Of a DNA stretch of 64,000 bases, positions 1 to 64,000 are shown piece after piece (positions within the stretch are counted from its first letter, which is position 1; every line of letters begins with the position of its first letter). The notes beneath the pieces were generated by a model. That model worked only from the letters and a program-made list of their open reading frames with translations, was not told the DNA's origin and did no database searches. A program made the translations under genes and the position numbers. Origin of the DNA: Candidatus Gastranaerophilales bacterium. Lineage in GTDB: Bacteria; Cyanobacteriota; Vampirovibrionia; Gastranaerophilales; Gastranaerophilaceae. The stretch spans positions 282 through 64,281 of the forward strand of contig CALVEN010000007.1 in the NCBI GenBank assembly GCA_944326585.1. The letters are read 5' to 3'.

Positions 1-546
1 GCAGTTTGTACAGGATATAATGAATACGGTAATTGTACAGGGTGGAAATGTGACAATGGTGAAAGTCTGCCAAGCGATTATAATGGTCCTATGACGGAAT
101 GTTCATTTTTTACCGAAGAAGTATTTTTGAATACACTTAGAACAACAAAAATATGCAAAAATAACGCTTATGAACAAGGGTGTTTGCCAAAGGATTTCAG
201 GGGCGCTGATATGGCAAAAAAAGAAGAAAATCCCGATCAGGATTATGATCCGAATAGTACATTTTCGGATTCTCCAGTAAAAAATAGATATCCGGTATTT
301 GTTCTTGCAGATGGTACTTATGTAATAGGTTATGTTAGATATCCTATTACAATGCCGATTTTTGTCGCGGATATAAATGGGACTAAAGGTCCCAACAAAT
401 GGGGATATGATTTATTTGGATTCCAAATTCGAGGTGATTCAAAAAACGGCATAACCAAATTAGTAGATTATAATATCGCTATTGAAAAAGGCGGGAAAAC
501 TTTTCAGCAGATGTATAATGAAGCTTTCAATATTAATGCACAATAA
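1..546 (+). CDS. Prepilin-type (pilin-like) protein paralog, C-terminal part; the 5' end lies outside the window
   Basis: Frame 1 is open from nt 1. The tail (TKICKNNAYEQGCLPKDFRG...ADINGTKGPNKWGYDLFGF...KGGKTFQQM) aligns almost residue for residue with the C-terminal two thirds of the 51211..52137 product. Confidence 0.8.
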   Translation, partial: AVCTGYNEYGNCTGWKCDNGESLPSDYNGPMTECSFFTEEVFLNTLRTTKICKNNAYEQGCLPKDFRGADMAKKEENPDQDYDPNSTFSDSPVKNRYPVFVLADGTYVIGYVRYPITMPIFVADINGTKGPNKWGYDLFGFQIRGDSKNGITKLVDYNIAIEKGGKTFQQMYNEAFNINAQ

Positions 547-618
547 AGTATGATGTTGACCTTAACATCTTGCATAAATCGCTTTTTTCTTTTATAATCG
601 GAGAAAAAGGAGAGAAAA

Positions 619-867
619 ATGGCACAACAATTTAATCCGCAAAATGTTAAAACAAGAATTTCGGTTCTGGTTTTTATTAAAGGTTCAACAGCACCTTTGA
701 TTTTGTACGTTGAAAACCCGCAGGATTTGTATAATGAATTGACTCAGGCAATGAAATCTTCAACGGCAGTATTTATTGAAAAAGAAACAACAGGTCCTTT
801 GAAAAAAGTCTGCTTTGTATCTAATCAGATTGCGGCACTTGCTATGCAAGAGGAGCAGTACGTTTAA
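619..867 (+). CDS. Small hypothetical protein (82 aa)
   Basis: ORF preceded by GGAGAAAAAGGAGAG (SD-like). Its stop overlaps the next gene's ATG (TAATG). No family recognised. Confidence 0.5.
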   Translation: MAQQFNPQNVKTRISVLVFIKGSTAPLILYVENPQDLYNELTQAMKSSTAVFIEKETTGPLKKVCFVSNQIAALAMQEEQYV

Positions 868-1367
868 TGCATAAATCTTTATCAATAGAAGATCTTGAGG
901 GTGCTAAAAATAAGACCCTTCACTGTAAAATCGAGGAAAATATTGACGGTATTAATGCTGTAACACCCATTTCCGCTGACTTAACATTTTCATCACTTGG
1001 AGATTTCATAGAAGTCAAAGGAAATGTTAAGGGAATTGTTAAGCTTGAATGTGATTTGTGTCTTAAAGAATTTGAGTATAATCTTGATTTTGATATAGAT
1101 GAACTTTATGCAAAACACGCGCTAATTGAGGGTTCTGACGAATCGGGTCAGGAAATTGAAATTAAAGACGGACAATTTGTTACGGATTTGAACGGAGAAG
1201 ATGAAATTGATATTTATGACTTATTGTATCAATCTGTAATATTAAATTTACCAAATAAGAAAGTTTGTGGTATAAATTGTAATGGAGAGGATAAATTTTT
1301 GAAAGAAGAACAAATGTCCGATCCGAGAATGGATGTTTTTAAAAACATCAAAATAGAAGAAATATAA
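867..1367 (+). CDS. yceD: YceD/DUF177 family protein
   Basis: Acidic ~166-aa protein with paired Cys motifs (CDLC...CGINC), immediately upstream of rpmF. This is the conserved yceD-rpmF-plsX-fabH arrangement. Confidence 0.65.
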   Translation: MHKSLSIEDLEGAKNKTLHCKIEENIDGINAVTPISADLTFSSLGDFIEVKGNVKGIVKLECDLCLKEFEYNLDFDIDELYAKHALIEGSDESGQEIEIKDGQFVTDLNGEDEIDIYDLLYQSVILNLPNKKVCGINCNGEDKFLKEEQMSDPRMDVFKNIKIEEI

Positions 1368-1395
1368 GTAGTAAAAATAAAAAGGAAAAAGAAAA

Positions 1396-1767
1396 ATGGC
1401 AGTACCAAAGAAAAGAACAGGACATTCCGCACAGGGACACAGAAGAAGTAACTGGAAGGCTACAAAGCCCGAAACTACAAAATGCCCGAATTGCGGTGAA
1501 ACAAAATTAGCACATACAGTATGCACAGCATGCGGTTACTACAAAGGTAAAGCAGTAAGCATCAAATCACCTGACTATGTAGAAACCGTTGTTGAAAAGA
1601 AAAAACCTGCAAAAAAAGCAGCACCGAAAGCTAAAAAGGCAGAAAAAGCTGAAAAAGTTGAAGAAGTTGCAGAAGAAGTAAAAGCTGAAGAAACTTTGGA
1701 AGCTGAGGAAGCTAAAGCTGAAGTCGTCGATGAAGAAAAAGTAATCGAAGAAAAAGAAGCTGAATAA
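1396..1767 (+). CDS. rpmF: 50S ribosomal protein L32 with a long Lys/Glu/Ala-rich C-terminal extension
   Basis: N-terminus MAVPKKRTGHSAQGHRRSNWKA...CPNCGE...CTACGYYKG is canonical L32. About 65 extra low-complexity residues follow. Confidence 0.9.
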   Translation: MAVPKKRTGHSAQGHRRSNWKATKPETTKCPNCGETKLAHTVCTACGYYKGKAVSIKSPDYVETVVEKKKPAKKAAPKAKKAEKAEKVEEVAEEVKAEETLEAEEAKAEVVDEEKVIEEKEAE

Positions 1768-1844
1768 GTTTATAGCCTTTAAACGTCATCCCCGATGAGG
1801 GGATTGACGTAAAAGGGGAAGATAGTTGGCTTAGGAGAGGGAAA

Positions 1845-2900
1845 ATGACAAGAATAGCAATAGATGCAATGGGCGGCGATCATGCCCCGCACGAAATAGT
1901 AGCGGGAGCTGTTTGGGCTGCTCAGGATTATGGCGTAGCACTCGAATTGGTCGGGAAACAAGATAGAATTGAGCAGGAACTCGACAGAATTTCTCACGAA
2001 GGTTTTTATTCGGATTGCGGAAAGGCCGGAAAGCAGCATCGTATAAAAATTGACACTTCTAAGCTGGATATAAAAATTACCCATGCTTCCGAGATTATTG
2101 AAATGGGCGAGGCTCCGGGACAAGCTATCAGAAAGAAGAAAAAATCTTCAATAGTTTTGGCAGTTGATGCTGTTGCAACAGGCAGTTCCGACGCGGTTGT
2201 CGCAGCCGGTTCAACAGGTGCCGCTATGGCATCAAGTTTGTTCGGTCTGGGCAGAATCCCCGGAATTGACAGACCCGCAATTGCCGTAACTTTACCGACT
2301 ATTAAAAGACCGATTGTTGTTATTGACGCCGGTGCAAACAGTAATTGCAGCCCTGAAATGCTTTATCAGTTTGCCGTTATGGGAACAACTTTTTCTAAAA
2401 ACGTTTTAGGAATTGAGCATCCGCGTGTAGGCGTTTTGAATATCGGTGAAGAAGCCGGAAAAGGAAATGAGCTTGCACAACTTACTTATAAATTATTGGA
2501 AGAACATCAGGAAAGAATTAACTTTGTCGGAAATATTGAAGGTAAAGAAATTTTCCTGAGCGTTTGTGATGTTGTTGTGTGCGACGGTTTTGTCGGAAAC
2601 GTTGCGCTGAAAGTAACTGAAGGCACTTCTCAAATGTTATTCAGAATGCTTAAGCAGGAATTTAAAGCGGATTTATTGGGTAAAGTTATCGGACTTCTTG
2701 CAAAACCGTTTATGAAGAGAATTTACACCAAAATTAACTATGAAGAATTTGGCGGCGCATTACTTTTAGGCGTCAAAGGAATTACGGTAATCTCACACGG
2801 CAGAAGTAAAGCCTATGCGATTAAAAATGCCGTAAGAGTTGCAAAAGAGGCTGTCGAAACCGGTGTTAACGAGAAAATAGCAAAGTTTTATGAGGAATAA
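1845..2900 (+). CDS. plsX: Phosphate acyltransferase PlsX
   Basis: IAIDAMGGDHAP N-terminal motif, typical length, and position between rpmF and fabH. Confidence 0.9.
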   Translation: MTRIAIDAMGGDHAPHEIVAGAVWAAQDYGVALELVGKQDRIEQELDRISHEGFYSDCGKAGKQHRIKIDTSKLDIKITHASEIIEMGEAPGQAIRKKKKSSIVLAVDAVATGSSDAVVAAGSTGAAMASSLFGLGRIPGIDRPAIAVTLPTIKRPIVVIDAGANSNCSPEMLYQFAVMGTTFSKNVLGIEHPRVGVLNIGEEAGKGNELAQLTYKLLEEHQERINFVGNIEGKEIFLSVCDVVVCDGFVGNVALKVTEGTSQMLFRMLKQEFKADLLGKVIGLLAKPFMKRIYTKINYEEFGGALLLGVKGITVISHGRSKAYAIKNAVRVAKEAVETGVNEKIAKFYEE

Positions 2901-2904
2901 TAAT

Positions 2905-3921
2905 ATGGCAGATAAGTATATCCCTGTTAAAATTGCAGGTGTTGGTTACAGTTTACCTGAAGCGGTTGTTACAAACGATGATTTGACAAAATTATACGAA
3001 ACATCCGACGAATGGATTTATACACGTACGGGGATTAAGGAAAGACGTTTGGTTTCAGGCGACGAAGATGCAATTGATCTCGGGTTTGACGCTGCCAAAA
3101 AAGCGCTTGAAAAATCCGGAATTAAACCCGAAGAATTGGATTTGATTATTGCCGCATCATCTGCTCCTCCGCAGTTGTATCCTGCAATTGCATGCCATAT
3201 TCAATCAAGATTGGGAATTGAAACCGATATTCCGGCATTTGATATTACTGCGGCATGCTCAGGTTTAATCTACGGTATGCAGGTTGCAAAAGGTTTTATT
3301 AATTCCGGAATTTATAAAAATATTTTGATAGTTGCAACTGACAACAACTCAAGATATTTGGACTGGTCAGACAGAGGAACATCAATTCTGTTCGGCGACG
3401 GTGCGGGTGCCATGGTAATGACAGCATCCGATGACGGTTTAGATGATATTTTGTCAATTGATATTAAGGCAAAAGGTTCAATTGGTGAATTGATTTATAA
3501 AGATAATGTAGGCAAAAACTGTCCGCTTGTTGCGCCTTGTACAGAAAAAGACGGCTTTATCCATATGAACGGAAAAGAAGTTTACAAATTTGTTGTAAGA
3601 ATTTTGCCGCCATATATTGATGAAGTTATTGAAAAATCAGGTTTGAAAGCCGAAGATATTGATTATTTAATTCCGCATCAGGCAAACTTGAGAATTATTC
3701 AGGCGGTACAGGAAAGACTTCAATATTCGGACGAAAAAGTTATAACAAATATTAAATACTACGGAAACACATCTGCGGCATCAGTTCCTATTGCTCTGGC
3801 AGAAGGTGTAGAAAAAGGTACCGTTAAATTAGGCAGAGATAAAACAGCAATTCTTTGCGGTTTTGGTGCCGGTATGACATGGGGTGCTGCAATCGTAAGA
3901 CTCCGTGAAGGTATTTGTTAG
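2905..3921 (+). CDS. fabH: 3-oxoacyl-ACP synthase III
   Basis: Motifs AACSGLIYG (active-site Cys), HQANLRII, YGNTSAASVP, GFGAGMTWGA. I prefer ATG 2905 (GAGGA 8 nt upstream) over the track start at 2890. Confidence 0.9.
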   Translation: MADKYIPVKIAGVGYSLPEAVVTNDDLTKLYETSDEWIYTRTGIKERRLVSGDEDAIDLGFDAAKKALEKSGIKPEELDLIIAASSAPPQLYPAIACHIQSRLGIETDIPAFDITAACSGLIYGMQVAKGFINSGIYKNILIVATDNNSRYLDWSDRGTSILFGDGAGAMVMTASDDGLDDILSIDIKAKGSIGELIYKDNVGKNCPLVAPCTEKDGFIHMNGKEVYKFVVRILPPYIDEVIEKSGLKAEDIDYLIPHQANLRIIQAVQERLQYSDEKVITNIKYYGNTSAASVPIALAEGVEKGTVKLGRDKTAILCGFGAGMTWGAAIVRLREGIC

Positions 3922-4140
3922 TTCAAAAAATTTAAAAAATATTTATAAAAAGCCTTTTTTTATTATTAATGTTACAAAATGTAAAGGTAAATTCAGAATA
4001 GGCTGGAATGGGCTTATAATGGCTTTATAATATTATTTAATATATATGGTCGAATTATGTGTATGGCAAATATTCTGCGGCTAATGTTTTTATAAAAGAG
4101 AAAGCAATGTGTGCTTGAGAGTATAATAAAGGAGGATATT

Positions 4141-6150
4141 TTGACTGAAGTGAACAGAGTGGATTTGAACATGAATGCAAATGTTGTTGCATCTGACGGT
4201 AAATCCGTTGAAAATCGAAAGATGAATACTGTTTTCAATGAAGATGGTCAATTGAACAGGGTTGAAAAACAAGAATTACGAAGAAATGCTTCTGTAGATT
4301 TGACTAACAAAGAAATCAAACATTATTCACAAATGGAGGGCGGTGAGGCATTTTTAGATAAATATGCAAATGCCGTTAATATTAAAGATCAAAGTGAAAG
4401 AGAAATCGCTCGTAAAAAACTCGCACTTGACTTTTTTGTTGGCAATGATCCATACAACGATGTTGCTAATGAGATAAAAGCTGATTTGCGAAGATTCGGA
4501 GTTAATTCTGAAGAGCTGGAAAACAGATTAGAACAAAACAGGCTTAATTATCATCGTCCGAAAGTTACGATAAATTCGGAGTTTATTCCGGGTAGTATAA
4601 ATACAGCTCTTCCTGCAAGAATGCATGTTAACAAGGACCAGGACGGAAATATTACAAGTCTTACTTTGTATGAAGGTGATGAAGGTCTCAATAATGAGGA
4701 TGCTGCACCAACCAGAGTATTAGACAAAGAGGGTGAATATTTTGTCGACAAAGATGGTAAATATTACAGATTTAATGAAGAATCAAGTGTTTTATCGGAT
4801 GTAACAATAGCTGTTAATGCACAAAAAGCGGCTGCAGAACAAAAAGAAGAAAAGAAAATTGATGAGAAAAAAGAAGAACCGCCTAAATTCAGTGATATTA
4901 TGGCTAAAAATAATTCTGTTGTAATCGATGAAACCGGTTCTAAACAACGTTTAACAAGTGCAGAACAGTGGACAACAAATTTAAAAATTCCGAAAAATAC
5001 AGAATATAATGAGAACGGAGTTCCGGAAAAACTTGCAATAGAATTACCGTCAGATTACGGTGCAAAAGGTCCGGATGGTGTCGCTCAAAAAAGATATCAA
5101 ACTTTACAATTAGTTGATGCTGAAAATAATATTTATTCAGACAGAGCCGGCATTCGTCAATTCAAGTTGGAATTTGGTGAAGATGGAATTTCACTTGTTC
5201 AACAAAATATTGATGATAAAAAGGTCAAGGATTTTTTGAATCAGAATACTGAGCAAGTTTCTGAAACTGCTAAAGAGGCAGGCTTAAATGAAGTACAGAA
5301 AAAAATGGAAATTACAGCTGAGGAAGAATCAGGAGATATTATGTCGCAACTTTCTGACAGAAATAACTCTTGGGAAACATATACTCAGATTGGTACTGAT
5401 ATAGGTCATGTAACAGGTTCACACGGCTTGTTGGAAAAACTTGTTGATGAGCAGGATGTTACCGGAATTAAAACCTTTAATGACTTGAAACCGGCAATTG
5501 AAGGTTTGATGGCAAGAGTTCCTGAATCATTATATGATACTCCTGAATATAAAGCCGTACAGGAAGCAATTGACAAATTAGCTGAAGAGCCTGATGCAAA
5601 CATTAAGCACAGCTGGTTCAGACAGATTGGCGGTGATACTGATATAAGAAAACTGGACAAAGCTTTGATGAATTTGGCTAAAACTCATCTTGCCGGTACA
5701 ATTCAGGGCGCAAATCATGCAAATAATGCTTATTTGGTAGGCGGAAACGGTTCCGTTGTAATTGCTCCTGATAGAGAAAAAGGTGTTTTTGATACTGACG
5801 CTAAATTTACAATTAACGGCAATGTTTACTACCTGTATGAGGAACGTTCACTTATTGATAGAACGATTGACTTCCAGGATGTTGTTGAACACAAAGATGA
5901 TGATCATCGTGATTCTTTATCCTTAATTAGAAATGAGATTACCGGTAATGACAGGCATGGCGAGATTAAATTTAACGCTGAGCGTGCTGCTGAAAATGGA
6001 CAGTTATACTTCAAAAATCATGATACCGGTGAAAAGTTCGAAATTATTCTTGAAAACAATAATGCATATCTTATGGGTAAAGATAATGTTAAAGTCCTTT
6101 TGGAGGATATACTTAACGGCAGAGCACAGATGCCTGACCAAGTGGTATAA
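4141..6150 (+). CDS. Large hypothetical protein (~669 aa)
   Basis: Long ORF. AAGGAGG at 4129-4135 lies 5 nt before TTG 4141, so that start is more likely than the track start at 4111. No recognisable domains or signal peptide. Confidence 0.6.
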   Translation: MTEVNRVDLNMNANVVASDGKSVENRKMNTVFNEDGQLNRVEKQELRRNASVDLTNKEIKHYSQMEGGEAFLDKYANAVNIKDQSEREIARKKLALDFFVGNDPYNDVANEIKADLRRFGVNSEELENRLEQNRLNYHRPKVTINSEFIPGSINTALPARMHVNKDQDGNITSLTLYEGDEGLNNEDAAPTRVLDKEGEYFVDKDGKYYRFNEESSVLSDVTIAVNAQKAAAEQKEEKKIDEKKEEPPKFSDIMAKNNSVVIDETGSKQRLTSAEQWTTNLKIPKNTEYNENGVPEKLAIELPSDYGAKGPDGVAQKRYQTLQLVDAENNIYSDRAGIRQFKLEFGEDGISLVQQNIDDKKVKDFLNQNTEQVSETAKEAGLNEVQKKMEITAEEESGDIMSQLSDRNNSWETYTQIGTDIGHVTGSHGLLEKLVDEQDVTGIKTFNDLKPAIEGLMARVPESLYDTPEYKAVQEAIDKLAEEPDANIKHSWFRQIGGDTDIRKLDKALMNLAKTHLAGTIQGANHANNAYLVGGNGSVVIAPDREKGVFDTDAKFTINGNVYYLYEERSLIDRTIDFQDVVEHKDDDHRDSLSLIRNEITGNDRHGEIKFNAERAAENGQLYFKNHDTGEKFEIILENNNAYLMGKDNVKVLLEDILNGRAQMPDQVV

Positions 6151-6152
6151 TA

Positions 6153-6179
6153 AAAAGCCCCCGCAAGGGGGCTTTTTAT
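6153..6179 (+). terminator. Rho-independent terminator
   Basis: AAGCCCCCGCAAGGGGGCTT hairpin followed by a T-run, directly after the stop at 6150. Confidence 0.85.
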
Positions 6180-6270
6180 TATTTATCGGGTTTTAAATTG
6201 GTTTACAAAAGGTTTACTTTTAGTGTGTTTACTGTATAATAAGTTTAACGGAAGTGAGAGGGATATGAAT

Positions 6271-7218
6271 ATGGCGAAAAAGATAGCGTTTTTATTTCCT
6301 GGACAGGGTTCTCAATCTGTCGGCATGGGAAAAGATTTATATGAAAATTATGAAAGTGCAAAGACTGTTTTTGACACTGCGGACAGTGTTTTAAACAAAA
6401 GCATTTCAACAATTTGTTTTGAAGGACCGGAAGAAGATTTGAAACAAACAGTTAACACTCAGCCCGCAATTGTTACAATGTCAATTGCCGCAATGAAAGC
6501 TTTGACATCTCAAATTGATATCAAGCCGGATTACGTTGCAGGTCACAGCTTGGGTGAATATTGCGCTATGTATACGGCAGGTGTTATGTCTTTGGAAAAT
6601 ACTTTAAAATCTATCCAAAAAAGAGCTGACCTTATGGGTGCGACCAAAGGCGGAAGTATGGCTGCTGTTTTGAATGCATCTGAAGAACAGTTGAAAGCGG
6701 GCTTGGCTGAAGGTTCAAAAGTCGGCTATGTTGATGTCGCAAACTATAATTCACCCGCGCAGGTGGTTATTACGGGTGACGAAAATGCTGTTAAAGCCGC
6801 AGGCGATTATATGCTTGCAAACGGCGTAAGAAGGGTTGTGCCTCTTGCGGTTTCCGGCGCTTTTCATTCTAAATTTATGGAAAATGCAGGGCATGAATTT
6901 GCATCATTTATTTCAAATGTTGAATTAAATGACGCTTCAATTCCTGTAATTACAAACGTTGATGCTGAACCTACCGTAAACAGCTCTGATTTTAGAGAAA
7001 AAATGCCTAAACAGATCTATTCATCAGTACACTGGACACAAACTATTGAAAAAATGGTGTCTGATGGTGTTGAAATTTTTATAGAAATCGGGCCGGGCAA
7101 GGTTCTTGCAGGTTTGAACAAAAAAATCGCACCTGATGCGGTTGTATATAATGTTTATGACAAAGCATCTCTGGATGCAACGGTTTCTGCCCTTAGTGAA
7201 ATGATGGCAGGTGTATAG
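6271..7218 (+). CDS. fabD: Malonyl-CoA:ACP transacylase
   Basis: Motifs FLFPGQGSQSVGMG and GHSLGEY. Start taken at ATG 6271 (or 6265), downstream of GAGAGGG. Confidence 0.9.
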   Translation: MAKKIAFLFPGQGSQSVGMGKDLYENYESAKTVFDTADSVLNKSISTICFEGPEEDLKQTVNTQPAIVTMSIAAMKALTSQIDIKPDYVAGHSLGEYCAMYTAGVMSLENTLKSIQKRADLMGATKGGSMAAVLNASEEQLKAGLAEGSKVGYVDVANYNSPAQVVITGDENAVKAAGDYMLANGVRRVVPLAVSGAFHSKFMENAGHEFASFISNVELNDASIPVITNVDAEPTVNSSDFREKMPKQIYSSVHWTQTIEKMVSDGVEIFIEIGPGKVLAGLNKKIAPDAVVYNVYDKASLDATVSALSEMMAGV

Positions 7219-7253
7219 GATTGGGGTTTCCCCCGTAAATAAGGAGAAAAACA

Positions 7254-7985
7254 ATGACAGAAAGAAAAATTGCTTTAGTAACAGGCGGATCCCGCGGTAT
7301 TGGTTTGGCTTGTGCTATTGAACTTGCAAAAGCAGGCTGCGACATTATTATCAACGATATCTGTGATGCCGAAAAAGCTCAGCCGGCTTTGGATGAGATT
7401 AAAGCTTGCGGTGTTAACGCATATTTCTACAGCTTTGATGTTTCAAATGATCAGGCAGTTCAGGAAAATGTAGACAAAATGATTGCTGAACACGGTAAAA
7501 TTGATATCTTGTTGAACAACGCAGGTATTACAAAAGACGGTTTGTTCATAAGAATGGATATGGAACAGTGGGAAAGAGTTATCAAGATTAACCTTACAAG
7601 TGCATATTGTGTAACTCATGCCGTAATCAAACACATGATGAAAGCTCGTCAGGGTTCTATTATTAATATGTCAAGTATTGTAGGCCGCCACGGTAACGCA
7701 GGTCAGGCAAACTATTCAGCTTCTAAAGCAGGCTTAATCGGTTTGACTCAAACTCTTGCAAAAGAATTCGGCTCAAGAAACATCAGAGTTAACGCTGTAT
7801 GCCCAGGATTTATCCAAACAGCAATGACTCACGATTTGGCAAATATTGATGAGTATCTGAAAGCTATTCCGATGAAAAGACTCGGTACTCCGGAAGATAT
7901 TGCGAAAGTTGTTAAATTCCTTGCACTCGATACTGATTACGTTACAGGTCAGGCAATCGAAGTTGCAGGCGGTTTGATGTTATAA
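7254..7985 (+). CDS. fabG: 3-oxoacyl-ACP reductase
   Basis: SDR motifs VTGGSRGIG, NNAG, YSASKAG. Sits in the fab cluster. Confidence 0.9.
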   Translation: MTERKIALVTGGSRGIGLACAIELAKAGCDIIINDICDAEKAQPALDEIKACGVNAYFYSFDVSNDQAVQENVDKMIAEHGKIDILLNNAGITKDGLFIRMDMEQWERVIKINLTSAYCVTHAVIKHMMKARQGSIINMSSIVGRHGNAGQANYSASKAGLIGLTQTLAKEFGSRNIRVNAVCPGFIQTAMTHDLANIDEYLKAIPMKRLGTPEDIAKVVKFLALDTDYVTGQAIEVAGGLML

Positions 7986-8006
7986 TAGATTTTTATAAAT
8001 ATTATT

Positions 8007-8030
8007 AAGGCGGGCAAAGCCCGCCTTTTT
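8007..8030 (+). terminator. Rho-independent terminator after fabG
   Basis: AAGGCGGGCAAAGCCCGCCTT hairpin plus TTT. Confidence 0.8.
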
Positions 8031-8088
8031 CGTTAAAAATTTTTTAAGATGACTTGAATTATTGTAGCGTATATGCTACAATAATTGT

Positions 8089-8403
8089 ATGAAAGAAATC
8101 ATATACTATCAATGTTCTAATAAAAGAATTCCATTTATCGAGTGGTATGAATCTCTTGATAAAAGTATGAGATTAATTATTGATAAAAGAATATCAAAAA
8201 TTGAAAGAGGCTTGTATGGTGATCATAAAAGATTGTCGCAAGAATTATATGAATTTAGATTTTCCAACGGTTTAAGAATATATTATATGGAAAAAGGTGA
8301 AACAATAGTTCTATTATTAACAGGTGGTAATAAATCAAGACAAGATAAAGATATTGAATTGGCAAAAAGATATGTCAATGAATATAATGAAAGGATAAAA
8401 TGA
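8089..8403 (+). CDS. Type II toxin, RelE/HigB-like 'addiction module killer' family
   Basis: 104 aa. Typical layout (FIEWYESL...YGDHKRL...YEFRF..GLRIYY......LLLTGGNKSRQDKDI). Overlaps the downstream HTH gene by 4 nt. Confidence 0.75.
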   Translation: MKEIIYYQCSNKRIPFIEWYESLDKSMRLIIDKRISKIERGLYGDHKRLSQELYEFRFSNGLRIYYMEKGETIVLLLTGGNKSRQDKDIELAKRYVNEYNERIK

Positions 8404-8741
8404 TGCTGAATAAGAAAGAAAAAATATTATTAAATAGTTTTCCAAAACATCAAGATTGTCTTAAGCAAAGATTAAAGGAAGATCCGGAATATGCTCAAAT
8501 GTGGTTAAATAGTATATTGGAGGATTATTCTGAAACAAAAGATGTTAATGAATTGGTATATAATTTAAAGCCGTTAATTGAATCAACATATACTATATGT
8601 GAATTTGCAAAAATAATAGGTATACATCGTATAACTTTATATAAAATTTTTGCACGGAAAATGATACCAAGCATTGAAGTTTTGCATAAAATTTTTAGCG
8701 GTTTGGGATATGAATTAAAATTGTCTATAGATAAAACTTAG
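8400..8741 (+). CDS. HTH antitoxin ('addiction module antidote', HigA-like)
   Basis: 113 aa. C-terminal HTH (FAKIIGIHRITLYKIFARKMIPSIEVLHKIFSGLGYEL). Translationally coupled to the toxin (ATGA overlap). Confidence 0.7.
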   Translation: MMLNKKEKILLNSFPKHQDCLKQRLKEDPEYAQMWLNSILEDYSETKDVNELVYNLKPLIESTYTICEFAKIIGIHRITLYKIFARKMIPSIEVLHKIFSGLGYELKLSIDKT

Positions 8742-8889
8742 AAAGAGTAAACAGAGAAAACGCGCTGTCTATTCTTTGGATTGAGTAAAATCTTGAATGG
8801 TGTGCTTTTGTTCAGGAGCTTTGGTGTAGAAAGTATTTTTATTAACAAATATAGAATAATACTTAGAATGTAACAATTTTTTAAATCAG

Positions 8890-8917
8890 TTGCAAATTTA
8901 TCTTTAAATAGTATAAT
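8890..8917 (+). promoter_or_regulatory. Sigma70-like promoter for acpP
   Basis: TTGCAA (8890-8895), 16-nt spacer, TATAAT (8912-8917), upstream of acpP. Confidence 0.55.
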
Positions 8918-8960
8918 GATTATGACATATAGTGATACACTAATTTATGAGGAAGAAGAA

Positions 8961-9191
8961 ATGAGTACATTTGAAAAAGTTAAAAAAGTTGTAGTAGATC
9001 AGTTAAGCGTAGATGAAGCATTGGTTACTCCGCAAGCAAGCTTCACAGCTGATTTGGGTGCTGATTCATTAGATACAGTTGAATTGGTTATGGCATTTGA
9101 AGAAGAATTCGGCTGCGAAATCCCTGATGAAGAAGCTGAAAAAATCCAAACAGTTCAAGACGCTGTAAACTATATTGACTCACATTCATAA
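8961..9191 (+). CDS. acpP: Acyl carrier protein
   Basis: [20 protein letters not shown] phosphopantetheine-site motif. ATG 8961 preceded by GAGGAAGAAG. The track start at 8916 adds a non-homologous extension. Confidence 0.92.
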
Positions 9192-9279
9192 TCTGAATAA
9201 TATATTTATTCGTTGAAAAAGTTTGCGAGAGTGAGAAATATTCTCTCATTCTCGCATATTTATTGTAAAGGAATAGGAG

Positions 9280-10530
9280 ATGACAAAAAGAAGAGTAGTA
9301 ATCACAGGGCTGGGAGCAGTTTCGCCGTTTGGTGTCGGCGTTGATAAGTTATGGAACAGTCTTGTTGAAGGAAAAAGCGGAATAAGTACTTCCGAATCCA
9401 TTGATATATCAAAACACGTTGTAAAAATTTCCGGTGAAGTCAAAGACTTTGACCCTGAACAGTATTTGGATCCCAAAGAATCCAAAAGAATGGACAGATT
9501 TATTCAATTTGCAATGGTAGCGGCTGATGAGGCTATTGCTGATGCAAAATTGGAAGAAGTACATGACGTAGATCCTTATAGAATAGGTGTTATGGTAAGT
9601 TCTGCCGCCGGCGGTTTCAGAACTTTTGAAGAAAACCACAAACGTATTTTGGAAAAAGGACCGAACAAATGTTCACCGTTTACTATTCCGATGATGATTG
9701 TAAACATGCCCTCAGGCAGAATTTCCATAAAATACGGTTACAAAGGCGTAAACAAAGTTGTGGTTTCCGCATGTGCAACAGGTACCCACACAATCGGCGA
9801 TGCGTTCAGAACAATCCAATACGGCGACGCTGATATAGTAATTGCAGGCGGTACGGAAGCAACGATTTGTGATGTCGGTATCGGTGCATTTGCAAGTGCA
9901 AGAACACTTTCACACAGAAACGACGAGCCTGAAAAAGCTTCACGTCCGTTTGACAAAGACAGAGACGGATTTGTAATGTCAGAAGGTGCAGGCGTTTTAG
10001 TTCTGGAAGAATATGAGCATGCCAAAAAACGCGGTGCAAAAATTTACGCTGAAATCGTTGGTTACGGTCAGACAGCTGACGCTTATGACGTTGTTGCCCC
10101 GTGCCCTGACGGTAAAGGTGCAACTAAATCAATGGAATTTGCATTGCAGGATGCAGGTTTAAAAACCGGCGATATCCAGTATATCAACGCACACGGTACA
10201 AGCACCGGGCTTGGCGATGTTGCTGAATCTAATGCAATAGAAAGATTATTCGGCGACAAGCAGCAAAATCCCAACCTCCGCGTAAGTTCAACCAAATCAA
10301 TGCACGGGCATGTTTTGGGTGCAACGGGTGCTATTGAGGCTATTGCCTGCATAAAAACAATTAATGAAAACATTGTTCCTCCGACAATTAACCTTGATAA
10401 TCAGGACGAAAACGTCGGTAATTTGAATTATGTTCCTCATAAAGCCCAAAAAGCTGAGGTGCATGCCGCCCTTTCAAATTCTTTCGGATTTGGCGGGCAA
10501 AACGCTTCTTTGATATTTAAAGAAGTTTAG
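9280..10530 (+). CDS. fabF: 3-oxoacyl-ACP synthase II
   Basis: Motifs VVITGLGAVSP, SACATG, NAHGTST, GHVLGATG, NSFGFGGQN. Confidence 0.92.
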   Translation: MTKRRVVITGLGAVSPFGVGVDKLWNSLVEGKSGISTSESIDISKHVVKISGEVKDFDPEQYLDPKESKRMDRFIQFAMVAADEAIADAKLEEVHDVDPYRIGVMVSSAAGGFRTFEENHKRILEKGPNKCSPFTIPMMIVNMPSGRISIKYGYKGVNKVVVSACATGTHTIGDAFRTIQYGDADIVIAGGTEATICDVGIGAFASARTLSHRNDEPEKASRPFDKDRDGFVMSEGAGVLVLEEYEHAKKRGAKIYAEIVGYGQTADAYDVVAPCPDGKGATKSMEFALQDAGLKTGDIQYINAHGTSTGLGDVAESNAIERLFGDKQQNPNLRVSSTKSMHGHVLGATGAIEAIACIKTINENIVPPTINLDNQDENVGNLNYVPHKAQKAEVHAALSNSFGFGGQNASLIFKEV

Positions 10531-10536
10531 AATTTT

Positions 10537-10563
10537 AAAAAGCCCTCATTATGAGGGCTTTTT
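10537..10563 (+). terminator. Rho-independent terminator after fabF
   Basis: AAAAGCCCTCATTATGAGGGCTTTT hairpin with a T-run. Confidence 0.85.
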
Positions 10564-10576
10564 AAGGAGTTTAGTT

Positions 10577-11449
10577 ATGAAAAAGATTTTAATTTGTCTG
10601 TTTTTTTTGTTAATGTCATCTGCGTCTGTTTTTGCAATAGAAAGTTCTTCCGTTACCCCTGCTGATAAACTTTTACAAGATTCAGAAAATTTGCAATCCG
10701 ATTCTAATAAAGAAAAGGAAACAAATTTTGATGAAGTAAATTTTGATTTGTATATGGATACTTTACAAAAAAAAATAAAAAAAAATTGGAAACCTTTTCA
10801 TATAAATAAATCTGCAACGGCAGTAATTTCTTTTAGAATTGCAAAAGATGGTTCAATGAGTTATTGTAATGTCTTTAAGTCTTCAGGAATAGATTCTTTT
10901 GATGATATTGCGCTCAGAGCTGTTCATTTTTCTGCACCTTTTAATCCATTACCTGAAAAATATAATGGTGATTTCGTTAATATAGAATTTAAATTTGAGT
11001 ATAATGTGTATGGTTCAAAGGCAAAGATAAATAGGTATTCAATTTCAGAACACAAACACAATTTTGTAAATTATTCTATAGCAGAAAGTTCACCATCTAA
11101 ATTAATAGAAAGAAATTTACAATCGCGGGAATGTAAAAGAGTTTTTAAAAATTATATGAAAGACGTTAGCACAATTATTAGTTCTATGACATTTTCTTTG
11201 TATAAGCCATCAATAGTAAGAATTAAATTTTTTATTCAAAAGGATGGGACAGTAACCGGTCCTAAAATAAGTGCTTCCAATGGTAATAAGTTATTTAATA
11301 ATGAGGTTTTGGGGCAAATCAAAAATTTGCAATTTAATCCTATACCATCAGAGCTTAATTTAGAAAGTATTCCGGTTGAATATCAGTTTAATAATTATAT
11401 TATACCAAAACCTAAAACTATGGCAGACTATATATTACCAATACTGTAG
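10577..11449 (+). CDS. Secreted protein with two TonB-C-terminal-like domains
   Basis: N-terminal signal peptide (KKILICLFFLLMSSASVFA). Two ~80-aa segments resemble the TonB C-terminal fold (...ISFRIAKDGSMSYCNVFKSSG... and ...KFFIQKDGTVTGPKISASNG...). Confidence 0.5.
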   Translation: MKKILICLFFLLMSSASVFAIESSSVTPADKLLQDSENLQSDSNKEKETNFDEVNFDLYMDTLQKKIKKNWKPFHINKSATAVISFRIAKDGSMSYCNVFKSSGIDSFDDIALRAVHFSAPFNPLPEKYNGDFVNIEFKFEYNVYGSKAKINRYSISEHKHNFVNYSIAESSPSKLIERNLQSRECKRVFKNYMKDVSTIISSMTFSLYKPSIVRIKFFIQKDGTVTGPKISASNGNKLFNNEVLGQIKNLQFNPIPSELNLESIPVEYQFNNYIIPKPKTMADYILPIL

Positions 11450-11457
11450 TCTATAAG

Positions 11458-14400
11458 CTATTGATCAATCAAAACTCTGTCGAGGCAGACTTTTGGCGAG
11501 TATTTCCATTCGCGGTAGGTTATACGTTTGACCTTAAACCCGCAGCGTTCAAGGATTGCCTGTTTTTTCATATTGGAAACGGTTTGTTTTACGTTGTCTT
11601 CAACCCCGTCGATTTCCACAATGAATTTTTTATCCACCAATAAGTCAGCTTTCAAGCCTGCAATTTCGCTTCCCGCAAGAACTTCATGTCCGAGTTCGCG
11701 CATTTCAGATGCTATTTCGCGTTCAAGATTGTTTTTGTATTCGTTTTCGTCGATTTGCAAGTTTTCAAGCGCTGCTTGTTTATTCTGGTATTCTTTTATG
11801 TATGAAATATAGTTTCTGAAATGACCTTCCGGAAGGTTTGTTATGTCGCGCGAAACAAAGTTTACAACCTTGTATCTAGCACGGGTAATCGCAACGTTAA
11901 AGAGGTTCGGTTTTTGTAAAAATGTTGCGCTTTGTGCGTGGCTGTTGTTTGCAAAAGCCCATGACATAAGGATTATATCGCGTTCATCTCCCTGGAATGT
12001 ATGAGCTGTACCGATTTCTACCTGATGTTTTCTGAGCATATGATCTGACAGAACTTTTGAAACAGAGGTTTTCAACTGTTCCACCTGCGCTCTGAACGGT
12101 GAAATTATGCCGATAGATACAGGGTTATCGGGGTTTTTGCGTTCATCTTCTATAATTATTTCGTGTAACTTTTTGATTACGGCTTCGACTTCGGGAAGGT
12201 TGCGTGTTGCGTCATAATCAACTTTGCCTTCCGGCACTTCGACAAGTTCAAGAACCTTTTGACCGCCAAAGTCTTTTCTCATAACCCTTATTCTGTCGCC
12301 GTAAAATTCATGGTTTGAAAATTCTATAATCGGCGGCAGGCTTCTGAAATGTTCGTCAAGCATTACGGAATTCATTGAATAGTAATCCGCAAGGTCGAAC
12401 ATGGAATTTGTTCTGAAACGCCACATTAACTGATATTTGTCAGGAATTCCGTATTGATTTAAGAAAGACTGTTCTTTTGCTTTTTCTAAGAATGACAAAT
12501 GCGGTAATTGTTTGTCGTCGCCCACGATTACTGCGCGTTTTGCGCGGAACATTATCGGGAAGCAGCTTGCAATATCGCATTGTGACGCTTCATCAATAAT
12601 TGCAACGTCAAACATTCCGGGTTTCATAGGCAATGACCCTGAAACCGCATAAGTTGTTACGCACCAGCAGGGGAATGCCTCCAGAAGCGGTCTGAAATCT
12701 TCTTCTTCCAAAATGCGGTTTTGGAGATTTTTTTTGCGTTCAACAAGTGATTTTGCGTGAACTTTTAATCTCTGGCATTTTATCTGGTCGCGCAAAAGCC
12801 CTTTCAAAGCTTCGCGGCGTTTGTTTTTCAAGATATTTACCGCAAGATTTTTTTGTTTTTTCTTCATCTGGCGGATTTGTTCCATAAGCACATGGAGGTT
12901 GCCTGTTTTTTGAATATCAGCTTCAATTTTTCTTAAATTACAGTTCATAAGCGCAACTTCAAGCTCTGCGCTCAGTCTTGAAAGATTTTCATAATTTACG
13001 TCGAATTCGTTCAGTTTGAGAATTTTTTTAAGGTGTCTAAGGCTTGTAAAATTCGCGATATTGGCGAAAAATCCAGCTTTCTCCATATTGTTATGCAAAA
13101 TTTTTATGATTCCTGACACCATATCAATTTCGCTTTTTTTGAGCTGGGTTGTTATGAATTGCATTTGACCGATTGATTTTTCGTGTTCTGTTGTTTCTAA
13201 AGACAGGTCATGCCATTCACGTTCAAGCTTTATAATTTGTTCGCATTTTTTTTCTGTCTGGTTAAGCAAATTCAAATGCTCTTTCATATCTTTTGTGTCG
13301 ACAAGGAGGCTGTCTTCATAGTCGCTGTCAATGTCAACCTTGCCTGACAACAAGTCCTGCAGTTGGTAGCTCAATTGTTTTTGATAATTCAAACGCCCTG
13401 CACGCAGAGCCAAAAACGGCGCGCCGAGTTCATTCAAGCGTTCCGCAACAACGTCGACGGCTTTGTCCATGCGGGAAGCCACAAGAACTGTTTTTCCGTT
13501 TGCAATTAAGTGTGCGACAAGGTTTACGATTGTCTGAGATTTCCCTGTTCCCGGAGGACCTTGTACGGCTATGAATTTGCTGTTATCAATATTTTTGATA
13601 ACTTTTTCCTGTGAATCGCTTAATGATAAAGGAGTTATCGGGTAGAAATCAGTAATTTCATTCAAATCTTTTATCGGAACGGATTTTTCTTTTGCATGAA
13701 CATATTCATCATTAATTATGCTCAAAGCTGTTTCACGGTAAATTCCGCTCGGTTTTTCCGCAATCTGGGTTAATTCGTGCAGCACACCTGCGGTGACTGA
13801 CGGACGTTTTGTCAAAATTATTGCGCTTTGATAGGTTACAACAACTTTATCAACTTTTATTGAGGATTTTTGCGCTGTTTCGCGTTCTTCTTCTTCAATT
13901 AATTCGTCAATATTTTCCGAATCTATTTTTTCTTTGTAAAAATCTTTTGCTTCATCTTTGGAAATATTATCTTCTGTTTCGTTGTCATTTGAGGTTTGGC
14001 TGATTTCAATTTCAGGAACAACTGACTGTAAGGTTGTCAGAAATATGTCTAACTTTTCCTGTGTAATAGGCAAATCCGGCACTACATCCAGAATGCCTTC
14101 CAAAAGCAGGTCGACTTCATCTTCGTCATCGTTTTTTTTCATTAAAGCTGCAAGTGCGCCTGTATTCAGAGAAAGCATTTCATCCTGCGGTATACAGTTT
14201 ATGTTTACCCCGTTTCTTTCAAGCCGGCATGGGACATACAAAAGCGGAGTCAAAAATTCGTTTTGTTTTTTGGATTTGTTGTTTTTGCCAACAAGAAAAA
14301 GATAACCGTAAATCAGGTATTTGTCTTTTGTGCTTAATTCACTTTGAATCATGAGTTCCGTCAGCTTGCTGTCGGAACCGTCAAGTTTAAGATATTCTTC

Positions 14401-14586
14401 GCCGGTTGTGAATAATTGCTCTTCTCCGGGAAGAAAAATCCATTTGTTATCTTTATCTGCCTTAAGGTTGCGGAAAGTGGAACTTTTAACCTCTTCTCTT
14501 ACGCAATCGTGAAGATACTGGCTTAATTTTTTGATAAAACTGTTATTGAATGCCGAATTGATGGCTTTTGTTGCTTCTTGTAACAT
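11458..14586 (-). CDS. SF1 (DNA2/Upf1-like) helicase fused to a C-terminal DUF559/Vsr-like endonuclease domain
   Basis: Walker A GPPGTGKSQT. Other motifs VIVGDDKQLPH, HFRSLPPIIEFSN, TAHTFQGDERDII, NVAITRARYK. C-terminal ~100 aa (ADLLVDKKFIVEIDG...ERCGFKVKRITYREW) resembles a DUF559 restriction-endonuclease-like fold. Confidence 0.8.
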   Translation of the reverse strand: MLQEATKAINSAFNNSFIKKLSQYLHDCVREEVKSSTFRNLKADKDNKWIFLPGEEQLFTTGEEYLKLDGSDSKLTELMIQSELSTKDKYLIYGYLFLVGKNNKSKKQNEFLTPLLYVPCRLERNGVNINCIPQDEMLSLNTGALAALMKKNDDEDEVDLLLEGILDVVPDLPITQEKLDIFLTTLQSVVPEIEISQTSNDNETEDNISKDEAKDFYKEKIDSENIDELIEEEERETAQKSSIKVDKVVVTYQSAIILTKRPSVTAGVLHELTQIAEKPSGIYRETALSIINDEYVHAKEKSVPIKDLNEITDFYPITPLSLSDSQEKVIKNIDNSKFIAVQGPPGTGKSQTIVNLVAHLIANGKTVLVASRMDKAVDVVAERLNELGAPFLALRAGRLNYQKQLSYQLQDLLSGKVDIDSDYEDSLLVDTKDMKEHLNLLNQTEKKCEQIIKLEREWHDLSLETTEHEKSIGQMQFITTQLKKSEIDMVSGIIKILHNNMEKAGFFANIANFTSLRHLKKILKLNEFDVNYENLSRLSAELEVALMNCNLRKIEADIQKTGNLHVLMEQIRQMKKKQKNLAVNILKNKRREALKGLLRDQIKCQRLKVHAKSLVERKKNLQNRILEEEDFRPLLEAFPCWCVTTYAVSGSLPMKPGMFDVAIIDEASQCDIASCFPIMFRAKRAVIVGDDKQLPHLSFLEKAKEQSFLNQYGIPDKYQLMWRFRTNSMFDLADYYSMNSVMLDEHFRSLPPIIEFSNHEFYGDRIRVMRKDFGGQKVLELVEVPEGKVDYDATRNLPEVEAVIKKLHEIIIEDERKNPDNPVSIGIISPFRAQVEQLKTSVSKVLSDHMLRKHQVEIGTAHTFQGDERDIILMSWAFANNSHAQSATFLQKPNLFNVAITRARYKVVNFVSRDITNLPEGHFRNYISYIKEYQNKQAALENLQIDENEYKNNLEREIASEMRELGHEVLAGSEIAGLKADLLVDKKFIVEIDGVEDNVKQTVSNMKKQAILERCGFKVKRITYREWKYSPKVCLDRVLIDQ

Positions 14587-14634
14587 ACTTTCTCCTGCTT
14601 GTTTATTATATCATTTTACGCTAAAATATGGAAG

Positions 14635-15723
14635 ATGGACATCATCAGAATAAATGATAATTCAGATAAATTGTATTATATCGGGGGCATTGTCCGCGAT
14701 AAACTTCTCGGCGTCCAAAGTTTGGATGTTGATATTACGTATGTCGGCAATGCTATTGAATACTGCTCAAAATTCGGCGAAGTTATTCAGGAAAATCCTG
14801 ATTTCGGTACGGTACGTGTAAATGTCGGCGGGCGTGCAGTTGATTTTGCGTCCACCCGTGCGGAAGTTTATGAAAAAAAAGGACATTTGCCGGTCGTAAC
14901 TAAAATAGGTTGTTCTTTAAAAGAAGATGTTTTGCGGCGCGATTTTACCGTGAATGCGCTTGCAATGAGTGTTTCTACGGGTGAAATCGTGGATTATGCG
15001 GGCGGGCGTGAGGATTTGAAAAATAAACTTCTCAGGGTTTTGCATGATGAAAGTTTTATTGATGATCCGACAAGAATTATCCGTGCTTTGAAATTTCGCG
15101 TGCGGTTCGGGTTTGAATTGGAAGAACATACAAGACGCCTTCAAGAGGACTATCTGGCGCATATAAATTATGATATGTCTTATAAGCGCGTTAAAAAAGA
15201 ACTTATTGAAACTTTTAATCTTAATTCACAGCGTGCGTTTGAGATTTTTGTGAATGAAGGAATTTATAAGCTTGTTTCGCCTGAAAATTTTGAACTGCCA
15301 AAGATTAATATTGAAGAGCTTATAAAAAAATATCCGGTACAAAATATTTGGCTTGTTTACATAGGGCTTTTGCCGGATTTGTCACGGCTTGAGTTTACAA
15401 AAGAAGAAAGAAAAATTATTGAAGATGCTCGTACAATCGGTGACTTGAAAAATGATTTTGAAATTTATAAGGCTTTTGACGGACTTGCTTCGGAAAGTAT
15501 TTTGCTTTACGGAATTTTAAAGGATATGAGGGCTGTTGTAAGGTATCTTGATACGCTCGCTAATATAAAAATTTCTATAACCGGTGAAGATTTAAAACGT
15601 CTGGGAATTGCACCGTCACCCGAATATCAGAAAATTTTTGATTTTGTTTTGAAAGCAAAACTTGAAAATCCTAAAATTACTTTTGAAGATGAAATTCAGC
15701 TTGCCAAAAATTTTAAAAATTGA
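14635..15723 (+). CDS. cca: tRNA nucleotidyltransferase / poly(A) polymerase family (CCA-adding enzyme)
   Basis: Motifs GGIVRDKLLG, DVDI, RRDFTVNALA. ATG 14635 preferred over the track's TTG 14599. Confidence 0.8.
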   Translation: MDIIRINDNSDKLYYIGGIVRDKLLGVQSLDVDITYVGNAIEYCSKFGEVIQENPDFGTVRVNVGGRAVDFASTRAEVYEKKGHLPVVTKIGCSLKEDVLRRDFTVNALAMSVSTGEIVDYAGGREDLKNKLLRVLHDESFIDDPTRIIRALKFRVRFGFELEEHTRRLQEDYLAHINYDMSYKRVKKELIETFNLNSQRAFEIFVNEGIYKLVSPENFELPKINIEELIKKYPVQNIWLVYIGLLPDLSRLEFTKEERKIIEDARTIGDLKNDFEIYKAFDGLASESILLYGILKDMRAVVRYLDTLANIKISITGEDLKRLGIAPSPEYQKIFDFVLKAKLENPKITFEDEIQLAKNFKN

Positions 15724-15792
15724 TATAATAAATTCAAAAGGAGAATGATAGATATGACTAGTTTGAATAACGGGGGGGGGCGACTCTCCTAA
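15721..15792 (+). promoter_or_regulatory. Pilin-family expression cassette 1: extended -10, SD, ATG, poly-G, premature stop
   Basis: TGATATAAT 15721-15729; AAGGAGA 15738-15744; ATG 15745 and 15754 (in frame); G9 15772-15780; TAA 15790-15792. Short frame encodes M(ID)MTSLNNGGGRLS*. Confidence 0.7.
15772..15780 (+). repeat. G9 homopolymer (candidate slipped-strand tract)
   Basis: Nine consecutive G in an AT-rich context, at the same relative position as the tracts at 38022, 43499, 51035 and 60113. Confidence 0.95.
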
Positions 15793-15926
15793 GTAGACAG
15801 GACAAGGGTTTCGGCGGTATTGGTTTAGTAAAGTTACTAAGATACTATGGCACTAAGGCACTAAGAAGTAACATTCGTCATGGTAAGGCGGATCAATATA
15901 GTTGTATTCGCAGGGAACCTGTCATC

Positions 15927-17087
15927 TTGAACTGCCTGAGGCACGACAACATACTGGGCATTGGTCAACCTATAAACGTCATCCCGCATTTATTGCGGGA
16001 TCTCAATAAAAATATCAAGAGATTCTTCGCTGGCGCTCAGAATGACAAAACCGTGAGAAATGTAGGTCGCCTTTACTATGCCGACAGAAAAATTAACAGT
16101 CGGGTTAGTAAACCCGACCTACAAGTGACTATGGCTCAGAATGACATAAATACCTTCCCTCGCCCTACGGGAGAGGAATTAAGGGAGAGGGGGCTATCAG
16201 CTTATGATGAGATTTTGAAACGAGTTCAGGATGACAGAGTAGTGAGCGGAGCTCACAGTAAAGAACTTAACGTCCTAACGTCTTATCGTCTTAACGGCTT
16301 TAAAAAGAAAGCCGGTGCTACGCACGTAGACATGTCAGGCAACATTCGTTGTGCTGCGTTTACCCTCGCCGAGGTGCTTATCACCCTTGCCATAATCGGT
16401 ATTGTAGCAGCTTTGACTATTCCGACTCTTATAACGAATTATCAGAAAAAACAGACTGCATCAAAATTAAAACAAACATATTCAATAATCTCTCAGGCGC
16501 TTACAATGGCTCAAGCAGAGCATGGCGACACCACAACGTGGGAAGTTGCAGGAATTTACGATACTCCTACGAATGATACTAATTTTAATCATGAAGATGC
16601 AATAACGAAATTTACTACAAAATATTTTATGCCATATGTAAAGGTGGCAAAAGATTACGGGTACACGCAATATTCAAAGATAGGTTATGATGGTGACTAT
16701 CTTCCCGCCACAGGTCTTATTTCAAACAGTCGCAGTGCTTATGGGTATATACTGCTTTTATCCGGTAATGTTTTAATTAGAATTGGAATCGGAACCGGGT
16801 GTCTGAATAACGAGATAAATCCGGACGGTACTTGTGTTACTCGAACATACAAGAATATAGTATTCAAAGTGGATATAAACGGTTTTGACAAACCTAATGT
16901 GATTGGCAAAGATGTTTTTAATATGACGTTTGATTTACGCAAAAAAGTTTTCGGATTTCATAATTACGGTATAAGTACAAGACAGCGGTATTTGGATAAC
17001 TGTAAAAGTGATGAAGATGCACAAGTCTGCGGGTATCTGATATTTTTAGACGGATGGGAAATCAAAGATGATTATCCGTGGTTTTAG
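15927..17087 (+). CDS. Prepilin-type N-terminal cleavage/methylation-domain protein (pilin/pseudopilin-like), paralog 15
   Basis: AAFTLAEVLITLAIIGIVAALTIPT class III signal/hydrophobic helix at residues ~145-170 of the track ORF. C-terminal VDINGFDKPNVIGKDVF motif shared with paralogs. The frame stays open upstream to the G9 tract. Internal ATG 16332 gives a conventional MSGNIRCAA|FTLAE leader. Confidence 0.85.
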   Translation: MNCLRHDNILGIGQPINVIPHLLRDLNKNIKRFFAGAQNDKTVRNVGRLYYADRKINSRVSKPDLQVTMAQNDINTFPRPTGEELRERGLSAYDEILKRVQDDRVVSGAHSKELNVLTSYRLNGFKKKAGATHVDMSGNIRCAAFTLAEVLITLAIIGIVAALTIPTLITNYQKKQTASKLKQTYSIISQALTMAQAEHGDTTTWEVAGIYDTPTNDTNFNHEDAITKFTTKYFMPYVKVAKDYGYTQYSKIGYDGDYLPATGLISNSRSAYGYILLLSGNVLIRIGIGTGCLNNEINPDGTCVTRTYKNIVFKVDINGFDKPNVIGKDVFNMTFDLRKKVFGFHNYGISTRQRYLDNCKSDEDAQVCGYLIFLDGWEIKDDYPWF

Positions 17088-18048
17088 TTAAATATTTTGC
17101 TTTTAATTTCATTATTCTTTCAAAGGACTTTTCAATATTTTCGGAAAGTTCTTTGTCTTTAGAGGCTTTTTCGGCGACAAGTTCAATTGCGTTAATTGTT
17201 TCGGGTGCGGAATTTCTGTAGATAAACATATTTAATCCTGCCCGTATGCCCGTTTCTATTGCCTCAACTGTTCCGAATTTTGCAACTCCTTTCATCACCA
17301 TATCGTCAGAAATTGTAACCCCTTCAAATTCGAGTTTTTGTCTCAGGTAATCCAGAGCGTTTTTGCTCAGGCTTGCAGGAATTTTATTTTTTTCAAAGCA
17401 CGTGCAATGAAGGTGCGCTATCATTATCATTTCAATATTTTTTGCGCAGGCTTTGAAAGGTTTAATATGTGTTTTTTCCATTTCTTCAAGCGATAAGTTG
17501 ATTTCAGGTAATGTCAGGTGGCTGTCGGCGTTTGCATCTCCGTGTCCGGGGAAGTGTTTTGCGCAAGGTATTATTCCCATTTTCCGGTAAGCTTCGGATA
17601 CAATTTTTTCGGCCTTTATTACATCATCAGGATTTGAAGAAAACGCGCGTTCCCCTATTATAGGGTTATCAGGGTTTGTGTTTACGTCAATGCAGGGTGC
17701 AAAATTCAAATTTATTCCGTAATTTTTTAATTCTTTTGCGATTTTATAAGTTTGGTTCTCCAGAAAATTCAGCCCTTTTTCATAGGCGTATCCTGCAGAC
17801 AGATATTTTTTTCCGTTATGAATATTTTCAGTTCTTTCTACTCTTCCGCCTTCTTGATCAATCGACAGAAATGGCGGAGTTGTTGCTAATGACCGGCACT
17901 TTTGAATCATGGTTTTGAATTGTTCTTCGTTTTGAATATCCGGCGTAAAAAATATTATGCCGCCTAAATTGTTTTCAAGAGCCTTTTCATATCCGCCGCC
18001 TGAAGTTCCGAGTATAAACATCTGGTAAAGTTTTGAACGTATATCCAT
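17062..18048 (-). CDS. nagZ: Beta-N-acetylhexosaminidase (GH3)
   Basis: Motifs LSIDQEGGRVER and KHFPGHGDANADSHL. Confidence 0.85.
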   Translation of the reverse strand: MDIRSKLYQMFILGTSGGGYEKALENNLGGIIFFTPDIQNEEQFKTMIQKCRSLATTPPFLSIDQEGGRVERTENIHNGKKYLSAGYAYEKGLNFLENQTYKIAKELKNYGINLNFAPCIDVNTNPDNPIIGERAFSSNPDDVIKAEKIVSEAYRKMGIIPCAKHFPGHGDANADSHLTLPEINLSLEEMEKTHIKPFKACAKNIEMIMIAHLHCTCFEKNKIPASLSKNALDYLRQKLEFEGVTISDDMVMKGVAKFGTVEAIETGIRAGLNMFIYRNSAPETINAIELVAEKASKDKELSENIEKSFERIMKLKAKYLTKTTDNHL

Positions 18049-18108
18049 ACAAATTATTTTATCATATATTTTATATTAGAACTCAAATTTTTGTTGTATA
18101 TTATTGTT

Positions 18109-18825
18109 ATGTTTTATTTTGACAAAATTTCCGGCAAAAGTATTTTGAAATCCGATCTTATATCCGATATTGAGAATTTTTTTACCACACGTGAAAGTGT
18201 TTTAAAATCATCAGAACCCGATACGGAAAAAGCGGTTAAAAAGAATAAGGAGTTAATTTGTGAATATTTAGGAGTTGATGAGCTTATTTCTCCTGTTCAA
18301 ACCCATAGCAGTAATATTCAATATGCTGAAATCGGAAAAGCAGAATACCCTGATACGGATGCCTTGATTTTGACAAATAATCAACAGGCAGTATTTTTGA
18401 ATTTTGCGGATTGCACACCTGTTGTTTTGTATGATAAAAAACAGCATATTGCCTCTGTTGCACACGCAGGTTGGCGCGGAACAGTTCAAAAAATTGCGGT
18501 CAAAACAATTGAATTTATGAGGTCAAATCCTGAAAATATTCAGGCTGTAATCGGTCCTGCAATTTCAATGTGCTGCTATAATGTAGGAACGGAAGTCTTT
18601 GAAGGCTTAAAGTCTACCGTAAAAAATTTTGACGGGTTGTATAAATTAGAAAATAATGAAATTTTTGTTGATTTGAAAGGAATTAATGCAAGGCAGCTCA
18701 GGGAATTTGGAGTTTTGGAAATAGATATCTGTCCTTATTGCACGTTTTGTGATAATGATATGTTTTATTCTTATAGAAAAGAAAATGCTACCACCAGCCG
18801 TCATAGTGCTGTTATAAAATTATAA
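18109..18825 (+). CDS. pgeF: Peptidoglycan editing factor PgeF / YfiH (DUF152, laccase-domain) family
   Basis: Motifs TDALI, ADCTPVVLYD, AHAGWRGT, CCYNVG, FYSYRKE. Confidence 0.8.
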   Translation: MFYFDKISGKSILKSDLISDIENFFTTRESVLKSSEPDTEKAVKKNKELICEYLGVDELISPVQTHSSNIQYAEIGKAEYPDTDALILTNNQQAVFLNFADCTPVVLYDKKQHIASVAHAGWRGTVQKIAVKTIEFMRSNPENIQAVIGPAISMCCYNVGTEVFEGLKSTVKNFDGLYKLENNEIFVDLKGINARQLREFGVLEIDICPYCTFCDNDMFYSYRKENATTSRHSAVIKL

Positions 18826-18922
18826 ATCTTAACAAAACGTAAAGTTTTTTTGGTATTTTAACAAAAAAAAATATTTTTGATTTTATATTCTGATGAATAC
18901 TTAATATGAAAGGTTAAATTTT

Positions 18923-20203
18923 ATGTACATTCTCCCTGTATCTGTAAGTCAGAATTCTTTAAATGGTATCTCTCAGAAAAAACAAGTTAATACTTTTTCA
19001 AAACAGCATAAAGCTGATGAGGTTTCATTTACCGGCGGTTTGCGTCCCGAAATTATAAAAAATCAGCTGAAAATATATTTAAGTCAAGATATCTGGGCAG
19101 AACATTTAAATGTAAAAATGCCTGAAGCTCCTATAGAAAAAGAAGCTATACTTGAAGTTTTACAAAACAGGTTAAAGCTCGACAGATTTGCAAGACTTTG
19201 TAATGAAAAAGCAAGATTAAAAACGAAAGTAATTGAGTTGAATAATCTTATGGAAAAGGATCCTTTAAACCCGAATTTGCCTAAATTGCGACAGGAACTT
19301 GAAAATAAAGGTAATTTGTCATCGGTGTTTAAAACTTTGGACAAGCAGATTGAAATTGAATCAAAGAAAAATAAACCTGCTCTGGATTATTTTAAAAATT
19401 TGGATAAACTTGAAGATGAATATTTGAGTAAACGTTTGGTCAGATATACAAAGATGGATAAATTCTGGCACAAAATCCTCAATAATAATATTAATAAAGA
19501 CGGAAAATATTCTACAAAAGAATTGATTGATATTATATCAAATGATAAAGTGTCTGTTAATACTGTGAAAAATGTTTCCAAACCATTATCTAAAAAAGAA
19601 CTCCTTTTAAAGGCTGAAAAAGAATATGAACAATATTTAAGAGAAAATATTGATATTTACGAAGGGCGTATTGACCATACAGATGATGTTCTTAAAGGAC
19701 GTCAATTTGTTAAGGATGTAAACAAGGAGATTATACAAAAATATCCCGGTATTGAAAAAAATATTGTTAACTTATTTAGGGCAGTAGAAAAAAAATACAA
19801 GTTTAAGACAAGACAACTTCCAAATGTGCAGGTCTATCCTATAGAGGAAATATGGAAAGATATGCGTGTTGTAGAAGCTGATATGAAGGATGCATTAAAA
19901 GATATTGCAACTTTAAAAGAGCATATAGCACTTTGCCCTGAAAATAAGGTGTTTAAAGAAACTCTTGATTCCCGTGAAAAAGTAGTCGAAAAATTAAAAC
20001 AAGACTGGATAGAAGGGATGAAAATCAGTTTGAATTATGAAAATACCAACCGCGAAATATTCAAAGAAGTAAACGGATTGCCTGTATATGAGTATTTAGC
20101 AGGCGAAAACAAAATTATAAAAAAACACAGAGCCGCACTTGCTGTTTATGAAGCAAATAAAGGCGTTATCCCTGATAATTATTGGAAAGAAATCTTAGGA
20201 TAA
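18923..20203 (+). CDS. Hypothetical Lys/Glu-rich, probably coiled-coil protein
   Basis: 426-aa ORF. No recognisable domain. Confidence 0.55.
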   Translation: MYILPVSVSQNSLNGISQKKQVNTFSKQHKADEVSFTGGLRPEIIKNQLKIYLSQDIWAEHLNVKMPEAPIEKEAILEVLQNRLKLDRFARLCNEKARLKTKVIELNNLMEKDPLNPNLPKLRQELENKGNLSSVFKTLDKQIEIESKKNKPALDYFKNLDKLEDEYLSKRLVRYTKMDKFWHKILNNNINKDGKYSTKELIDIISNDKVSVNTVKNVSKPLSKKELLLKAEKEYEQYLRENIDIYEGRIDHTDDVLKGRQFVKDVNKEIIQKYPGIEKNIVNLFRAVEKKYKFKTRQLPNVQVYPIEEIWKDMRVVEADMKDALKDIATLKEHIALCPENKVFKETLDSREKVVEKLKQDWIEGMKISLNYENTNREIFKEVNGLPVYEYLAGENKIIKKHRAALAVYEANKGVIPDNYWKEILG

Positions 20204-20230
20204 AGTTTTATTATATTTTAGATATATAAA

Positions 20231-20307
20231 AAGATAATCCGATTATGTGGACTCCCGCACCCTCTGTCGCCAGTTGGCTCGGAAGGGAGATTTACCGTAT
20301 CAGATTA
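20231..20307. repeat. GC-rich palindromic island closed by a 10/11-nt inverted repeat
   Basis: GATAATCCGAT...ATCAGATTATC encloses CTCCCGCACCCTCTGTCGCCAGTTGGCTCGGAAGGGAG. Same CCCTC/GGGAG hairpin style as the modules in the pilin leaders, mfd and 63669-63860. Confidence 0.6.
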
Positions 20308-20414
20308 TCCATTACCAGTATAACTCGTTTTTGAAAGTATTTCAAGAATGATATCAAGAAATATGATTAGAATTTGGGATATATAGAAATTGTACTGCGC
20401 GCCGTAGACGGCGT

Positions 20415-21342
20415 ATCTACAATAGTAGAAATTTAGTATAGGTATTAAACCGGCAATTATACAATGCACTGCGGTGGCGATCTACAATAGTAGAAATTTA
20501 ATATAGGTATTAAACTCGTGGAGTAAATCAACGTGCTTGCCCATCTACAATAGTAGAAATTTAATATAGGTATTAAACAAATAGAATCATCAAAAGGCAC
20601 CTTTTAATCTACAATAGTAGAAATTTAATATAGGTATTAAACATGGTTCGTCTGCCTTATATTCGCTTCGGATCTACAATAGTAGAAATTTAATATAGGT
20701 ATTAAACTTCAAGACCGCCAAACATGCCCAAAATATCTACAATAGTAGAAATTTAATATAGGTATTAAACATTGCGTCAAACCTTGGCAACGGCAAATCT
20801 ACAATAGTAGAAATTTAATATAGGTATTAAACAGGAAGATTATGAACAACAAGAAGAATAATCTACAATAGTAGAAATTTAATATAGGTATTAAACAAAA
20901 AATCATGACAATAATACACGCTTTATCTACAATAGTAGAAATTTAATATAGGTATTAAACATCAATTTTGCAACAGCAAGTATCAGTGATCTACAATAGT
21001 AGAAATTTAATATAGGTATTAAACATGACAAGATATGAAGATAGTTTCGTCTATCTACAATAGTAGAAATTTAATATAGGTATTAAACAGCCGAAGCGAG
21101 CCTTCACACACTGGAGGATCTACAATAGTAGAAATTTAATATAGGTATTAAACGAGGCTATGGTAGTTTCTGGCGATGTATCTACAATAGTAGAAATTTA
21201 ATATAGGTATTAAACAAATGAATGCATATCTTGATACGGCGGAATCTACAATAGTAGAAATTTAATATAGGTATTAAACAACTCTCGGGCATCAATGCTA
21301 CTTCATATCTACAATAGTAGAAATTTAATATAGGTATTAAAC
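20415..21342 (-). CRISPR. Type V-A CRISPR array, 15 repeats and 14 spacers
   Basis: 36-nt repeat, minus-strand reading GTTTAATACCTATATTAAATTTCTACTATTGTAGAT. This carries the Cas12a crRNA handle AAUUUCUACU-AUU-GUAGAU. Repeat starts on the + strand: 20415, 20480, 20543, 20607, 20672, 20735, 20797, 20861, 20925, 20989, 21053, 21118, 21180, 21244, 21307. Spacers are 26-29 nt. The leader-distal repeat (20415-20450) has one substitution. Confidence 0.97.
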
Positions 21343-21479
21343 CCTTAGAAGGTAATTTTTACCTATTTTTGGATATTTTATTGTCAAAGTACGACATATT
21401 TGGTTATATTTCATCTCATTTAATACCTATATTTATAATTTTTTTATATTAAGACTCAGGTTTGTACAAATCTAGTAAA
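21343..21479 (-). promoter_or_regulatory. CRISPR leader
   Basis: AT-rich 137 nt between the cas2 stop and the first repeat. The degenerate repeat is at the opposite end of the array. Confidence 0.75.
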
Positions 21480-21755
21480 CTAATCTACTATTATTATATC
21501 ACTTTCTTCATTTTTTAAAAAGCCATATTTAGAAATTTTACAATTTTCACTTGTTTCTATTATTAAAACACTATCAGTTTGTTTAAATAAATTTTTAAAA
21601 ACACTATCTATTTCATTTTTTATAATATCTAATAATCGTTTGCTATTTTGTATTTTATATACAGAAAATTGCATTCGGTTCCCGTATTTTCGTAAAAATT
21701 TTGAAAATTGTGTTCTTAATTTATCATCCGCTATATCATAACTTACTAATATCAT
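21480..21755 (-). CDS. cas2: CRISPR-associated endoribonuclease Cas2
   Basis: MILVSYDIADDKLRTQFSKFLRKYGNRMQFSVYK is a canonical Cas2 N-terminus. 4-nt overlap with cas1. Confidence 0.92.
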   Translation of the reverse strand: MILVSYDIADDKLRTQFSKFLRKYGNRMQFSVYKIQNSKRLLDIIKNEIDSVFKNLFKQTDSVLIIETSENCKISKYGFLKNEESDIIIVD

Positions 21756-22710
21756 AAGACCGCCTTTGGGAATTTATTTATATCATCATCTTTCATAAAC
21801 CATCTGTAATATTGTTGTATAAAATCAAAAATATTTTCTTTATAATTCAATATTTCTTCTAAAATTTGACAAACAAAATTGTTGCTGTCTTTCCAATCTA
21901 ATTGATATTGTTCTTTATGTTGTGTAAATTTATAATTTTCTATTTGTTTTAAATTTATCATTTTCCTTATTTTATAATCCACAATAGGTCTAAATGGTTC
22001 TATAATATCGCATACTAAAGATTTTCTTTTATAAAATTCTTTATGTAAATTACCTTTATAAATGTCAAAACCGTATATGTTTAATATTGCTTCTATATAA
22101 TTAAATAATACAGTATACCCTATATCTAAAAGTAAATTTATTTTATCTCTTTTTACTCTCGGCTGGCGTCCCTGCCAATCAAAAGGTTTAAACATCCTAT
22201 TAAAATAAATTTTTGCACATGTTCCCTCAATGCCCATAATTTCGTAATTATTATAATCAGACTTTGATAATTTATTTATTGAATCATTTAATTTTTTTAT
22301 TCCGTCTTTAAATTCTTTATCTCTTAATTTCTTTAAAAAATTTCTTTGATTAGATATTTTATTTATAATCAATTGCTTCGCAATTTCTTCACTGCGAGTT
22401 GTTATATATTGTTTTTCATGAAGTAAAAAATTACCTTCCAATACAAAATTTATTGTTGAGTAAACTTTAAAACCGGGTGTAAATAATACTATTGAAAATC
22501 CAAATTTTTTGCTCCTTGAAATTATTCCGCTTGTTAAGGTAATACCACCAACTATAAAAAGTGCAAATAAATTATAGCAACTTAATTGAAATTTAATTTT
22601 ATCTTCTTTGTCAAAGATTACAACATTATCATTTTTGAAGGAAATTTTGTCCCTTCATGCGTAAAGACAATTATAACTTTTTTCTCTAAAAAATCTGGTT
22701 TGGTCAGCAT
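21752..22710 (-). CDS. cas1: CRISPR-associated integrase Cas1, interrupted by a 1-nt frameshift near codon 23
   Basis: ATG 22710 overlaps the cas4 stop (ATGCTGA) and encodes MLTKPDFLEKKVIIVFTHEGTK. The -1 frame continues ISFKNDNVVIFDKEDKIKFQLSCYNLFALFIVGGITLTSGIISRSKKFGFSIVLF... into the track ORF 21752..22441. One extra A in the A4 run at 22645-22648 would give a 319-aa Cas1. Confidence 0.88.
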
Positions 22711-23264
22711 AATAAACTCCTGTCACAGCTTGGTTCATATATACAATTTTTACATTTGTCTATATTTTGTGCTTTAAATGTATGAATATCAAAATCGTGA
22801 ATATCCTTGATTAACTTTCGGAATTTGTTATCAGTTTCTTGGTCTTCTTTAGGGAGTTTGATGTCATAATTTTTATTATCTTTAATACTGTGAAATCTTA
22901 TTTTTTTAACTTCATAACCCATCTCAATTAATGCATAATATTGTGCATATAATTGAAATACATAACCGTCGTATATTTTTATTATTTTATTCTTTCGTTC
23001 GGTTAAAATACCTGTTTCTATATCAAATGTATCAATCTTTCCGGCAATATTAAATTCTGAACAAAATATGTTTATTCCCTGTAAAATAGTTTTTTTATCC
23101 GAATATAATTGTTTGTCAATTGTCTTATGAGCATTAGTTCCTGAAGTTTGTTTTGTTGATTGATACACAGATTTTTCTAATGTCCCGTATAACTTATGAA
23201 AATAAATTGATACGGGACAAAAGATAAAATCATTTAGATATGAGATTAATATTGTTTCTTCCAT
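22704..23264 (-). CDS. cas4: CRISPR-associated exonuclease Cas4
   Basis: N-terminal Cys (FCPVSIYF), RecB-like D...ERK core, C-terminal CKNCIYEPSC cluster. 1-nt overlap with cas12a (TAATG). Confidence 0.9.
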   Translation of the reverse strand: MEETILISYLNDFIFCPVSIYFHKLYGTLEKSVYQSTKQTSGTNAHKTIDKQLYSDKKTILQGINIFCSEFNIAGKIDTFDIETGILTERKNKIIKIYDGYVFQLYAQYYALIEMGYEVKKIRFHSIKDNKNYDIKLPKEDQETDNKFRKLIKDIHDFDIHTFKAQNIDKCKNCIYEPSCDRSLLC

Positions 23265-26200
23265 TATTCACTATCAAGTTCTTGTATATAAGTTAACCAG
23301 TCAGAATTTTTTATTGCATAAGCTATTTTTTCACCTCCATTTGTATGCTTTATACGATTAAGGATAATTAGTCCTTTTCTGGCTATATTATAAGCTCCGT
23401 TCGCGTCAGCATTTTGAGGCAAAGAATTATCACAACATCTTGAATCAAAGAAAAATCCTTTTTTATTTTTTATCGGTGATAATATATAATCTTTTTCGTT
23501 ACCTGTAATACTATTTCTTAATTGTACTAAAAGCTTAAATAAAATTCCAAAACCATTAAATCCGTCTTTTTCGGCAACTGCATTAAAGAATTTTGTATCC
23601 GCCTTGTCAAGTATTTCATTTTTTATGTTTTGATAATCTATATTATATTTATCAAATAAAATTTGAAATTCCTTGGTTAAATTTACGGTAATATTATCCC
23701 ATTCATTATTCTTCTTAGGATTTCGGAATGTTCGTATTCTGTCACCGTATGTACAAAGAGTCCATTCAGTTCTGTTTCCGGAAGATTTATCACTGAAATT
23801 TTTATAATCAAAATTAAATTCAAAATAATTTTCTTGATTATTAAATTTTATAAAATTAAATTTTTTAATAAATTCTTTATCAACTTTTTTTAAATCAAAT
23901 AAATTTACAAAACCCGTAGTCGGATCAATTTTACTCGTCCACACTGCAGGAATATAAAATATTATTCCATTTTGTTTTGTACTATTTATTTCTTTTGTTG
24001 CAAGCTGGTATGCATTCATCAATCCGCCCTGTTCAAATTTGTTTTGAATTGATTTATCAACAAGATAACTTAGTTTATCAATTAATTTTGTTTCAAATTT
24101 ATCATATACGGATTTTTCGACTTTTTTTCTTGAATTTTTAAAGCCGCTATTTAAATCTTCCAGTACTATAATGGCATTGTATTTGAACATTAAACGGGTA
24201 AGTTCATGCACAACCTGACTCATATATCCTTCTTTTAATTCTTTTATGTTTTGAATAGTACCCCACGATTTTCTATTGGCATCTCTTTCGGCCTCTTTTC
24301 TTTCGAGTAAATCATGGTAATTTGTATTTTCGATTATATTTAAAGAACGTTGTTCAATAATTTCACCGTTCATGTTGATAACGCTTATGTATAGAAGATG
24401 TCTTTCGCCTCTATCAATACCTATAATGTGAATATCATCAGAGTTTTTAATTTCATTGTTTGTAAAATCATTTAATTTGTTTATGTTTTGTGCTTTAAAA
24501 TTCAATGTAATCGGAACATGGAACTGAAATTTATCCAATGTAAATCTTTTATCTTTGATTAAATCATATTCAAAAGTACTGTATTTTTTAGGATTATCAG
24601 GGTTTTTATTTTCAATGGGTTCATTTTTAGGATGAGTTACTTTTGTTTCAATACTCTTTTTTCTGTAGAAAATTTCCGCTCCGCCGTTTAATTGATATAT
24701 GACATCTTTTAAGTTGTCTGCATCAAATAAGGCTCTCCAATACATTGTATGCAGATTCGGACGACCTTTTGAATATTTTGAAAAATCTTTGTTATAAATT
24801 TGGAAAAGATAAAGTTTACCTTCTTCTACAAGTTGATTTATGTAACTTTCAGAAATATTTGTAAAAGAAATTTTATATCCTTGCAGCTCAACTTCCCGAT
24901 AAAATTGACTTATATCTTGATATGTATTAGTATCCGAAAATTTAAAGTTGAATTTTGACCAGTCTTCATGCTTATTTATAGATTGTTTATAAAAATCTAT
25001 TAGTTCATGACAAAATCCTAAATCAAAATTTGCTCCTTTTTTATATAATCCTTTTTCATATTTGGCTATCAATTCATCGGAAGGATTAAATTCTTCTTTT
25101 CTGGAGTCTGAAAATAATACTTTTGGAAGCATTTTATTGGGACCGGGAAGCAATTTATATTCTATTTTTTCATAATATGATAAAGCTGACTCTTTATCAT
25201 TATTAATAAAAATTTTTCTGTTATTTTTATTGATAATTCCAATGTAATAATTTCCGTCTTTAATTAACAATGTCCCTAAATTTGCTTCTTCTTTATTCAA
25301 GTCCCAGCCGCTTAAAAAAGTAGGGCAATCAAAATTAAGTTTAAATTTTTCGACAGAATAAGGTTTTTTGGTTAAATAATTTCTTGTTTTGTTATAAACC
25401 GGAATTATTTCAGATAACAGTTCATAATTAAGCGAATTATAAAATTCTAAATCTGTTTCAATTGATTTGTTTTTCGGAATAAGGTGTTTTATAAGCATCT
25501 GTACATTTTTTAGTGAATCAAGGAAATCTTTTATTTTTTCAACTGCTTTTTTGTCTTGTATCAATTGTGTAGATGTTTCATCATATTCTTTTTCAAGTAT
25601 AGGTTTTACTTCAGAATAAGTTTTATCTATGAGTTTAAAATGTTCATTTATTTTATCTTTAAAATAGTTATAAAGTTTACCTTCATTGTTGCTATCTTTG
25701 TCATATTTTGATATAAGTTCTTCAATTCTATAAAGTGAAATTTCTTTAATTTTTTTTAATTCGTTATCTTTTTTGTCTGTATATTTTTCTGTTCCGTAAG
25801 CCAGTTTACCTTTATAATTATTGTCATATTCCATACTCAAAAGATAATTAATATAGCCCCAATCTTTGTAGATATTTTGGCTTATTCCTGTATTATCATC
25901 CAGAATTAAATAAATTTCTTCTGTATTATAGTTAGATATATTTTCAATAACATTTTCAAATGATTTATTTTCTATGAAAGCATCAGAAAATATTTTAAAA
26001 TAGTTATTAATGAGCTCAGTTACCTGTTTATCAGATTCAATCGTATTAAATTTAAAAGAAACAGAATTTGCATCACTTAAAATTTGCTTATAAAGCTGTT
26101 TTAATTTTGGGATTTTAATTTTTGTATCTTGAATATATTTATTTACTATTTCATTTATACCCTGTATTTTTTTATCATTTGTTGCTTTTCCGGAAATAAT

Positions 26201-26923
26201 AAGATTATATTCTTCAATTTGCCTTTGATTTAAAACATGTGTATAATTTTCAACGGTAGAAAAATATTCATCACAATCAAGTCCTAAATTTTGTTTTATT
26301 GTGTTTTTTATTTCAGGAATATTTTCTGAAATTTTATTAAATGCTTTAATATTCTTTAAATAAATAGGCAGATTTTCATTAATTAACCTGTAAGCTATAG
26401 ACGTATGTTTTTCTTCATTTGAATACATATTTTTTCGGTTTGTATCAAAACCTGAAAAATACGTTGTGAATTTTTCAAACACTTTTATTTCTTCAAGGAT
26501 TTCATTGTTGTTTTTATAATATTCTTGTAAATTTTTATTAATCATGTCTTTTCCAAAAAGAGTATTATATTTGGAATTCTTAGTAAATCTATCGGAAATT
26601 TTTTGACGTAATAATTTTTCTATACTTGAAAATTCTTTTTCTTCTTTTTCAGATAAATTTTGGCGGTTAAAAAATTCTGTATATTGTATTAATAAACATT
26701 TAAAATTTTCATCATTAAAATTATCCAAACATTCATTAATGAAATATTTATGATATTCATCACAATATTTTTTAATTTTTTGATATAATATCGCCTTTTT
26801 TTCATCTTCTTTTAAAATATATTCCGCAAAATACTCCTTTGTTTTTCCAATCGGAATAAGCTCAAATCTTAAAGTTTTTGAAACTTTAAATAAATTGTGA
26901 AAACAGTCATAAAAATTTTTCAT
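23264..26923 (-). CDS. cas12a: Cas12a (Cpf1), type V-A effector, 1219 aa
   Basis: N-terminus FKVSKTLRFELIPIGKT. RuvC-I IGIDRGERHLLY, RuvC-II IVLEDLNSGFK, RuvC-III DADANGAYNIARKG. AGGAG lies 6 nt before the ATG. The repeat type matches. Confidence 0.95.
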   Translation of the reverse strand: MKNFYDCFHNLFKVSKTLRFELIPIGKTKEYFAEYILKEDEKKAILYQKIKKYCDEYHKYFINECLDNFNDENFKCLLIQYTEFFNRQNLSEKEEKEFSSIEKLLRQKISDRFTKNSKYNTLFGKDMINKNLQEYYKNNNEILEEIKVFEKFTTYFSGFDTNRKNMYSNEEKHTSIAYRLINENLPIYLKNIKAFNKISENIPEIKNTIKQNLGLDCDEYFSTVENYTHVLNQRQIEEYNLIISGKATNDKKIQGINEIVNKYIQDTKIKIPKLKQLYKQILSDANSVSFKFNTIESDKQVTELINNYFKIFSDAFIENKSFENVIENISNYNTEEIYLILDDNTGISQNIYKDWGYINYLLSMEYDNNYKGKLAYGTEKYTDKKDNELKKIKEISLYRIEELISKYDKDSNNEGKLYNYFKDKINEHFKLIDKTYSEVKPILEKEYDETSTQLIQDKKAVEKIKDFLDSLKNVQMLIKHLIPKNKSIETDLEFYNSLNYELLSEIIPVYNKTRNYLTKKPYSVEKFKLNFDCPTFLSGWDLNKEEANLGTLLIKDGNYYIGIINKNNRKIFINNDKESALSYYEKIEYKLLPGPNKMLPKVLFSDSRKEEFNPSDELIAKYEKGLYKKGANFDLGFCHELIDFYKQSINKHEDWSKFNFKFSDTNTYQDISQFYREVELQGYKISFTNISESYINQLVEEGKLYLFQIYNKDFSKYSKGRPNLHTMYWRALFDADNLKDVIYQLNGGAEIFYRKKSIETKVTHPKNEPIENKNPDNPKKYSTFEYDLIKDKRFTLDKFQFHVPITLNFKAQNINKLNDFTNNEIKNSDDIHIIGIDRGERHLLYISVINMNGEIIEQRSLNIIENTNYHDLLERKEAERDANRKSWGTIQNIKELKEGYMSQVVHELTRLMFKYNAIIVLEDLNSGFKNSRKKVEKSVYDKFETKLIDKLSYLVDKSIQNKFEQGGLMNAYQLATKEINSTKQNGIIFYIPAVWTSKIDPTTGFVNLFDLKKVDKEFIKKFNFIKFNNQENYFEFNFDYKNFSDKSSGNRTEWTLCTYGDRIRTFRNPKKNNEWDNITVNLTKEFQILFDKYNIDYQNIKNEILDKADTKFFNAVAEKDGFNGFGILFKLLVQLRNSITGNEKDYILSPIKNKKGFFFDSRCCDNSLPQNADANGAYNIARKGLIILNRIKHTNGGEKIAYAIKNSDWLTYIQELDSE

Positions 26924-27154
26924 ACTACACTCCTAATTATTATTTTTTATATTATGATATAATATTTTATCATAAAAAATGTATTTTACATTTAAAATTC
27001 ACGCATAAAATAAAGATATTTTTTATAGGTTATTATTTGTCAATAATATAGATTTGCAATTTTGGGCAATATTAAATGTAAATTTATGGAAAAGAGTAAC
27101 TGATAAAAATTACAATGAAATTTGAAGTATCTTCTTGATTAAGGAATATATAAA

Positions 27155-27183
27155 TTGACAAAACAGATAAAAATGGATATAAT
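27155..27183 (+). promoter_or_regulatory. Consensus sigma70 promoter for the fic gene
   Basis: TTGACA (27155-27160), 17-nt spacer, TATAAT (27178-27183). Confidence 0.7.
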
Positions 27184-27209
27184 TGGATAAAAATGGGTAT
27201 AAACGGATA

Positions 27210-28283
27210 ATGGTTAAAGAATCTGATATTAAAATTCCTAATCAAATGCTAACAATTATATCTGAACTTGACGAGTTCAAAGGCAGCTGGAAACTTTTAG
27301 GACAAATGATGCCCGAAAGGTTAAAGACACTCAAAAAAGTGGCTACCATTGAAAGCGTTGGTTCTTCTAACCGTATTGAAGGGAATAAGCTTACAGATAA
27401 GCAGGTTGAAAAGCTTTTATCCAATATAACAAAACAATCTTTTGCTACGAGAGATGAGCAGGAAGTTGCAGGATATGCAAGGTTAATGGATACAATTTTT
27501 GATGACTATGAAGTTATTCCATTGACAGAAAATTATATTAAGCAGCTGCATAAAATACTTTTGCAATATTCAACAAAAGACGAAAAACAAAGGGGTGAAT
27601 ATAAAAAGATTTCAAACGCCGTTGCCGCTTATGATGAAAAAGGTCAGGAGCTTGGTATAGTTTTTGAAACGGCTGCTCCTTTTGAAACACCTTTGAGAAT
27701 GGAAGAGCTTGTTAATTGGACAAGAAAAAACCTTGAAGATAAATTTTTCCATCCTTTAATTGTAATCGGGATTTTTATTGTCGAGTTTTTAGCAATTCAT
27801 CCGTTTGAAGACGGAAATGGCCGATTATCAAGAGCGTTGACTTGTTTATTACTCATGAAAGCCGGTTATACTTATATTTCTTACTGTTCACTGGAAGCAG
27901 TTATTGAAGATAACAAAGAGGGCTATTACAGAGCATTAAGACAAACACAAACAACATTGAGCAATAAAAACCCTGATTTTGAACCGTGGCTGTTATTCTT
28001 TTTGAAATCATTACAAAAACAGAAAATAAGGCTGGAATACAAATTAAATCAAAATAATATCAGTACAAATTCCAATACATCTGATTTATCCGAATTAGAA
28101 TATAAAATTTTAAAATATTTTGACGAAAATGAAAGCGGAACTATTTTAAAACTTGTCGAATATACCCAATCAAATAGAAATACAATTAAAAAAGCCGTTT
28201 CAAGTTTAGTTGATAAGAAATATTTGATTTTACATTCAAAAGGGCGCGGAGCCTGGTATTCTAAAGTAGATAACCATGCATAA
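27210..28283 (+). CDS. Fic/DOC family protein with a C-terminal winged-helix domain
   Basis: Canonical Fic motif HPFEDGNGRLSRAL. The track start TTG 27183 lies inside the -10 box, so ATG 27210 is preferred. Confidence 0.88.
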   Translation: MVKESDIKIPNQMLTIISELDEFKGSWKLLGQMMPERLKTLKKVATIESVGSSNRIEGNKLTDKQVEKLLSNITKQSFATRDEQEVAGYARLMDTIFDDYEVIPLTENYIKQLHKILLQYSTKDEKQRGEYKKISNAVAAYDEKGQELGIVFETAAPFETPLRMEELVNWTRKNLEDKFFHPLIVIGIFIVEFLAIHPFEDGNGRLSRALTCLLLMKAGYTYISYCSLEAVIEDNKEGYYRALRQTQTTLSNKNPDFEPWLLFFLKSLQKQKIRLEYKLNQNNISTNSNTSDLSELEYKILKYFDENESGTILKLVEYTQSNRNTIKKAVSSLVDKKYLILHSKGRGAWYSKVDNHA

Positions 28284-28439
28284 AATCTTTGAAGAAGCTA
28301 TTGAAACTTAAAGGACTCTTTTTATTTACGGAAAAATTTTTTAAAAATTGCATTAATAAATTTTTTTAAATAGGCAAAAATCAGCTGCCGCCTTGGGAAT
28401 GCTATTAAAAAGAGGCTATAAAAAGCCTCTGAATTTTAA

Positions 28440-28835
28440 TGGTGGAGACGGTGGGACTCGAACCCACGTCCAAAATGGACCAACATAAACCTCTACGTGT
28501 GTAGATACTCATTTTCTCGGCTGATTCAGGAAAGTATCACTACCCTTAAATCAGCCAAAGTATTTTTTTCGGAAATACTTAACCTTTAATGGTTATCTTG
28601 ATACGCCTACCATCATCAACGTACTGCGTCTTGCATAAGTGGACCCCAACAGCCGGCAAGCTGGGCTATTGAAGTGGCTGACTGCGTCTTACGCAGCAAG
28701 AGCGTATGCTCTTGAAAAATCAGCTTTAATTACGTTGTCTTTAGCATTTAATTTGCTATGCTCGTTGATAACCGAGAACAGCGCTCGGACACGCAGCTTA
28801 TATCAATCATCATCCTGTCAAATCCGGACGTCCCC
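28440..28835 (-). ncRNA. ssrA: tmRNA (SsrA), one-piece
   Basis: 5' GGGGACGTCCGGATTTGACAGG. 3' GACGTGGGTTCGAGTCCCACCGTCTCCACCA. Acceptor stem GGGGACG/CGUCUCC with G3:U. Tag reading frame AKDNVIKADFSRAYALAA* (GCT AAA GAC ... GCT GCG TAA). Confidence 0.93.
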
Positions 28836-28846
28836 ATGAAATGTTA

Positions 28847-28972
28847 TTTGGGACGTCAGCTCCTGTGGAGTTTTTATCAAAACTCTTACGTCGCTATTGT
28901 TGAGTAAAGTCTTGTCTTGCAGTTCTGCAAGCCAGACTTTTACTCCGGCTTACGCCTTTTCGGACGTCCCCA
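28847..28972 (-). other. Structured segment upstream of ssrA that repeats the tmRNA 5' end
   Basis: Minus strand: TGGGGACGTCCG (28972-28961) ... CTTGCAGAACTGCAAG hairpin ... GCTGACGTCCCAAA (28860-28847). The outer arms are complementary through the GACGTC core. Confidence 0.5.
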
Positions 28973-28994
28973 TATTTCAAAGTTCAGTATTTAC

Positions 28995-29022
28995 ATTATA
29001 AACGTAATTTTTTAAATTTCAA
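28995..29022 (-). promoter_or_regulatory. Sigma70-like promoter upstream of ssrA
   Basis: Minus strand: TTGAAA (29022-29017), 16-nt spacer, TATAAT (29000-28995). Confidence 0.55.
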
Positions 29023-29206
29023 GCCCTTTAATTCATGTTACGAAATGTAAATACAAATTTATTTTTGTCTGAAATTCTTGTGCGGCGGTGGATTTGACTC
29101 CATAAAAAATAGTATTTTTAAATTTTTATATTAAAGAAAATAATAAATCATGACGTAAACAGGGTATATAGAAGGTTATGATGTGTAATACGAAAGGAGA
29201 AAACTC

Positions 29207-30754
29207 ATGCCGGGTCCTGATAATTTTAACAGTGGATTTTTATGGGGAAAGAAAGATGTACAGACGGATTATGTTTCAATAACGCCTGAACAACAGGCTG
29301 AAATTGACAAAGCTAATGCAAATGCTGAGGCGGCGAGAAATTCTGAGGCGCTACAGCAAGGTTTGAGTAATAAACAACCTGATTTGGATAAAGGTGTCGT
29401 GTTTGAGAGAAGTAATTTGCCATTGCTGACTGAAGAACAGGTTTTAGCAAATCAGGGTGAGATTCGACCGGCAGACCCGTGGATTACCAGAACTTATAAT
29501 AATACTGTTTATCATGTGAGAAATTTTTTCAAAGAACTCGGAAAATCTGTTCTGGGCGGTGGTTTACTTGTTGGTGGAGGCGCTTTGATGCTTCTTGGTT
29601 CAATGCAGTCTTGTTCAAAAGAAGAGCCTATGTCTCCTCCGGATGCTGGTGCCAGTGTTACATTCCTGCGTAAGGATGCGGCAGATTATGTTGTTAATTA
29701 TTTGAATACTCACGATACAATAGTTAATGTTCAAACAGGTGAAGAAATTCCGATATGTAAAGAAACTGATGACGGTGTTAAATTTACATACGGGTATGAC
29801 TATGATGCAAAAACTGATGCGGTAAGTCCGTATATAGATTTCGGCAACGGTTTGAAACTTCCTATTTTTATGGATCCTTTGCCGGATTTAACTGACGGGA
29901 ATATAATTGATTATATTAATATTATCGGTGATGAACTGGCTACATCTGACGGAGTAAATTATGACTTTAAGCTTGAAGATGACAAAGCTCAGGTAGAATT
30001 TGACAACGGATTAACACATAATATTGGTGATGATATAACTTTGAATCCGGACGGTACTACAGCAAAATTATCTGCAATGTTGGCAAGTGTAAACTTGGCT
30101 CAACCGGAACAAAATTCCACTAAAATTGCATTGGAACTTGAAACAGGTGAAGGTTCATACGGTAACGGTACCCCCGGGTTTGCAATGAATATAGTAACAC
30201 CTGCACGTCTTAAGGATATTACATCAGGTAATCCGACGGTTAAAGGTAATGTCGGCGGATATGATTTTGAAGGTCAGACTAAACAGGCTCAGTCAGGTAC
30301 TTTACAGCTTGAAGTAAACGGTAAAATTATATCTAATGCACAAGACGGTATTATTATTAAAAATGCCAACGGTGATGAAGTTTATATGCAGGCAGAAAAA
30401 GGTTTTGACCTACAGTCACAGTGGGATGAACCCGGTCAGGATTACAATTTATTTGACGGTGTTGTTGTTTATGTCAAAGAAGCCGGTTCTGATGTGTTTA
30501 AAGAAAAATTCATTATGTCTAAATTCGATGATGCACATACCGATATTGGCATAATTGACAGAGAAAACGGTGCTATTGTACAAAATTATCCAAGTACTAT
30601 GACTGCATTTGATACATATGGTGCAATTGAGGCTGAAGATTATTATAATGATAAAGAGGATAATTTGAATGATGCCTATACTACGGCTGATTCCAACTTC
30701 AGGTATTTGAATCAATTTGAAGCCCAAGCGAATGCCGATGTTGATATTTACTAA
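29207..30754 (+). CDS. Hypothetical membrane-anchored or lipoprotein-like protein (515 aa)
   Basis: AAGGAGAAAAC before the ATG. One hydrophobic segment ends in ...LLGSMQSC after a ~120-aa N-terminal region. No domain recognised. Confidence 0.6.
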   Translation: MPGPDNFNSGFLWGKKDVQTDYVSITPEQQAEIDKANANAEAARNSEALQQGLSNKQPDLDKGVVFERSNLPLLTEEQVLANQGEIRPADPWITRTYNNTVYHVRNFFKELGKSVLGGGLLVGGGALMLLGSMQSCSKEEPMSPPDAGASVTFLRKDAADYVVNYLNTHDTIVNVQTGEEIPICKETDDGVKFTYGYDYDAKTDAVSPYIDFGNGLKLPIFMDPLPDLTDGNIIDYINIIGDELATSDGVNYDFKLEDDKAQVEFDNGLTHNIGDDITLNPDGTTAKLSAMLASVNLAQPEQNSTKIALELETGEGSYGNGTPGFAMNIVTPARLKDITSGNPTVKGNVGGYDFEGQTKQAQSGTLQLEVNGKIISNAQDGIIIKNANGDEVYMQAEKGFDLQSQWDEPGQDYNLFDGVVVYVKEAGSDVFKEKFIMSKFDDAHTDIGIIDRENGAIVQNYPSTMTAFDTYGAIEAEDYYNDKEDNLNDAYTTADSNFRYLNQFEAQANADVDIY

Positions 30755-30785
30755 AAAAAAGAGTCCTGCGGGACTCTTTTTTTAT
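30754..30785 (+). terminator. Rho-independent terminator
   Basis: A-run, GAGTCCTGCGGGACTC hairpin, T-run. Confidence 0.85.
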
Positions 30786-30799
30786 GCTATAATTTCGTT

Positions 30800-31204
30800 A
30801 TGAAAAAAACTCTGGCACAATTTGTTCAGGAAAAAAGGGATAATTTAGGACTTTCACCAAAGGGGCTGGCATCACGGTCAAACCTTGATTTAGCTTTGAT
30901 TGAAGATATTGAAGCAGGAAAAGAATTGTTTTTATCAGTGACCGTAAGACAAAATCTCGCTAAAGGACTTAAATGTCATCCGGAAGAGATAAGGAGACTG
31001 GAAAAGGATTTTAGAAATGATTTTGTGTCGCCGCAGATTATTGAAAGCCTTAAAGATTTGATATTAAACGGTGCGGGCGGGCTTAAATGTCCCAAATGCG
31101 GTGCGCCTCTTGTGACAAAAATTGAGCGGATGTACGATTTGGAAGATAATCTTGTCTTGCATCCAAAAGCCCATTGTACAAAGTGTGTTTTTCAAATTCA
31201 TTAA
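30800..31204 (+). CDS. XRE-type HTH protein with a C-terminal zinc ribbon
   Basis: N-terminal HTH (LAQFVQEKRDNLGLSPKGLASRSNLDLALIEDIE). C-terminal CPKCG...CTKC. Confidence 0.65.
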   Translation: MKKTLAQFVQEKRDNLGLSPKGLASRSNLDLALIEDIEAGKELFLSVTVRQNLAKGLKCHPEEIRRLEKDFRNDFVSPQIIESLKDLILNGAGGLKCPKCGAPLVTKIERMYDLEDNLVLHPKAHCTKCVFQIH

Positions 31205-31230
31205 AAAGCACCTTTTAAAAGGTGCTTTTT
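31204..31230. terminator. Bidirectional rho-independent terminator
   Basis: AAAAAGCACCTTTTAAAAGGTGCTTTTT between convergent genes. Confidence 0.85.
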
Positions 31231-31233
31231 AAG

Positions 31234-32115
31234 TTATTCATCATCTTCTGTTTTAACCATTTCATCATTCAACAGGGCATCAATTTCGTCTTTGGTAATT
31301 GCATCTGCTTTGACTTCAATATAATGGTCTTCTGTCGGCGGGTATTCAGGTGTTCCCGGTGATAAGAAACCTACTAAAAGTACGTTTTCGCCGTATTGAT
31401 CTTTATTGAGGTAACCTCTGCCGACAACACCTTTTTGTACGTATTTGCCGTTGTATTCACCTGAGGTTGCTTTAGGATATACATAAATTGAATCTTTGCC
31501 GTTTGAATGAGCGAAAGTTTTGAATCCGTCCTCATTGAACATCAAACCGCTTATGTTATCAATCTCGGTTCCGTCAGGTTTTACAATTGTAATTTCACCC
31601 GGTTTAACTTTTGTTATGCGGATGTCATTTTTGATTGTATCAGCAATAACATGGTCATAGCGGGTTTCGTATTCGTTTGATAACGGGAGGTTTAATTCAA
31701 TATATTCCGGACGGTTAAAATCCCATTGTCTTTTGCCTTCGGCATATCTTAAGGCTTTATCTGATTTGTCGCCGTTGAGGTCATCTATAGGAAGGTCTAA
31801 ATAATCATTTCCCCATGTGAGGAGAGAATCCTGAACTGACCAATCCAAAACAGGTTCTTCGTCTTCCGGCGGGCATGGCGGGTAAAATGGCATTTCAACT
31901 GATGCACTTGCGCTCACTTCAATTTTATCGCATGATGTCGGAAGTGTTGCGACAGGGACTAAAAATAATGCTGCTGCAACCGGTCCTGATAATTTGCTCA
32001 TAAAACGATTTGAGGGTTGTGCCTGTTGGATTTCAGAATTTTTCTTTTCGGCTTTCTTTTCTTTTCTGCCTTCAAAATTTACATTGCTGAAAGAATTTAT
32101 AGCGTTAACTTGCAT
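31234..32115 (-). CDS. Hypothetical membrane-anchored or lipoprotein-like protein (293 aa)
   Basis: ORF with GGAGG before the ATG. Hydrophobic segment ...AAALFLVPVATLPTSC after a ~40-aa charged N-terminus. Confidence 0.6.
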   Translation of the reverse strand: MQVNAINSFSNVNFEGRKEKKAEKKNSEIQQAQPSNRFMSKLSGPVAAALFLVPVATLPTSCDKIEVSASASVEMPFYPPCPPEDEEPVLDWSVQDSLLTWGNDYLDLPIDDLNGDKSDKALRYAEGKRQWDFNRPEYIELNLPLSNEYETRYDHVIADTIKNDIRITKVKPGEITIVKPDGTEIDNISGLMFNEDGFKTFAHSNGKDSIYVYPKATSGEYNGKYVQKGVVGRGYLNKDQYGENVLLVGFLSPGTPEYPPTEDHYIEVKADAITKDEIDALLNDEMVKTEDDE

Positions 32116-32210
32116 GTCAGATGCCTCCTATAATTATGATTATACTAAAAACAAACACAAAAATACTTGCTAATTCTAAGATTGTGGCTTTACATTTATT
32201 TACAAATATT

Positions 32211-33227
32211 TTATTGCTGTGAAAGTTTTTCTCTGACAAGTTTTTCGATTTCAGCAAGGATATCGGGATTTGCCGCAAGATATTCTTTTGCTTTATCTCT
32301 GCCCTGTCCTAATTTTTCATCATTATAGCTGAACCATGCGCCTGCTTTTTTAACAATATCAAGGTTAACCGCAACATCAAGAATATTGCCGATTTTGCAA
32401 ATACCTTTGCCGAAAATAATATCAAATTCAGCAGTTCTGAAAGGAGGAGCAACTTTATTTTTTACAACCCTTACTCTGACGTGGTTTCCGACGTCGCCGT
32501 CTTCACCTTTCAAACCTTCAACGCGTTTAATTTCCATACGAACGCTTGCGTAATATTTCAAAGCGTTGCCGCCGGTTGTTGTTTCCGGATTTCCGTACAT
32601 AACCCCGATTTTCATACGCAGCTGGTTAATGAAGATAACGGTTGTATTTGTTTTTCCGATAATACCGGTGAGTTTTCTCAAAGCTTTTGACATCAAACGC
32701 GCCTGCAAGCCCATTTGCTGATCTTCCATAGAGCCTTCAATTTCGGCTTTAGGCACAAGTGCAGCTACGGAATCCACAACCACAACGTCAACAGCACCTG
32801 ATCTTACCAGTTCTTCCGTAATATCAAGAGCTTGTTCACCTGTATCAGGCTGCGAAATTAATAAATCATCAATTTGGACGCCGAGATTTTTCGCATATTC
32901 AGGATCAAGAGCGTGTTCTGCGTCAACAAATGCCGCAATGCCGCCGCGTTTTTGGCATTCGGCAACTATATGCTGCGCAAGTGTTGTTTTACCTGAGCTT
33001 TCAGGTCCATATATTTCTATAATACGTCCGCGGGGAATTCCGCCGATACCGAGTGCAATATCAAGTGCCAAAGCCCCTGTCGGAATTGCGTCAACATTTA
33101 CTGTCGCTTTATCTCCGAGCTTCATTATGGAGCCTTTACCAAAATCTTTTTCAATTTTTTCGATGGCTAGTTTAAGTGCTTTGTTTCTTTCTTCTGTATT
33201 CGTTGTGAGTTCTTCTTTTACGGCCAT
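32211..33227 (-). CDS. recA: Recombinase RecA
   Basis: GPESSGKTT Walker [11 protein letters not shown] and [32 protein letters not shown] are highly conserved RecA blocks. Confidence 0.97.
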
Positions 33228-33238
33228 TTTCTATTCCT

Positions 33239-33715
33239 CTATTCCCATACGTGGCGTTCTTTTTTCTTATATAAACCCAAACCGACGTGTTTGTAACTGT
33301 TCAGGTCATTTTTTAACTGATAAACTTCTTTATTCAAATCAATAATTTTTTGCTTCAAAGTTTCGTTATCGGTTTTGCAGCGGATAAGTTCAACCACAAC
33401 CTCATCCATTCCTTCAAGTTTTTCATCAATAACTTTTGCAATTTTATCGCTGAGGGTTGTTTCCATATTTCGTATTGATGTCAAAATATTAGCTACTGCG
33501 GAGGTGTTTCTTTCAACCGGATAGGACATTGTTTTTTGAGCTTGAATTTCTCTTAAATGTTTTACTTCATCATAAGAAAAATAAGTTTGACCTTTAGCAT
33601 TTTTTTTAGGCAAAATAGATGCCCGTTTGCAAAGGTCTACAATTTCTTTGTTATCAGCGTTAAGAATATTTCTCACTTGCTGCGGTGATAAAGTTTTAGC
33701 TCCTGTGTCTTCCAT
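33239..33715 (-). CDS. Hypothetical protein with an N-terminal MerR/excisionase-like HTH and a coiled coil
   Basis: 158-aa ORF directly upstream of recA. ...GQTYFSYDEVKHLREIQ... resembles a MerR-type wing. The C-terminal half has a heptad-like pattern. Confidence 0.45.
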   Translation of the reverse strand: MEDTGAKTLSPQQVRNILNADNKEIVDLCKRASILPKKNAKGQTYFSYDEVKHLREIQAQKTMSYPVERNTSAVANILTSIRNMETTLSDKIAKVIDEKLEGMDEVVVELIRCKTDNETLKQKIIDLNKEVYQLKNDLNSYKHVGLGLYKKKERHVWE

Positions 33716-33830
33716 TTTTTTTCATATCCCTCAAATTTTCCCCACTTATATTTTATTAAATTTGTTGAAAAAAGACAAATAATTTAAGTATATTCTTGTT
33801 ACATCGCTTAATATAATAAACTTTATTTAA

Positions 33831-33858
33831 AAAAAAGCCCCTGTTTGGGGCTTTTTTT
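33831..33858 (-). terminator. Rho-independent terminator after rpmB
   Basis: AAAAAAAGCCCCTGTTTGGGGCTTTTTTT, symmetric A/T flanks. Confidence 0.8.
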
Positions 33859-33881
33859 AACTGTTTTAACATACTCAAGAA

Positions 33882-34073
33882 TTATATTGCTTTTTGGACT
33901 TTTCCTGCTCTTAAGCAAGACGTGCAAACTTTAATTCTTTTAGTTTGACCGTTAACAACGGCTTTTACTGTTTGCAGGTTAGGTTCTTGAGTGTGTACGA
34001 TTTGTTTATGCGAAAAGGTTAATTTCGCTGCTTTAATCGGTTTTTTACCGCAAATTTCACATTGTTTTGACAT
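33882..34073 (-). CDS. rpmB: 50S ribosomal protein L28
   Basis: MSKQCEICGKKP...SHKQ....Q.PNLQ...........R.KVCTSCLRAGKV is a typical L28. Confidence 0.88.
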   Translation of the reverse strand: MSKQCEICGKKPIKAAKLTFSHKQIVHTQEPNLQTVKAVVNGQTKRIKVCTSCLRAGKVQKAI

Positions 34074-34154
34074 AATTTTATTCCTTTTCTAGCTAGTTGT
34101 GTAATTTAATAATATATTAAAAATCAAAATAATCAAGAGTCATGTTAAATTCGC

Positions 34155-34724
34155 TTAACGTATTTTCCTGCCGAGGGATAATCCTGCCGGAAGATTAAGT
34201 ACGACGTTTTCGTAATCGGGGTGATTATTTATTCCGTCAATAAAGCTTTGGGTTTTTTCTTTATGCGAAAGTATATTGTCACAGCATATAAATCCGCCCG
34301 GTACCAGATGCGGGTGGATTAGATTAAAATATTCTATATACTCTTTTTTATTTGCATCAATAAATGCAAAATCTATTTTGAAATCCTCCGGTAAATCCTT
34401 TAAAACATCACAGGCTGAGCCTTGTATAATTGAGATTACGTCATTAATTCCGCAGGTTTTAAAATTTTCTCTCGCAATGGAAAATCTTTTTTCCCAGAAT
34501 TCAATTGTTGTTAAATGTCCGCCGGTTTCTTTGAGCGCTTTGCCAAGCCATATTCCGGAATACCCGTTTGAAGTGCCGATTTCCAGTGCATTTTTACAGT
34601 TTGCGGCTTTTATAAGCGTATAAATAAATTCACCCGTGACTCTTGAAATATTCCAAAAATTTTTCTGTGTTTTTTCAAGTTCTGATAAAATATTTTCCGT
34701 GGTTATGTCAAAATATTCCGTCAT
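34155..34724 (-). CDS. Class I SAM-dependent O-methyltransferase (caffeoyl-CoA OMT-like)
   Basis: ALEIGTSNGYSGIWL SAM-binding loop, FIDANKKEY, and typical length. Confidence 0.75.
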   Translation of the reverse strand: MTEYFDITTENILSELEKTQKNFWNISRVTGEFIYTLIKAANCKNALEIGTSNGYSGIWLGKALKETGGHLTTIEFWEKRFSIARENFKTCGINDVISIIQGSACDVLKDLPEDFKIDFAFIDANKKEYIEYFNLIHPHLVPGGFICCDNILSHKEKTQSFIDGINNHPDYENVVLNLPAGLSLGRKIR

Positions 34725-36151
34725 TTGTTAATTTTCGGCACCTTATCCGTTACTACTATTGTTCTTATGGGAACTTCTATGGGGCTTATTTTAATTACTT
34801 CTTTTTTTATCATATCCAAAACGCAATAAATTGACGCTCTTGTGTCTGAAATTATTGCGAGATTGGTTCCTTCAATCGGATATATATTCGTCGCAAAACC
34901 GTTTGTATTTAAATAAATAGTATCGGTCATTTCGTCCGTTTTTGTGTCAATAACCTGAATTACATTGCCTTCGGCTCCGAGAATGAAAATATTATTTTCA
35001 AACGCCAGCATATCAACAGGTTTTGCCGTTATTTCAATTTCCGCAATCAGACCGTTTGTGTCGTAATCTATTATTGCTAGGTGATTTTTGGTGCGGCTTG
35101 TTATGTATAATTTGTTATTACTGAACGCTATTTTAGACACATTCGGGAATTTTCCGATATCCTTTAAGAGGTAATTGTTATCAAGTTCAATTGCCCAGAT
35201 TTCGTTTGTTTTTTTGTCAACATAAAATATTTTTGTACCGTCAGCGCTGAGCGTTAATCTTTCGCACATGCCGTTTATTTTTATTTGTTTTGAAAGGGTC
35301 ATTGTTTCAAGATTTACTATATAGATGCTTGAATCCTCCGGACTTGAAACATATGCTATTTTTTTAGCATTATCAACAAGGATTTCTTCGGGATGAGTTG
35401 TAAAAAGAATTTCCTTTATTACATCTTCATCGGCAAGAGATATAACGTTCAAGGCGTTGCTTCCGAACCCTGTTACAAGCAGAAATTTATTGTTGTATCC
35501 TTTCATGGAATTCGGCACATGTTTTTGGGAAAGCGCATAAGCAGGTGATTTGCTTTCGGAATTTATTACCTGAATGTTTTTTGAATATCCGGTTGCTATA
35601 TAAAACGTTTTGTTTTTAAGCGCCGGAACAGGAGTTACGGAGGTTTGCACATTTGTATGTTTTACCTGCGGAACTTCAACTTTTAATCCGGGATTTTCGT
35701 CAAGTGTAATATTGAGGTTCCCGATAATTCCCTTTAGATTTTCCGGAATAATTAATCCGCGTGGGACAAGCATATCCTGAGGTAAAAGACCGTTTCTTAT
35801 TTCATCCGGAGCATTAACAGGTGAAATTACGGTTTTTTTACCGCTTGCGTCGTTAATTACCTTCAACAGTGCAAAATTGTTATTGAAAATTATTGCCTCG
35901 GGTTTATCTTTTAACCTTTTATTCGCCGGAATTGTGGATTTGATGATGATATTATCGACCTCCTGAGGTTTTGCCGGAAATAACGGCAGATAAAGAGTTG
36001 CGTCAGGTAAAATTATTACCCCGTCAAATCGGAATTCCGTTTTAGGAAATGTGGAATTGATATAATTTTGCATATTTGCAGGAATTTTTGCGGCAAAACT
36101 TATGTTTGTGCTTATAAAGATAAAAAAGAGTAATAATATAAGTTTACGCAT
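34721..36151 (-). CDS. Secreted beta-propeller repeat protein (YVTN/YncE-like)
   Basis: Signal peptide MRKLILLLFFIFISTNISFA. Repeated ~40-aa blocks (...YVSSPEDSSIYIVNLET..., ...FYVDKKTNEIWAIELD..., ...LYITSRTKNHLAIIDY...). Confidence 0.6.
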   Translation of the reverse strand: MRKLILLLFFIFISTNISFAAKIPANMQNYINSTFPKTEFRFDGVIILPDATLYLPLFPAKPQEVDNIIIKSTIPANKRLKDKPEAIIFNNNFALLKVINDASGKKTVISPVNAPDEIRNGLLPQDMLVPRGLIIPENLKGIIGNLNITLDENPGLKVEVPQVKHTNVQTSVTPVPALKNKTFYIATGYSKNIQVINSESKSPAYALSQKHVPNSMKGYNNKFLLVTGFGSNALNVISLADEDVIKEILFTTHPEEILVDNAKKIAYVSSPEDSSIYIVNLETMTLSKQIKINGMCERLTLSADGTKIFYVDKKTNEIWAIELDNNYLLKDIGKFPNVSKIAFSNNKLYITSRTKNHLAIIDYDTNGLIAEIEITAKPVDMLAFENNIFILGAEGNVIQVIDTKTDEMTDTIYLNTNGFATNIYPIEGTNLAIISDTRASIYCVLDMIKKEVIKISPIEVPIRTIVVTDKVPKINK

Positions 36152-37274
36152 TGTTAAAAACTCCTTTAACTTTTGACATCAAAGATTCTTGAGGTTTTTT
36201 ATTAGTGTCAAGTTCATATAATCTGCGATAAAGATTTTTTTCTTCATCCGTAAGCTGCGTCGGGGTTTTAACCGTTACAACCACTATATGATCGCCCCTT
36301 TGGGAAGGTCTTGAAATAACCGGTACTCCGGCCCCCTTTATTTTTATTGTATTACCGCTTTGAATTCCTGCTTGAATTTGAATTTTTTGTTCTCCGTCAA
36401 GAGTTTTAATTATAATTTCGTCGCCCAAAACCGCCTGCGCCGGTGAAATTTCAAGCATTGTATACACATTTAAACCGTCGCGCTGGAAGTATTCGGAAGG
36501 TTTTACATGCAAAACAACAAATAAATCGCCTGCGTGTCCGCCGTTTATACCTGCATCTCCTTCTCTTGAAACACGGATTTTTGACATGTTATCTACGCCT
36601 GCAGGAATTTTTATTTCAATTTTCTTTTCTTTTTCAATTCTGCCGTGACCTTTACATGCAGGGCAAGGGGTTTCAATTTTTTGACCGGAACCGTGGCAAT
36701 CCGGGCATGTACTTATTTGGGTAAATGCACCCAGAGGAGTCCTTGCAACTGTTTGAACCTGTCCTGTTCCTCCGCATGTTTTACAGGTTACCGGTTTTGA
36801 ACCTTTTGCCGCGCCTGTTCCTCCGCATTCCGTACAGGTTTCCAGATGATCAAATTTAATTTCCTTATTTGTGCCGAAAATTGCCTGTTCAAATTCAATC
36901 TCAATATCAAGTCTTAAGTCATCACCGGGCTGCGGTGCATTCGGATCCGGTCTGCCTGTGCCAAAGCCGAAACCCATTCCGCCGAAAAATGAATTAAATA
37001 TATCATTCAAATCACCAAATCCGCCTGCAAACGGTCCGCCGGTGTCAAATCCTGCATTTTTCAAGCCGTCTTCACCAAAACGGTCATATGTGGCGCGTTT
37101 GTTGTCATCCATTAATGTTTCGTATGCTTTACCCAGTTCTTTGAATTTTTCTTCGGCATCGGGAGCTTTGTTAACATCAGGGTGATATTTTCGTGCCATT
37201 TTTCTGAAAGCTGATTTTATTTCATCTTTTGTTGCGTCTTTTGATACTCCGAGTATTTCGTAATAATCTGCCAT
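36144..37274 (-). CDS. dnaJ: Molecular chaperone DnaJ
   Basis: J-domain DYYEILGV...HPD. G/F region. Four CxxCxGxG repeats. Confidence 0.95.
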   Translation of the reverse strand: MADYYEILGVSKDATKDEIKSAFRKMARKYHPDVNKAPDAEEKFKELGKAYETLMDDNKRATYDRFGEDGLKNAGFDTGGPFAGGFGDLNDIFNSFFGGMGFGFGTGRPDPNAPQPGDDLRLDIEIEFEQAIFGTNKEIKFDHLETCTECGGTGAAKGSKPVTCKTCGGTGQVQTVARTPLGAFTQISTCPDCHGSGQKIETPCPACKGHGRIEKEKKIEIKIPAGVDNMSKIRVSREGDAGINGGHAGDLFVVLHVKPSEYFQRDGLNVYTMLEISPAQAVLGDEIIIKTLDGEQKIQIQAGIQSGNTIKIKGAGVPVISRPSQRGDHIVVVTVKTPTQLTDEEKNLYRRLYELDTNKKPQESLMSKVKGVFNNA

Positions 37275-37291
37275 TCTTCCTCAATACCATT

Positions 37292-37858
37292 CTAATTTTC
37301 GGCTGTTGCTACATTTACTAACGACGGGCGGAGAACTTTATCTCCCATTTTATACCCCTTTTGCAAAACATTTATAATGGTATGTTCGGGGTGTTCGCTT
37401 GTCGGGGTCTGCATTACGGCTTCATGAAAATTCGGATCAAATTGTTTGCCTTCGGCTTCAATCTCTTCCAAACCCAATTTTTGCAATGTTTCCAGAACCT
37501 GTTTATGAACAAGGTTAAAGCTGTCTTTAACCTGTTTGCAATCTTCCACATTTTCTAATGCTTTTTCACCGCGTTCAAAATTATCAAGGATTTCCGTCAT
37601 TTTTTTAAGGGCATTTTCTGCCCCGTATTTTAAAAGGCTTTCGCGTTCTTGTTCCTGTCTTTTACGGTAATTATCAAAATCTGCGGCAAGTCTTATATAC
37701 TGTTGATTTAATTTGTCATATTCTTCTTGAAGTTTGTTATCTTCAGTATCGGAAGTTGTTTCTTCTTCAATATTTTGTTCTTCTGAAATTTCAGGTTGTT
37801 CTGTGTGTTCAAGTTCCGCGTCTTTTTTAAACGGATTGTTATTGTTTTTGTGACTCAT
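37292..37858 (-). CDS. grpE: Nucleotide exchange factor GrpE
   Basis: RLAADFDNYRKR motif and a typical C-terminal beta domain. Adjacent to dnaJ. Confidence 0.9.
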   Translation of the reverse strand: MSHKNNNNPFKKDAELEHTEQPEISEEQNIEEETTSDTEDNKLQEEYDKLNQQYIRLAADFDNYRKRQEQERESLLKYGAENALKKMTEILDNFERGEKALENVEDCKQVKDSFNLVHKQVLETLQKLGLEEIEAEGKQFDPNFHEAVMQTPTSEHPEHTIINVLQKGYKMGDKVLRPSLVNVATAEN

Positions 37859-37968
37859 AATTTTCCCCTCGTTTAATTATATTATAAGTTATCAAAAGTA
37901 ATAAACAAGTTAAATTTATTATTTTTTAATATTTGAAAAATTGTTTTGTTGCTTTAAATTGAAAAATT

Positions 37969-38063
37969 TGATATAATAAACCCAAAACAAGGAGAGTGTT
38001 GATATGACTAGTTTGAACAACGGGGGGGGGCGACTCCTCCAGGTACAGATAGCAAGGTTTTAG
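37969..38063 (+). promoter_or_regulatory. Pilin-family expression cassette 2
   Basis: TGATATAAT 37969-37977; GGAGAG 37991-37996; ATG 38004; G9 38022-38030; stop TAG 38061-38063. Short frame encodes MTSLNNGGGRLLQVQIARF*. Confidence 0.7.
38022..38030 (+). repeat. G9 homopolymer
   Basis: Nine G. Position equivalent to the other four tracts. Confidence 0.95.
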
Positions 38064-38239
38064 GCGGTATTGGTTGTGTAAAGTTACTAAGATACTATGG
38101 CACTAAGGCACTAAGAAGTAACAGAAAAGTAGGTCGGCATTACCATGCCGACAGAAAAGTTTACTGTCGGGTTAGTAACCCTGACCAACGCGTTACAGAA
38201 AGAATTGACACAACCCCTGAAACAAATTATAATTCTAAT

Positions 38240-39079
38240 ATGATAAACTATAAATCAGAAAACAAAAACGTGAGAGAAGTTCAGTGTAACCACACCCCTC
38301 ACTCTACTCACTCGACTCAAGCAAAACGTGTCGCGTTTACTCTGGCGGAGGGTGCTACGCACGTAGACATGTCAGACAACATTCGTCGTGTGGCATTCAC
38401 TCTGGCGGAAGTTTTGATAACCCTTGCCATAATAGGTATTGTGGCAGCTGTGACAATTCCGACGTTAATAACAAAGTATCAAGAGAAGCAGACAGTAACA
38501 AGGTTTAAGTGGATATATTCAACATTAGCGAATGCTTTCACTATGGCTGTTGCGGAAAACGGGGCGCCTGAAACTTGGGATTTGAATAGTGCTGAAGATA
38601 TGGCAAATATTTTGTCAAAATATATGAGAATTAGTGAAAAATGTTATAATACCGCTGGTTGTTTGCCTCCGGATTTAAATATTGTTGCATTGACTGGCGA
38701 AATGCGTTATACATTACCCGGCAATGCAAATTATGTAAAATCACGTTTTAATAACGGCATAAGCCTTATGTGGTTTGAGCCTCATAAAGGGTGCAGTTAT
38801 TCTTATATTGATACTGATGGCAACCAAATAGATGTAGAAAACAGTTGCGGCTCTTTGTACGCTTTTATCTCAACGAATCGTACAAACAGATATGGTCTTG
38901 ACCATTTTGTTTTTACAGTTACACCGAAGGGAATATTGCCGGGCGGTTATGATTATAATGACAGCAATATAAAGCGGAATTGCACAAAAAATTGGACATC
39001 CGATGGTAATACAAATGGTGCTACCTGCGGGGAATGGATAAGACGCTGGGGTAATGCGGATTATTGGTATGATAATTAA
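38240..39079 (+). CDS. Prepilin-type N-terminal cleavage/methylation-domain protein, paralog 38
   Basis: RRVAFTLAEVLITLAIIGIVAAVTIPTLITKYQEKQT. The frame is open upstream to the G9 tract. Internal ATG 38369 gives MSDNIRRVA|FTLAE. Confidence 0.85.
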   Translation: MINYKSENKNVREVQCNHTPHSTHSTQAKRVAFTLAEGATHVDMSDNIRRVAFTLAEVLITLAIIGIVAAVTIPTLITKYQEKQTVTRFKWIYSTLANAFTMAVAENGAPETWDLNSAEDMANILSKYMRISEKCYNTAGCLPPDLNIVALTGEMRYTLPGNANYVKSRFNNGISLMWFEPHKGCSYSYIDTDGNQIDVENSCGSLYAFISTNRTNRYGLDHFVFTVTPKGILPGGYDYNDSNIKRNCTKNWTSDGNTNGATCGEWIRRWGNADYWYDN

Positions 39080-39106
39080 AAAAAACCGGTTTTAAACCGG
39101 TTTTTT
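39078..39106. terminator. Bidirectional terminator
   Basis: A-run, CCGGTTTTAAACCGG hairpin, T-run, between convergent genes. Confidence 0.8.
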
Positions 39107-39605
39107 ATCTGTAGTTTGTGAATTGCAGCGGATAATCGTATTTGTCTTCGTTTTGTCTGAGCATTTGGATTACCTTTTGTAAATCGTCTTTGTCTTTGCC
39201 GGAAACTCTTACGCTGTCGCCTTGAATTGACGGCTGAACTTTCATTTTCATATCTTTAATATCAGCTGAAATCTTTTTGGCAAGCTCCGGTGTCAGACCT
39301 TTTTTGAGTTTGTAAACCTGTCTTACATTCCCGCCCAAAGCGTTTTCAACAGGCTGCGGATCCAATATTCTTATACTCAGATTTCTTTTCACGAGTTTTG
39401 ACTGCAAGATATCGTAAATGTTGCGTAATTTTGTTTCATCTTTAGTCGTTATTGTGATGGATTTGTCAGCATCCAAATTTATGTCCGAATTCGAATCTTT
39501 CAGGTCAAATCTTGATGAAACTTCGCGTTTTACCTGATCAACAGCATTTACGAGCTCTTGTCTGTCAAATTCTGATACTACATCAAAACTGCAATCTTTT
39601 GCCAT
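39105..39605 (-). CDS. yajQ: YajQ family (UPF0234) nucleotide-binding protein
   Basis: SFDVVSEFDRQELVNAVDQVKREVSSRFDLK is a typical YajQ N-terminus. ~165 aa. Confidence 0.85.
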   Translation of the reverse strand: MAKDCSFDVVSEFDRQELVNAVDQVKREVSSRFDLKDSNSDINLDADKSITITTKDETKLRNIYDILQSKLVKRNLSIRILDPQPVENALGGNVRQVYKLKKGLTPELAKKISADIKDMKMKVQPSIQGDSVRVSGKDKDDLQKVIQMLRQNEDKYDYPLQFTNYR

Positions 39606-39633
39606 AATAACCCCCTTTTTTGTAAATTATAAC

Positions 39634-39665
39634 ATAAAAAAGGTAAGAATTGAATTCTTACCTTT
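39634..39665 (-). terminator. Rho-independent terminator
   Basis: Minus strand: AAAGGTAAGAATTCAATTCTTACCTTTTTT after the 39681..40097 gene. Confidence 0.75.
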
Positions 39666-39680
39666 AAAGGGGAATGTATA

Positions 39681-40097
39681 TTAAGGGCTTTTCTTTTTAA
39701 ACAGACCGGCAAGATGATTCCATCCTTTAATAATGCCTTGTTTTGCATTATTAAATAAATTCACGCCTTTTGTTTTTGCCGTATTAAGACCTGCTTTAAT
39801 TTTTGGTCCCAATTTAGGTAAATTTATTTTCGGAGCTTTAAACTTTTTGCCCAGAAGAATCGCCGCAAGAGTTAAGATACCTCCGATTATTGCCGTATTT
39901 CTTATGGTATGTTTTGTTTCTTTATTTTTTTCTTCTAATTTTTCAAATTTGTCATTATTTAATACAGGTCGCATCGGAGCAACGCCGTAATAAGGATAAG
40001 CGCCGTACATTGGCATTATCGGCATAGGACTCATCATAAAACTGCTTGGAATATCCTGATATATTACAGGTGTTGTCATCATATTTTCAAAATCCAT
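39681..40097 (-). CDS. Hypothetical Met/Pro/Tyr-rich protein with one TM helix
   Basis: 138-aa ORF. TM segment AIIGGILTLAAILLG. Lys-rich tail. Confidence 0.5.
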   Translation of the reverse strand: MDFENMMTTPVIYQDIPSSFMMSPMPIMPMYGAYPYYGVAPMRPVLNNDKFEKLEEKNKETKHTIRNTAIIGGILTLAAILLGKKFKAPKINLPKLGPKIKAGLNTAKTKGVNLFNNAKQGIIKGWNHLAGLFKKKSP

Positions 40098-40226
40098 AAC
40101 CTAATTCTCCAATTACACATTACCTTATTTATATAAAGTTTTTTTGTTTTAACTAATTTACTTATTTTTATATTTTGTAAATTTATGTAACAACAAAACA
40201 TTTGTTTTTCGGTTATAATTAATTTT

Positions 40227-41237
40227 ATGAAACGTATTATTGATGCAAATTTAAACAGAGCCTGTGAGGCGTTGAGGGTTCTGGAAGAGATAGCAAGATT
40301 TTTGGTTGAAGATAAAAATATATCGGCTGATTTAAAAAATATCCGGCATACATTGAATTCGCTGCAGGATGCCGATTATGCAGAATTGCTTCTGGCTCGT
40401 GATACTGAGGGTGATATTGGTGTTAGTATAAAAAATCCTGATAAACGTTCGGGTATTGAAACTATTTTTAAAGCTAATATTAAGCGCTTGCAGCAGGCCT
40501 TGAGAGTTCTTGCGGAATATTGCTCCGAGAATTTTGATATGCTGGAAAATTTGCGTTATAAATCATATACTCTGGAGAAAAATATGTGGGATAAATTAAA
40601 AGAAAAATATAATAAATTTATGCTTGAGGACAAAAAACTTTATCTTGTCACAAATTCCGATAAATTTGAATCCGAGGATTTATTTTTGGATGCTGTTGCA
40701 TCAGCTTTAAAAGGCGGGGTCGATATTTTGCAGCTCAGAGAAAAAAATATGCCCGCAAATAAAATTATTGAACTCGGCAAAAAAGTCAAATTACTTTGTG
40801 CGGAATACGGTGCAACATTTATTGTGAATGACAGAGTAGATATAGCATATGTTTTGGATGCCGACGGCGTGCATTTGGGGCAGGATGATATGGATATTGA
40901 ATCCGCCAGAAAAATTCTCGGAAATAATGCAATAATCGGGATTTCAACCCATGCTCCGGCTCAAGCTCAAAAAGCTGCTGCAGATGGGGCTGATTATATA
41001 GGTATGGGACCCGTATTTACAACACCTACAAAACCCGGCAGGCAGTCAGTGGGATTAGAATATGTAAAATGGGTAAGTGAAAATATTAAAATTCCGGCGT
41101 TTGCAATCGGCGGAATTGATTTAGATAATGTTCAAGATGTAGTAAATGCAGGCGCTAAAAAGATTGCTGTTGTCAGGGCAATTATAAATTCTGATAACCC
41201 TGAAAAAGCAGCGCAGGAATTTTTGAAAGTTTTATAG
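40227..41237 (+). CDS. thiE: Thiamine-phosphate synthase with an N-terminal extension domain
   Basis: The C-terminal ~200 aa is ThiE-like (LQLREK..., VNDRVD, GVHLGQDD, GISTH, GADYIGMGPVFTTPTK, AIGGI). Confidence 0.85.
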   Translation: MKRIIDANLNRACEALRVLEEIARFLVEDKNISADLKNIRHTLNSLQDADYAELLLARDTEGDIGVSIKNPDKRSGIETIFKANIKRLQQALRVLAEYCSENFDMLENLRYKSYTLEKNMWDKLKEKYNKFMLEDKKLYLVTNSDKFESEDLFLDAVASALKGGVDILQLREKNMPANKIIELGKKVKLLCAEYGATFIVNDRVDIAYVLDADGVHLGQDDMDIESARKILGNNAIIGISTHAPAQAQKAAADGADYIGMGPVFTTPTKPGRQSVGLEYVKWVSENIKIPAFAIGGIDLDNVQDVVNAGAKKIAVVRAIINSDNPEKAAQEFLKVL

Positions 41238-41262
41238 TATAATCTTTTTAAAAGGAGATGGT

Positions 41263-42630
41263 ATGTACGGAATAATTTTAGCAGGCGGTTCAGGAAGCAG
41301 ATTGTGGCCTTTATCCAGAGAGTTGTATCCAAAACAGCTTTTGAACCTTAATTCGGATAAAAGTCTTTTGCAGACAACGTTTGAAAGGCTTAATTTGTTT
41401 TTGCCTGCTGATAAAATTTTGAGTATTACAAATACTAAACATGCGGCTAATGTTAAAATGCAGGTCGATAAAAAAAGTCTTGTATTATCAGAGCCCGTTT
41501 CAAAAAATACTGCTCCCGCAATTGCGCTTTCCGTAAAATATCTTACGGAAAAAACAAATTCCGATCCGATTGTGCTTGTTATGCCTTCAGATTTGGAAAT
41601 AAAAGATGTTGAAAAATTTCAAGAAGCTGTTAATAAGGCAGTAAGGCTTGCACAGGAAGATTTTATTGTAACTTTCGGCGTAAAGCCTTTATATCCGGAA
41701 ACAGGTTTCGGGTATATTAAGGCTGACAGTACAGGCAGAGTCGAAAAATTTGTGGAAAAACCTTCTCAAATCACAGCTCAAGATTATCTAAAAGACGGCA
41801 GTTATTTTTGGAACAGCGGTATTTTTATGTTTAAAGCCTCGGTTATTTTAAATGAAATATCCGATTTCGCTCCGGAAATTGCCTCTGTTCTCGGGAAGTT
41901 TGACTTTACTGAAAATGATAATGTTCCCTATACCGAATTTGAAAAAATGCCGAATATTTCAATAGATTATGCTGTTATGGAAAAATCCAAAAATATCTCT
42001 ATGGTGGAGCTTGAATGTGACTGGAAAGATTTGGGTTCGTGGCAGTCTATTTATGATGTGAGTAAAAAAGATTCAAACGGAAATGTTTTTGTCGGGCATG
42101 TGCTGGATAAAGATTCAAAAGGTTCTCTTGTTTACGCATCATCAAAACTCGTTGCAACTATCGGGCTTGAAGATACCGTAATTGTTGAAACGGAAGATGC
42201 GATTCTTGCGTGTAAAAAAGACAGAACGCAGGAAGTAAAAGAAATCTACGAAACTTTAAAACAGCAGCACGATGATACACAAATGGTTCATAAAACAGTT
42301 TACAGACCATGGGGATTTTATACCGTTATTGCAGCGGGAAAAGGTTTTCAGACCAAAATTATTCACGTAAATCCGGGGCAGAAATTATCCGTGCAGTCGC
42401 ATAATTTCAGAAGTGAACACTGGGTTGTTTTGAGCGGTACGGCAAAAGTTGTTCTGGAAAGCAGAGATTATATTTTGTCTCCGGGACACAGTATTGATAT
42501 TCCCGTTAAAGCAATTCATTCTCTGCAGAATCCCTTTAATGAAGATGTCGAGGTTATTGAAGTTCAAAAAGGCGATGTGCTCTCAGAAGACGATATTATC
42601 AGATATGAAGATATGTACGGCAGAGTGTAG
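41263..42630 (+). CDS. manC: Mannose-1-phosphate guanylyltransferase / mannose-6-phosphate isomerase
   Basis: LAGGSGSRLWPLSR N-terminus. C-terminal cupin (YRPWG...SVQSH..RSEHWVV..G). Confidence 0.88.
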   Translation: MYGIILAGGSGSRLWPLSRELYPKQLLNLNSDKSLLQTTFERLNLFLPADKILSITNTKHAANVKMQVDKKSLVLSEPVSKNTAPAIALSVKYLTEKTNSDPIVLVMPSDLEIKDVEKFQEAVNKAVRLAQEDFIVTFGVKPLYPETGFGYIKADSTGRVEKFVEKPSQITAQDYLKDGSYFWNSGIFMFKASVILNEISDFAPEIASVLGKFDFTENDNVPYTEFEKMPNISIDYAVMEKSKNISMVELECDWKDLGSWQSIYDVSKKDSNGNVFVGHVLDKDSKGSLVYASSKLVATIGLEDTVIVETEDAILACKKDRTQEVKEIYETLKQQHDDTQMVHKTVYRPWGFYTVIAAGKGFQTKIIHVNPGQKLSVQSHNFRSEHWVVLSGTAKVVLESRDYILSPGHSIDIPVKAIHSLQNPFNEDVEVIEVQKGDVLSEDDIIRYEDMYGRV

Positions 42631-43402
42631 CCAAATCTTTGTAATAACCTTCGTCTAAAAGTTCATTGAATATTTGGGCTGATGTCGGGGCAAGCTTTTT
42701 TGCATATTCTTTATCAAGATATAATCCTTCAACAAAACGTGCAAAAAGTTCGGTCGGTCTTGCATAATATTTTTTACTTTTGTTGATTTTGGCGGAAATC
42801 CGTGCCTGTTTTTTCTGATAAGATTTTAGTCTTATATATGCTGCAAAAGCTTCCGGCATATCGGGGAAATCATTTTCTATTGTGTCTATTGTATAAATTC
42901 TTGAATCTTTCCTCCAGAATCCGCGGATTAATTTGATCCTGTCGTATTTTAAAAGGTATTTTGCATCGGATTTTTTAATATATTTTTCAAATTCTTTGAA
43001 GCGTTTTGACCGCATAAATTTCGGGTAATCCCTTTTGATAATATTTTCCTGCTCTTTTATTTTTTCTTTTACAAGATTTTTATGATATTCAAGTTTTCTG
43101 CATAATGAATTTTCATCGACAAAGTTGGTAACCTTTAATAATTCGGTTTTAATCAACGGATCGGATGTTTTAAAAAGAACCTCAAGACTGCCGCCTGTTT
43201 TTGGCATATCGGGTTCAATTTTTGAATGAACGTAGTGTGCAAATTCGTGTATCAGAGTCGGAATTTTTTTATATTCGGGCAGATTTTTCGAAATATCAAT
43301 ACGGTTTTTTAAGAAAAATCCGTGATGCCCCCGTGCTTTGGTTGTTGTGTGAATTTCTATCCCCAGACTTTTGAAATATTTAATAAGTTCCTTTGCTTCC
43401 AT
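42599..43402 (-). CDS. Hypothetical protein with an HExxH motif (possible zinc metallopeptidase)
   Basis: 267-aa ORF with LIHEFAHYVH. No other recognisable feature. Confidence 0.45.
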   Translation of the reverse strand: MEAKELIKYFKSLGIEIHTTTKARGHHGFFLKNRIDISKNLPEYKKIPTLIHEFAHYVHSKIEPDMPKTGGSLEVLFKTSDPLIKTELLKVTNFVDENSLCRKLEYHKNLVKEKIKEQENIIKRDYPKFMRSKRFKEFEKYIKKSDAKYLLKYDRIKLIRGFWRKDSRIYTIDTIENDFPDMPEAFAAYIRLKSYQKKQARISAKINKSKKYYARPTELFARFVEGLYLDKEYAKKLAPTSAQIFNELLDEGYYKDLATLCRTYLHI

Positions 43403-43440
43403 AAATTTATTATACTATAATTGCCTAAATTGATAAAGTG

Positions 43441-43510
43441 TGGTATATTATAGAAAACAAGGAGAGTGCAAATGGAAGATATGACTAATTTGAATAACGG
43501 GGGGGGAGCG
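43441..43510 (+). promoter_or_regulatory. Pilin-family expression cassette 3 (in frame)
   Basis: TGGTATATT 43441-43449; GGAGAG 43461-43466; ATG 43472 and 43481; GGGGGGGGAG 43499-43508. There is no stop afterwards. Confidence 0.7.
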
Positions 43511-44608
43511 ACTCTTCTAAGTAGGCAGGACAAGGGTTTTGACGGTATATTTTGGGAAAAGTTACTAAGATACTATGATACTAAGGCAGTAAGAAGTAAC
43601 AGAAAAGTAGGTCGGCATTACTATGCCGACAGAAAAGTTTACCGTCGGGTTAGTAAACCCGACCTACAAGAGAATATGGCTCAGAATGACAAGAATATCA
43701 TCCCTCGCCCCTTGGGGAGAGGGTGTCACGAAGTGACAGGAGAGGGGCTAAGTGACAAAAATGTGAGCAAAGCTCACAGAAAACGCTTAGTGCCTTACTG
43801 CCTTAGTAACTTAGTATCTTCACAAAAAGCCGCGTTTACCTTAGCAGAGGTTTTGATAACCCTCGGCATAATCGGTATTGTGGCAGCGATGACAATTCCG
43901 ACACTTATTACGAATTATCAGGAAAAACAAACAATTTCCAAATTACAAAAAGTCTACGCGTCTTTAAAGAATGCATTTGAACTTGCAAAAGTTGAGCATG
44001 GTGATTATGAAACCTGGTCGTGGAATCAGATTCCTGTAACCAATGGCGCGCGAACACAATATTTTTGGGAAACATATATTTTCCCGCATTTAAAGATTGC
44101 TAAAAAATGTTTCCCGATAACAACGGAATGTGTCGCAGAGGGTATTACAAAATTGAATGGTACGGCTGAATCTGTTGTTACATCTACACATGGTGCTTTT
44201 GTTTTATATGACGGTACATATGTTTATACGTGGGCTGGAGGTTCCGGTTTTCATCCGCATATTTGGGTGTATGCTGATATCAACGGTGAGGCAAAGCCAA
44301 ACGTGGTAGGCAAAGATATATTTACTATGTTTTTCTCGCCAAAAAATCCAGGGAATAAAATCGGCTCGTTTGATGACGATAATAATTTTGTTGACTCAGG
44401 AAAATTATCAACCCCTGCTTACGGATTAAGTTTGTATGGAGATGTAAACGGGGTTACCGTTGAAGATCTTATGGATCCGAATTTTGTTCTGGAAACTGAC
44501 ACAGGTGCCAAGCAAAAACATTGTTGTACCACAGAAGGCACAGGGTATATGTGCGGTGCGGCAATAAAATTAAACGGCTGGAAATTTCCCGACGGTTATC
44601 CCAGATAA
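43472..44608 (+). CDS. Prepilin-type protein, paralog 43; the whole long leader is in frame with the cassette ATG
   Basis: Single ORF MEDMTNLNNGGGATLLSRQDKGF...QKAAFTLAEVLITLGIIGIVAAMTIPTLITNYQEKQT...ADINGEAKPNVVGKDIF. Confidence 0.85.
   Translation: MEDMTNLNNGGGATLLSRQDKGFDGIFWEKLLRYYDTKAVRSNRKVGRHYYADRKVYRRVSKPDLQENMAQNDKNIIPRPLGRGCHEVTGEGLSDKNVSKAHRKRLVPYCLSNLVSSQKAAFTLAEVLITLGIIGIVAAMTIPTLITNYQEKQTISKLQKVYASLKNAFELAKVEHGDYETWSWNQIPVTNGARTQYFWETYIFPHLKIAKKCFPITTECVAEGITKLNGTAESVVTSTHGAFVLYDGTYVYTWAGGSGFHPHIWVYADINGEAKPNVVGKDIFTMFFSPKNPGNKIGSFDDDNNFVDSGKLSTPAYGLSLYGDVNGVTVEDLMDPNFVLETDTGAKQKHCCTTEGTGYMCGAAIKLNGWKFPDGYPR
43499..43506 (+). repeat. G8 homopolymer followed by A-G (an interrupted 10-nt tract)
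   Basis: GGGGGGGGAG occupies the position where the OFF copies have G9. Confidence 0.95.
43517..43872 (+). repeat. 356-bp leader cassette, apparently identical to 51052..51407
   Basis: A by-eye base-by-base comparison found no mismatch between the two intervals. The flanks diverge at once on both sides. Confidence 0.8.
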
Positions 44609-44610
44609 AG

Positions 44611-44634
44611 AAAGCTCCCTTCGGGGAGTTTTTT
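44611..44634 (+). terminator. Rho-independent terminator
   Basis: AAAGCTCCCTTCGGGGAGTTTTTT. Confidence 0.85.
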
Positions 44635-44721
44635 GTTTACATATTTTAAAATATTTACATCATACGGTTGTAGTTGTATTATTATTTTAGTAGACAATTA
44701 CAGACTTTGAGGAATTAAAAA

Positions 44722-46044
44722 TTGGTTGAAAAATTTTATATAAAAGGCGGAACTCCGCTCAGAGGTGAGGTTTTGATAGGCGGCGCAAAAAATTCAGTCC
44801 TGAAATTAATGGCTGCGGCACTTCTGGCAAAAGGTGAATCAAAAATTTATAATGTGCCTGAATTGACTGATGTTGAAATTATGCTTCAAGTTATCAACAG
44901 TTTAGGTGTTAAAACTTCATATAATAAAGAAGAAAAATCTTTAACAATTGATGCGACAGAGATTACGAATATTACCGCGAAATATGAACTGGTAAGTAAA
45001 ATGAGGGCATCATTTAATGTTTTAGGCGCTCTTGTTTCCCGCTGCAAAGAAGCTATTGTTGCACTTCCCGGCGGATGTGCAATAGGAGAACGCAGAGTTG
45101 ATTTTCACATAAAAGGGCTTGAGGCGCTCGGTGCAAAATTAAAAATAGAAAACGGTTATGTTCATGCAAAAGCAAGCAAACTTATCGGAGCTGAAATTTG
45201 TCTGGACTTGCCGTCAGTCGGTGCGACGGAAAACTTGATGCTTGCGGGTGTTTTTGCGGAAGGCTCCACAAGAATTCAAAACGCGGCTCAGGAGCCGGAA
45301 ATCGTTGATTTGGCAAACTTTTTGAATGCAATGGGTGCGGATATTATAGGTGCCGGAACATCAGAAATTGTTATTAACGGCGTAAAACCTGAGGATATGC
45401 ACCCGATAGAATATACAACAATCCCTGACAGAATTGAGGCAGGAACTTATATGGCGGCTATTGTTGGCACTAAAGGCAAGGCCGTTATAAGAAATATTTA
45501 TCCTGCGCATTTGTCTTTTTTTACGGATAAATTATTGAAAATGGGTGCAAATATTAAGCTTGTTGACCCGACATCAATAGAAGTTTCAAATAAAAACAGA
45601 TTAAATTCAATAAATTTCGTAACCCAGCCTTATCCGGGTTTTCCGACTGATTTGCAGTCAATGGCAATGACGCTTTTGACAACTGCAAACGGTGTGGGAA
45701 TTATTACGGAAAGTTTGTATGAAAACAGATTTATGCAGGTGCCTGAATTAAGACGTATGGGAGCTGATATTCATCAGGACAGAAACCATGCCATTATAAA
45801 AGGTGTAAAAAAACTCACAGGGGCAACTCTTACGGCAAGTGACCTGAGAGCCGGTGCTGCACTTGTTGTTGCGGCATTAATGGCAGATGGCAATTCCGTT
45901 ATTGAAAAATTACATCATATAGATAGAGGATACGAAAATTTTGAAAATAAGATAAGATTGTTAGGAGGCAAAATAGAGAGAAAAGATGAGGTAATATCTC
46001 CTGTTGAGCTTACGGAGGAAATACGAAATGAGTCCTACATATAA
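44722..46044 (+). CDS. murA: UDP-N-acetylglucosamine 1-carboxyvinyltransferase
   Basis: Typical MurA blocks: IKGGTPLRGEVLIGGAKNS, LPGGCAIGERRVDFH, PYPGFPTDLQ. TTG start. Confidence 0.93.
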   Translation: MVEKFYIKGGTPLRGEVLIGGAKNSVLKLMAAALLAKGESKIYNVPELTDVEIMLQVINSLGVKTSYNKEEKSLTIDATEITNITAKYELVSKMRASFNVLGALVSRCKEAIVALPGGCAIGERRVDFHIKGLEALGAKLKIENGYVHAKASKLIGAEICLDLPSVGATENLMLAGVFAEGSTRIQNAAQEPEIVDLANFLNAMGADIIGAGTSEIVINGVKPEDMHPIEYTTIPDRIEAGTYMAAIVGTKGKAVIRNIYPAHLSFFTDKLLKMGANIKLVDPTSIEVSNKNRLNSINFVTQPYPGFPTDLQSMAMTLLTTANGVGIITESLYENRFMQVPELRRMGADIHQDRNHAIIKGVKKLTGATLTASDLRAGAALVVAALMADGNSVIEKLHHIDRGYENFENKIRLLGGKIERKDEVISPVELTEEIRNESYI

Positions 46045-46366
46045 ACGCTGGTATGATCATGACCCGTTACTTTTGGAAGTAATTGAGCTTTTGCGTAATT
46101 ATCAGAATGAATTGCATGCTCAGGCTGAAATTTTTCTGCAAAAAATTGAAGAAAAAGTTTCTAAAGAAACGGTTGACAAATTTTATGCCATGGTCAAACC
46201 CGTTAATGCCAATAACCGCTGGTATGATAAGGATCCTGTAATTTCCAAAACAGTCGAGATTTTGAGAATTGTTCCGCCGGAAGCTCAAAAGATTTGCGCT
46301 CAGAATTTTATCAAAACACTTAAAGAAATGGGTATTGATTATAAAAGCCCCAATGCTCAGCAATAA
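46028..46366 (+). CDS. Small protein with two 'RWYDxDP' repeats (paralog of 54294..54668)
   Basis: GGAGGA before ATG 46028. YKRWYDHDPLLLEVIELL and NNRWYDKDPVISKTVEIL. Confidence 0.6.
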   Translation: MSPTYKRWYDHDPLLLEVIELLRNYQNELHAQAEIFLQKIEEKVSKETVDKFYAMVKPVNANNRWYDKDPVISKTVEILRIVPPEAQKICAQNFIKTLKEMGIDYKSPNAQQ

Positions 46367-46368
46367 TA

Positions 46369-49300
46369 ATGTTAAATATTGATTGTTTATCCGGTGAAAA
46401 ATTTTTAGAATACAGAGATTATGTTAAAAAATCATGGTCTTTTGCGGTTACGGGGTTAACTTCGCTTTTAAGGCTTTTGTTAGTCAAAAATGCCCGTGAC
46501 TATTCTAAAAAGAAGATTTTACTTGTTACATCAACCGAGCAGAATGCATTAAAGTTTCAAAACGATTTTAAAAGAGGTTTTGATATTGATGCCGCGTTAA
46601 TTCCTTTTCAAAATATTTCAATGTATGAAGGAGTTTCGCCGAATTTGTATGAATATTTTGAGCAGATAAAAATTTTGCGGCAAAAACCTGATTTAGTTAT
46701 TTGTCCCGTTAAAACCTTGCTTGAAAAGTTTCCGGATGAAGAATTTTTTGAGAAAAATTCTTTAAAAATAAAAGTAGGCGATGAGGTTAATTTAAAAGAA
46801 TTAAGTCAAAAGCTTGTTAATCTCGGATACAAACGCGCCACTATGGTCAGTGATATAGCTGAATTCAGCATAAGGGGCGATATTGCGGATATTTTTTCAC
46901 TGGACGATAACCCTGTAAGAATTGAATTATGGGGAGATGAAGTTGTAGACATCAGGTATTTTAACAATGAAACTCAAAAATCAGTCGAAAAGGCAAAAGA
47001 GATTGAGATTTTACCTGTATATAAATTTGTGCTTGATGAAAACAGTCCGAAACTCAATGAAGAAGACGAAGGGTATTTTGAAGGGATTGAAGTTTATCAG
47101 AATTATTTTAATGACAACCTTGTCGGGGTTTTGGATTATTTAAAAGATTATATAATTGTTTTTGACGAAACGTCCGAAATTTACTCAAAATATGAATTTG
47201 TTGCGCAGAATTTGGAAAAACAGCTTGAAGAAAATTCGAAACTTGAGCTTTTAAAACCGTTAAAGGGCAAAAATCATTTTACTTTTGAAGAATTTTTGAG
47301 AAAAACGTCTTATTTTGTAAAAATCGGTCTTAATAATTTTATAGACGGCGAAATGGATGATATTATTGAATTTAATGCCATGCCGCTTCAAAATTTTGAG
47401 GCGAATTTAGATGCAATAGCCGATTTTATAAAAGAACATAGCCCTCTGGGAGAGGGAAGAATTTCAACGCAAGGAACTAGCGTTAGAAATTCGGGTGAGG
47501 GTGGATACAAAATAATTGTTGCAACGGATTACCCTGAACGTGTCAAGCAAATTTTGAGTGAGCGGGAAATATTTGACGTTGAATATACTGAAAGCCTTGC
47601 AAGCGCAGGATGTATTCTTGAGGATTGCAAAACAATTGTAATGACCGATAGAGAGCTGTTTAATAAACGTTCCAAAGAAATCACCGCGGCAAAACGTTCA
47701 TATTACAAGGAAAAACCGGAATTTATCGAAAATATAAATGATATTCAAGAAGGAGAATACGTTGTTCATACAATTCACGGGGTCGGGATTTACAGAGGGC
47801 TTACCCAGCAGGAGATTGACGGGCAGCTGAAAGATTACCTGACAATCGAATATGCTGCAAAAGACAGGCTTCACATCCCTGCAGAACAAATTAACATGCT
47901 TGTCAGATACCGCGGCTCCGGAAATATCAAGCCGAAACTTTCCAGAATGGGCGGTAAAGATTGGGAAAACACTAAAGCCAGGGTTAAAAAAGAAGTTGAA
48001 GCTGTTGCGTATGACCTTTTAAGGCTTTATGCAAGACGAAAAATGCAAAAAGGATTTCAGTTTTTGCCTGATACCACATGGCAGGTGGAAATGGAAGAAG
48101 CCTTTGAATTTGTTGAAACTCCCGATCAAATGCGTGCAATAAACGAAGTCAAGGCTGATATGGAAAGTGATGAGCCTATGGACAGACTAATTTGCGGGGA
48201 TGTGGGTTTTGGTAAAACTGAAGTTGCAATGAGGGCAATTTTTAAAGCCGTAACTTCCGGCAAGCAGGTGGCGGTTGTTGTTCCTACGACTATTCTTGCG
48301 CTTCAGCATTTTCAAACAATGTCTGAAAGGTTTAAGCCTTTTGGAGTTCATGTTGAATTGCTTTCAAGGTTCAGGAGTAAAAAGGAGCAGAAAGACACCG
48401 TAAAAAATCTTGCAACCGGCTCTTGTGACGTGGTAATCGGAACCCACAGGCTTTTGCAGGACGGAATTGTATTCAAAGATTTGGGGCTTCTGGTAATTGA
48501 TGAAGAACACAGATTTGGAGTAAGACATAAGGAAAAACTTAAACAACTGCGTGAAAATATTGATATTATAACGATGTCGGCAACGCCTATTCCCAGAACC
48601 CTTTATATGTCGTTATCTGGAATTAAAGATATGTCGGTTATTAATACTCCTCCAAAAAACAGGCTTCCTATAAAAACCTATGTCGGCGAGTGGAATGAAA
48701 ATATGGTTAAAAATGCCATTATCCATGAGCTTGACCGCGAAGGACAGGTTTTTTATCTTTATAATCGTGTTGAAACTATTGAAGAATTCAAATTTCATCT
48801 GCAAAAACTTGTCCCCAATGCCCGAATTGCCGTAGGACACGGACAGATGGACGAAAAACAGCTTGAAGAAGTGATAGTCGATTTTGCAAACCATGAATAT
48901 GATATTCTTCTTGCAACAACAATTATTGAAAACGGAATTGATATTCCTAATGCAAATACAATGATTATCCATGATGCCGACAGATTCGGACTTGCGCAGT
49001 TGTATCAATTAAGAGGCCGTGTCGGTCGTTCCCAAAGACAGGCTTATTGCTATTGTTTTTACAGAAAAAGTAAAGAGATTACAAAAGACGCAGTACACAG
49101 ATTAAAAGCCATAAAAGAGTTTACAACACTCGGAAGCGGTTATCAAATCGCATTAAGGGATGTCGAGATAAGAGGGGTCGGGAATATTCTCGGCACCAAG
49201 CAGCACGGCCATATGATAAATGTCGGTTTTGATACATATTGTCAGCTTCTTGAAGAAACTGTTCAGGAGCTGCAAGGTCATTATGTGGAAAAATCCGAAC

Positions 49301-49773
49301 CCACTATTGTTGATATAAATGTAACGGCATTTATTCCGGATGAATGGGTTGGGTCTGCCGATCAAAAAATGATAGAATACAAACGTCTGGCGGATGTAAA
49401 ATCTCAGCTTGAATTGGATTATATAACCGAGGAGTGGAAAGACAGATTTGCAAAACCTCCCGAAAGCGTTGAAAATTTAATAAAATTAATCAAAATCAGG
49501 CTTGCCGCAACCGATGTAAAGATTTCGCTTATACGTGAGACTTCTGAAAATATAAGGATTTATACTCCATTCACCCAGCCCGAGTGGAATATAATTCAAA
49601 AAGCGCTTCCCGGGAATATATTAAAACGTATTAAGTTCACGCTTGCGCCGAAATCTTGTGAGGAAGGCAATTCAATTGTTTTATTAAACAATTCATATAT
49701 GAATTTTGATGAAGTATTTAACATTTTAACGGATTTGTTTTATTATATTTATAAAGTCAGTCATGAATATTAA
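46369..49773 (+). CDS. mfd: Transcription-repair coupling factor Mfd
   Basis: CarD-like EGEYVVHTIHGVG. Helicase motifs GDVGFGKTEVAMRA, DEEHRFGV, MSATPIPRT. TRG motif region. Length 1134 aa. Confidence 0.95.
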   Translation: MLNIDCLSGEKFLEYRDYVKKSWSFAVTGLTSLLRLLLVKNARDYSKKKILLVTSTEQNALKFQNDFKRGFDIDAALIPFQNISMYEGVSPNLYEYFEQIKILRQKPDLVICPVKTLLEKFPDEEFFEKNSLKIKVGDEVNLKELSQKLVNLGYKRATMVSDIAEFSIRGDIADIFSLDDNPVRIELWGDEVVDIRYFNNETQKSVEKAKEIEILPVYKFVLDENSPKLNEEDEGYFEGIEVYQNYFNDNLVGVLDYLKDYIIVFDETSEIYSKYEFVAQNLEKQLEENSKLELLKPLKGKNHFTFEEFLRKTSYFVKIGLNNFIDGEMDDIIEFNAMPLQNFEANLDAIADFIKEHSPLGEGRISTQGTSVRNSGEGGYKIIVATDYPERVKQILSEREIFDVEYTESLASAGCILEDCKTIVMTDRELFNKRSKEITAAKRSYYKEKPEFIENINDIQEGEYVVHTIHGVGIYRGLTQQEIDGQLKDYLTIEYAAKDRLHIPAEQINMLVRYRGSGNIKPKLSRMGGKDWENTKARVKKEVEAVAYDLLRLYARRKMQKGFQFLPDTTWQVEMEEAFEFVETPDQMRAINEVKADMESDEPMDRLICGDVGFGKTEVAMRAIFKAVTSGKQVAVVVPTTILALQHFQTMSERFKPFGVHVELLSRFRSKKEQKDTVKNLATGSCDVVIGTHRLLQDGIVFKDLGLLVIDEEHRFGVRHKEKLKQLRENIDIITMSATPIPRTLYMSLSGIKDMSVINTPPKNRLPIKTYVGEWNENMVKNAIIHELDREGQVFYLYNRVETIEEFKFHLQKLVPNARIAVGHGQMDEKQLEEVIVDFANHEYDILLATTIIENGIDIPNANTMIIHDADRFGLAQLYQLRGRVGRSQRQAYCYCFYRKSKEITKDAVHRLKAIKEFTTLGSGYQIALRDVEIRGVGNILGTKQHGHMINVGFDTYCQLLEETVQELQGHYVEKSEPTIVDINVTAFIPDEWVGSADQKMIEYKRLADVKSQLELDYITEEWKDRFAKPPESVENLIKLIKIRLAATDVKISLIRETSENIRIYTPFTQPEWNIIQKALPGNILKRIKFTLAPKSCEEGNSIVLLNNSYMNFDEVFNILTDLFYYIYKVSHEY
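47441..47504 (-). mobile_element. GC-rich palindromic element lying in frame inside mfd
   Basis: GCCCTCTGGGAGAGGGAAGAATTTCAACGCAAGGAACTAGCGTTAGAAATTCGGGTGAGGGTGG. Its reverse complement shares CCCTCACCCGAATTTCTA...GAAATTCT.CCCTCTCCC with the intergenic copy at 63672..63726. Confidence 0.7.
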
Positions 49774-49789
49774 ATAAGGAGACATTTAT

Positions 49790-50917
49790 ATGAAGGGAAA
49801 AAAATTACTTGCAACACTTGCGGTATCGGCAGTATTGTTTGCAGGCTGCGGTCTTAAATCTCATGAGGCCGTTATTAAGGTAAATGATAAAGTCATTACT
49901 CAGGCACAATTTGACAAAGCTTTTGACAAACAGGCAGATAATTCCGTATTTGCAAGAATGGGTATAAAAATTAAAGAAAATCCAAACGGATTTATGTATT
50001 TGATGATTAAAGAAAGAGTCACCAATGAATTAATTATTAAGGCTTTATTGGACGAAGAAATCGCAAAACGTAAAATTAAAGTTACAAATGATGACGTAAA
50101 TCAAGCAGTTAAAGAAATTATTGATAAAGTAGGTTCTAAAGAACAGCTTAATTTGATATTAAAGCAAAACGGAATTACATCTTCTCAGTTTAGAAATGAT
50201 TTAAAAGAAGAAGTCAGGATGAAAAAACTTGCTTTGCAGCTGGGCGACAGCAGTGTTTCTGATGCGGAAGCAAAAAAATTCTATGACGAGAATGTCGCAA
50301 GATTCAAATATCCGGAAAAAGTCAGAGCATCGCATATTTTGGTTTCCGCAAATCCTGTTGAAATCGAAGAAATTATAACTTCTGACCCGAAAAATAAAGA
50401 TTTAAAAGCCGACGAAATTAAAATTAAAGTAAACGAAGAACTTAATGCAAGAAAAGCTAAGGCTGACAAATTATATAACGAGGCAAAGGCTGACATTGGT
50501 AATTTCGCCAAACTCGCAAAAGAAAATTCCGATGACACAACAACTGCCGTAAAAGGCGGTGATTTAGGATTTTTTGCTAAAGAAGAAATGGTTCCGGAAT
50601 TTTCAAAAGCCGCTTTTGCACAACGTCCTAATACAGTGTCACCTGTTGTTAAATCACAATACGGTTATCACATTATTCTTGTGACTGACAGAATGGAAGC
50701 CGGTCAGGAACCTTTTGAAAAAGCAAAAGTTGAAATCCAAAATTATTTGACTAATCAAAAACAACTTAAACTTCTTGATGATTTGACTGAATCTTTGAAG
50801 AAAAATGCAAAAATTGAATTTGTAAATTCAGAATATGATCCGAAAAATATTCAGGATAAGCTTCAAAAAGAAGTCAAACAGCAAGTAGAAAATGCAAAAC
50901 CGAAAGCTGAAAAATAG
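49790..50917 (+). CDS. Peptidyl-prolyl cis-trans isomerase, parvulin type (PrsA/SurA-like lipoprotein)
   Basis: Lipobox LFAGC. Parvulin domain ASHILV...GGDLGFF...SQYGYHIILV. Confidence 0.85.
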   Translation: MKGKKLLATLAVSAVLFAGCGLKSHEAVIKVNDKVITQAQFDKAFDKQADNSVFARMGIKIKENPNGFMYLMIKERVTNELIIKALLDEEIAKRKIKVTNDDVNQAVKEIIDKVGSKEQLNLILKQNGITSSQFRNDLKEEVRMKKLALQLGDSSVSDAEAKKFYDENVARFKYPEKVRASHILVSANPVEIEEIITSDPKNKDLKADEIKIKVNEELNARKAKADKLYNEAKADIGNFAKLAKENSDDTTTAVKGGDLGFFAKEEMVPEFSKAAFAQRPNTVSPVVKSQYGYHIILVTDRMEAGQEPFEKAKVEIQNYLTNQKQLKLLDDLTESLKKNAKIEFVNSEYDPKNIQDKLQKEVKQQVENAKPKAEK

Positions 50918-50922
50918 TTGAT

Positions 50923-50952
50923 AAAAAAGCACCCCGCAAGGGGTGCTTTTTT
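50923..50952 (+). terminator. Rho-independent terminator
   Basis: AAAAAAGCACCCCGCAAGGGGTGCTTTTTT. Confidence 0.88.
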
Positions 50953-50973
50953 CTTGCCAAAAATTCTAATTTT

Positions 50974-51055
50974 TGATATAATAAACCTAAAAAGAAGGAG
51001 AGCTAAAATGGAAGATATGACTAGTTTTAATAACGGGGGGGGGCGACTCTCCTAA
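50974..51055 (+). promoter_or_regulatory. Pilin-family expression cassette 4
   Basis: TGATATAAT 50974-50982; AAGGAGAG 50996-51001+; ATG 51008 and 51017; G9 51035-51043; TAA 51053-51055. Short frame encodes MEDMTSFNNGGGRLS*. Confidence 0.7.
51035..51043 (+). repeat. G9 homopolymer
   Basis: Nine G. Position equivalent to the other tracts. Confidence 0.95.
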
Positions 51056-51407
51056 GTAGGCAGGACAAGGGTTTTGACGGTATATTTTGGGAAAAGTTAC
51101 TAAGATACTATGATACTAAGGCAGTAAGAAGTAACAGAAAAGTAGGTCGGCATTACTATGCCGACAGAAAAGTTTACCGTCGGGTTAGTAAACCCGACCT
51201 ACAAGAGAATATGGCTCAGAATGACAAGAATATCATCCCTCGCCCCTTGGGGAGAGGGTGTCACGAAGTGACAGGAGAGGGGCTAAGTGACAAAAATGTG
51301 AGCAAAGCTCACAGAAAACGCTTAGTGCCTTACTGCCTTAGTAACTTAGTATCTTCACAAAAAGCCGCGTTTACCTTAGCAGAGGTTTTGATAACCCTCG
51401 GCATAAT
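51052..51407 (+). repeat. 356-bp leader cassette, apparently identical to 43517..43872
   Basis: See 43517..43872. Confidence 0.8.
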
Positions 51408-52137
51408 TGGGATAGTAGCAGCAATGACAATCCCGACGATATCGCGTAATATTCAGCATGCCGTACTAAAAAATCAATTCAAGAAATTCTACAGCACTTT
51501 CTGGCAGGCGGTAATCGGTATACAGACAAAAGGAGGCAGACCTGTACAGTGTTATTACTGGGATGGCGCAAATCCATATACGGGCAAATGCACCCCGACA
51601 TGTGATGAAGATGAAAAAAATCAATACGGTAACTGTACTGTATATAGGTGTGCGGAAACAGGAGAACCCATTCCGACGGATATAAACGGAAAGTCTTCGG
51701 AGTGCAGTGATTTTTATGAGGAATTGTTTTTAAAAACATTAAAGACAACAAAAATATGTAAAGATAAGGCATATGAACAGGGGTGCCTGCCGGAAGACTT
51801 CAGAGGTGTGGATGTTGTAAAATCAGAACAAAATCCGGATAAAGAATATGACCCTGCAGGAATTTTTGCTGATTCCCCTGTGAAAAATAATTATCCTGTC
51901 TTTGTGTTAGCTGACGGAACATATATTGTAGGTTATGCTCGTTATTTAGCGGGTTTGCCTATTTTTGTCGTGGACATAAACGGGACTAAAGGTCCAAACA
52001 AATGGGGTTATGATATATTTTCTTTTAGCTTGAGGGGTAATGCGCAAACCGGAATAAATAAATTGAATAGTGCAACTTATGCAACGGAAAAAGGCGGGAA
52101 AACTTTTCAGCAGATGCTGGACGAATGTTTTAAATAG
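51211..52137 (+). CDS. Prepilin-type protein, paralog 51
   Basis: QKAAFTLAEVLITLGIIGIVAAMTIPT, then a mature domain unrelated to paralog 43 but homologous to the partial gene at 1..546. The frame is open upstream to the G9 tract. Confidence 0.85.
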   Translation: MAQNDKNIIPRPLGRGCHEVTGEGLSDKNVSKAHRKRLVPYCLSNLVSSQKAAFTLAEVLITLGIIGIVAAMTIPTISRNIQHAVLKNQFKKFYSTFWQAVIGIQTKGGRPVQCYYWDGANPYTGKCTPTCDEDEKNQYGNCTVYRCAETGEPIPTDINGKSSECSDFYEELFLKTLKTTKICKDKAYEQGCLPEDFRGVDVVKSEQNPDKEYDPAGIFADSPVKNNYPVFVLADGTYIVGYARYLAGLPIFVVDINGTKGPNKWGYDIFSFSLRGNAQTGINKLNSATYATEKGGKTFQQMLDECFK

Positions 52138-52648
52138 TTGATAAAAACGTTACAAATTTATCGCTGTATTTTTTTTGTTTGATGAGTTTATAACCGCAAA
52201 AATCAACATCGTCAACGTGTTCCAGAATTATTATATTAGAGGCAATATTTTTTATTGCCTCTAAACTTTTTTCGTAAATCCCTGAAAAGTACGGCGGGTC
52301 AATATAGATTACGTCAAATTCGCGGTCAAATTTAGAGCAGATTTTTAAGCTGTCACCAACAAATAATTCAGGTGCATTATCAAATTTTTTAAAATTATTT
52401 TTAATGACGGCAGCGGCTTTCGGGTTCTTTTCGATTGCAACGACGGATTCAAATCCTCTGGAGATTGCTTCCAGCCCCATAATACCGGATCCCGCATACA
52501 TATCAAGAAAACTTTTGTCTTCAAAATCTATCATTGACTGCAGAGTATTAAAAACACTCATTCTCACCTTGGACAGCGTCGGACGGGTAATATTTTCATC
52601 CGGTGCGGTAATTTTTCGCCCCTTATATTTTCCTGCAGTTATAATCAT
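52130..52648 (-). CDS. rsmD: 16S rRNA (guanine966-N2)-methyltransferase
   Basis: Motifs RPTLSKVRMSVFN, DMYAGSGIMGLEAISRG, IYIDPPY. ATG 52648 chosen; the track extension to 52771 is not homologous. Confidence 0.8.
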   Translation of the reverse strand: MIITAGKYKGRKITAPDENITRPTLSKVRMSVFNTLQSMIDFEDKSFLDMYAGSGIMGLEAISRGFESVVAIEKNPKAAAVIKNNFKKFDNAPELFVGDSLKICSKFDREFDVIYIDPPYFSGIYEKSLEAIKNIASNIIILEHVDDVDFCGYKLIKQKKYSDKFVTFLSTI

Positions 52649-52704
52649 ATTAACTATTTTACAACGAATAAAATTTAGTGTATAATTAATATCACGGAGA
52701 GGAA

Positions 52705-54012
52705 ATGACGGAAAATAAAAAAACAGATGTAATAGTCGTTGGTGCAGGTCCGGCCGGTATTTCGTGCGCAATTACAATTGCAAGAGCAGGCAAAAAAGTT
52801 GTTTTGATTGAGCGCGGAAGTTTTGCGGGCAGTAAAAATGTCTTTGGCGGCGCGATTTATACACAGCCGACAAAAGAAATTTTTCCGGATTTTGAAACGT
52901 CTGCACCGCTTGAAAGGCGTAATGTTGAACATAAATTCGCTATTTTAGGTGAAGATGACAGCACTGTTGTTTCTTATAAAAATAAAACAGAAACTGCCGG
53001 AAGTTATACGGTAATTCGCGCAAAATTTGACCGTTGGATGGCGGAAGAAGCCAAAAAGGCGGGGGTTTATCTTGTTGAAAAGACCGTTGTAAAAGAGCTT
53101 TTGACTGAAAACGGCAAGGTCACCGGTGTCAGTACAGAGCTTGAAGATTATTACGCGGATATTGTTGTTCTTGCGGACGGTGTCAATTCACTTCTTGCAA
53201 AACAGATCGGTTTGCGTGAAGATATTCAGCCAAAAGATGTTGCGCTAAGTGTGAAAGAGGTTATTAAGCTTGATAAAAACATAATTAACGACAGGTTTAA
53301 TATATCGGATGACGAGGGGTGTATTTATGAAATTTTCGGCGGTCCGATGCTCGGGATGTTAGGGCTGGGCTTTATGTATACAAACCGGAATTCAATAACT
53401 ATCGGTCTGGGGATTACGTTAAGCGAGCTTGTTGAGCGCGGAATACGTCCGTATGACATGTTGGAAGAATTAAAAAAACATCCGACTATTGCACCTTTGA
53501 TAAAAGGGGGAGAACTTGAGGAATACTCAGCGCATTTGATTCCGGAAGGCGGGTATAATAAGGTTCCGAAACTTTTTGCGGATGGTGTTATGATTGCGGG
53601 TGACGCGGCGATGCTTGTTAATAATCTTCACTGGGAAGGTACAAACCTTGCTATGATTAGCGGTAAGCTTGCTGCTGAAACTGCTCTTGAAGCTTTAAAT
53701 AAAAATGATTTTTCCGCCAAAACCTTGCGGCTTTATGAAGAAAAACTTAAAAATTCCTTTGTTATGAAGGATTTGAAGACATATAAAGATTTGATGGATA
53801 TTGCACATAAAAAAAGCGATGCGTTTTTGGATTACTATCTGAGAACGGTTAACGGGTTTTTCAAAATGTTTACATCCGTTGACAGTGTTCCGAAACGTCA
53901 AAAATATTATAATTTTGTAGGAACTTTCTTTAAAGAACGGAAGTTTATGAATATAATAAGTGATATCCTGCATGGAATTAGGCTTTTGTGGAGCATCTTA
54001 AAATGGTACTAG
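52705..54012 (+). CDS. fixC: FAD-dependent oxidoreductase, FixC/ETF-quinone oxidoreductase family
   Basis: VVGAGPAG dinucleotide fold, ~435 aa, followed by a FixX-like ferredoxin. Confidence 0.75.
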   Translation: MTENKKTDVIVVGAGPAGISCAITIARAGKKVVLIERGSFAGSKNVFGGAIYTQPTKEIFPDFETSAPLERRNVEHKFAILGEDDSTVVSYKNKTETAGSYTVIRAKFDRWMAEEAKKAGVYLVEKTVVKELLTENGKVTGVSTELEDYYADIVVLADGVNSLLAKQIGLREDIQPKDVALSVKEVIKLDKNIINDRFNISDDEGCIYEIFGGPMLGMLGLGFMYTNRNSITIGLGITLSELVERGIRPYDMLEELKKHPTIAPLIKGGELEEYSAHLIPEGGYNKVPKLFADGVMIAGDAAMLVNNLHWEGTNLAMISGKLAAETALEALNKNDFSAKTLRLYEEKLKNSFVMKDLKTYKDLMDIAHKKSDAFLDYYLRTVNGFFKMFTSVDSVPKRQKYYNFVGTFFKERKFMNIISDILHGIRLLWSILKWY

Positions 54013-54278
54013 AAGATAAATTGTTTACAGTTAAATATACGCCTGATACGGTTTCTCATTTGACACCGGATAATGAAATGTGTAAAATTTGTACGAACAG
54101 GATTTGTACAAAGATTTGTCCTGCTAATGTTTATGAGTGGGATGAAACACACCAAAAACTTATCGTAAATTTTGAAAACTGTCTGGAATGCGGCGCATGC
54201 AGAATTGCCTGTGCAAAACAGAGTTTAAAGTGGGAATACCCCAAGGGCACAAAAGGAGTTACTTTTAAATTAGGATAA
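53988..54278 (+). CDS. fixX: Ferredoxin-like protein FixX
   Basis: 96 aa. Cys pattern C..C....C...CP ... C..C..C...C. Overlaps the fixC 3' end. Confidence 0.75.
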   Translation: MEHLKMVLEDKLFTVKYTPDTVSHLTPDNEMCKICTNRICTKICPANVYEWDETHQKLIVNFENCLECGACRIACAKQSLKWEYPKGTKGVTFKLG

Positions 54279-54293
54279 AAAGGAGACGGAAAG

Positions 54294-54668
54294 ATGAAAG
54301 AAGAGTATAGCAATCACCAAAGACGCTGGTATGACAAAGATCCCGTATTATCGCAGGCAGTAAGTACGCTTGAGCATAGCGATGATCAAACTCAAATCAG
54401 AATCGCTTTGAATTTGATTAAAATTATCATTGAACACAACATTGAAGATGAAAAGTTTGAAGCTGTTGAGGATATTATTAATGCTGTCGGGTCAGGTTTG
54501 GACGACAACAGAAAAGGTCGCTGGTACGATATAGATACCACACTCAGAACAGCCATGAATATGCTTCAGAATTGTCCTGAAGCAACTCAACATGTTATTG
54601 CAAAAGAAATGGCAAAAATGGTTGTTGATAAGATTAAAACTGACGATTCTGACGAGGGTGAAGAATAG
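54294..54668 (+). CDS. Small protein with two 'RWYDxD' repeats (paralog of 46028..46366)
   Basis: GGAGACGG SD. QRRWYDKDPVLSQAVSTL and KGRWYDIDTTLRTAMNML. Confidence 0.6.
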   Translation: MKEEYSNHQRRWYDKDPVLSQAVSTLEHSDDQTQIRIALNLIKIIIEHNIEDEKFEAVEDIINAVGSGLDDNRKGRWYDIDTTLRTAMNMLQNCPEATQHVIAKEMAKMVVDKIKTDDSDEGEE

Positions 54669-54671
54669 TAT

Positions 54672-55235
54672 TTATAAGCCGACTGTTCTGAATATCATAT
54701 AGTATCTGTGAGCACCCCAGTATACAACAAGTGACAGGAAGTTGTTATCCAGATCGGTTGCTTCAAGGTAAGTTTGAGGTGCGGGTTTTCTTTTGGAATT
54801 TTGAAAATGTTTTCCGACAAAATCCAGAAAGTTTATATGCACTTTTTGTGACCATGTTAATTGCGGTTTTGGAAGGTTTTCGTCATAGAAAAATTCCGGC
54901 GTTATATCTCTTTCATACACGGGGATTATGTATTTGATTTTGCCTTGAACTTTAAACAGCATATACCATTTGCCTTCGTGTTCTCTCGGAGTCAGAAGGT
55001 AGTAGCCCGGTTCTATGGTGATTGTTTTGAAAAATAAAGGTCCTGTGAGGCGGAATAAAGGATAAGGCGACCATGAAGTGTCTTTCATGTCGTAATATTC
55101 TCCGGGGTCAATATTGTGAACGTATTTGTGTTCCGGAACGGGTAAATCTCTGTAGATTTGTTCGTAATCCACCTCTTTTGCCGCTGCACACAAAGCAAAC
55201 ATCATTAAAAATAAGGTTACAAGAATTTTTCTCAT
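54672..55235 (-). CDS. Secreted hypothetical protein
   Basis: Signal peptide MRKILVTLFLMMFALCAAA. No domain recognised. Confidence 0.55.
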   Translation of the reverse strand: MRKILVTLFLMMFALCAAAKEVDYEQIYRDLPVPEHKYVHNIDPGEYYDMKDTSWSPYPLFRLTGPLFFKTITIEPGYYLLTPREHEGKWYMLFKVQGKIKYIIPVYERDITPEFFYDENLPKPQLTWSQKVHINFLDFVGKHFQNSKRKPAPQTYLEATDLDNNFLSLVVYWGAHRYYMIFRTVGL

Positions 55236-55290
55236 AACCTTATTTTAATAAATTTTTCTCTAAAATCAATCAGCTAAAAAACGTAAAAGT

Positions 55291-55590
55291 TTAGCCGTAT
55301 ATAACAATATAATCTTTTTCAATTTCTTTTTGAAAAGATTCGGGTAATTGTTTTAATTCATGAATATCAACAATGAACGGTATATTACTTTCATTGATAA
55401 GGGCTTTTAAATCATAAATATTTTTATCGTCTCCGTGAAAATCTTTTACTGCCAAATCCAAATCACTGCCGGAATGAGCTTCATTTTTTATTCTGCTTCC
55501 GTAAGCCCAGATTTCTGCGTGAGGGCAATAACTGTCAAAAACGTCAGTCAGCATTTTCAGATATTCAGGTTTGATAAATAATTCAGCCAT
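55291..55590 (-). CDS. Minimal nucleotidyltransferase (MNT) antitoxin
   Basis: YGSRIKNEAHSGSDLDLAV (GS...DxD motif), 99 aa. Overlaps the upstream HEPN gene by 8 nt. Confidence 0.8.
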   Translation of the reverse strand: MAELFIKPEYLKMLTDVFDSYCPHAEIWAYGSRIKNEAHSGSDLDLAVKDFHGDDKNIYDLKALINESNIPFIVDIHELKQLPESFQKEIEKDYIVIYG

Positions 55591-55996
55591 TACTTATAAT
55601 ATCCTCAAGGTGATAGACATCTTTCAAAAAGTCGTCCATTAGAGTCAAAGTTTCTTCCGCAAATGCTTTGCCGTAATCGTGTGCGGTGTTGTTGCGGTTG
55701 TCGCGGTAATTCATCCAGCGGATAACTTCATCTTCCGTCAAAAGAGAATGTTTATTTGCTTCTCTGAATAAATCTTTAAAAGTCAGTGTATCAACGGCTT
55801 TTTTGCTCGCAAAAAAAGGTGTAAGACGTTTTTTCAAAAGTTTTCCGCTTTGTTCAAGCGTAATCTCAAAACTTTTTACCAGAGAATTGCGGTACATTTC
55901 ATAATCAATTGTTCCTTCCGGTACGGTTTTAATCAATTGATATGATTTTTCAAGCGTTTCAATACATCTTTCAAGATATTCAGTATTAATAGTCAT
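55583..55996 (-). CDS. HEPN-domain toxin (HI0074-type nucleotidyltransferase substrate-binding protein)
   Basis: 137 aa. RNNTAH (Rx4H) HEPN motif. Paired with the MNT gene. Confidence 0.8.
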   Translation of the reverse strand: MTINTEYLERCIETLEKSYQLIKTVPEGTIDYEMYRNSLVKSFEITLEQSGKLLKKRLTPFFASKKAVDTLTFKDLFREANKHSLLTEDEVIRWMNYRDNRNNTAHDYGKAFAEETLTLMDDFLKDVYHLEDIISNG

Positions 55997-56007
55997 TAAA
56001 TACCCCG

Positions 56008-57471
56008 TTATATATTAGCTAATTTTGTATAGTAATCGTTTACGCGTTCAAATTTGTGCGCTGCATTGAACAATTTAGCTTCCTGCAATTGCGGTGCAAG
56101 GATTTGCAAGCCTATCGGCATACCGTCTCTGTCAAATCCTGCAGGAACGCTCAATCCCGGAATACCTGCAAGGTTTGCGCTGATTGTTGCAATATCTGTC
56201 AAATACATTGCTAACGGATCATTTGATTTTGCACCGAGTTCAAATGCAGTGTTCGGGCATGTCGGTGAAATTAATACATCAGCTTTTTTGAACGCTTCAA
56301 CAAAATCCTGCGTTACTAATGCTCTCATCTGTTGTGCTTTTTTATAATAAGCATCATAGTAGCCGGAGCTTAGAGCATAAGTTCCGAGCATTATACGGCG
56401 TTTGACTTCCGGGCCAAAACCTTCTGCACGGGTTTTTGTGTACATTTCAAGAAGATTTTTAGCATCAGGTGTTCTGTAACCGTATCTTACACCGTCAAAA
56501 CGTGCAAGGTTTGATGAGCATTCAGCTGTTGCAAGAATATAGTAAATTCCGATTGAATGTTTCAAATTCGGCAGAGAAATTTCAACAATTTCGGCGCCGA
56601 GTTTTTTGTAGCATTCAATGGCATTTTCAACGGCTTTCTGGACATCTTCCGACAATCCTTCCGACATTAATTCTTTTATAACACCGACTCTTAAGCCTTT
56701 TATATCATTATTCAGGCTTGAGGCGTAGTGTTCTACCGGAAGATTCAATGATGTAGAATCTTTAGGGTCGTGACCTGAGATAACTTCTAAAAGATTTGCC
56801 GCATCTTCAACCGTTCTTGCAAAAGGTCCGATCTGATCAAGTGATGATGCAAATGCTATTAGTCCGTATCTTGAAACACGTCCGTAGGTCGGCTTCATAC
56901 CTACAATTCCGCAGAATGATGCCGGTAATCTTATTGATCCGCCCGTATCGGAACCCAGTGACAGAGTAACTTCGCATGATGCAACACTTGCTGCTGAACC
57001 GCCCGAGGAGCCTCCGGGAACTTTGTTTAAATCCCACGGGTTATGAACTTTTTTGAATGCGGAGTTTTCGTTTGAAGAACCCATTGCAAATTCGTCTAAG
57101 TTAGCTTTTCCTAAAATAGGAACGAGATTATCAAGTAATTTTTGTGAAATAGTTGCGTTGAAAGGTGATACAAAATTTTCCAAAATTTTGCTTGAAGCGG
57201 TTGTTTTTGAACCGACTAAATTCATGTTATCTTTCAAAGCGAGCGGAATACCGGCCAGAAGCGGTAATTCTTCCCCGCGTGCAATTTTTTCGTCAACTTT
57301 TTTTGCTGTTTCCAGTGCTGTTTCTTCAGTTAAAGAATTAAACGCACCTAATTTTTCATCAATTTCTTTTATTCTTTTCAAAGCTGCCTGCGTGAGTTCT
57401 ACAGCTGAAATTTCTTTATTTTTCAAGGCTTTGGCTTGTTCTGTCGCCGGTTTTCTTAAAAGCTCGTTCAT
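56008..57471 (-). CDS. gatA: Glu-tRNA(Gln)/Asp-tRNA(Asn) amidotransferase subunit A
   Basis: Amidase signature GGSSGGSAASVA. Typical length and N-terminus. Confidence 0.93.
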   Translation of the reverse strand: MNELLRKPATEQAKALKNKEISAVELTQAALKRIKEIDEKLGAFNSLTEETALETAKKVDEKIARGEELPLLAGIPLALKDNMNLVGSKTTASSKILENFVSPFNATISQKLLDNLVPILGKANLDEFAMGSSNENSAFKKVHNPWDLNKVPGGSSGGSAASVASCEVTLSLGSDTGGSIRLPASFCGIVGMKPTYGRVSRYGLIAFASSLDQIGPFARTVEDAANLLEVISGHDPKDSTSLNLPVEHYASSLNNDIKGLRVGVIKELMSEGLSEDVQKAVENAIECYKKLGAEIVEISLPNLKHSIGIYYILATAECSSNLARFDGVRYGYRTPDAKNLLEMYTKTRAEGFGPEVKRRIMLGTYALSSGYYDAYYKKAQQMRALVTQDFVEAFKKADVLISPTCPNTAFELGAKSNDPLAMYLTDIATISANLAGIPGLSVPAGFDRDGMPIGLQILAPQLQEAKLFNAAHKFERVNDYYTKLANI

Positions 57472-57534
57472 ATTTTCTCCTTAAAAGCTATCTTATGAAA
57501 AAATTGTATGACAAAAATAAGTTGTTGTAAATGG

Positions 57535-57681
57535 GGATTTATATAGCAAATTACACAGATACTATAAAAAATGCGTCATTCTGAGAGCTTTAGCCCGAAG
57601 AATCTCATTTATTAAGATACTTCGCTAACGCTCAGTATGACGCTGTTTTGAAAATTGCGGCAGAATTTGCTATATAAATCC
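57535..57681. mobile_element. 147-bp palindromic (MITE-like) element with perfect 18-bp terminal inverted repeats
   Basis: GGATTTATATAGCAAATT (57535-57552) against AATTTGCTATATAAATCC (57664-57681). The interior is also an imperfect palindrome (GCGTCATTCTGAG...CTCAGTATGACGC; AGCTTTAGCCCGAAGAATCT...AGATACTTCGCTAACGCT). Confidence 0.8.
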
Positions 57682-57740
57682 ATGTAAATGATTATGATAT
57701 TTTAAGTGATTTTGTGTTAAGATTACATCGGGGAATTTAT

Positions 57741-58916
57741 ATGAAAGCATTGAAATCAATGAGATTACATATAGGAATTTTCGGCAAAACAAATGTCGGA
57801 AAATCGTCGCTTTTGAATAAAATTTCAAATCAGAGTGTTTCTATTGTATCAGATGTCGCGGGAACGACTACTGATGTTGTTGAAAAATCAATGGAGCTTT
57901 TGCCGGTGGGGCCAGTAACTTTTTTGGATACGGCAGGACTTGATGATAAAACAGATTTGGCTGAAAAGCGTATTGAAAAAACAATGAAATTTGTCAACCG
58001 CTGTGATGTGGCGGTTGTTGTCTGTGATTATAACGGTATTGATGATTATGAAAAAAATCTCATTGAAAAATTTGAAGAACTTAAAATACCTTATCTTATT
58101 GTAGTCAATAAAAGCGACGTAAAAGAAATTAAACTTTCGGGGTATGAAAATATCCTGTACACATCAACCGTAAGTGATAAAGATATTGTGTTTAAGTTTA
58201 AAGAAGCACTTGTAAGGCTTTTGCCGGAGGACTTTGTAAACACTCCGAAAATCGCAGGCGATCTTGTTCCTGAAAAAAGCACGGTAATTCTTGTTGTACC
58301 GATTGATAAAGAAGCTCCGAAAGGCAGAATTATCTTGCCGCAGGTGCAGACAATAAGGGATTTGCTTGATAGTAATTGTCTTCCTTATGTTGTGAAAGAA
58401 ACCGAATTAAAAGATGCGCTGGATAATTTAAAAACTCCGCCTGCTCTTGTTATCACTGACTCGCAGGCATTTAAAAAAGTTGCGGAAATTGTTCCGGAAA
58501 ATATTCCTCTCACGTCTTTTTCAATACTTTTTGCAAGATTAAAAGGTGATTTGAAAGAATTTGTGAACGGTGCCGAGGCAATTGCAAATTTAAACGACGG
58601 CGACAGAGTTCTTATACTTGAAAGCTGCTCTCATCACGCAATTGACGATGATATCGGAAGGGTTAAAATCCCGAACTGGCTTAAGCAAAAGACCGGTAAA
58701 GATTTGATTATTGAAAATTATTCGGGACATGATTTTCCCGATATAACCCCGTACAAGCTTATAATACATTGCGGGGCGTGTATGACAAACCGTCGTGAGG
58801 TTTTATCAAGAATTTTAATTGCAAATGAAAAAAATATTCCGATAACAAATTACGGCATTGTAATTTCATACTGCCTCGGAATTTTGCCAAGGGCCGTTAA
58901 AGTGTTTAGTATTTAG
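57741..58916 (+). CDS. hydF: [FeFe]-hydrogenase maturation GTPase HydF
   Basis: GKTNVGKSSLLN P-loop, DTAG, NKSD. C-terminal CSHH...HCGACM cluster-binding motif. Confidence 0.85.
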   Translation: MKALKSMRLHIGIFGKTNVGKSSLLNKISNQSVSIVSDVAGTTTDVVEKSMELLPVGPVTFLDTAGLDDKTDLAEKRIEKTMKFVNRCDVAVVVCDYNGIDDYEKNLIEKFEELKIPYLIVVNKSDVKEIKLSGYENILYTSTVSDKDIVFKFKEALVRLLPEDFVNTPKIAGDLVPEKSTVILVVPIDKEAPKGRIILPQVQTIRDLLDSNCLPYVVKETELKDALDNLKTPPALVITDSQAFKKVAEIVPENIPLTSFSILFARLKGDLKEFVNGAEAIANLNDGDRVLILESCSHHAIDDDIGRVKIPNWLKQKTGKDLIIENYSGHDFPDITPYKLIIHCGACMTNRREVLSRILIANEKNIPITNYGIVISYCLGILPRAVKVFSI

Positions 58917-58922
58917 AAATAT

Positions 58923-59948
58923 CTAACTGCAAGAATGTTTGCCGTCCCAGGATAAATCATCACAATCCCAGTAATCCATATTGCCGTTATAAATTACCCA
59001 TGCAGTACATGTTACATTATTTCCCGTATAAGTTTTGTTCAGACAGGCATTCTCAAAAGATGAACCGATATATGTTCTGTTCGGCATTCCTTGCGGTAAA
59101 ATCCCATCGCGATATATATCAAATTTAAATACGTCTTTTCCGATTTGATTTGGTGATGCGCTTCCGTTTAAATCTACGGTAATGGTTCCGCAATTTCTAA
59201 AATACAATTCACGTTCTTCAGTGGAATTTTTATATGCTTGACACCATACTTCTGCAGCGTTGTCGCCGTTCGCCCCTAAAAATTTTATTGAAGTGCCGTT
59301 ATTGAGTATAAAGGTTTTTTTCATTCTTCCCGGATTGTCCAGATGAGATTTATTCAGCTTGTAGTAATCTTTACCCCAGCAGGCTGTATATATTTTTTCA
59401 TAATTGCTTGCTTCACATGTTTTTAAAATTTTAAGAAATTGCGGCATAATTTTATTGTATATCGGTTCTATATCATATCTATTATTTGCTCCCCAAAAAT
59501 TAATTGGTCCATATTCCTTAATTGCCATATCAAATGCACTGTTCAGGATACTGTAGGTGTGTTTTAATTTTGTTACGAATACTTTTTCTTGATAATTCGC
59601 AACTAGTATCGGAATAGTCATAGCAGCCACAACACCGATAATTGCCAGAGTAATTAGAACCTCCGCCAAAGTAAAGGCGGGTTTTTTAGAAGATACTAAG
59701 TTACTAAGGCAGTAAGGCACTAAGAATTTACTGTGAGCTTCGCTCACTAATTCTTCCCTCCCGCCCTTGAGGGGGAGGGTTAGGGTGGGGGGAATTTTTT
59801 GAGATCCTTCGGCTATCGCCTCAGGATGACCTGTAAAATTACACAGAGACCCCGAATGTTGTCGTGCCTCAGGCACCTCAGGATGACATGATACTTCCGT
59901 CATCCCGGACTTGTTCCGGGATCTTATTTTATCTATTAGATCCCGCAA
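58923..59948 (-). CDS. Prepilin-type protein, paralog 59
   Basis: KKPAFTLAEVLITLAIIGVVAAMTIPILVANYQEK...VDLNGSASPNQIGKDVFKF. The frame is open upstream to the C11/G11 tract. Confidence 0.85.
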   Translation of the reverse strand: MRDLIDKIRSRNKSGMTEVSCHPEVPEARQHSGSLCNFTGHPEAIAEGSQKIPPTLTLPLKGGREELVSEAHSKFLVPYCLSNLVSSKKPAFTLAEVLITLAIIGVVAAMTIPILVANYQEKVFVTKLKHTYSILNSAFDMAIKEYGPINFWGANNRYDIEPIYNKIMPQFLKILKTCEASNYEKIYTACWGKDYYKLNKSHLDNPGRMKKTFILNNGTSIKFLGANGDNAAEVWCQAYKNSTEERELYFRNCGTITVDLNGSASPNQIGKDVFKFDIYRDGILPQGMPNRTYIGSSFENACLNKTYTGNNVTCTAWVIYNGNMDYWDCDDLSWDGKHSCS

Positions 59949-60100
59949 TAAATGCGGGATGACGTATAAGGATTGTCCAAGCTCAAGTGTAATGTCCTGC
60001 CTTTGGCAGTGCGGGATGACGTTTATAGTTTGTAGATTTATTTTTTCACAAAGATTTTTATTTTTTTGAGATGCTGAAACCAGTTCAGCATGACCGGAGG

Positions 60101-60197
60101 TTAAGCTAACTGCCCCCCCCCCCTGAATGAAAAGTAGTTGTTATGCGTATTTGCGCCCATTTTTTAACCTCCAAGTATTCTGTTACTTATTATATCA
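60101..60197 (-). promoter_or_regulatory. Pilin-family expression cassette 5 (minus strand)
   Basis: Minus strand: TGATATAAT (60197-60189); GGAGG (60172-60168); ATG 60160; G11 (60123-60113); TAA 60103-60101. Short frame encodes MGANTHNNYFSFRGGGQLA*. Confidence 0.7.
60113..60123 (-). repeat. G11 (C11 on the + strand) homopolymer
   Basis: Eleven consecutive C on the + strand. Confidence 0.95.
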
Positions 60198-60220
60198 TTT
60201 TTTTTGAATTTTACAAGAAT

Positions 60221-61072
60221 TTATAACAATTCTTTCAAATAATTAGGCAGTGCAAAGCGTGCCATGTGGTAATCTTTGTTATAAATTTTGCAGGTTTTTG
60301 TAATTTCACTGCAGCGTCTTTCATCAATGTATGAAAGCGGTTCAACATTTTCTGAACAAAATGCCCATGCCCAGTATCCGCCGGGATATGTCGGGATGTT
60401 TGAGGTGTAAGTTGAACATACCGGGAATACTTTTTTCAACAAGTCATACATTTTTTTGATTTCTTGTTTGTTTACAAAAGGTGATTCAGATTGTGCAGCC
60501 ATAATGCCGCCTTCTTTGAGGGAATTTTTTACGTTAGTGTAAAATTCTTCCGTAAACAAACCTTCACCCGGTCCCATGGGATCTGTTGAATCAATCAGAA
60601 CAATATCAAATTCGTTTTTCTTATCTTTAATATATTCAATTGCATCTTGAACGAGGATTTCCACTTTCGGGTTATCAAGCCCGCATGATATTGTCGGAAG
60701 ATATTTTTTGCACGCATCAATAACCATTCCGTCAATTTCGCAAAGCACAACGCGTTCGACTGTATCGTGTTTTAAAACTTCTCTAACCGTGCCGCCGTCG
60801 CCGCCGCCGATTACAAGAACGGATTTCGGGCATTTGTGGTTCATCATCGGAATATGTGCAATCATTTCGTGGTAATGGTATTCGTCGCCTTCGGTAGTCA
60901 TCATTAAATCGTCAAGTGTCAAAACGCGTCCGAGTGCGCTTTCTGTTTCAAAAACCTCTACTTTTTGAAATTCGGATTGCTCTGAAAATAATACTTTTCC
61001 TGCTTTTATTGCAATTCCGAATCCGGATGGTGTAATTTCATGATAATATCCGTTTTCTATTCCGTTTTTCAT
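60221..61072 (-). CDS. speE: Polyamine aminopropyltransferase (spermidine synthase)
   Basis: VLVIGGGDGGTVREV and IDSTDPMGPGEGLF. Confidence 0.9.
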   Translation of the reverse strand: MKNGIENGYYHEITPSGFGIAIKAGKVLFSEQSEFQKVEVFETESALGRVLTLDDLMMTTEGDEYHYHEMIAHIPMMNHKCPKSVLVIGGGDGGTVREVLKHDTVERVVLCEIDGMVIDACKKYLPTISCGLDNPKVEILVQDAIEYIKDKKNEFDIVLIDSTDPMGPGEGLFTEEFYTNVKNSLKEGGIMAAQSESPFVNKQEIKKMYDLLKKVFPVCSTYTSNIPTYPGGYWAWAFCSENVEPLSYIDERRCSEITKTCKIYNKDYHMARFALPNYLKELL

Positions 61073-61389
61073 TAATTTTTATCTCCCATAATATGTATAT
61101 GCAGGTGGAAAACTTCCTGTCCTGCTTCTTTTCCTGTATTTATAAGTGTTTTATATGATTTCAAACCTGCTTTTTTTGCGGCAGCTTTGACTGTCATCAT
61201 AAGTTCGCCCAACAATTCTTTATCATCAAGTTCATTTAATGATGCGACGTGAATTCTCGGTACAACAAGCATGTGAACCGGTGCTTTCGGATTTATGTCA
61301 TTAAACACAACCGCATGCTCATTTTCCAATACAAATTCAGTGCCGAAATCTCCGTTTATAATCTTACAAAAAATGCAATTTTCGTCCAT
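61072..61389 (-). CDS. HIT family protein
   Basis: CIFCKII and the histidine triad HLHIHIMG. ATG 61389 preferred. Confidence 0.88.
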   Translation of the reverse strand: MDENCIFCKIINGDFGTEFVLENEHAVVFNDINPKAPVHMLVVPRIHVASLNELDDKELLGELMMTVKAAAKKAGLKSYKTLINTGKEAGQEVFHLHIHIMGDKN

Positions 61390-61514
61390 AATTTTACCTC
61401 TTTTGCTCAATTTTATAACAGATATTTTAAAATTTCAAAATTTTTTAAAAAAATGTTAACCGACTTGCCAATAAATTTTTCCTAATGTAAAATATTAATA
61501 CTTGGGAGGAATAA

Positions 61515-62708
61515 ATGCCGAAGTTAGCGGAACAATATGACAGAAGGCAATTTTATGCGGACGTAAAGCCTACTTACCCCAGAATAAGTGAGGTGCGTCC
61601 TTTAAGAACGTACGGGAAACCCGCTTATACTCCAAGACCTGTTCATTTGCAGGTTAATAAAAAGAAGGTCAGACGAAATAATATTTTGCACAAAATTATT
61701 TCTACGGTTTTCTTTACGCTGATTGCCGTTTTTGTTTTGCCTCTTGGATTTCATAGAGTAACAATGTCATTTTTGCACGGTTCTCCTTATCCTGAGATTA
61801 AAACGGATTATCATGCTCTGAGGTTTCCGACAACAGATTATCTGGCAAATGATTTGTTATTTAACCGGCGTTATTTGACGGGTGTTGAGATTAAAAAACC
61901 CCAAATGCAAAAGATTTCCGAAACTTACAGGATGGGCGATTTGGAAATAAGTCTTAAAAATTTAATGGCTCAATATCCTTCCATTTATCCGTCAATTTAT
62001 GTCTGGCAGTATGAAACCGAAAAGTTTGCAGATATTAATGCGTCCGAAATTTTTTCCGCCGCAAGTATTATTAAACTTCCTGTTTTGATTGAACTTTTCA
62101 AATCTGTTGAGGCCGGGCAAGTGTCGCTTGATGATAAAATGATCCTGACGGATTATTATAGAGCCGAAGGTTCAGGCAGTTTGCAGTTCAAGGCGGAAAA
62201 TTCCAACTGGACTCTTGATGATCTCGCAAGAATTATGGTGACGGAATCTGATAATTCCGCAACCAATATGATTATGTCAAAAATCGGTTCAATGGTTGAT
62301 GTTAACAGAGCCATAAGAAGCTGGGGTTTAAACAGCACATATGTACAAACATGGCTTCCCGATTTGACTGGAAATAACCATACAACCGCGCGCGATTTGG
62401 GAACAATGCTTTATAATATTGATAATAACCCGAATTTTTTGGATATATCTTCACGGGAAAAAATATTTGATTATATGGGGCATGTTCATAATAACCGTTT
62501 AATTCAGGCAGGGCTTGGACCGGGCGCATTATTTATGCACAAAACAGGCGACATAGGCAAGATGCTTGGTGATGCCGGAATTGTTTTTGCGCCGAACGGG
62601 AAAAAATATATTGTCGTAATCCTTGCTAACCGCCCGCATAATTCTGTTCTGGGTAAAGATTTTATCGTAAAAGCGTCCGAAATTATCTACAATTATATGG
62701 TGAGATAA
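61515..62708 (+). CDS. Membrane-anchored serine hydrolase, class A beta-lactamase family
   Basis: N-terminal TM helix. SxxK (ASIIK), SDN (ESDNSA), KTG (HKTGDIG). Confidence 0.75.
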   Translation: MPKLAEQYDRRQFYADVKPTYPRISEVRPLRTYGKPAYTPRPVHLQVNKKKVRRNNILHKIISTVFFTLIAVFVLPLGFHRVTMSFLHGSPYPEIKTDYHALRFPTTDYLANDLLFNRRYLTGVEIKKPQMQKISETYRMGDLEISLKNLMAQYPSIYPSIYVWQYETEKFADINASEIFSAASIIKLPVLIELFKSVEAGQVSLDDKMILTDYYRAEGSGSLQFKAENSNWTLDDLARIMVTESDNSATNMIMSKIGSMVDVNRAIRSWGLNSTYVQTWLPDLTGNNHTTARDLGTMLYNIDNNPNFLDISSREKIFDYMGHVHNNRLIQAGLGPGALFMHKTGDIGKMLGDAGIVFAPNGKKYIVVILANRPHNSVLGKDFIVKASEIIYNYMVR

Positions 62709-63658
62709 TGCTGAAAGATCTTCTGGAAGCGAAAAATTGTTTCAAACTTGTTTGCGGTGCCGGAAATGAGGACGCCAAGGAAGTTGAAAAACTCGTGGCG
62801 GTTTATGCAAAAGCAGGATGCAAATTTTTTGATTTGTCGGCATCTGAGGAGATTATTGATGCGGCAAGATGCGGGCTTGAATTTGCCGGAGTTAATGATG
62901 CTTATTTGTGTGTTAGTGTCGGGATAAAAAATGATCCGCATGTCAATAAAGCCGTTGTGGATTATGAAAAATGTATTTCCTGTTACTCTTGCGATAGTGT
63001 ATGTCCTCAAGGCGCCATAAAGTTTGCAAAAGTTAAAAAATATAAATGTATCGGCTGCGGCAGATGTGCAAAAATTTGCCCAAAAGGTGCAATATCTTAT
63101 GTTTCTGAAGAAAAAGATTTACGTGAAGTTTTGCCGCCTCTTATCTCAAAAGGAATTGATTGTATTGAATTTCATGCAATGGGACTAAATGATGATGAAA
63201 TTTGGCAAAAATGGACTTATATAAACGAAATTTACACAGGAATTTTAAGCCTCTGCACAAGCCGCGGCAAATTAAGCGACGAAAAACTTGTTGAAAGAGT
63301 TAAAAAACTTACCTTTATCAGAGAGCCTTATACGACGATTGTTCAGGCTGACGGATTCCCTATGAGCGGCGGGAAAGATGATTTTAAGACAACGCTGCAG
63401 GCTGTTGCAACCGCTGAAATTATTCAGAATGAAAATTTGCCCGTATATCTTTTACTCTCAGGCGGTACAAATTCCAAAACCGCGGAACTTGCTAAAATGT
63501 GCGGAATTAATGCAAACGGAGTTTCTGTAGGCTCTTTTGCAAGAAAAATTGTTAAAAAATACATTGATCGCGAGGATTTTTTGCGTAATGAATTGGTGTT
63601 CAATGATGCGGTTAATGTCGCTAAAGAATTAATTAGCAAAAGCAATATGCAGAATTAA
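62708..63658 (+). CDS. 4Fe-4S dicluster-domain protein, LdpA-like
   Basis: FKLVCGAGNED N-terminus. CISCYSCDSVCP and CIGCGRCAKICP. The resemblance to cyanobacterial LdpA is from memory only. Confidence 0.5.
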   Translation: MLKDLLEAKNCFKLVCGAGNEDAKEVEKLVAVYAKAGCKFFDLSASEEIIDAARCGLEFAGVNDAYLCVSVGIKNDPHVNKAVVDYEKCISCYSCDSVCPQGAIKFAKVKKYKCIGCGRCAKICPKGAISYVSEEKDLREVLPPLISKGIDCIEFHAMGLNDDEIWQKWTYINEIYTGILSLCTSRGKLSDEKLVERVKKLTFIREPYTTIVQADGFPMSGGKDDFKTTLQAVATAEIIQNENLPVYLLLSGGTNSKTAELAKMCGINANGVSVGSFARKIVKKYIDREDFLRNELVFNDAVNVAKELISKSNMQN

Positions 63659-63668
63659 TGTCAGGCAA

Positions 63669-63860
63669 AACCCTCACCCGAATTTCTAAACTCGCTGGTG
63701 CTCGTCAAGAAATTCTACCCTCTCCCTCTGGGAGAGGGGTGGCTGAGCCACGACATCATGTTTGATAATTTTGGTATGCCTATTCATGTCTTTGTTAGGG
63801 GTGCCAAAGGCACGACAATACAATGTCATTCTGAGCGCCAGCGAAGAATTCCGGTTGCAG
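63669..63860. repeat. Cluster of GC-rich hairpin modules (intergenic)
   Basis: CCCTCACCCGAATTTCT...AGAAATTCTACCCTCTCCCTCTGGGAGAGGGG; GTGGCTGAGCCAC; GTGCCAAAGGCAC; GTCATTCTGAGCGCCAGCGAAGAAT. The same module types occur in the pilin leaders, mfd and 57535-57681. Confidence 0.7.
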
Positions 63861-64000
63861 GTCGTTATGGTAATACCTGTAAAGTATCTTGTTGAAAGCA
63901 CGATATACAAGCTAATCAGCAATACAAAGAGCATATATAGAGTCAGCCTCGCGTGAACTTGATTTGCCAGCGCAAGTCCTAATAACTTCGAATTGGCGAA

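Follow-up and report, generated by a model that had tools for sequence, protein, structure and literature searches.

The window analysed here, a 64-kb stretch of DNA, contains five complete genes of a pilin-like protein family, dispersed among housekeeping genes. The relatives of the organism are Candidatus Gastranaerophilales, non-photosynthetic Cyanobacteriota of the human gut, and the pilin-like family has more than 7,500 database relatives. The five genes share a common design (Table 1). A promoter, a Shine-Dalgarno (SD) sequence and an ATG codon precede a run of G residues, and an open frame of approximately 100 to 190 codons leads from this run to a prepilin motif, A/FTLAEVLITL (the slash marks the cleavage site), followed by a pilin-like body. 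The runs are located 6 to 13 codons past the ATG and are the only five G/C runs of more than 6 bases in the window; all five window genes encoding the FTLAEVLI motif have one. The extended -10 element TGATATAAT is kept at all five loci. At locus 1, an earlier note on this DNA had described this element, the SD sequence AAGGAGA, two ATG codons, the peptide MTSLNN, a G9 tract and a TAA codon at 15790, all of which were found in place; ATG 15754 is the start with the usual SD spacing. The same architecture, which the note had reported at positions 38022, 43499, 51035 and 60113, was recovered there with G9, G8 followed by AG, G9 and, on the minus strand, G11.

Table 1. Features of the five pilin-like loci in the window.
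Locus	Feature	Position	Strand	Details
1	Promoter-like site	15701-15729	+	TTGCCA-17-TATAAT, 11/12 matches, upstream TG
1	Extended -10 TGATATAAT	15721-15729	+	
1	SD AAGGAGA (15738-15744) and starts ATG 15745, ATG 15754	15738-15756	+	ATG codons in the same frame
1	Poly-G tract G9	15772-15780	+	Out of frame; G10 = in frame
1	Pyrimidine-rich segment ACTCTCCT	15783-15790	+	Complementary to SD region; also able to pair with G tract
1	Long leader	15781-16358	+	192 open codons, hairpin-forming repeat modules
1	Mature pilin-like protein and stop	16359-17087	+	Starts FTLAEVLITLAIIG; C-terminal ...GWEIKDDYPWF; PF07963 24.6 bits (cut-off 21.2)
2	Start module	37969-38030	+	TGATATAAT 37969-37977, SD 37990-37996, ATG 38004, G9 38022-38030 (needs G10)
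2	Leader (to 38395) and mature pilin-like protein (38396-39079)	38031-39079	+	
3	Start module	43460-43508	+	SD 43460-43466, ATG 43472 and 43481, G8 43499-43506 then AG
3	Leader (to 43834) and mature pilin-like protein (43835-44608)	43509-44608	+	
4	Start module	50974-51043	+	TGATATAAT 50974-50982, SD 50995-51002, ATG 51008 and 51017, G9 51035-51043 (needs G10)
4	Leader (to 51369) and mature pilin-like protein (51370-52137)	51044-52137	+	
5	Start module	60096-60172	-	SD GGAGG 60172-60168, ATG 60160-60158, G11 60123-60113 (needs G12 or G9)
5	Anti-SD TTAACCTCC	60104-60096	-	
5	Leader (60112-59676) and mature pilin-like protein incl. stop (59675-58923)	58923-60112	-	

The claim that runs of G8 to G11 at these positions do not result from chance was borne out by the composition of the window. 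Eleven overlapping matches to G8 were found, compared to 0.35 expected, and none of 100 shuffled sequences reached this number. GGG accounts for 10.9% of the glycine codons in 29 long ORFs, and none of the Gly-Gly-Gly tripeptides encoded outside the tracts, four in number, contains this codon.

The length of the tract determines whether the ATG codon is connected to the long ORF. A G10 tract (G12 at locus 5) joins both in a single frame, and one G fewer leads to a stop 3 to 10 codons past the tract. Loci 1, 2, 4 and 5 (G9, G9, G9 and G11) are one G short of this in-frame state, designated ON-minus-one below. Locus 3 is in frame with an interrupted tract, G8AG, which fills the ten positions of a G10 with one G replaced by A. 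With G9, the start frame of locus 1 reads MTSLNNGGGRLS and terminates at TAA 15790-15792; the other OFF frame terminates at TAG 15794-15796, inside TAAGTAG. Addition of one G gives access to the frame that the earlier note had described as free of stops from the tract to 17087, and this frame was indeed open up to the stop codon at 17085-17087. The ORF list begins this frame only at TTG 15927, upstream of which the leader has no start codon of its own. At the other loci also, the tract marks the exact point from which the long frame toward the prepilin motif is open, with no start codon nearby. In every scored locus, the frame from the tract to FTLAE is open (22 to 211 codons), and numerous stop codons interrupt the two remaining frames.

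The pilin-like assignment is based on several comparisons. Four genes match PF07963 with 22.3 to 25.4 bits (cut-off 21.2), and locus 2 falls below with 16.6 bits. FTLAE is present in the five genes, with a Glu residue at +5 and a hydrophobic N-terminal helix. Residues 1 to 76 of the pilin-like protein align to residues 1 to 75 of PpdD (E = 5e-6), and the AlphaFold model of the locus 3 protein (pLDDT 89.8) comprises a helix spanning residues 3 to 55 (53 residues) and a beta-rich head. The proteins share the FTLAE motif, Glu +5, the N-terminal helix and a modelled beta-rich head with type IV pilins and type II secretion pseudopilins (PpdD 6gv9, GspG 5wda, PilE 8pfb). They differ from known pilins by the residue at position -1 of the cleavage site, which is Ala in the five genes instead of the canonical Gly, and by a leader of 100 to 200 residues, if the upstream ATG is used, instead of 5 to 30. 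In contrast to pilus operons, the genes are dispersed, and comparison of the DUF6613 head domain to the PDB with Foldseek gave no match (best E = 1). No prepilin peptidase or pilus machinery gene was found in the window or in the retrieved flanks.

The leader is made of hairpin repeats forming a strain-variable combination of modules at the same locus, always in frame. The locus 2 leader harbors a duplicated AFTLAE...MSDNIRRVAFTLAE module, and the locus 4 leader is nearly identical to that of locus 3, the head domains of the two proteins being different. Hairpin-forming repeats are also found in an intergenic region of the window (63660-63910). At locus 1, the leader RNA is strongly structured relative to shuffled sequences (z = -4.55) and the mature coding part is not (z = +0.22). 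This structure could indicate that the tract belongs to an upstream mini-ORF or to a 5' regulatory RNA and that translation starts internally near FTLAE, in which case the length of the tract would not gate the protein. An internal ATG at 16332, named in the earlier note, does exist, and the ATG codons located 8 to 9 codons before FTLAE at loci 1 (16332, MSGNIRCAA/F) and 2 (38370 region, MSDNIRRVA/F) would provide a prepilin leader of normal length. A segment after the tract could, in addition, sequester the SD sequence. However, ATG 16332 is not preceded by an SD sequence, and loci 3, 4 and 5 have neither ATG nor SD near FTLAE. A short leader is thus possible at loci 1 and 2 only, from an internal ATG lacking an SD sequence, whereas the leader counted from the upstream ATG comprises approximately 110 to 200 residues, not the 5 to 30 residues of a short basic leader. 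In addition, the open frame begins at the tract, and the 22 to 211 codons between tract and FTLAE are open everywhere despite wholesale turnover of the modules. Since only translation makes sense of this conservation, the leader region is probably translated. In the Rfam search, tmRNA alone was detected at gathering thresholds in the window and nothing at E ≤ 1 over 15690-16400, indicating the absence there of any known riboswitch or leader RNA. Together, these observations make internal initiation very unlikely.

The SD-complementary segment after the tract recurs, and locus 5 uses a different sequence pair from locus 1. Folding of the start module of the five loci was no better than that of shuffled sequences (z = -0.05 to -1.14), so that only this recurrence and the two different sequence pairs speak for an SD/anti-SD interaction.

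In order to compare alleles, the same chromosomal loci were taken from approximately 40 independent gut-metagenome assemblies, loci L156 to L195 being retrieved via 100% identical neighbour proteins. Tract lengths are those of assembly consensus sequences, and the sources are apparently all metagenome assemblies. A scan of genome contigs with GGGGGGGGCGACTC was of low specificity, returning mostly GC-rich genomes and at least six relevant loci (L015, L023, L048, L056, L065 and L078), from which the name of the taxon was obtained. Scanning metagenome contigs with the conserved leader 17-mer GTTACTAAGATACTATG detected unrelated palindromes only and no member of the family.

Tract lengths differed between independent assemblies beside 100% identical neighbour proteins. 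Locus 1 was found elsewhere as G9 in six samples and as G10 in one (L159). For locus 4, ten other samples comprised seven G9, two G10 and one G11 alleles; one G10 allele was in frame (L177), the other (L185) was on a contig too short for scoring, and the contig with the G11 allele (L183) was also truncated. Ten other samples of locus 5 comprised six G11, two G12 and one G6 alleles, the latter two lengths being in frame, and one GAG6 allele, which is out of frame. The G8AG allele of locus 3 was also present in L167, L169 and L174, and G7AG, G8, G8A or G9 was present in other samples. Four flank contexts that are identical over 18 nucleotides upstream and 12 nucleotides downstream differed solely in tract length. 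Loci 1 and 4 each have an in-frame G10 allele, and locus 5 has two in-frame alleles, G12 and G6. Two alleles with the tract in frame had been called as full-length genes, of 463 (L159) and 477 (L191) amino acids, and approximately 30 of 120 database representatives begin with M..NNGGGATLL..., which corresponds to the G10 form. The family therefore displays three hallmarks of genes subject to slipped-strand phase variation: a homopolymer in the 5' coding region, a frame change by a single unit with early stops in the OFF state, and ON/OFF polymorphism at the same locus. The proposal of the earlier note that these loci form a contingency family switched through poly-G tracts is supported by these same-locus length differences.

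Frame states were unevenly distributed. Among the 57 assessable tracts, 46 required one additional G, 7 were ON, and 4 required the loss of one G. The state lacking one base was the commonest in approximately 50 related loci, which originate from several projects and represent no fewer than five further species-level lineages. This state predominated at any length: G9 where ON is G10, G10 where ON is G11 (L196), G11 where ON is G12, and C9 where ON is C10 in inverted units.

Such a pattern would be expected if the true tracts were in frame (G10, G12) and stable, one G being dropped by sequencing or assembly and the genes being always ON. All four uninterrupted tracts of the window, and 46 of the 57 tracts in total, lack exactly one base. 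Among homopolymers, long G runs are the most difficult to sequence, and metagenome assemblies are apparently the only sources. Under-calling by the assembly was the concern raised in the earlier note. An error special to this assembly is unlikely: the same G9 appears in assemblies that follow at least five different naming schemes (NODE_, scaffold_, k87_, k119_ and ONAT22). According to the Campylobacter literature (PMC6321876), Illumina sequencing is accurate for poly-G tracts of such lengths. The calls at the same loci also include G10, G11 and G12. Both states comprise alleles of a kind not prone to such errors (G6 and G8AG in frame; GAG6 and G8A out of frame), and the 29 intact long ORFs contain 42 A/T runs of 7 bases or more. 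We consider an artefactual origin of the pattern highly improbable. The frameshift in cas1, which the earlier note had listed with the OFF copies as one base short in a homopolymer, was rejected as a sign of an assembly poor in homopolymers in view of these A/T runs and of its location at a G3 site. Since the same broken form recurs in one other sample and the gene is intact in four, the frameshift is a real allele.

The predominance of ON-minus-one could also mean that the genome lacking one G is itself the functional template and that recoding provides low constitutive expression of every paralogue. RNA polymerases would add a G on the C9 to C11 template, or ribosomes would slip by -1 on G GGG GGG; pairing of the SD sequence or of poly-G with the CU-rich segment might tune the process. 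Programmed slippage and -1 frameshifting occur in dnaX, IS elements and Shigella mxiE. As in these examples, the predominant genomic state places the gene body one base out of frame downstream of a homopolymer of at least 9 bases, and a tract of this length fills the RNA:DNA hybrid, as slippage requires. This explanation would also be consistent with the persistence of ON-minus-one regardless of absolute length, with the occurrence of the G11 tract of locus 5 in five or more distinct flank or leader contexts, and with conservation of the complementary segments flanking the tract. However, the known cases, including bacterial transcriptional slippage, involve A/T runs and a fixed out-of-frame state, whereas lengths vary here at the DNA level in identical contexts and in-frame alleles are common (7 of the 57 tracts and approximately 30 of the 120 representatives). 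Interrupted tracts are found in both frames (G8AG in; G8A and GAG6 out), a sister species entirely lacks tracts, and the 5' region does not fold better than shuffled sequences. Recoding in place of switching is thus quite unlikely. A combined form, in which ON-minus-one would be a selected template decoded by slippage at a rate set by exclusive pairing of the CU-rich segment with either the SD sequence or poly-G, and in which dozens of paralogues, with disposable leaders of 100 to 200 residues, would associate recoding and mutational switching on G runs, appears unlikely. Programmed slippage or a systematic one-base under-call may nonetheless contribute to the direction of the bias.

The best reading of these sequence comparisons appears to be a large family of paralogues that is subject to classical slipped-strand phase variation and rests OFF at ON-minus-one. 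Each locus is probably a stand-alone type IV pilin-like gene, with a hypermutable poly-G tract gating its expression, and the genes are most likely switched on and off at random by the gain or loss of one G. Slipped-strand mispairing at replication would add or remove this base. All paralogues would have inherited a GGG-GGG-GGG-GCG (Gly-Gly-Gly-Ala) design. The tract itself is an add-on rather than a part of protein function, since family genes of a related species have leaders and no tract. Prepilin peptidase would remove the translated leader at A/F; the leader could then tolerate a fast-changing mosaic of hairpin repeats, provided that the frame is kept open, because it would be cut off. 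The internal ATG codons at loci 1 and 2, the Ala residue at -1, and the lack of pilus machinery in the window are points against phase variation, as is the lopsided distribution of states (46/7/4), including where ON is G11 or G12. Poly-G tracts of Campylobacter jejuni have a modal length of G9, G8 mainly gaining and G11 mainly losing bases (PMC3401435), and this length-dependent mutation pattern can explain why tracts rest at G9. A simple mutational attractor at G9 leaves part of the direction bias unexplained, since locus 5 rests at G11 and L196 at G10. If base loss is more frequent than base gain in long G tracts, ON-minus-one would be selectable to ON only by addition of one base, and alternating selection would then cycle the genes between ON and ON-minus-one.

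Phase variation by poly-G tracts is a textbook mechanism that, to our knowledge, has been described almost only in cultured pathogens (Neisseria, Haemophilus, Campylobacter and Helicobacter). In Neisseria, phase variation of pilC reportedly relies on a poly-G tract in the region encoding the signal peptide. The loci described here similarly contain a G run a few codons past the start, in the leader-coding part of a pilus-associated gene, and one G shifts the frame of the body. In contrast to pilC, which is present in one or two copies per genome and encodes a normal Sec signal peptide, the switch module is common here to all members of a paralogous family, the tract heads a leader of 100 to 200 codons preceding a class III (prepilin) motif, and the host is an uncultured gut member of Cyanobacteriota. 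The phasome of C. jejuni (PMC3401435, PMC6321876) also combines an AT-rich genome with multiple G8 to G11 tracts in the 5' coding regions of surface-related genes. The Campylobacter tracts are found in unrelated genes (glycosyltransferases, restriction-modification, flagellar) with mixed ON lengths, whereas nearly all tracts here belong to one homologous start module with ON at G10, with the consequence that nearly all copies are OFF by exactly one base. Rickettsia palindromic elements are inserted in frame in coding genes. The leader repeats resemble them in design, as short hairpin repeats that also occur between genes and are tolerated inside an ORF; they differ in being concentrated in a single disposable segment of one gene family and in being strain-variable at the same locus.

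Our literature search found no paper linking Gastranaerophilales or DUF6613 to phase variation. The present results point to poly-G switching as the principle that organises a very large family of surface proteins in uncultured gut Cyanobacteriota. The long, strain-variable leader ahead of the prepilin cleavage site differs from the pilin leaders described so far and raises the question of what prepilin peptidases can process. If phase variation is confirmed, gene callers systematically truncate or mis-start the members of this family, and tract lengths in metagenomes could provide a readout of in vivo selection for each paralogue. Gastranaerophilales commensals would then present a stochastic, combinatorial pilin-like surface: many paralogues flipping independently between ON and OFF would generate populations with many combinations of surface pilin-like proteins, a diversity that would be well suited to evading phages, antibodies or other pressures from the host.

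The five genes of the window that encode pilin-like proteins with the FTLAEVLI motif shared a common build. An extended -10 box preceded an SD and an ATG, and 6 to 13 codons separated this ATG from a G tract. Next came a pyrimidine-rich segment with complementarity to the SD, 100 to 190 open codons, and A↓FTLAEVLITL(A/G)IIG(I/V)VAA, followed by a variable body of about 230 to 255 residues. At locus 1, the start frame translated as MTSLNNGGGRLS and ended at TAA 15790, and the frame obtained by adding one G was open as far as the stop at 17085-17087. Both OFF frames of this locus, in which the upstream ATG is not joined to the pilin-like ORF, terminated in about 5 codons (TAAGTAG). Stop codons were present in the long frame directly 5' of the tract and a start codon was absent near it, the first one in a mechanical ORF list being TTG 15927. 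Thus, the long frame can be entered only from the upstream ATG. The in-frame (ON) length is G10 at loci 1, 2, and 4 and G12 (or G9) at locus 5, and the G8AG of locus 3, equivalent to G10 with one G to A substitution, is in frame. These results bear out an earlier note, made from the sequence alone, on the elements of locus 1, on the absence of a stop up to 17087 following addition of one G, and on the recurrence of the architecture at four further tracts.

Coordinates of the start modules, tracts, and neighboring features (window positions unless stated otherwise)
Feature	Position	Strand	Remark
Locus 1 extended -10, TGATATAAT	15721-15729	+	-10 of a TTGCCA-17-TATAAT match (11/12), with upstream TG
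Locus 1 SD, AAGGAGA	15738-15744	+	
Locus 1 ATG codons	15745 and 15754	+	in frame with each other
Locus 1 tract	15772-15780	+	G9
Locus 2 tract	38022-38030	+	G9
Locus 3 tract	43499-43506	+	G8, then AG
Locus 4 tract	51035-51043	+	G9
Locus 5 tract	60113-60123	-	G11
Sixth pilin-like gene, 3' end	63912-64000	-	enters the window from the right; ends in SSSREADSIYALCIAD and a stop
Type V-A CRISPR-Cas locus	20402-26923	-	
CRISPR array	20402-21342		15 repeats
Cas2	21480-21755	-	
Cas1	near 22640	-	frameshifted at a G3
Cas4	22704-23264	-	
Cas12a	23264-26923	-	
tmRNA gene	28440-28835	-	Rfam RF00023, 135.6 bits
Inverted-unit genes of L201 (other species)	near 4238-4412 and 16381-16552 of L201	-	C9, one base short of in-frame

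The earlier note had also considered such G runs unlikely by chance, and the 11 overlapping G8 matches found in the window, versus 0.35 expected, were a count reached by 0 of 100 shuffles. Apart from the five tracts, no run of G or C longer than 6 bases was found in the window. GGG represented just 10.9% of the Gly codons of 29 long ORFs and was used in none of the four Gly-Gly-Gly tripeptides encoded elsewhere, indicating that the homopolymer is kept at the nucleotide level.

The same chromosomal positions were retrieved from other samples (L156-L195; ENA metagenome assemblies from at least five assembly naming series) by means of the exact protein sequences of housekeeping neighbors, and tracts were scored by script. 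Locus 1 displayed G9 in six cases and G10 in one (L159, with a 463-aa gene called). Locus 3 displayed G8AG, G7AG, G8, G8A, and G9. Locus 4 displayed G9 in seven cases, G10 in two (L177, in frame, and L185, on a contig too short for scoring), and G11 in one (L183, likewise short). Locus 5 displayed G11 in six cases, G12 in two (in frame), G6 in one (in frame), and GAG6 in one (out of frame). In four contexts, the 18 nt before the tract and the 12 nt after it were the same, and tract length was the sole difference. The loci that were ON differed by sample, since locus 1 was ON and locus 5 OFF in BRZ_CG, and locus 5 was ON in BRZ_DL. At the sequence level, this pattern is what a hypermutable contingency locus leaves in a population. 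The comparison of related assemblies suggested by the earlier note thus revealed length variants at the same locus, in-frame alleles included, and together with the four identical-flank contexts supports its reading of a contingency family switched via poly-G. Gene callers picked assorted internal start codons in the family genes, with products of 250 to 463 aa at one locus.

An error peculiar to this assembly is an unlikely source of the tract lengths, since identical G9 and G11 calls recurred in other projects and with other assemblers. A general homopolymer problem of sequencing or assembly is also unlikely, as 29 intact long ORFs contained 42 A/T runs of 7 bases or more and alleles of low error risk occurred both in frame (G6) and out of frame (GAG6 and G8A). 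The earlier note had cautioned that the cas1 frameshift could be a homopolymer under-call; this proposal did not hold, because the frameshift sits at a G3 and the same broken form was found in L158 (229 aa), cas1 being intact (319 aa) in four other samples (L159 and L163-L165). The frameshift is therefore a real, segregating allele, which further argues against a general homopolymer problem. According to work on Campylobacter (PMC6321876), Illumina sequencing reads poly-G tracts of such length accurately. A systematic under-call of one base in the tracts is improbable.

Two further observations were made in the window. An A9-T-A9 sequence (10767-10785), comprising two of the three longest A runs of the window, was in frame in an intact TonB-like ORF (10577-11449). 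A 679-aa ORF located between fatty-acid synthesis genes (4111-6150, plus strand) had no Pfam match at E ≤ 1e-4.

Among 57 assessable tracts, a count that takes in other species (L015, L023, L048, L056, L065, L196, and L198-L204), 46 required +1, 7 were in frame, and 4 required -1. Also in the count are two family genes of L201 that harbored C9 preceded by AGTCG, i.e. an inverted G9-CGACT unit. Most tracts were G9 with G10 as the ON length. This majority fits both the inheritance of a single GGG-GGG-GGG-GCG start module from a common ancestor and the pattern of C. jejuni, in which poly-G has a modal length of G9 and tends to gain bases at G8 and to lose them at G11 (PMC3401435). At locus 5, the resting length was G11 (ON at G12), and the flank or leader backgrounds that carried it numbered five or more; in L196, the resting length was G10 (ON at G11). 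We propose that ON alleles would turn OFF mainly through deletion. From ON minus one, an OFF allele would be selectable back to ON by +1 only. Alternating selection would then lead to cycling between ON and ON minus one, whatever the absolute length. Programmed slippage on the tract, which could also generate the bias, is in our estimate a quite improbable alternative to such cycling.

In nearly all of 35 distinct start modules, the 7 to 10 nt directly 3' of the tract showed complementarity to the SD region. Two distinct sequence pairs provided this complementarity, AGGAGAGT/ACTCTCCT and, at locus 5, GGAGGTTAA/TTAACCTCC; the folding energies of the SD pairing were not significant. The CU-rich segment following the tract (15781-15792 at locus 1, and equivalents) has an alternative predicted pairing with the G tract itself. 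Poly-G and CU-rich sequences pair in the Bacillus subtilis pyrG leader, which this predicted pairing resembles.

The leader, extending from the tract to FTLAE, was built of short modules capable of forming hairpins, among them ATCCCGCA/TGCGGGAT and GTCGGGTT/AACCCGAC. The leader of locus 1 folded much better than shuffles (z = -4.55, a value matched by 0 of 100), unlike the mature coding part next to it (z = +0.22). Leader modules, e.g. GTCATTCTGAGCGCCAGCGAAGAAT and CCCTCTCCCTCTGGGAGAGGGG, recurred in intergenic DNA (63660-63910). The module set at one locus varied by strain, and the leaders, of 22 to 211 codons, had an open frame in every case, which argues that the leader is translated yet unconstrained as a protein. 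Removal of the leader by cleavage at A↓F would account for this property. At the locus 5 position (L186-L195, beside an identical spermidine synthase gene), the mature domain was replaced (750 versus approximately 1,000 nt), and leader module sets also differed from that of the window (58923-60112). These sequences suggest cassette replacement through recombination between paralogues, which would add to variation. Many metagenome contigs (L166-L185) stopped inside a leader or within some tens of bases of the tract, indicating that repeat-built leaders fragment assemblies.

PF07963, the N-terminal methylation motif, exceeded its cut-off in all but one of the five genes, and the DUF6613 profile touched the C-terminus of the proteins. 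Mature residues 1 to 76 aligned with PpdD, GspG, and PilE from residue 1 onward, residue -1 of the cleavage site being Ala (canonically Gly). The AlphaFold model of the mature part of locus 3 (pLDDT 89.8) comprised a 53-residue N-terminal helix and a beta-rich head, for which no match was found among solved structures. The five genes occurred singly amid housekeeping genes (fatty-acid synthesis, grpE-dnaJ, murA, mfd, hydF, speE, and ldpA, the cyanobacterial LdpA gene adjoining locus 5), and no pilus machinery was found within the window.

The protein search returned more than 7,500 homologues. Many database proteins start with M..NNGGGATLLSRQDKGF.., the exact product of the G10 in-frame form, and P0038 has the N-terminus MTSLNN of locus 1. 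'Candidatus Gastranaerophilales bacterium' was among the sources of the listed DNA matches with the same start module. Together with the cyanobacterial LdpA gene, these matches point to a gut member of the Vampirovibrionia (Melainabacteria) as the most likely host. Among the papers searched, none dealt with DUF6613 or with phase variation in either Gastranaerophilales or Melainabacteria.

In Neisseria pilC, a poly-G tract lies inside the region encoding the signal peptide. Loci 1 to 5 would likewise work through poly-G in the leader-coding part and, like the C. jejuni phasome, would be gated by poly-G tracts. They differ from both systems in that a very large family shares one homologous switch module, a long repeat-built leader precedes the prepilin site, the resting state is near-universally OFF by one, and the host lineage is a different one. 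In a related species (L197, ERZ1051414 scaffold_844), a 21-kb stretch contained four pilin-like genes of the DUF6613 family, with leaders of 30 to 79 codons but without G/C runs of at least 6 bases. The family thus exists without the switch, which is therefore a lineage-specific addition. At the level of sequence, the family of the window has every attribute that defines a simple-sequence-repeat phase-variable gene.

Follow-up and report, generated by a model that had tools for sequence, protein, structure and literature searches.

Candidate poly-G contingency loci with palindromic-repeat arrays in the leader-coding regions of pilin-like genes of an uncultured Gastranaerophilales bacterium

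Introduction

Contingency loci with repeat tracts in the 5' part of the coding sequence are known from the poly-G tract of Neisseria pilC, the CTCTT repeats in the leader-peptide regions of opa, and the poly-G genes of Campylobacter jejuni. The Gastranaerophilales, in turn, are widespread uncultured non-photosynthetic relatives of the cyanobacteria in human and animal guts, and to our knowledge almost nothing has been established about their cell surface. Two further described systems are relevant here. The Rickettsia palindromic elements (RPEs; Ogata et al. 2000, as summarised in PMC10969869) are inserted in frame into protein-coding genes and measure about 150 nt. The leaders of class III (prepilin) signal peptides are 6-26 aa long, stay in the cytoplasm and are cleaved on that side of the membrane, and the Gly at position -1 is invariant in bacterial prepilins (Berry and Pelicic 2015, PMC4471445). 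The prepilin motif has been given as [KRHEQSTAG]-G-[FYLMIV]-[ST]-[LT]-[LIVP]-E (PMC8578077), and pilD, pilB, pilC and pilT have been reported in 'Ca. Gastranaerophilus termiticola' (PMC5877343).

Here we describe five pilin-like genes (loci A to E) in a 64-kb stretch of DNA of a Gastranaerophilales bacterium, to which we refer as the window and which contains such genes at about one per 10 kb. The analysis followed an original prediction, made on locus A, that a long stop-free region before the prepilin motif is assembled from GC-rich palindromic modules and is either translated as an unusually long leader or forms a structured 5' UTR. We consider it likely that the five genes represent contingency loci in which a poly-G tract in the leader-peptide coding region acts as a translational switch, and that this region has been colonised by palindromic repeats, which are tolerated while the frame stays open.

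Results

One open frame joins the poly-G tract to the pilin motif

At locus A, the pilin frame contains no stop in the 196 codons between the G tract and the Phe of FTLAEV, the other two frames having 18 stops each over the same distance, and it remains stop-free from 15771 to the TAG at 17085 (Table 1). This pattern recurs in all five paralogs of the window, where the pilin frame has 0 stops and each other frame 9-18. Dinucleotide-preserving shuffles contain 11.5 stops on average; none of 5000 shuffles of the locus A leader was free of stops, and the corresponding P-values for the other four leaders were at most 0.0008. Both the single open frame that continues into the pilin and its presence in all five paralogs had been proposed originally, and the per-frame counts bear this out. 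Among 44 tract-bearing paralogs from about 40 other Gastranaerophilales genomes, the other two frames have roughly 7 and 5 stops on average between tract and motif. The count of stops in related leaders, which had been suggested as a check, came out in favour of an open pilin frame in 41 of these 44 paralogs and against it in 3 (two in L069, one in L078).

Table 1. Positions of the features of loci A to E and of related elements in the window.
Feature	Position	Strand	Details
Locus A promoter	15701..15729	+	TTGCCA, 17-nt spacer, TGATATAAT (extended -10)
Locus A Shine-Dalgarno site	15739-15744	+	AGGAGA
Locus A start codon	15754-15756	+	ATG
Locus A poly-G tract	15772..15780	+	G9; putative frameshift switch
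Stop of the locus A ATG frame	15790..15792	+	TAA; assembled (off) state; peptide MTSLNNGGGRLS
Stop of the locus A third frame	15794-15796	+	TAG; visible in the sequence TCCTAAGTAG
Putative leftover of the original cleavage motif KG-FTLAEV	15804..15812	+	AAGGGTTTC (K-G-F); array inserted after it
Locus A module array	15813..16358	+	in-frame palindromic and octamer-repeat modules; 45% G+C
Octamer repeats, locus A leader	15833-15872	+	
Hairpin, locus A leader	15978-16001	+	
Module pair, locus A leader	16035-16046 and 16134-16145	+	
Double hairpin, locus A leader	16062-16122	+	
Module, locus A leader	16157-16176	+	
Module, locus A leader	16242-16256	+	
Octamers, locus A leader	16266-16297	+	
Module of the locus A array	16312-16355	+	GATHVDMSGNIRCA; internal ATG at 16334
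Locus A pilin-like protein past the predicted cleavage site	16359..17087	+	FTLAEVLITLAIIGIVAALTIP…, 242 aa; stop included
Locus B	38004..39079	+	ATG 38004; G9 38022-38030, off, needs +1 G; leader to 38395; Phe 38396
Locus B promoter	37969-37977	+	architecture like locus A
Locus B duplicated motif	~38333-38350	+	decoy AFTLAE in the leader
Locus C	43472..44608	+	ATG 43472 or 43481; tract GGGGGGGGAG 43499-43508; leader to 43834; Phe 43835
Locus C inverted octamer modules	43559-43593 and 43786-43820	+	35 nt
Locus D	51008..52137	+	ATG 51008 or 51017; G9 51035-51043, off, needs +1 G; Phe 51370
Locus D promoter	50954-50982	+	architecture like locus A
Intergenic palindromic element	57575..57641	.	GCGTCATTCTGAGAGC…GCTCAGTATGACGC; GCTCAGAATGAC arm in common with leader modules
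Locus E	58923..60160	-	ATG 60160-60158; G11 (C11 on the plus strand) 60123-60113, off, needs +1 G; leader to 59678; Phe 59675
Locus E promoter	60197-60189	-	architecture like locus A
Leader-type modules outside a pilin gene	63718..63849	.	modules at 63718-63737 and 63825-63849; hairpin CCCTCTCCCTCTGGGAGAGGG; 26-nt exact match to leader A (63824-63849)

Start signals precede a tract that leaves four of the five genes out of frame

Every one of the five genes carries an extended -10 promoter close to the consensus, followed by a strong Shine-Dalgarno site and, 6-13 codons 5' of a G8-G11 tract, an ATG. The locus A promoter matches the consensus at 11 of 12 positions and has the additional TG. The N-terminus MTSLNN-GGG is kept in paralogs B, C and D and also begins database proteins that are in frame through the pilin (P0038, P0162, P0164); the in-frame database relatives of locus E start with MGANTHHDYFSLRGGGSSLTS… (P0068, P0081, P0103), and full-length in-frame proteins of the form M..NNGGGATLLSRQDKGF...AFTLAEV are numerous in public protein sets. 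In loci A, B, D and E the start codon is one G out of frame. At locus A a G10 tract would place the ATG in the frame of leader and pilin and the assembled G9 corresponds to the off state, so that the long leader, as assembled, is not translated from its own ATG; the ortholog in L082 likewise has G9. Locus C is the sole copy of the five that is on. Its tract is interrupted (G8AG), and ATG, leader and pilin share one frame. The locus C protein is identical to P0124 (NCBI and ENA), L093 matches at 100% over 2337 nt, and the allele recurs with 100% identity in an independent ENA sample. Both wrong frames reach a stop 1-15 codons past the tract. The original prediction had overlooked the G tract as a frameshift switch within the reading frame.

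Start signals also bear on the possibility that the region is a structured 5' UTR. The true start would then lie a few codons before FTLAEV, for example at the internal ATG of locus A (MSGNIRCAA-FTLAEV) or at a GTG within LVPYC in C, D and E, and the reading frame that contains the G tract would be a regulatory uORF. Loci A and B indeed have an in-frame ATG 8-9 codons before the Phe that would give a canonical short leader, the database entry P0207 has been called with such a leader (MSDNIRRVAFTLAEV), and the upstream ATG is out of frame in most copies. Moreover, the leaders fold far better than their shuffles, with z-scores of -4.6 for leader A and -8.0 for leader C. However, a 5' UTR offers no reason for a stop-free pilin frame in the great majority of paralogs as opposed to about 5-18 stops in the other frames, nor for indels between orthologs that are multiples of 3. 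In addition, the internal ATG lacks a Shine-Dalgarno site and a promoter, signals comparable to those upstream of the tract being absent near FTLAEV, and no start codon was found in the last 13 codons before the Phe in C, D and E. In searches against Rfam the window yielded a tmRNA alone at the gathering score and region 15700-16420 no match at E <= 1; thus, no known RNA family explains the leader. In the best-sampled hairpin, which is 61 nt long and represented by only 7 distinct copies, 1 compensatory pair stood against 12 broken cells, a score that was matched in 221 of 500 shuffles, so that covariation lends no support to a conserved RNA structure, in a sample too small for its exclusion. 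Altogether, an untranslated leader seems very improbable. Since the region is also strong in hairpin potential, translation and RNA structure need not exclude each other; that part of the structured-5'-UTR option stood, and the start signals together with the open frame favour translation. The option of modules translated as leaders of about 100-200 aa is thus the favoured one, in view of the open frame in related paralogs, the in-frame database proteins and the upstream start signals.

Tract length differs between samples

In seven ENA samples, one syntenic locus has a tract of G9 (off), G10 (on) or A+G9 (on), all of these being differences between samples. The product of the G9 allele is called from an internal Met and has 289 aa, and those of the G10 and A+G9 alleles start at the upstream ATG and have 377 aa. 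Likewise, the tract of locus C is G8AG (on) as compared to G9 (off) in its ortholog L081, and protein clusters at 90% identity mix in-frame and out-of-frame products. A non-redundant set of 49 tract-bearing paralogs contains only 5 that are on, 27 that would be restored by +1 G and 9 by -1 G. Simple random phase does not account for this skew, which could reflect under-calling of the homopolymer or routine slippage at the RNA level.

If homopolymer errors in sequencing or assembly were responsible for the frameshifts altogether, every copy would in truth be in frame, with constitutive expression. Short reads are prone to errors in long G runs, and a single missing G is the commonest defect. 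Nevertheless, tract length at the same locus agrees across independent assemblies, G9, G10 and interrupted alleles have all been assembled at one locus, and some copies need -1 G, not +1 G. We regard this explanation as very improbable. Alternatively, a genome that is one G short could be the normal state, with polymerase stutter or ribosomal frameshifting at the tract providing a fixed in-frame fraction and no heritable switching. The prevalence of copies in need of +1 G (27, versus 9 in need of -1 G and 5 in frame) is in line with this idea, and so is the repeated finding of G9, which two independent assemblies show for locus A and four assemblies for another locus. On the other hand, frame-restoring DNA alleles recur (G10, A+G9, G8AG), and some G11 loci need -1 G, so that one direction of slippage cannot fit all copies. 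Furthermore, the best-documented cases of efficient transcriptional slippage involve A/T runs, not G runs. We therefore consider RNA-level slippage unlikely as the general explanation, and retain a heritable poly-G switch as the preferred one.

Palindromic modules are concentrated in the leaders

Every module that had been listed for locus A was located in its leader (Table 1). The five leaders occupy 3.4% of the window and contain 10 of its 13 perfect GC-rich hairpins with a stem of at least 8, and the G+C content of the leaders is 43-45% as compared to 35.7% for the window. Modules had also been predicted outside genes, near 57535 and 63669, and inside mfd. Related copies outside the leaders are present, slightly away from these positions (Table 1). 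In mfd (46369-49773), neither blastn-short nor a mismatch-tolerant pattern search detected any; its GC-rich patches were considered as candidate modules and rejected, as they read as ordinary conserved coding sequence. No copies were found in other ORFs of the window. The modules recur in all five leaders and at the two sites outside them, and the module peptides can be found in hundreds of leaders from the databases. With leader A as query, a protein search gave 69 matches and revealed no unrelated gene family, only pilin-family or leader-bearing proteins: the matches have a pilin Pfam domain or, for the 12 sequences without one that were inspected, are leader-bearing pilin fragments. The modules thus resemble RPEs or MITEs in forming a multi-site repeat family that is both intergenic and intragenic, and in their frame-preserving insertion/absence polymorphism. 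Their concentration in leaders is not predicted by pure neutrality unless insertion is targeted or gene conversion spreads the arrays.

The idea that each paralog carries a different set of modules does not hold for C and D, whose leaders are 99% identical over 300 nt with mature domains that are only about 36-43% identical; locus E does have a different set. An invertible DNA segment was considered as well, because of the 35-nt inverted repeats that C and D carry. This candidate was rejected, the central double-hairpin module being found 7 times in the plus and 0 times in the minus orientation. When reversed, the double-hairpin module reads GTA GGT CGG GTT TAC TAA in the first frame and runs into a stop.

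Arrays vary among near-identical orthologs

As the best tblastn match of the window genome among GTDB representatives was 55%, orthologs were drawn from ENA contigs. The clade was found in ENA and NCBI assemblies, and a scan of JGI metagenomes with two 5'-end patterns gave 0 matches. The syntenic loci L083 and L084, both with G10, have leaders of 19 aa (…RYSKGFTLAEV) and 121 aa (…RYSKGF + array + AAFTLAEV), respectively. The ortholog L081 lacks the whole array of locus C, the pilins being 99% identical. Compared to locus A, L082 shows one 51-nt in-frame insertion and one replacement of a module of about 95 nt with a length difference of 3 nt. Short direct repeats lie beside two of these indels (TTAGTA in the comparison of L081 with C, and GAGATYYTG in that of L082 with A), for which microhomology recombination is an equally possible source. 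The tract-bearing paralogs L014 and L020 have short leaders with just 20 nt between tract and motif, which implies that the switch would work without an array. Judging from this variation at the sequence level, the arrays appear to be dispensable, since near-identical orthologs lack them, have other modules in their place or show them nested.

The peptides encoded by the arrays show little sign of constraint. Mismatches at codon positions 1, 2 and 3 amount to 5.5, 5.9 and 7.6% in the leaders, versus 3.8, 3.0 and 15.7% in the mature domain and 6.2, 1.2 and 32.4% in the N-terminal helix. The frame in which one and the same DNA module is read changes from leader to leader (VILNCLRHDN and CHPEVPEARQH), and in the AlphaFold2 model residues 1-120 have a pLDDT of 40-50 and no secondary structure. 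The view of the leaders as domesticated mobile elements is therefore unsupported: near-identical orthologs occur with or without the array, the codon-position signature is almost absent, frames are mixed and disorder is predicted. The module arrays look tolerated rather than recruited, and are probably neutral.

A selected function of the arrays nevertheless deserves attention. They could serve as a recombination scaffold by which promoter-tract-leader cassettes move among the pilin paralogs, of which there are roughly 100, make the off state tighter as an insulator built of mRNA structure, or encode a cytoplasmic propeptide that has a separate role. The concentration of modules in leaders argues for this, and so do the near-identical C and D leaders joined to divergent pilin domains, the presence of the same leader on different domains in many database proteins, and the 35-nt inverted repeats that flank the array in C and D. 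Also, the difference between L083 and L084 reaches into the region coding for the N-terminal helix, which indicates a recombination patch and not a simple insertion. Against such a function stand the orthologs that have no array although their pilins are 99% identical, the missing codon-position signature, the absence of covariation, the predicted disorder of the peptide and the existence of L014 and L020. We regard selected arrays as possible, if on the whole doubtful, and tolerated arrays as the better description.

The pilin-like product and its predicted cleavage site

The locus A protein with a repaired tract matches the Pfam N_methyl motif PF07963 at residues 199-221; the scores for A, C and E are 24.5, 22.3 and 25.1 bits at a gathering cut-off of 21.2, and homologs carry PF20318 (DUF6613). 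The family is large, with 109 pilin-like DUF6613 copies in 81 stretches of about 8 kb. The segment FTLAEVLITL(A/G)IIG(I/V)VAA is invariant in the five paralogs and 80 aligned homologs and offers a Phe at +1 and a Glu at +5, followed by a hydrophobic stretch. All five window genes have Ala at +4 and also Ala at -1 (AAF, VAF or PAF) in place of the canonical Gly. Ala at -1 is found in 91 of 91 database leaders longer than 80 aa, and Gly or Ala in the short-leader paralogs. From the ATG to the Phe, with the tract repaired, the window proteins have 121-202 aa, outside the range of 6-30 aa. Database leaders reach 216 aa, and minimal relatives have 19 aa (P0177). The median net charge of in-frame long leaders is +10. 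The AlphaFold2 model shows a helix at 124-176 and then strands, with a pLDDT above 90 for the mature part, and a Foldseek search of the PDB with this model returned nothing at E <= 0.001. No pilD gene was found within the 64-kb window. From the sequence features, a cytoplasmic leader and prepilin processing are plausible, and cleavage is predicted after the Ala at -1; in the literature searched, we found no documented precedent for cleavage of an Ala -1 site behind a leader of 100-200 aa.

Discussion

We propose that these are five single-gene contingency loci, each encoding a pilin-like surface protein with an N_methyl motif and a DUF6613 domain. Transcription would start from the extended -10 promoter and translation from the ATG preceded by the Shine-Dalgarno site, 6-13 codons 5' of the tract, which would encode Gly-Gly-Gly inside the leader peptide. 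Tract length would set the frame, one phase leading through the leader into the FTLAEV pilin and the other two to an early stop, and the genes would switch in this manner within populations. The ancestral leader may have had about 19 aa (M…NNGGGAT…KG-FTLAEV). Small GC-rich palindromic and octamer elements of the genome would then have piled up between the old KGF and a regenerated …KKAA-FTLAEV site, and recombination would have copied arrays from paralog to paralog. With the start codon located upstream of the array, only arrays that keep the frame open would survive. The encoded peptide would otherwise be unconstrained, and the basic, disordered propeptide is probably cytoplasmic and removed by the prepilin peptidase.

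A more far-reaching reading, which we find rather doubtful, is that of combinatorial surface variation. Gene conversion would shuttle a promoter-tract-leader cassette, bounded by the inverted octamer repeats and the invariant helix segment, among the roughly 100 paralogs and thereby reassort the on/off state and the leader with different surface domains. The peptidase would free a basic propeptide of 100-200 aa in the cytoplasm, and programmed +1 G RNA slippage might operate instead or in addition. If true, the propeptide would be an unprecedented class III signal peptide.

For the contingency loci that we favour, a very large pilin-like family in which each gene has its own poly-G switch, and in which most genes are off in consensus assemblies, would be the hallmark of a surface that varies stochastically under pressure from immunity or phages. 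Poly-G surface variation has not been described for this phylum in the literature searched, where we also found no paper on phase variation in Melainabacteria, on DUF6613 or on prepilins with very long leaders. Class III signal peptides may be able to accommodate a tenfold increase in length, and confirmed cleavage would widen the range of the prepilin peptidase. The leaders would also be a clean natural example of selfish palindromic DNA that persists in an ORF with an open frame as the sole constraint. Since gene callers begin at an internal Met or in the wrong upstream frame, the N-termini of this family in databases are systematically wrong.

Compared with known systems, the predicted products are like class III signal peptide proteins in their Phe+1, Glu+5, hydrophobic helix of about 21 residues, basic residues before the cleavage site and N_methyl match, and they differ from them by 112-196 codons between tract and Phe and by Ala instead of Gly at -1. 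The predicted succession of a long N-terminal helix and a beta-rich domain is reminiscent of type IV pilins; for the globular domain, solved structures offered no detectable match. With the RPEs, the modules have in common that short palindromic repeats lie between genes and within ORFs, keep the frame open and encode peptide segments without evident function. Unlike the RPEs of about 150 nt, however, the modules are about 20-60 nt long, stacked and nested in arrays and, as far as tested, restricted to a single site of a single gene family, namely the leader just before the cleavage site. A further parallel is with the Neisseria and Campylobacter loci. As in these, a G8-G11 tract lies a few codons past the start in the export-leader coding sequence of a surface protein, a change of 1 nt in its length switches the frame, both wrong frames soon stop, and many paralogous loci per genome are mostly off. 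Unlike in these, the host is an uncultured gut member of the Melainabacteria with a very large pilin-like DUF6613 family, and up to 600 nt of repeat-derived sequence separates the tract from the mature protein.

A proposed poly-G switch in the pilin-like genes

Each of the five complete pilin-like paralogs in the window (loci A to E) carries a poly-G tract on its own strand, and this tract is the probable switch, which the original prediction did not recognise as such. Upstream of every tract lie an extended −10 promoter (11 of 12 consensus matches in A and D, both with TTGCCA-17-TGATATAAT), the strong SD sequence AGGAGA, and an ATG 6 to 13 codons ahead of the tract, the N-terminus of A and B reading MTSLNN-GGG…. 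At locus C, this ATG, the tract, the whole leader (the stretch from the tract to the FTLAEV motif) and the pilin form a single 378-codon ORF. The four other loci (A, B and D with G9, E with G11) have an ATG frame that closes 3 to 10 codons past the tract, and one additional G would join the ATG to the frame of leader and pilin. The sequence TCCTAAGTAG directly after the tract provides stops for both wrong frames. At locus A the ATG frame encodes the peptide MTSLNNGGGRLS and then meets a TAA at 15790; because its ATG is one G short of the pilin frame, locus A as assembled is off.

The pilin frame of locus A contains no stop from 15771 to the TAG of the gene at 17085, with 196 open codons ahead of the Phe of the motif, and over the stretch from tract to motif each of the two other frames has 18 stops. 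Dinucleotide-preserving shuffles of its leader (578 nt) gave a mean of 11.5 stops and zero stops in none of 5000 trials; the predicted stop-free leader is thus real and far beyond chance. For the four other leaders the probability of zero stops in the same test was at most 0.0008. The five leaders have a G+C content of 43–45% compared to 35.7% for the window, and they hold 10 of its 13 perfect GC-rich hairpins within 3.4% of its length. RNA folding was far better than that of shuffled sequences (locus A, z = −4.6; locus C, z = −8.0). Every module listed in the original prediction is present at locus A, and related palindromes do occur outside the pilin genes. However, the proposal that each paralog has its own set of modules does not hold for C and D, whose arrays are the same (99% identical over 300 nt), and no modules were found inside mfd, where they had been placed. 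An open frame entering from beyond the window end also crosses palindromic modules, and is either the C-terminus of a repeat-extended gene or non-coding sequence.

Coordinates of features in the window
Feature	Position	Strand	Remarks
Locus A leader region	15793-16331		Between G9 tract and motif AAFTLAEVLITL; Phe codon at 16359
Locus A tract	15772-15780		G9
Locus B tract	38022-38030		G9
Locus B decoy motif	38306-38395		Duplicated cleavage motif
Locus C tract	43499-43506		G8, then AG
Locus D tract	51035-51043		G9
Locus E tract	60123-60113	minus	G11
Sixth pilin paralog	91-546	plus	Cut by window start; C-terminal part 71-89% DNA identity to locus D
Related palindromes	57575-57641, 63718-63849		Outside pilin genes
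Open frame through modules	63690-64000	minus	Stop near 63690
CRISPR array	20402-21342	minus	15 repeats, spacing 62-65 nt; repeat ends …AATTTCTACTATTGTAGAT (Cas12a-type) on minus strand
Cas12a gene and neighbouring ORFs	21752-26923	minus	Includes two small ORFs
Cas12a/Cpf1 gene	23264-26923	minus	1219 aa; RuvC_1, REC1, NUC, Cpf1 PI domains; adjoins CRISPR array
tmRNA gene	28440-28835	minus	Rfam RF00023, 135.6 bits

The family has more than 7500 database relatives, and its members combine the N_methyl motif (PF07963) with a DUF6613 domain (PF20318). It is found in human and animal gut MAGs of Candidatus Gastranaerophilales (Melainabacteria). In the window, the paralogs are dispersed among housekeeping genes as one transcription unit each, with neighbours including cca, a nagZ-like gene, grpE/dnaJ, aroA, mfd, a SurA-like gene, hydF and speE. 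The two small ORFs beside the CRISPR array may be adaptation genes.

The pilin frame and the tract in related genomes

A survey of 80 GTDB loci and the window yielded 109 pilin paralogs, 44 of which have a tract (G8 or longer, at most 750 nt upstream of FTLAEV). Stops in the pilin frame of related leaders had been named as evidence against translation, and between tract and motif this frame is stop-free in 41 of the 44, the other two frames having about 7 and 5 stops on average. Tract and motif are separated by as little as 20 nt (NHGGGASSRLKA before FTLAEV, locus L014) and by up to 601 nt; a G tract in a short leader-peptide coding region is therefore the basic design, from which the long leaders are expanded. 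Full-length in-frame forms are numerous in public protein sets (e.g. M..NNGGGATLLSRQDKGF…KKAAFTLAEV), with leaders of up to 216 aa. Taken together, the sequences support translation through the leader across genomes. The translated leader, put forward originally as one option besides a structured 5′ UTR, is the favoured reading, but only for copies with an in-phase G tract, which locus A as assembled does not have.

It should be noted here that gene callers often started out-of-frame copies at spurious upstream ATGs, reading through the promoter or SD sequence (e.g. MWYIIENKESENGSYDYFEQRGG…, MKRRYSFAFIWEIRGG…), or at an internal Met (database proteins P0002, P0138, P0145, P0188 and others), so that the N-termini annotated for this family cannot be relied on. 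The cleavage motif of locus B is duplicated, giving a 'decoy' (…KRVAFTLAE-GATHVDMSDNIRRV-AFTLAEVLITL), and the same is seen in P0015, P0018, P0045, P0067 and P0091. A GATHV…IRR module lies within its repeated AFTLAE; counted from the in-frame ATG of this module, the leader would be a canonical one of 9 aa. In some database proteins the repeat occurs two or three times.

Three tract alleles were found among samples at one syntenic locus, which is flanked by a 513-aa gene and a CdhD-like gene: four ENA samples have G9 (289-aa product, with an internal Met called as its start), one other has G10 (377 aa from the upstream ATG) and two further samples have A+G9 (377 aa). The tract of locus C reads GGGGGGGGAG in the window as well as in an independent ENA contig of 100% identity; in the ortholog L081 it is G9. 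Among 49 non-redundant tract-bearing paralogs from GTDB and ENA loci, the SD-preceded ATG is in frame in 5, one G short in 27 (+1 G needed), one G long in 9 (−1 G needed) and unclear in 8. That the majority of copies are off is as expected for a large contingency family; the excess of copies that are one G short may reflect RNA-level slippage, homopolymer under-calling or a mutational bias of the tract.

Arrays as insertions without constraint on the peptide

L083 and L084 represent one locus, G10 and in frame in both, with leaders of 19 aa (MTSFNNGGGATPPGRYSKG before FTLAEV, Gly at −1) and 121 aa (…RYSKGF + SKIILEKLLRYY…NDFKKKAA + FTLAEV), respectively. The 'QDKGF' found 10 codons past the tract in A, C and D is thus what is left of the original cleavage motif; the array is placed exactly there, and its end regenerates …(K/R)(K/R)xA before FTLAEV. 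Since the difference between L083 and L084 reaches into the helix-coding segment, a simple insertion does not account for it, and it represents a recombination patch. A tyrosine recombinase gene (phage-integrase family) lies directly downstream of, and convergent with, this pilin gene (L083, 2277-3191; L084, 2583-3500, minus strand); none was found next to the five paralogs of the window. L081 lacks the entire array of locus C, with a 99% identical pilin and the junction at a TTAGTA direct repeat. Locus A and its ortholog L082 differ by an in-frame 51-nt insertion located within another palindrome, and by the exchange of a module (about 95 nt), with a length difference of 3 nt. A double-hairpin module in L088, L090, L091 and L092 (about 1120-1140 or 1385-1405) has an in-frame 9-nt tandem duplication relative to L086 (GGATTATTA, encoding RIIRII), a further case of length changes confined to multiples of three. 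Within 90%-identity clusters, leaders of about 35 to 182 aa precede one and the same pilin domain; C and D share a leader, their mature domains being just 36–43% identical. By these sequence comparisons, the arrays are inserted elements that move between paralogs and can be dispensed with.

Codon periodicity and covariation had been proposed as checks. Between homologous segments, mismatch rates at codon positions 1, 2 and 3 were 5.5, 5.9 and 7.6% in the leader, 3.8, 3.0 and 15.7% in the mature domain, and 6.2, 1.2 and 32.4% in the N-terminal helix. The best-sampled hairpin (7 distinct copies only) showed no covariation beyond shuffles, and no Rfam family matches the leader. One DNA module is read as VILNCLRHDN in A and, in a different frame, as CHPEVPEARQH in E. 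AlphaFold2 (80 homologs) predicted no secondary structure for residues 1–120 of locus C (pLDDT 40–50), and a helix (124–176) followed by a beta-rich domain for the mature part (pLDDT >90). Judged from sequence, the leader peptide itself is unconstrained. With arrays dispensable and the leader devoid of a coding signature, the view of the modules as 'domesticated' is not supported.

Proposed mechanism and comparison with known systems

The anatomy of the loci, the conserved open frame, the allelic tract lengths, the array indels and the missing coding signature are direct observations. Most likely, the paralogs are single-gene contingency loci, in which slipped-strand changes in a poly-G tract within the leader-peptide coding sequence would bring the SD-preceded ATG into the frame of a pilin-like surface protein or take it out of that frame, presumably switching it within populations. 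Small genomic palindromic or octamer-repeat elements would have colonised the leader, the one part of the ORF that would be discarded, and spread by recombination between paralogs. With the start upstream of the array, selection would remove frame-closing arrays but be blind to the peptide. The protein would be inserted into the membrane with its leader inside the cell: the in-frame long leaders are basic (median net charge +10), which fits the positive-inside rule by which prepilin leaders are kept in the cytoplasm (PMC4471445). Cleavage would occur after Ala−1 by PilD, and pilD has been reported in a Gastranaerophilus genome (PMC5877343).

Our literature search found no description of such switches or leaders for Melainabacteria or DUF6613. 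In Neisseria, the leader-coding regions of pilC and opa have homopolymeric or short-repeat tracts, and Campylobacter has poly-G genes; by analogy, the present switch probably works alike. The in-frame palindromes resemble the Rickettsia palindromic elements (PMC10969869), but the modules were found translated in one family only, and at one position. Like class III signal peptides, these proteins have Phe at +1, Glu at +5 and a hydrophobic helix, and they pass the Pfam N_methyl threshold; they differ in having Ala instead of Gly at −1 and in exceeding the 6–30-aa leader (PMC4471445, PMC8578077). The locus would thus combine two known kinds, a contingency locus and in-frame palindromic repeats, and its most surprising element is a prepilin leader of 100–200 aa that is predicted to be translated and cleaved.

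Follow-up and report, generated by a model that had tools for sequence, protein, structure and literature searches.

How can a pilin gene be retained when a homopolymer near its 5′ end puts the start codon and the pilin in different reading frames? The question is raised by locus 2 of a 64,000-nucleotide stretch of DNA (the window) from the Gastranaerophilales, uncultured nonphotosynthetic relatives of the cyanobacteria found in animal and human guts; to our knowledge, almost nothing is known about how these bacteria present their surface. The original prediction had described a pilin gene put out of frame by nine G residues and mended by one more, and had listed TGATATAAT at 37969-37977, GGAGAG, the ATG at 38004, the peptide MTSLNN, G9, and the TAG at 38061, all of which proved exact. 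The start region, the gene-finder call, and the 3′ end of the gene are as follows.

37949-37977, + strand: promoter P1, with a −35-like TTGCTT (37949-37954), a 17-nt spacer, and a TG-extended −10, TGATATAAT (37969-37977)
37991-37996, + strand: Shine-Dalgarno (SD) sequence GGAGAG, 7 nt ahead of the ATG at 38004-38006
38004-38063, + strand: short open reading frame (ORF) of the G9 state, MTSLNNGGGRLLQVQIARF, ending with TAG at 38061-38063
38022-38030, + strand: poly-G tract G9, in frame as G10 and out of frame as G9 or G11
38240-39079, + strand: 279-aa ORF (MINYKSENKNV...) in the pilin frame, as called by the gene finder
39080-39106, no strand assigned: bidirectional intrinsic-terminator-like hairpin directly 3′ of the pilin gene

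The layout of P1 (TTGCNA-17-TGnTATAAT) is kept 5′ of most paralogous and orthologous loci, and GGAG(G/A) stands at the same place in about 50 related loci. With G9, locus 2 yields a 19-aa peptide, versus a 358-aa precursor with G10; G11 leads to a stop at TAG 38049-38051, and the G9 and G11 stops fall within 7 to 13 codons past the tract. Addition of one G opens the 358-aa ORF (MTSLNNGGGATPPGTDSKVLGGIGCVKLLRYYGTKALRSNRKVGRHYHADRKVYCRVSNPDQRVTERIDTTPETNYNSNMINYKSENKNVREVQCNHTPHSTHSTQ...AFTLAEV..., end at 39077), which merges with the 279-aa ORF at 38240, and recomputation of this predicted open frame revealed no overlooked stop. Runs of at least eight G residues gave 11 overlapping matches (five tracts) in the window versus 0.35 expected, and none of 100 shuffles had as many. 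All five G/C runs of at least seven in the window (35.7% GC) lie in paralogous pilin loci, one in each of five and at homologous positions.

The product of the restored frame carries a type IV prepilin motif, with the cleavage site (marked ^ below) and the mature protein located as follows.

38393-38467, + strand: prepilin cleavage/methylation motif A^FTLAEVLITLAIIGIVAAVTIP (Pfam N_methyl, TIGR02532)
38396-39079, + strand: mature pilin of the DUF6613 type, 227 aa plus stop

Cleavage is predicted between Ala (38393-38395) and Phe (38396-38398), giving A^FTLAEV, and both the motif (G/A)^F-x-x-x-E and the hydrophobic alpha-1 segment are present (A^FTLAEVLITLAIIGIVAAV). The pilin scored 18.8 with TIGR02532 (cutoff, 16.3) and fell below the cutoff of Pfam N_methyl (17.4 versus 21.2), which three of its four paralogues exceeded. 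An AF2 model (pLDDT 77) comprised a 53-residue N-terminal helix (55-107) followed by a beta-rich domain of 11 strands, a possibly pilin-like arrangement. A Foldseek search with this model against the PDB returned no significant fold match; matches to solved pilins covered mainly the N-terminal helix, and the best, a weak one, was to 8pfb (E 0.0014, query 1-132). No pilus machinery genes were found within the window; pilA-D and pilT have been reported in a Gastranaerophilus genome (PMC5877343).

The comparison of orthologous loci that the original prediction had proposed as a check bore it out. The slot DnaJ-GrpE-[pilin]-YajQ is 98.4 to 99.8% identical over about 4 kb among conspecific strains, and at this slot the tract is G9 in the window and in L048, G10 in L052 and L053, and G11 in L054. 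The G10 allele of L052 encodes P0147, a 358-aa protein exactly equal to that predicted from the addition of one G, and the G10 allele of L053 encodes P0155. The only indel that separates L052 from L054 over 3,840 nt is the tract itself; L048 and L049 are 100% identical to the window and hence carry no information on polymorphism. At least 8 contigs carry the locus 2 pilin in frame, and about 20 carry it out of frame. Coverage was low (4 to 8×) in some assemblies, and individual tract calls could therefore be wrong. Unequal tract lengths among near-identical strains indicate that the on/off switch is real.

Tracts of this kind head every pilin locus in the window, the other four being the following.

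15772-15780, + strand: locus 1 tract, G9, with G10 needed; leader of 192 codons
43499-43508, + strand: locus 3 tract, G8-A-G, an interrupted 10-mer that is in frame; 378-aa ORF at 43472-44608
51035-51043, + strand: locus 4 tract, G9, with G10 needed
60113-60123, − strand: locus 5 tract, G11, with G12 or G9 needed; a different set of leader modules

No plausible start near the pilin was found in loci 3, 4, and 5. In addition to the five tract-bearing pilin loci of the window, about 50 were found in six related metagenome-assembled genomes (MAGs), and a census of the window, these six MAGs, and two other assemblies comprised 56 tracts. Of these, 43 (~77%) were G9, 40 of them clearly out of frame, and 6 were in frame (four G10, one G7, and one G8AG). 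Both L050 and L051 have G10 and are in frame. There were 5 to 15 pilin loci per genome, with 0 to 2 in frame, and the single-unit toggle between full-length and truncated products holds for other loci as well. A putative "always on" allele, P0172 (380 aa; 31 index blocks, 24 contigs read), was rejected as a gene-calling artifact: its ATG lies 2 nt past the −10 and overlaps the SD sequence, and the SD-led TTG start of this locus is out of frame with G9, like the starts of other loci. A scan of JGI metagenomes with the leader pattern yielded a single contig, which had no tract of seven or more G residues.

The majority of copies are thus out of frame, and this, together with low coverage of some assemblies and further defects in a few loci (L029, L031, L001, and L039+6054), might suggest pseudogene decay of the G9 loci or, for the differences in tract length, homopolymer errors of sequencing or assembly. 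L031 is the sole locus with an interrupted out-of-frame tract (G5AG3), and its pilin is truncated. However, the mature pilin ORF is full length in nearly all loci, with dN/dS values of 0.06 to 0.26 (0.06 to 0.12 for G9/G9 orthologue pairs), and the leader is free of stops in nearly every locus (see below). The same G9 was obtained by different assemblers and in different studies, both frame forms occur in several independent contigs each, and two strains differ over 3.8 kb by no indel other than the tract. The out-of-frame pilin copies are maintained by purifying selection and are not decaying; the explanation by decay or error is largely refuted, and we regard it as very improbable.

Locus 2 combines a tract of at least seven residues, a one-unit toggle, length polymorphism with conserved flanks, and intact off copies, which characterize contingency loci. 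We therefore consider locus 2 to be very probably a phase-variable (contingency) type IV pilin gene that is switched by slipped-strand mispairing at the poly-G tract and is on at G10. Transcription would begin at P1, and ribosomes would start at ATG 38004 and, six codons later, reach the G tract. With G10, translation would proceed through a basic leader of 121 codons into A^FTLAEV and the 227-aa pilin, and the prepilin peptidase (PilD) would presumably cut off the whole leader at the cytoplasmic face; with G9, as in the window, or G11, it would stop early. Mispairing during replication would shift the tract length and produce a heritable and reversible on/off state in each lineage. One such device would head all five pilins of the window and about 50 genes of related genomes, and, with most loci at G9 and hence off, a population would show a changing subset of pilins. 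We infer switching within populations, and its rate, as well as the selective agent, which may be phage, host immunity, or adhesion specificity.

The segment between tract and cleavage site is the least conventional part of this locus, and its features are the following.

38030-38395, + strand: pilin-frame leader (GCG ACT CCT ...), 121 codons, 0 stops, net charge +9; translation would require a +1 change at the tract
38081-38122, + strand: tandem 8-mer module NNACTAAG, highly conserved across loci
38133-38152 and 38166-38185, + strand: palindromic hairpin modules GTCGGCATTACCATGCCGAC and GTCGGGTTAGTAACCCTGAC, respectively
38339-38398, + strand: 60-nt insertion/duplication flanked by direct repeats, TTYACTCTGGCGGA

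In the leader of locus 2, the pilin frame contains no stop, and the two alternative frames contain 9 and 12. Across the family, where tract-to-cleavage leaders measure 57 to 192 codons, the pilin frame is stop free in 34 of 35 leaders (4,293 codons), and the other frames contain 345 and 409 stops (~8 to 9%). Counted to the cleavage site, the leader has 131 residues from ATG 38004, 52 from ATG 38240, and 9 from ATG 38369, and the locus 2 leader departs from the short leader (~5 to 30 residues) by which prepilins are recognized; its net positive charge is that of a prepilin, and the family median is +11. We know of no prepilin peptidase substrate with a leader of more than 100 residues. No third-position bias was found in the leaders, and their dN/dS values were 0.34 to 0.90, with alignments of such mosaic leaders being unreliable; both results suggest little constraint on the amino acid sequence of the leader. 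A first protein search with the leader retrieved 2 proteins and an exhaustive HMMER search retrieved 19, indicating that the leader family is narrow.

As had been predicted, locus 2 shares its first leader modules with loci 1, 3, and 4 (at 15751, 43479, and 51014) over about 190 nt at 66 to 85% identity. The middle part, which had been described as its own, is unique within the window but recurs as a module in leaders from other genomes; this part holds a predicted promoter, P2. Altogether, short palindromic modules make up the leader in mosaic fashion; these modules are also found in intergenic DNA, and their presence and order differ between strains, with the frame never broken. The 60-nt insertion encodes GATHVDMSDNIRRVAFTLAE, carries the palindrome CTACGCACGTAG at 38355-38366, contains ATG 38369, and is lacking in the orthologous allele L053/P0155. 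An inverted copy of the tandem 8-mer module (CTTAGTNN array) lies just 5′ of the pilin in loci 3, 4, and 5 and is absent from locus 2. In RNA folding, the leader of locus 3, in which two 8-mer arms are paired, had a z score of −7.1, versus −1.5 for that of locus 2; a very stable fold was thus seen in the locus 3 leader and is not general to leaders.

Such a hairpin chain, following a conserved upstream ORF (uORF) of 15 to 16 codons, three of them GGG, that terminates early, could also be viewed as a structured 5′ untranslated region with a regulatory uORF (a Gly-Gly-Gly attenuator or a riboswitch-like element) and an untranslated leader, for which the fold of the locus 3 leader would speak. 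An attenuator or riboswitch leader was rejected because a pilin frame open in 34 of 35 leaders is unexpected without translation and because variants of the two hairpin modules mostly break the stem, with one compensatory pair. Furthermore, in-frame full-length alleles exist, the locus 2 leader is not unusually stable, and Rfam provided no match: a scan of the whole window at gathering thresholds detected no leader RNA family (tmRNA elsewhere only), and E-value scans of two leaders detected no family, with one chance miRNA-like match (E 0.45). This explanation appears to be extremely unlikely. A more speculative extension of the contingency reading, which we put forward tentatively and consider rather doubtful, is that the pilins are made as precursors whose leaders, of 60 to 190 residues, are no ordinary protein sequence but chains of in-frame, genome-wide palindromic repeats that may have evolved into a translation-gated RNA or DNA device with recombination handles. 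With the tract off, an untranslated, hairpin-rich leader would silence the pilin downstream, closed in many loci by a long-range helix of about 26 bp adjoining the pilin start; with the tract on, ribosomes would melt the leader structure. Modules common to the loci would serve as handles for the shuffling of pilin bodies and promoters, and the leader sequence would be kept merely stop free and basic. If true, this would be a new architecture of prepilin leaders and of phase-variation units, and it would call for a prepilin peptidase able to process leaders several times the length of the longest described.

Two internal elements, neither of them noted in the original prediction, bear on how decisive the tract is at locus 2.

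38205-38233, + strand: predicted internal sigma-70 promoter P2, with TTGACA (38205-38210), a 17-nt spacer, and TATAAT (38228-38233)
38369-38371, + strand: internal ATG, a canonical short prepilin start, MSDNIRRVA^FTLAEV

P2 matches the consensus at 12 of 12 positions, its TATAAT lies 6 nt ahead of ATG 38240, and it is one of two perfect TTGACA-17-TATAAT sites in 64 kb (0.03 expected). Of 40 leaders, 14 retain both hexamers and the 17-nt interval between them although the spacer sequences differ, and in most of these 14 an in-frame ATG likewise follows at 6 nt. Starts of the form TATAAT-N6-7-ATG that lack an SD sequence are also found at several ordinary genes of the window, from which leaderless mRNAs seem to be in use in this organism, and the ORF at 38240 could be the product of such an mRNA transcribed from P2. 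In L011-657, the leader 3′ of P2 is short and canonical (MANYSMKRA^FTLAEV). The tract might accordingly be mostly irrelevant at locus 2, with the pilin made from P2 through the leaderless AUG at 38240 or through ATG 38369 and the upstream P1-ATG-G9 unit being a remnant or a mere modulator, and the perfect and conserved P2, its ATG spacing, and the SD-less genes would fit such an arrangement. However, in 12 of 13 P2 loci the pilin frame stays open all the way from the tract to P2 (no stop in the 746 codons of those 12), with 71 and 77 stops in the other two frames over the 13 loci (887 codons), implying that translation from the upstream ATG is still selected. Moreover, G9, G10, and G11 alleles occur at locus 2 itself, ATG 38369 lacks a normally spaced SD sequence (an upstream GGAGG is 17 nt away), and the activity of P2 is a prediction. 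We consider this alternative possible but unlikely. A lesser role for both elements is compatible with a contingency locus: P2 and ATG 38369 may provide basal pilin expression independent of the tract, so that G9 at locus 2 may mean low rather than zero expression, and they could make the tract less decisive there.

The predominance of G9 raises the further question of whether G9 is itself the functional length, with recoding giving constitutive low expression of each locus and DNA length changes being incidental; the route could be a −1 ribosomal slip on GGG GGG GGG before CGA or addition of a G by RNA polymerase. Dominance of one length at 77%, in 43 of 56 tracts and six species, could mean selection for G9, and the context G9-CG(A/T)C is conserved, as is a zero-frame stop four codons on; the strong constraint on the pilin in G9/G9 orthologue pairs also fits. 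In addition, tract length is apparently less constrained where an internal promoter is present: tracts other than pure G9 were found in 7 of 14 loci with P2 versus 4 of 26 without, numbers that are small and come from loci that are not independent. A purely mutational attractor at G9 does not predict this greater variety in P2 loci. Against recoding, in-frame DNA alleles (G10, G7, and G8AG) occur at several loci, including locus 2 in conspecific strains; G9, G10, and G11 at one locus form the pattern of replication slippage; and neither a stimulatory structure nor a canonical slippery heptamer was found. Thus, locus 2 lacks what defines programmed frameshifting, namely, a fixed slippery run, absence of in-frame DNA alleles, and a stimulator. 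A modal length of nine is also the mutational equilibrium of Campylobacter jejuni contingency loci (PMC3401435). Recoding by either route therefore seems improbable, and the phase-variable reading remains preferred.

So far, most descriptions of contingency loci have come from pathogens such as Campylobacter and Neisseria, with Bifidobacterium a recent addition. A full-text literature search returned no description of poly-G pilin switching in the Gastranaerophilales, and locus 2 points to a poly-G-driven, multigene pilin repertoire in this group. For annotation, the consequence is that gene callers pick arbitrary internal ATGs, or an ATG 5′ of the likely transcript start, and the same pilin is consequently stored in databases at 236 to 441 residues. 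A long, repeat-built, apparently translated leader is at odds with the short prepilin leaders of textbooks and offers a direct test of the leader length that a prepilin peptidase can handle, and in metagenomics the tracts could be used as markers of within-host population dynamics.

Several known systems resemble parts of this arrangement. The modal length of poly-G tracts in C. jejuni is 9, with a mutational bias toward insertion at G8 and toward deletion at G11 (PMC3401435). Like the poly-G/C loci of C. jejuni (and the repeats of Neisseria and Haemophilus), the present loci have an intragenic 5′ G tract in a surface-structure gene, at many independent positions. Unlike those of C. jejuni, they belong to a gut-dwelling, nonphotosynthetic relative of the cyanobacteria, are all of one pilin family with a shared promoter-start-tract unit, and have the tract more than 100 codons 5′ of the mature protein, within a leader that is discarded. 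In a pilus gene of Bifidobacterium breve, a G tract splits the signal peptide ORF from the pilin ORF (PMC9187656), and bbr_0113 and bbr_1889 share with locus 2 a pilus subunit of a gut commensal, two frames joined by G-tract slippage, and a reference sequence that is off (PMC9187656). B. breve differs in having sortase pili, a Sec signal, and two loci, whereas here type IV-type prepilins with a long non-Sec leader occur at 5 to 15 loci per genome. Neisseria pilC has poly-G in the region coding for the signal peptide, and Helicobacter pylori outer membrane protein genes have CT repeats in the signal sequence. As at locus 2, the repeat lies in a cleaved N-terminal part, and the mature protein is unchanged by its length; however, their leaders are ordinary short signal peptides, and PilC is a tip adhesin and not a pilin family. 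The present loci are like Neisseria pilE/pilS in that there are several pilin sequences per genome with conserved 5′ regions, and, in related species, pilin bodies seem to change their genomic slots. They are unlike pilE/pilS in that every copy has its own promoter, SD sequence, ATG, and terminator, so the term "cassette" in the original prediction is wrong in the pilS sense. Silent, 5′-truncated cassettes were absent among the five window loci, nearly all related loci are likewise complete, and no gene conversion into an expression site was seen. Finally, Rickettsia palindromic elements are in-frame selfish palindromic repeats inside ORFs; the leader modules are similarly palindromic, lie both in ORFs and in intergenic DNA, and preserve the frame. 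There is no sequence relationship between the two, and, unlike the Rickettsia elements, the modules described here gather in the segment that is removed from the protein.

The locus 2 pilin gene (37949-39106, plus strand) had been predicted to lie one G out of frame with its start codon, and all of the elements named in the original prediction proved to be correctly placed. Read from the sequence, they are as follows.

37969-37977, plus strand: TGATATAAT, the -10 region of P1, the promoter before ATG 38004
37991-37996, plus strand: GGAGAG
38004, plus strand: start codon ATG, followed by the codons for MTSLNN
38022-38030, plus strand: G9 tract
38061, plus strand: TAG stop in the frame of ATG 38004

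With G9, locus 2 encodes a 19-residue peptide, MTSLNNGGGRLLQVQIARF. One additional G gives a 358-codon open reading frame (ORF) without a stop, which continues into the 279-aa ORF beginning at 38240, and the strings given for this +1G reading matched exactly. Chance does not account for the tract: there were 11 matches to G8 or longer in the window (five tracts) versus 0.35 expected, a number reached by no shuffle. Only five G/C runs of at least 7 nt were present in this 35.7% GC window, at 15772, 38022, 43499, 51035, and 60113 (minus strand), and all five sit a few codons past the start of a pilin gene.

The comparison of orthologous loci that had been proposed as a check showed that the same slot carries G9, G10, and G11. 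Clustering at 90% identity places the 279-aa product in a group of 21 sequences that range from 236 to 441 residues. Among them, the database protein P0147 (358 aa) is identical to the protein expected from the +1G reading, and P0155, P0144, and P0151 are additional in-frame forms. The contigs encoding these forms share the DnaJ-GrpE-pilin-YajQ gene context of the window, to which they show 98.4-99.8% identity.

Tract length in the locus 2 slot of the window and of related contigs (L numbers)
Window, L048: G9
L052, L053: G10
L054: G11
L055, L056: G9, with a different module set

The G tract was the sole indel distinguishing L052 from L054 over 3,840 nt. In total, at least 8 contigs carried in-frame forms of the locus 2 pilin, and approximately 20 had gene calls that were out of frame. 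These same-slot alleles support the predicted reading of a pilin switched out of frame by G9, and the probable explanation, in our judgment, is that a dispersed pilin family undergoes phase variation by slipped-strand mispairing, with G10 as the ON state; the mutational resting state would then be off, a single step from on. Recoding at G9, by a ribosomal -1 slip or by transcriptional slippage, is unlikely; the in-frame DNA alleles render it unnecessary.

A DNA pattern taken from the shared leader, the stretch between the tract and the prepilin motif, identified 44 loci across six MAG species; Candidatus Gastranaerophilales is the title of four of these MAGs and "uncultured bacterium" that of the other two. 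The order of the unit was kept across the family: a TTGCNA-17-TG-TATAAT promoter, GGAG(G/A), ATG, the G tract, CG(A/T)C, a long leader, and the pilin. The distance from ATG to tract is usually 27 nt (18 nt at locus 2), and the G9-frame stop falls four codons past CG(A/T)C. The units are monocistronic and dispersed among housekeeping genes, those in the window adjoining genes for CCA/poly(A) polymerase, GrpE, a SurA-like protein, and spermidine synthase. Positions 108-530 hold part of another locus 4 paralogue (C-terminal domain), with segments 71-89% identical to 51711-52133 and its 5' end outside the window.

In the family census, 43 of 56 tracts were G9, and 40 of these were clearly out of frame. 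Six tracts were in frame: G10 in four cases, G7 in one, and, at locus 3 of the window, the interrupted G8AG. Each genome thus had 0-2 in-frame loci; contigs L050 and L051 supplied one more G10 in-frame locus. Positional orthologues in different species showed the tract sets G9/G8C/G10, G9/G7, G9/G10, and G8AG/G9. A 380-aa "in-frame" pilin was called in 24 contigs read (31 index blocks; L057-L060, 1190-1260). Its chosen ATG lies 2 nt past the -10 box and overlaps the Shine-Dalgarno sequence, and with G9 the TTG start that follows the Shine-Dalgarno sequence falls in a different frame from the pilin; the call is a systematic annotation artefact for the pilin family.

The mature ORFs of the out-of-frame copies were full length, with dN/dS values of 0.06-0.26, G9/G9 pairs included, and the only tract both interrupted and out of frame (L031) precedes a truncated pilin. 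The out-of-frame copies are thus judged, from their sequences, not to be pseudogenes, and their maintenance together with tract polymorphism constitutes a contingency-locus signature. In a minority of the family (L029, L039 6054-6750, L031, and L001 10001-11127), the leader or the pilin was truncated or carried further frameshifts; these are likely decaying copies or assembly errors.

The distance from tract to FTLAE was 57-192 codons (35 loci), and 34 of the 35 leaders had no stop in the pilin frame; the 9 stops in 4,293 codons were all in L029, versus 345 and 409 in the other two frames. A plausible start codon near the pilin was looked for in loci 3, 4, and 5 and none was found, so the pilin would be makeable there only as a fusion begun before the tract. 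Selection and open-frame data contradict a pseudogene or sequencing error, which is very improbable, and contradict equally a uORF attenuator, which, with a structured 5' UTR, we rate just as low. The locus 3/locus 4 type of leader folds as a very stable closed domain (z = -7.1), which the locus 2 leader does not (z = -1.5).

Leaders had a median net charge of +11 (K+R, 17%; D+E, 8%) and no hydrophobic run, a composition that fits a putative cytoplasmic, N-in extension preceding the transmembrane alpha-1 helix. Variation in the first module was not concentrated at third positions, leader dN/dS was 0.34-0.90, and the leader protein sequence appears not to be conserved. "Synonymous" divergence was lower than in the mature part (locus 4 versus L010, dS of 0.045 versus 0.177), which points to nucleotide-level constraint or concerted evolution. 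As DNA, the leader is a patchwork of short palindromic modules and arrays of 8-mers; strains that share a pilin differ from one another by entire modules, and the frame is kept in every case. Conserved RNA was rejected as a reading of these modules: hairpin variants mostly break pairs and no Rfam family matched the leader, so we take the modules to be repeats that a discarded segment can tolerate. Such modules also occur in intergenic window DNA at ~57580-57640 and 63700-63890 (both minus strand; GTCATACTGAGCG...GCTCAGAATGAC, GTCGTGCCTTTGGCAC, and CCCTCTCCCAGAGGGAGAGGG); they are therefore repeat elements of the genome as a whole and not peculiar to pilin genes.

The stretch originally described as the locus 2 leader's own middle part contains a perfect TTGACA-17-TATAAT site, the predicted promoter P2, at 38205-38233, followed after 6 nt by ATG 38240. 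Two such sites were present in the window versus 0.03 expected, the second (27155-27183, plus strand) having a TG-extended -10 box and lying upstream of ORF 27183-28283. Of 40 leaders, 14 had the P2 hexamers at the 17-nt spacing, with spacer sequences that were quite different, and most of the 14 kept the ATG 6 nt past the -10 box. Several ordinary genes with ATG 6-7 nt past a TATAAT-like box and without a Shine-Dalgarno sequence (40227, 30800, and 14635, plus strand; 43402, 55235, and 18048, minus strand) suggest that leaderless mRNAs are common in this organism; with the P2 layout, they make a leaderless mRNA beginning at AUG 38240, in the pilin frame, plausible. Furthermore, a 60-nt duplication (38339-38398) in loci 1 and 2, missing from allele L053, gives rise to a short leader of canonical form, MSDNIRRVA|FTLAEV, starting at ATG 38369. 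P2 and ATG 38369 may thus give tract-independent basal expression, which qualifies the tract switch at locus 2; a partial contribution of this kind is possible, if rather doubtful. The upstream start would not be made redundant, given the G9, G10, and G11 alleles and a tract-to-P2 segment that had no stops in 12 of 13 P2 loci.

The prepilin cleavage/methylation motif A|FTLAEVLITLAIIG was recognised by Pfam N_methyl and TIGR02532 in the five window genes, except that locus 2 scores below the N_methyl cut-off. The AlphaFold model of the 279-aa ORF (mean pLDDT, 77) has a predicted pilin-like architecture, in which 47 disordered N-terminal residues are followed by a helix of 53 residues and a beta-rich domain; the globular part (DUF6613) had no match among solved structures.

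In other strains (L057, 1130-2350), a G9 pilin unit lies between the genes for ketoacyl synthase and a 1,042-aa helicase, a slot that in the window (10530-11460) holds an unrelated 290-aa secreted protein (10577-11449), the junction being marked by a shared terminator hairpin; genomic slots therefore gain pilin units, lose them, or have them replaced. The grpE-yajQ slot (window 37292-39605) carries quite different pilin bodies in related species (L043, L005, L013, and L036), that of L043 being 88% identical to locus 3, not locus 2, so pilin coding parts move between slots behind a conserved leader. Elsewhere in the window, a CRISPR array (20402-21342; 15 repeats, spacing of ~64 nt) whose repeat ends in a Cas12a-type motif (reverse complement, ATTTCTACTATTGTAGAT) adjoins Cas1 and a 1,219-aa Cas12a/Cpf1 with RuvC, REC1, REC2, PI, and NUC domains (21752-22441 and 23264-26923, minus strand), and a tmRNA gene (Rfam RF00023, 135.6 bits) occupies 28440-28835 (minus strand).

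A full-text literature search on Gastranaerophilales/Melainabacteria pilins or phase variation found no description of such a switch. The pilin switch is of the Campylobacter/Neisseria simple-repeat kind, and the dominance of G9 parallels Campylobacter jejuni, in which nine Gs is the most common tract length, G8 tracts more often lengthen by one, and G11 tracts more often shorten by one (PMC3401435). Functionally closest are the Bifidobacterium breve pilus genes, in which a G tract separates a signal-peptide ORF from the pilin ORF (PMC9187656). Unlike Neisseria-type silent cassettes, each copy here is a full expression unit, and "cassette," the label first given to locus 2, is a misnomer. The family also fails the textbook feature of type IV prepilins, a short leader, and its in-frame build-up of palindromic repeats resembles Rickettsia palindromic elements by analogy only. 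The switching principle is familiar; what is new is the lineage, the family size, an apparently translated leader of great length that is built from repeats, and the predicted leaderless promoter within it, all of which are testable.
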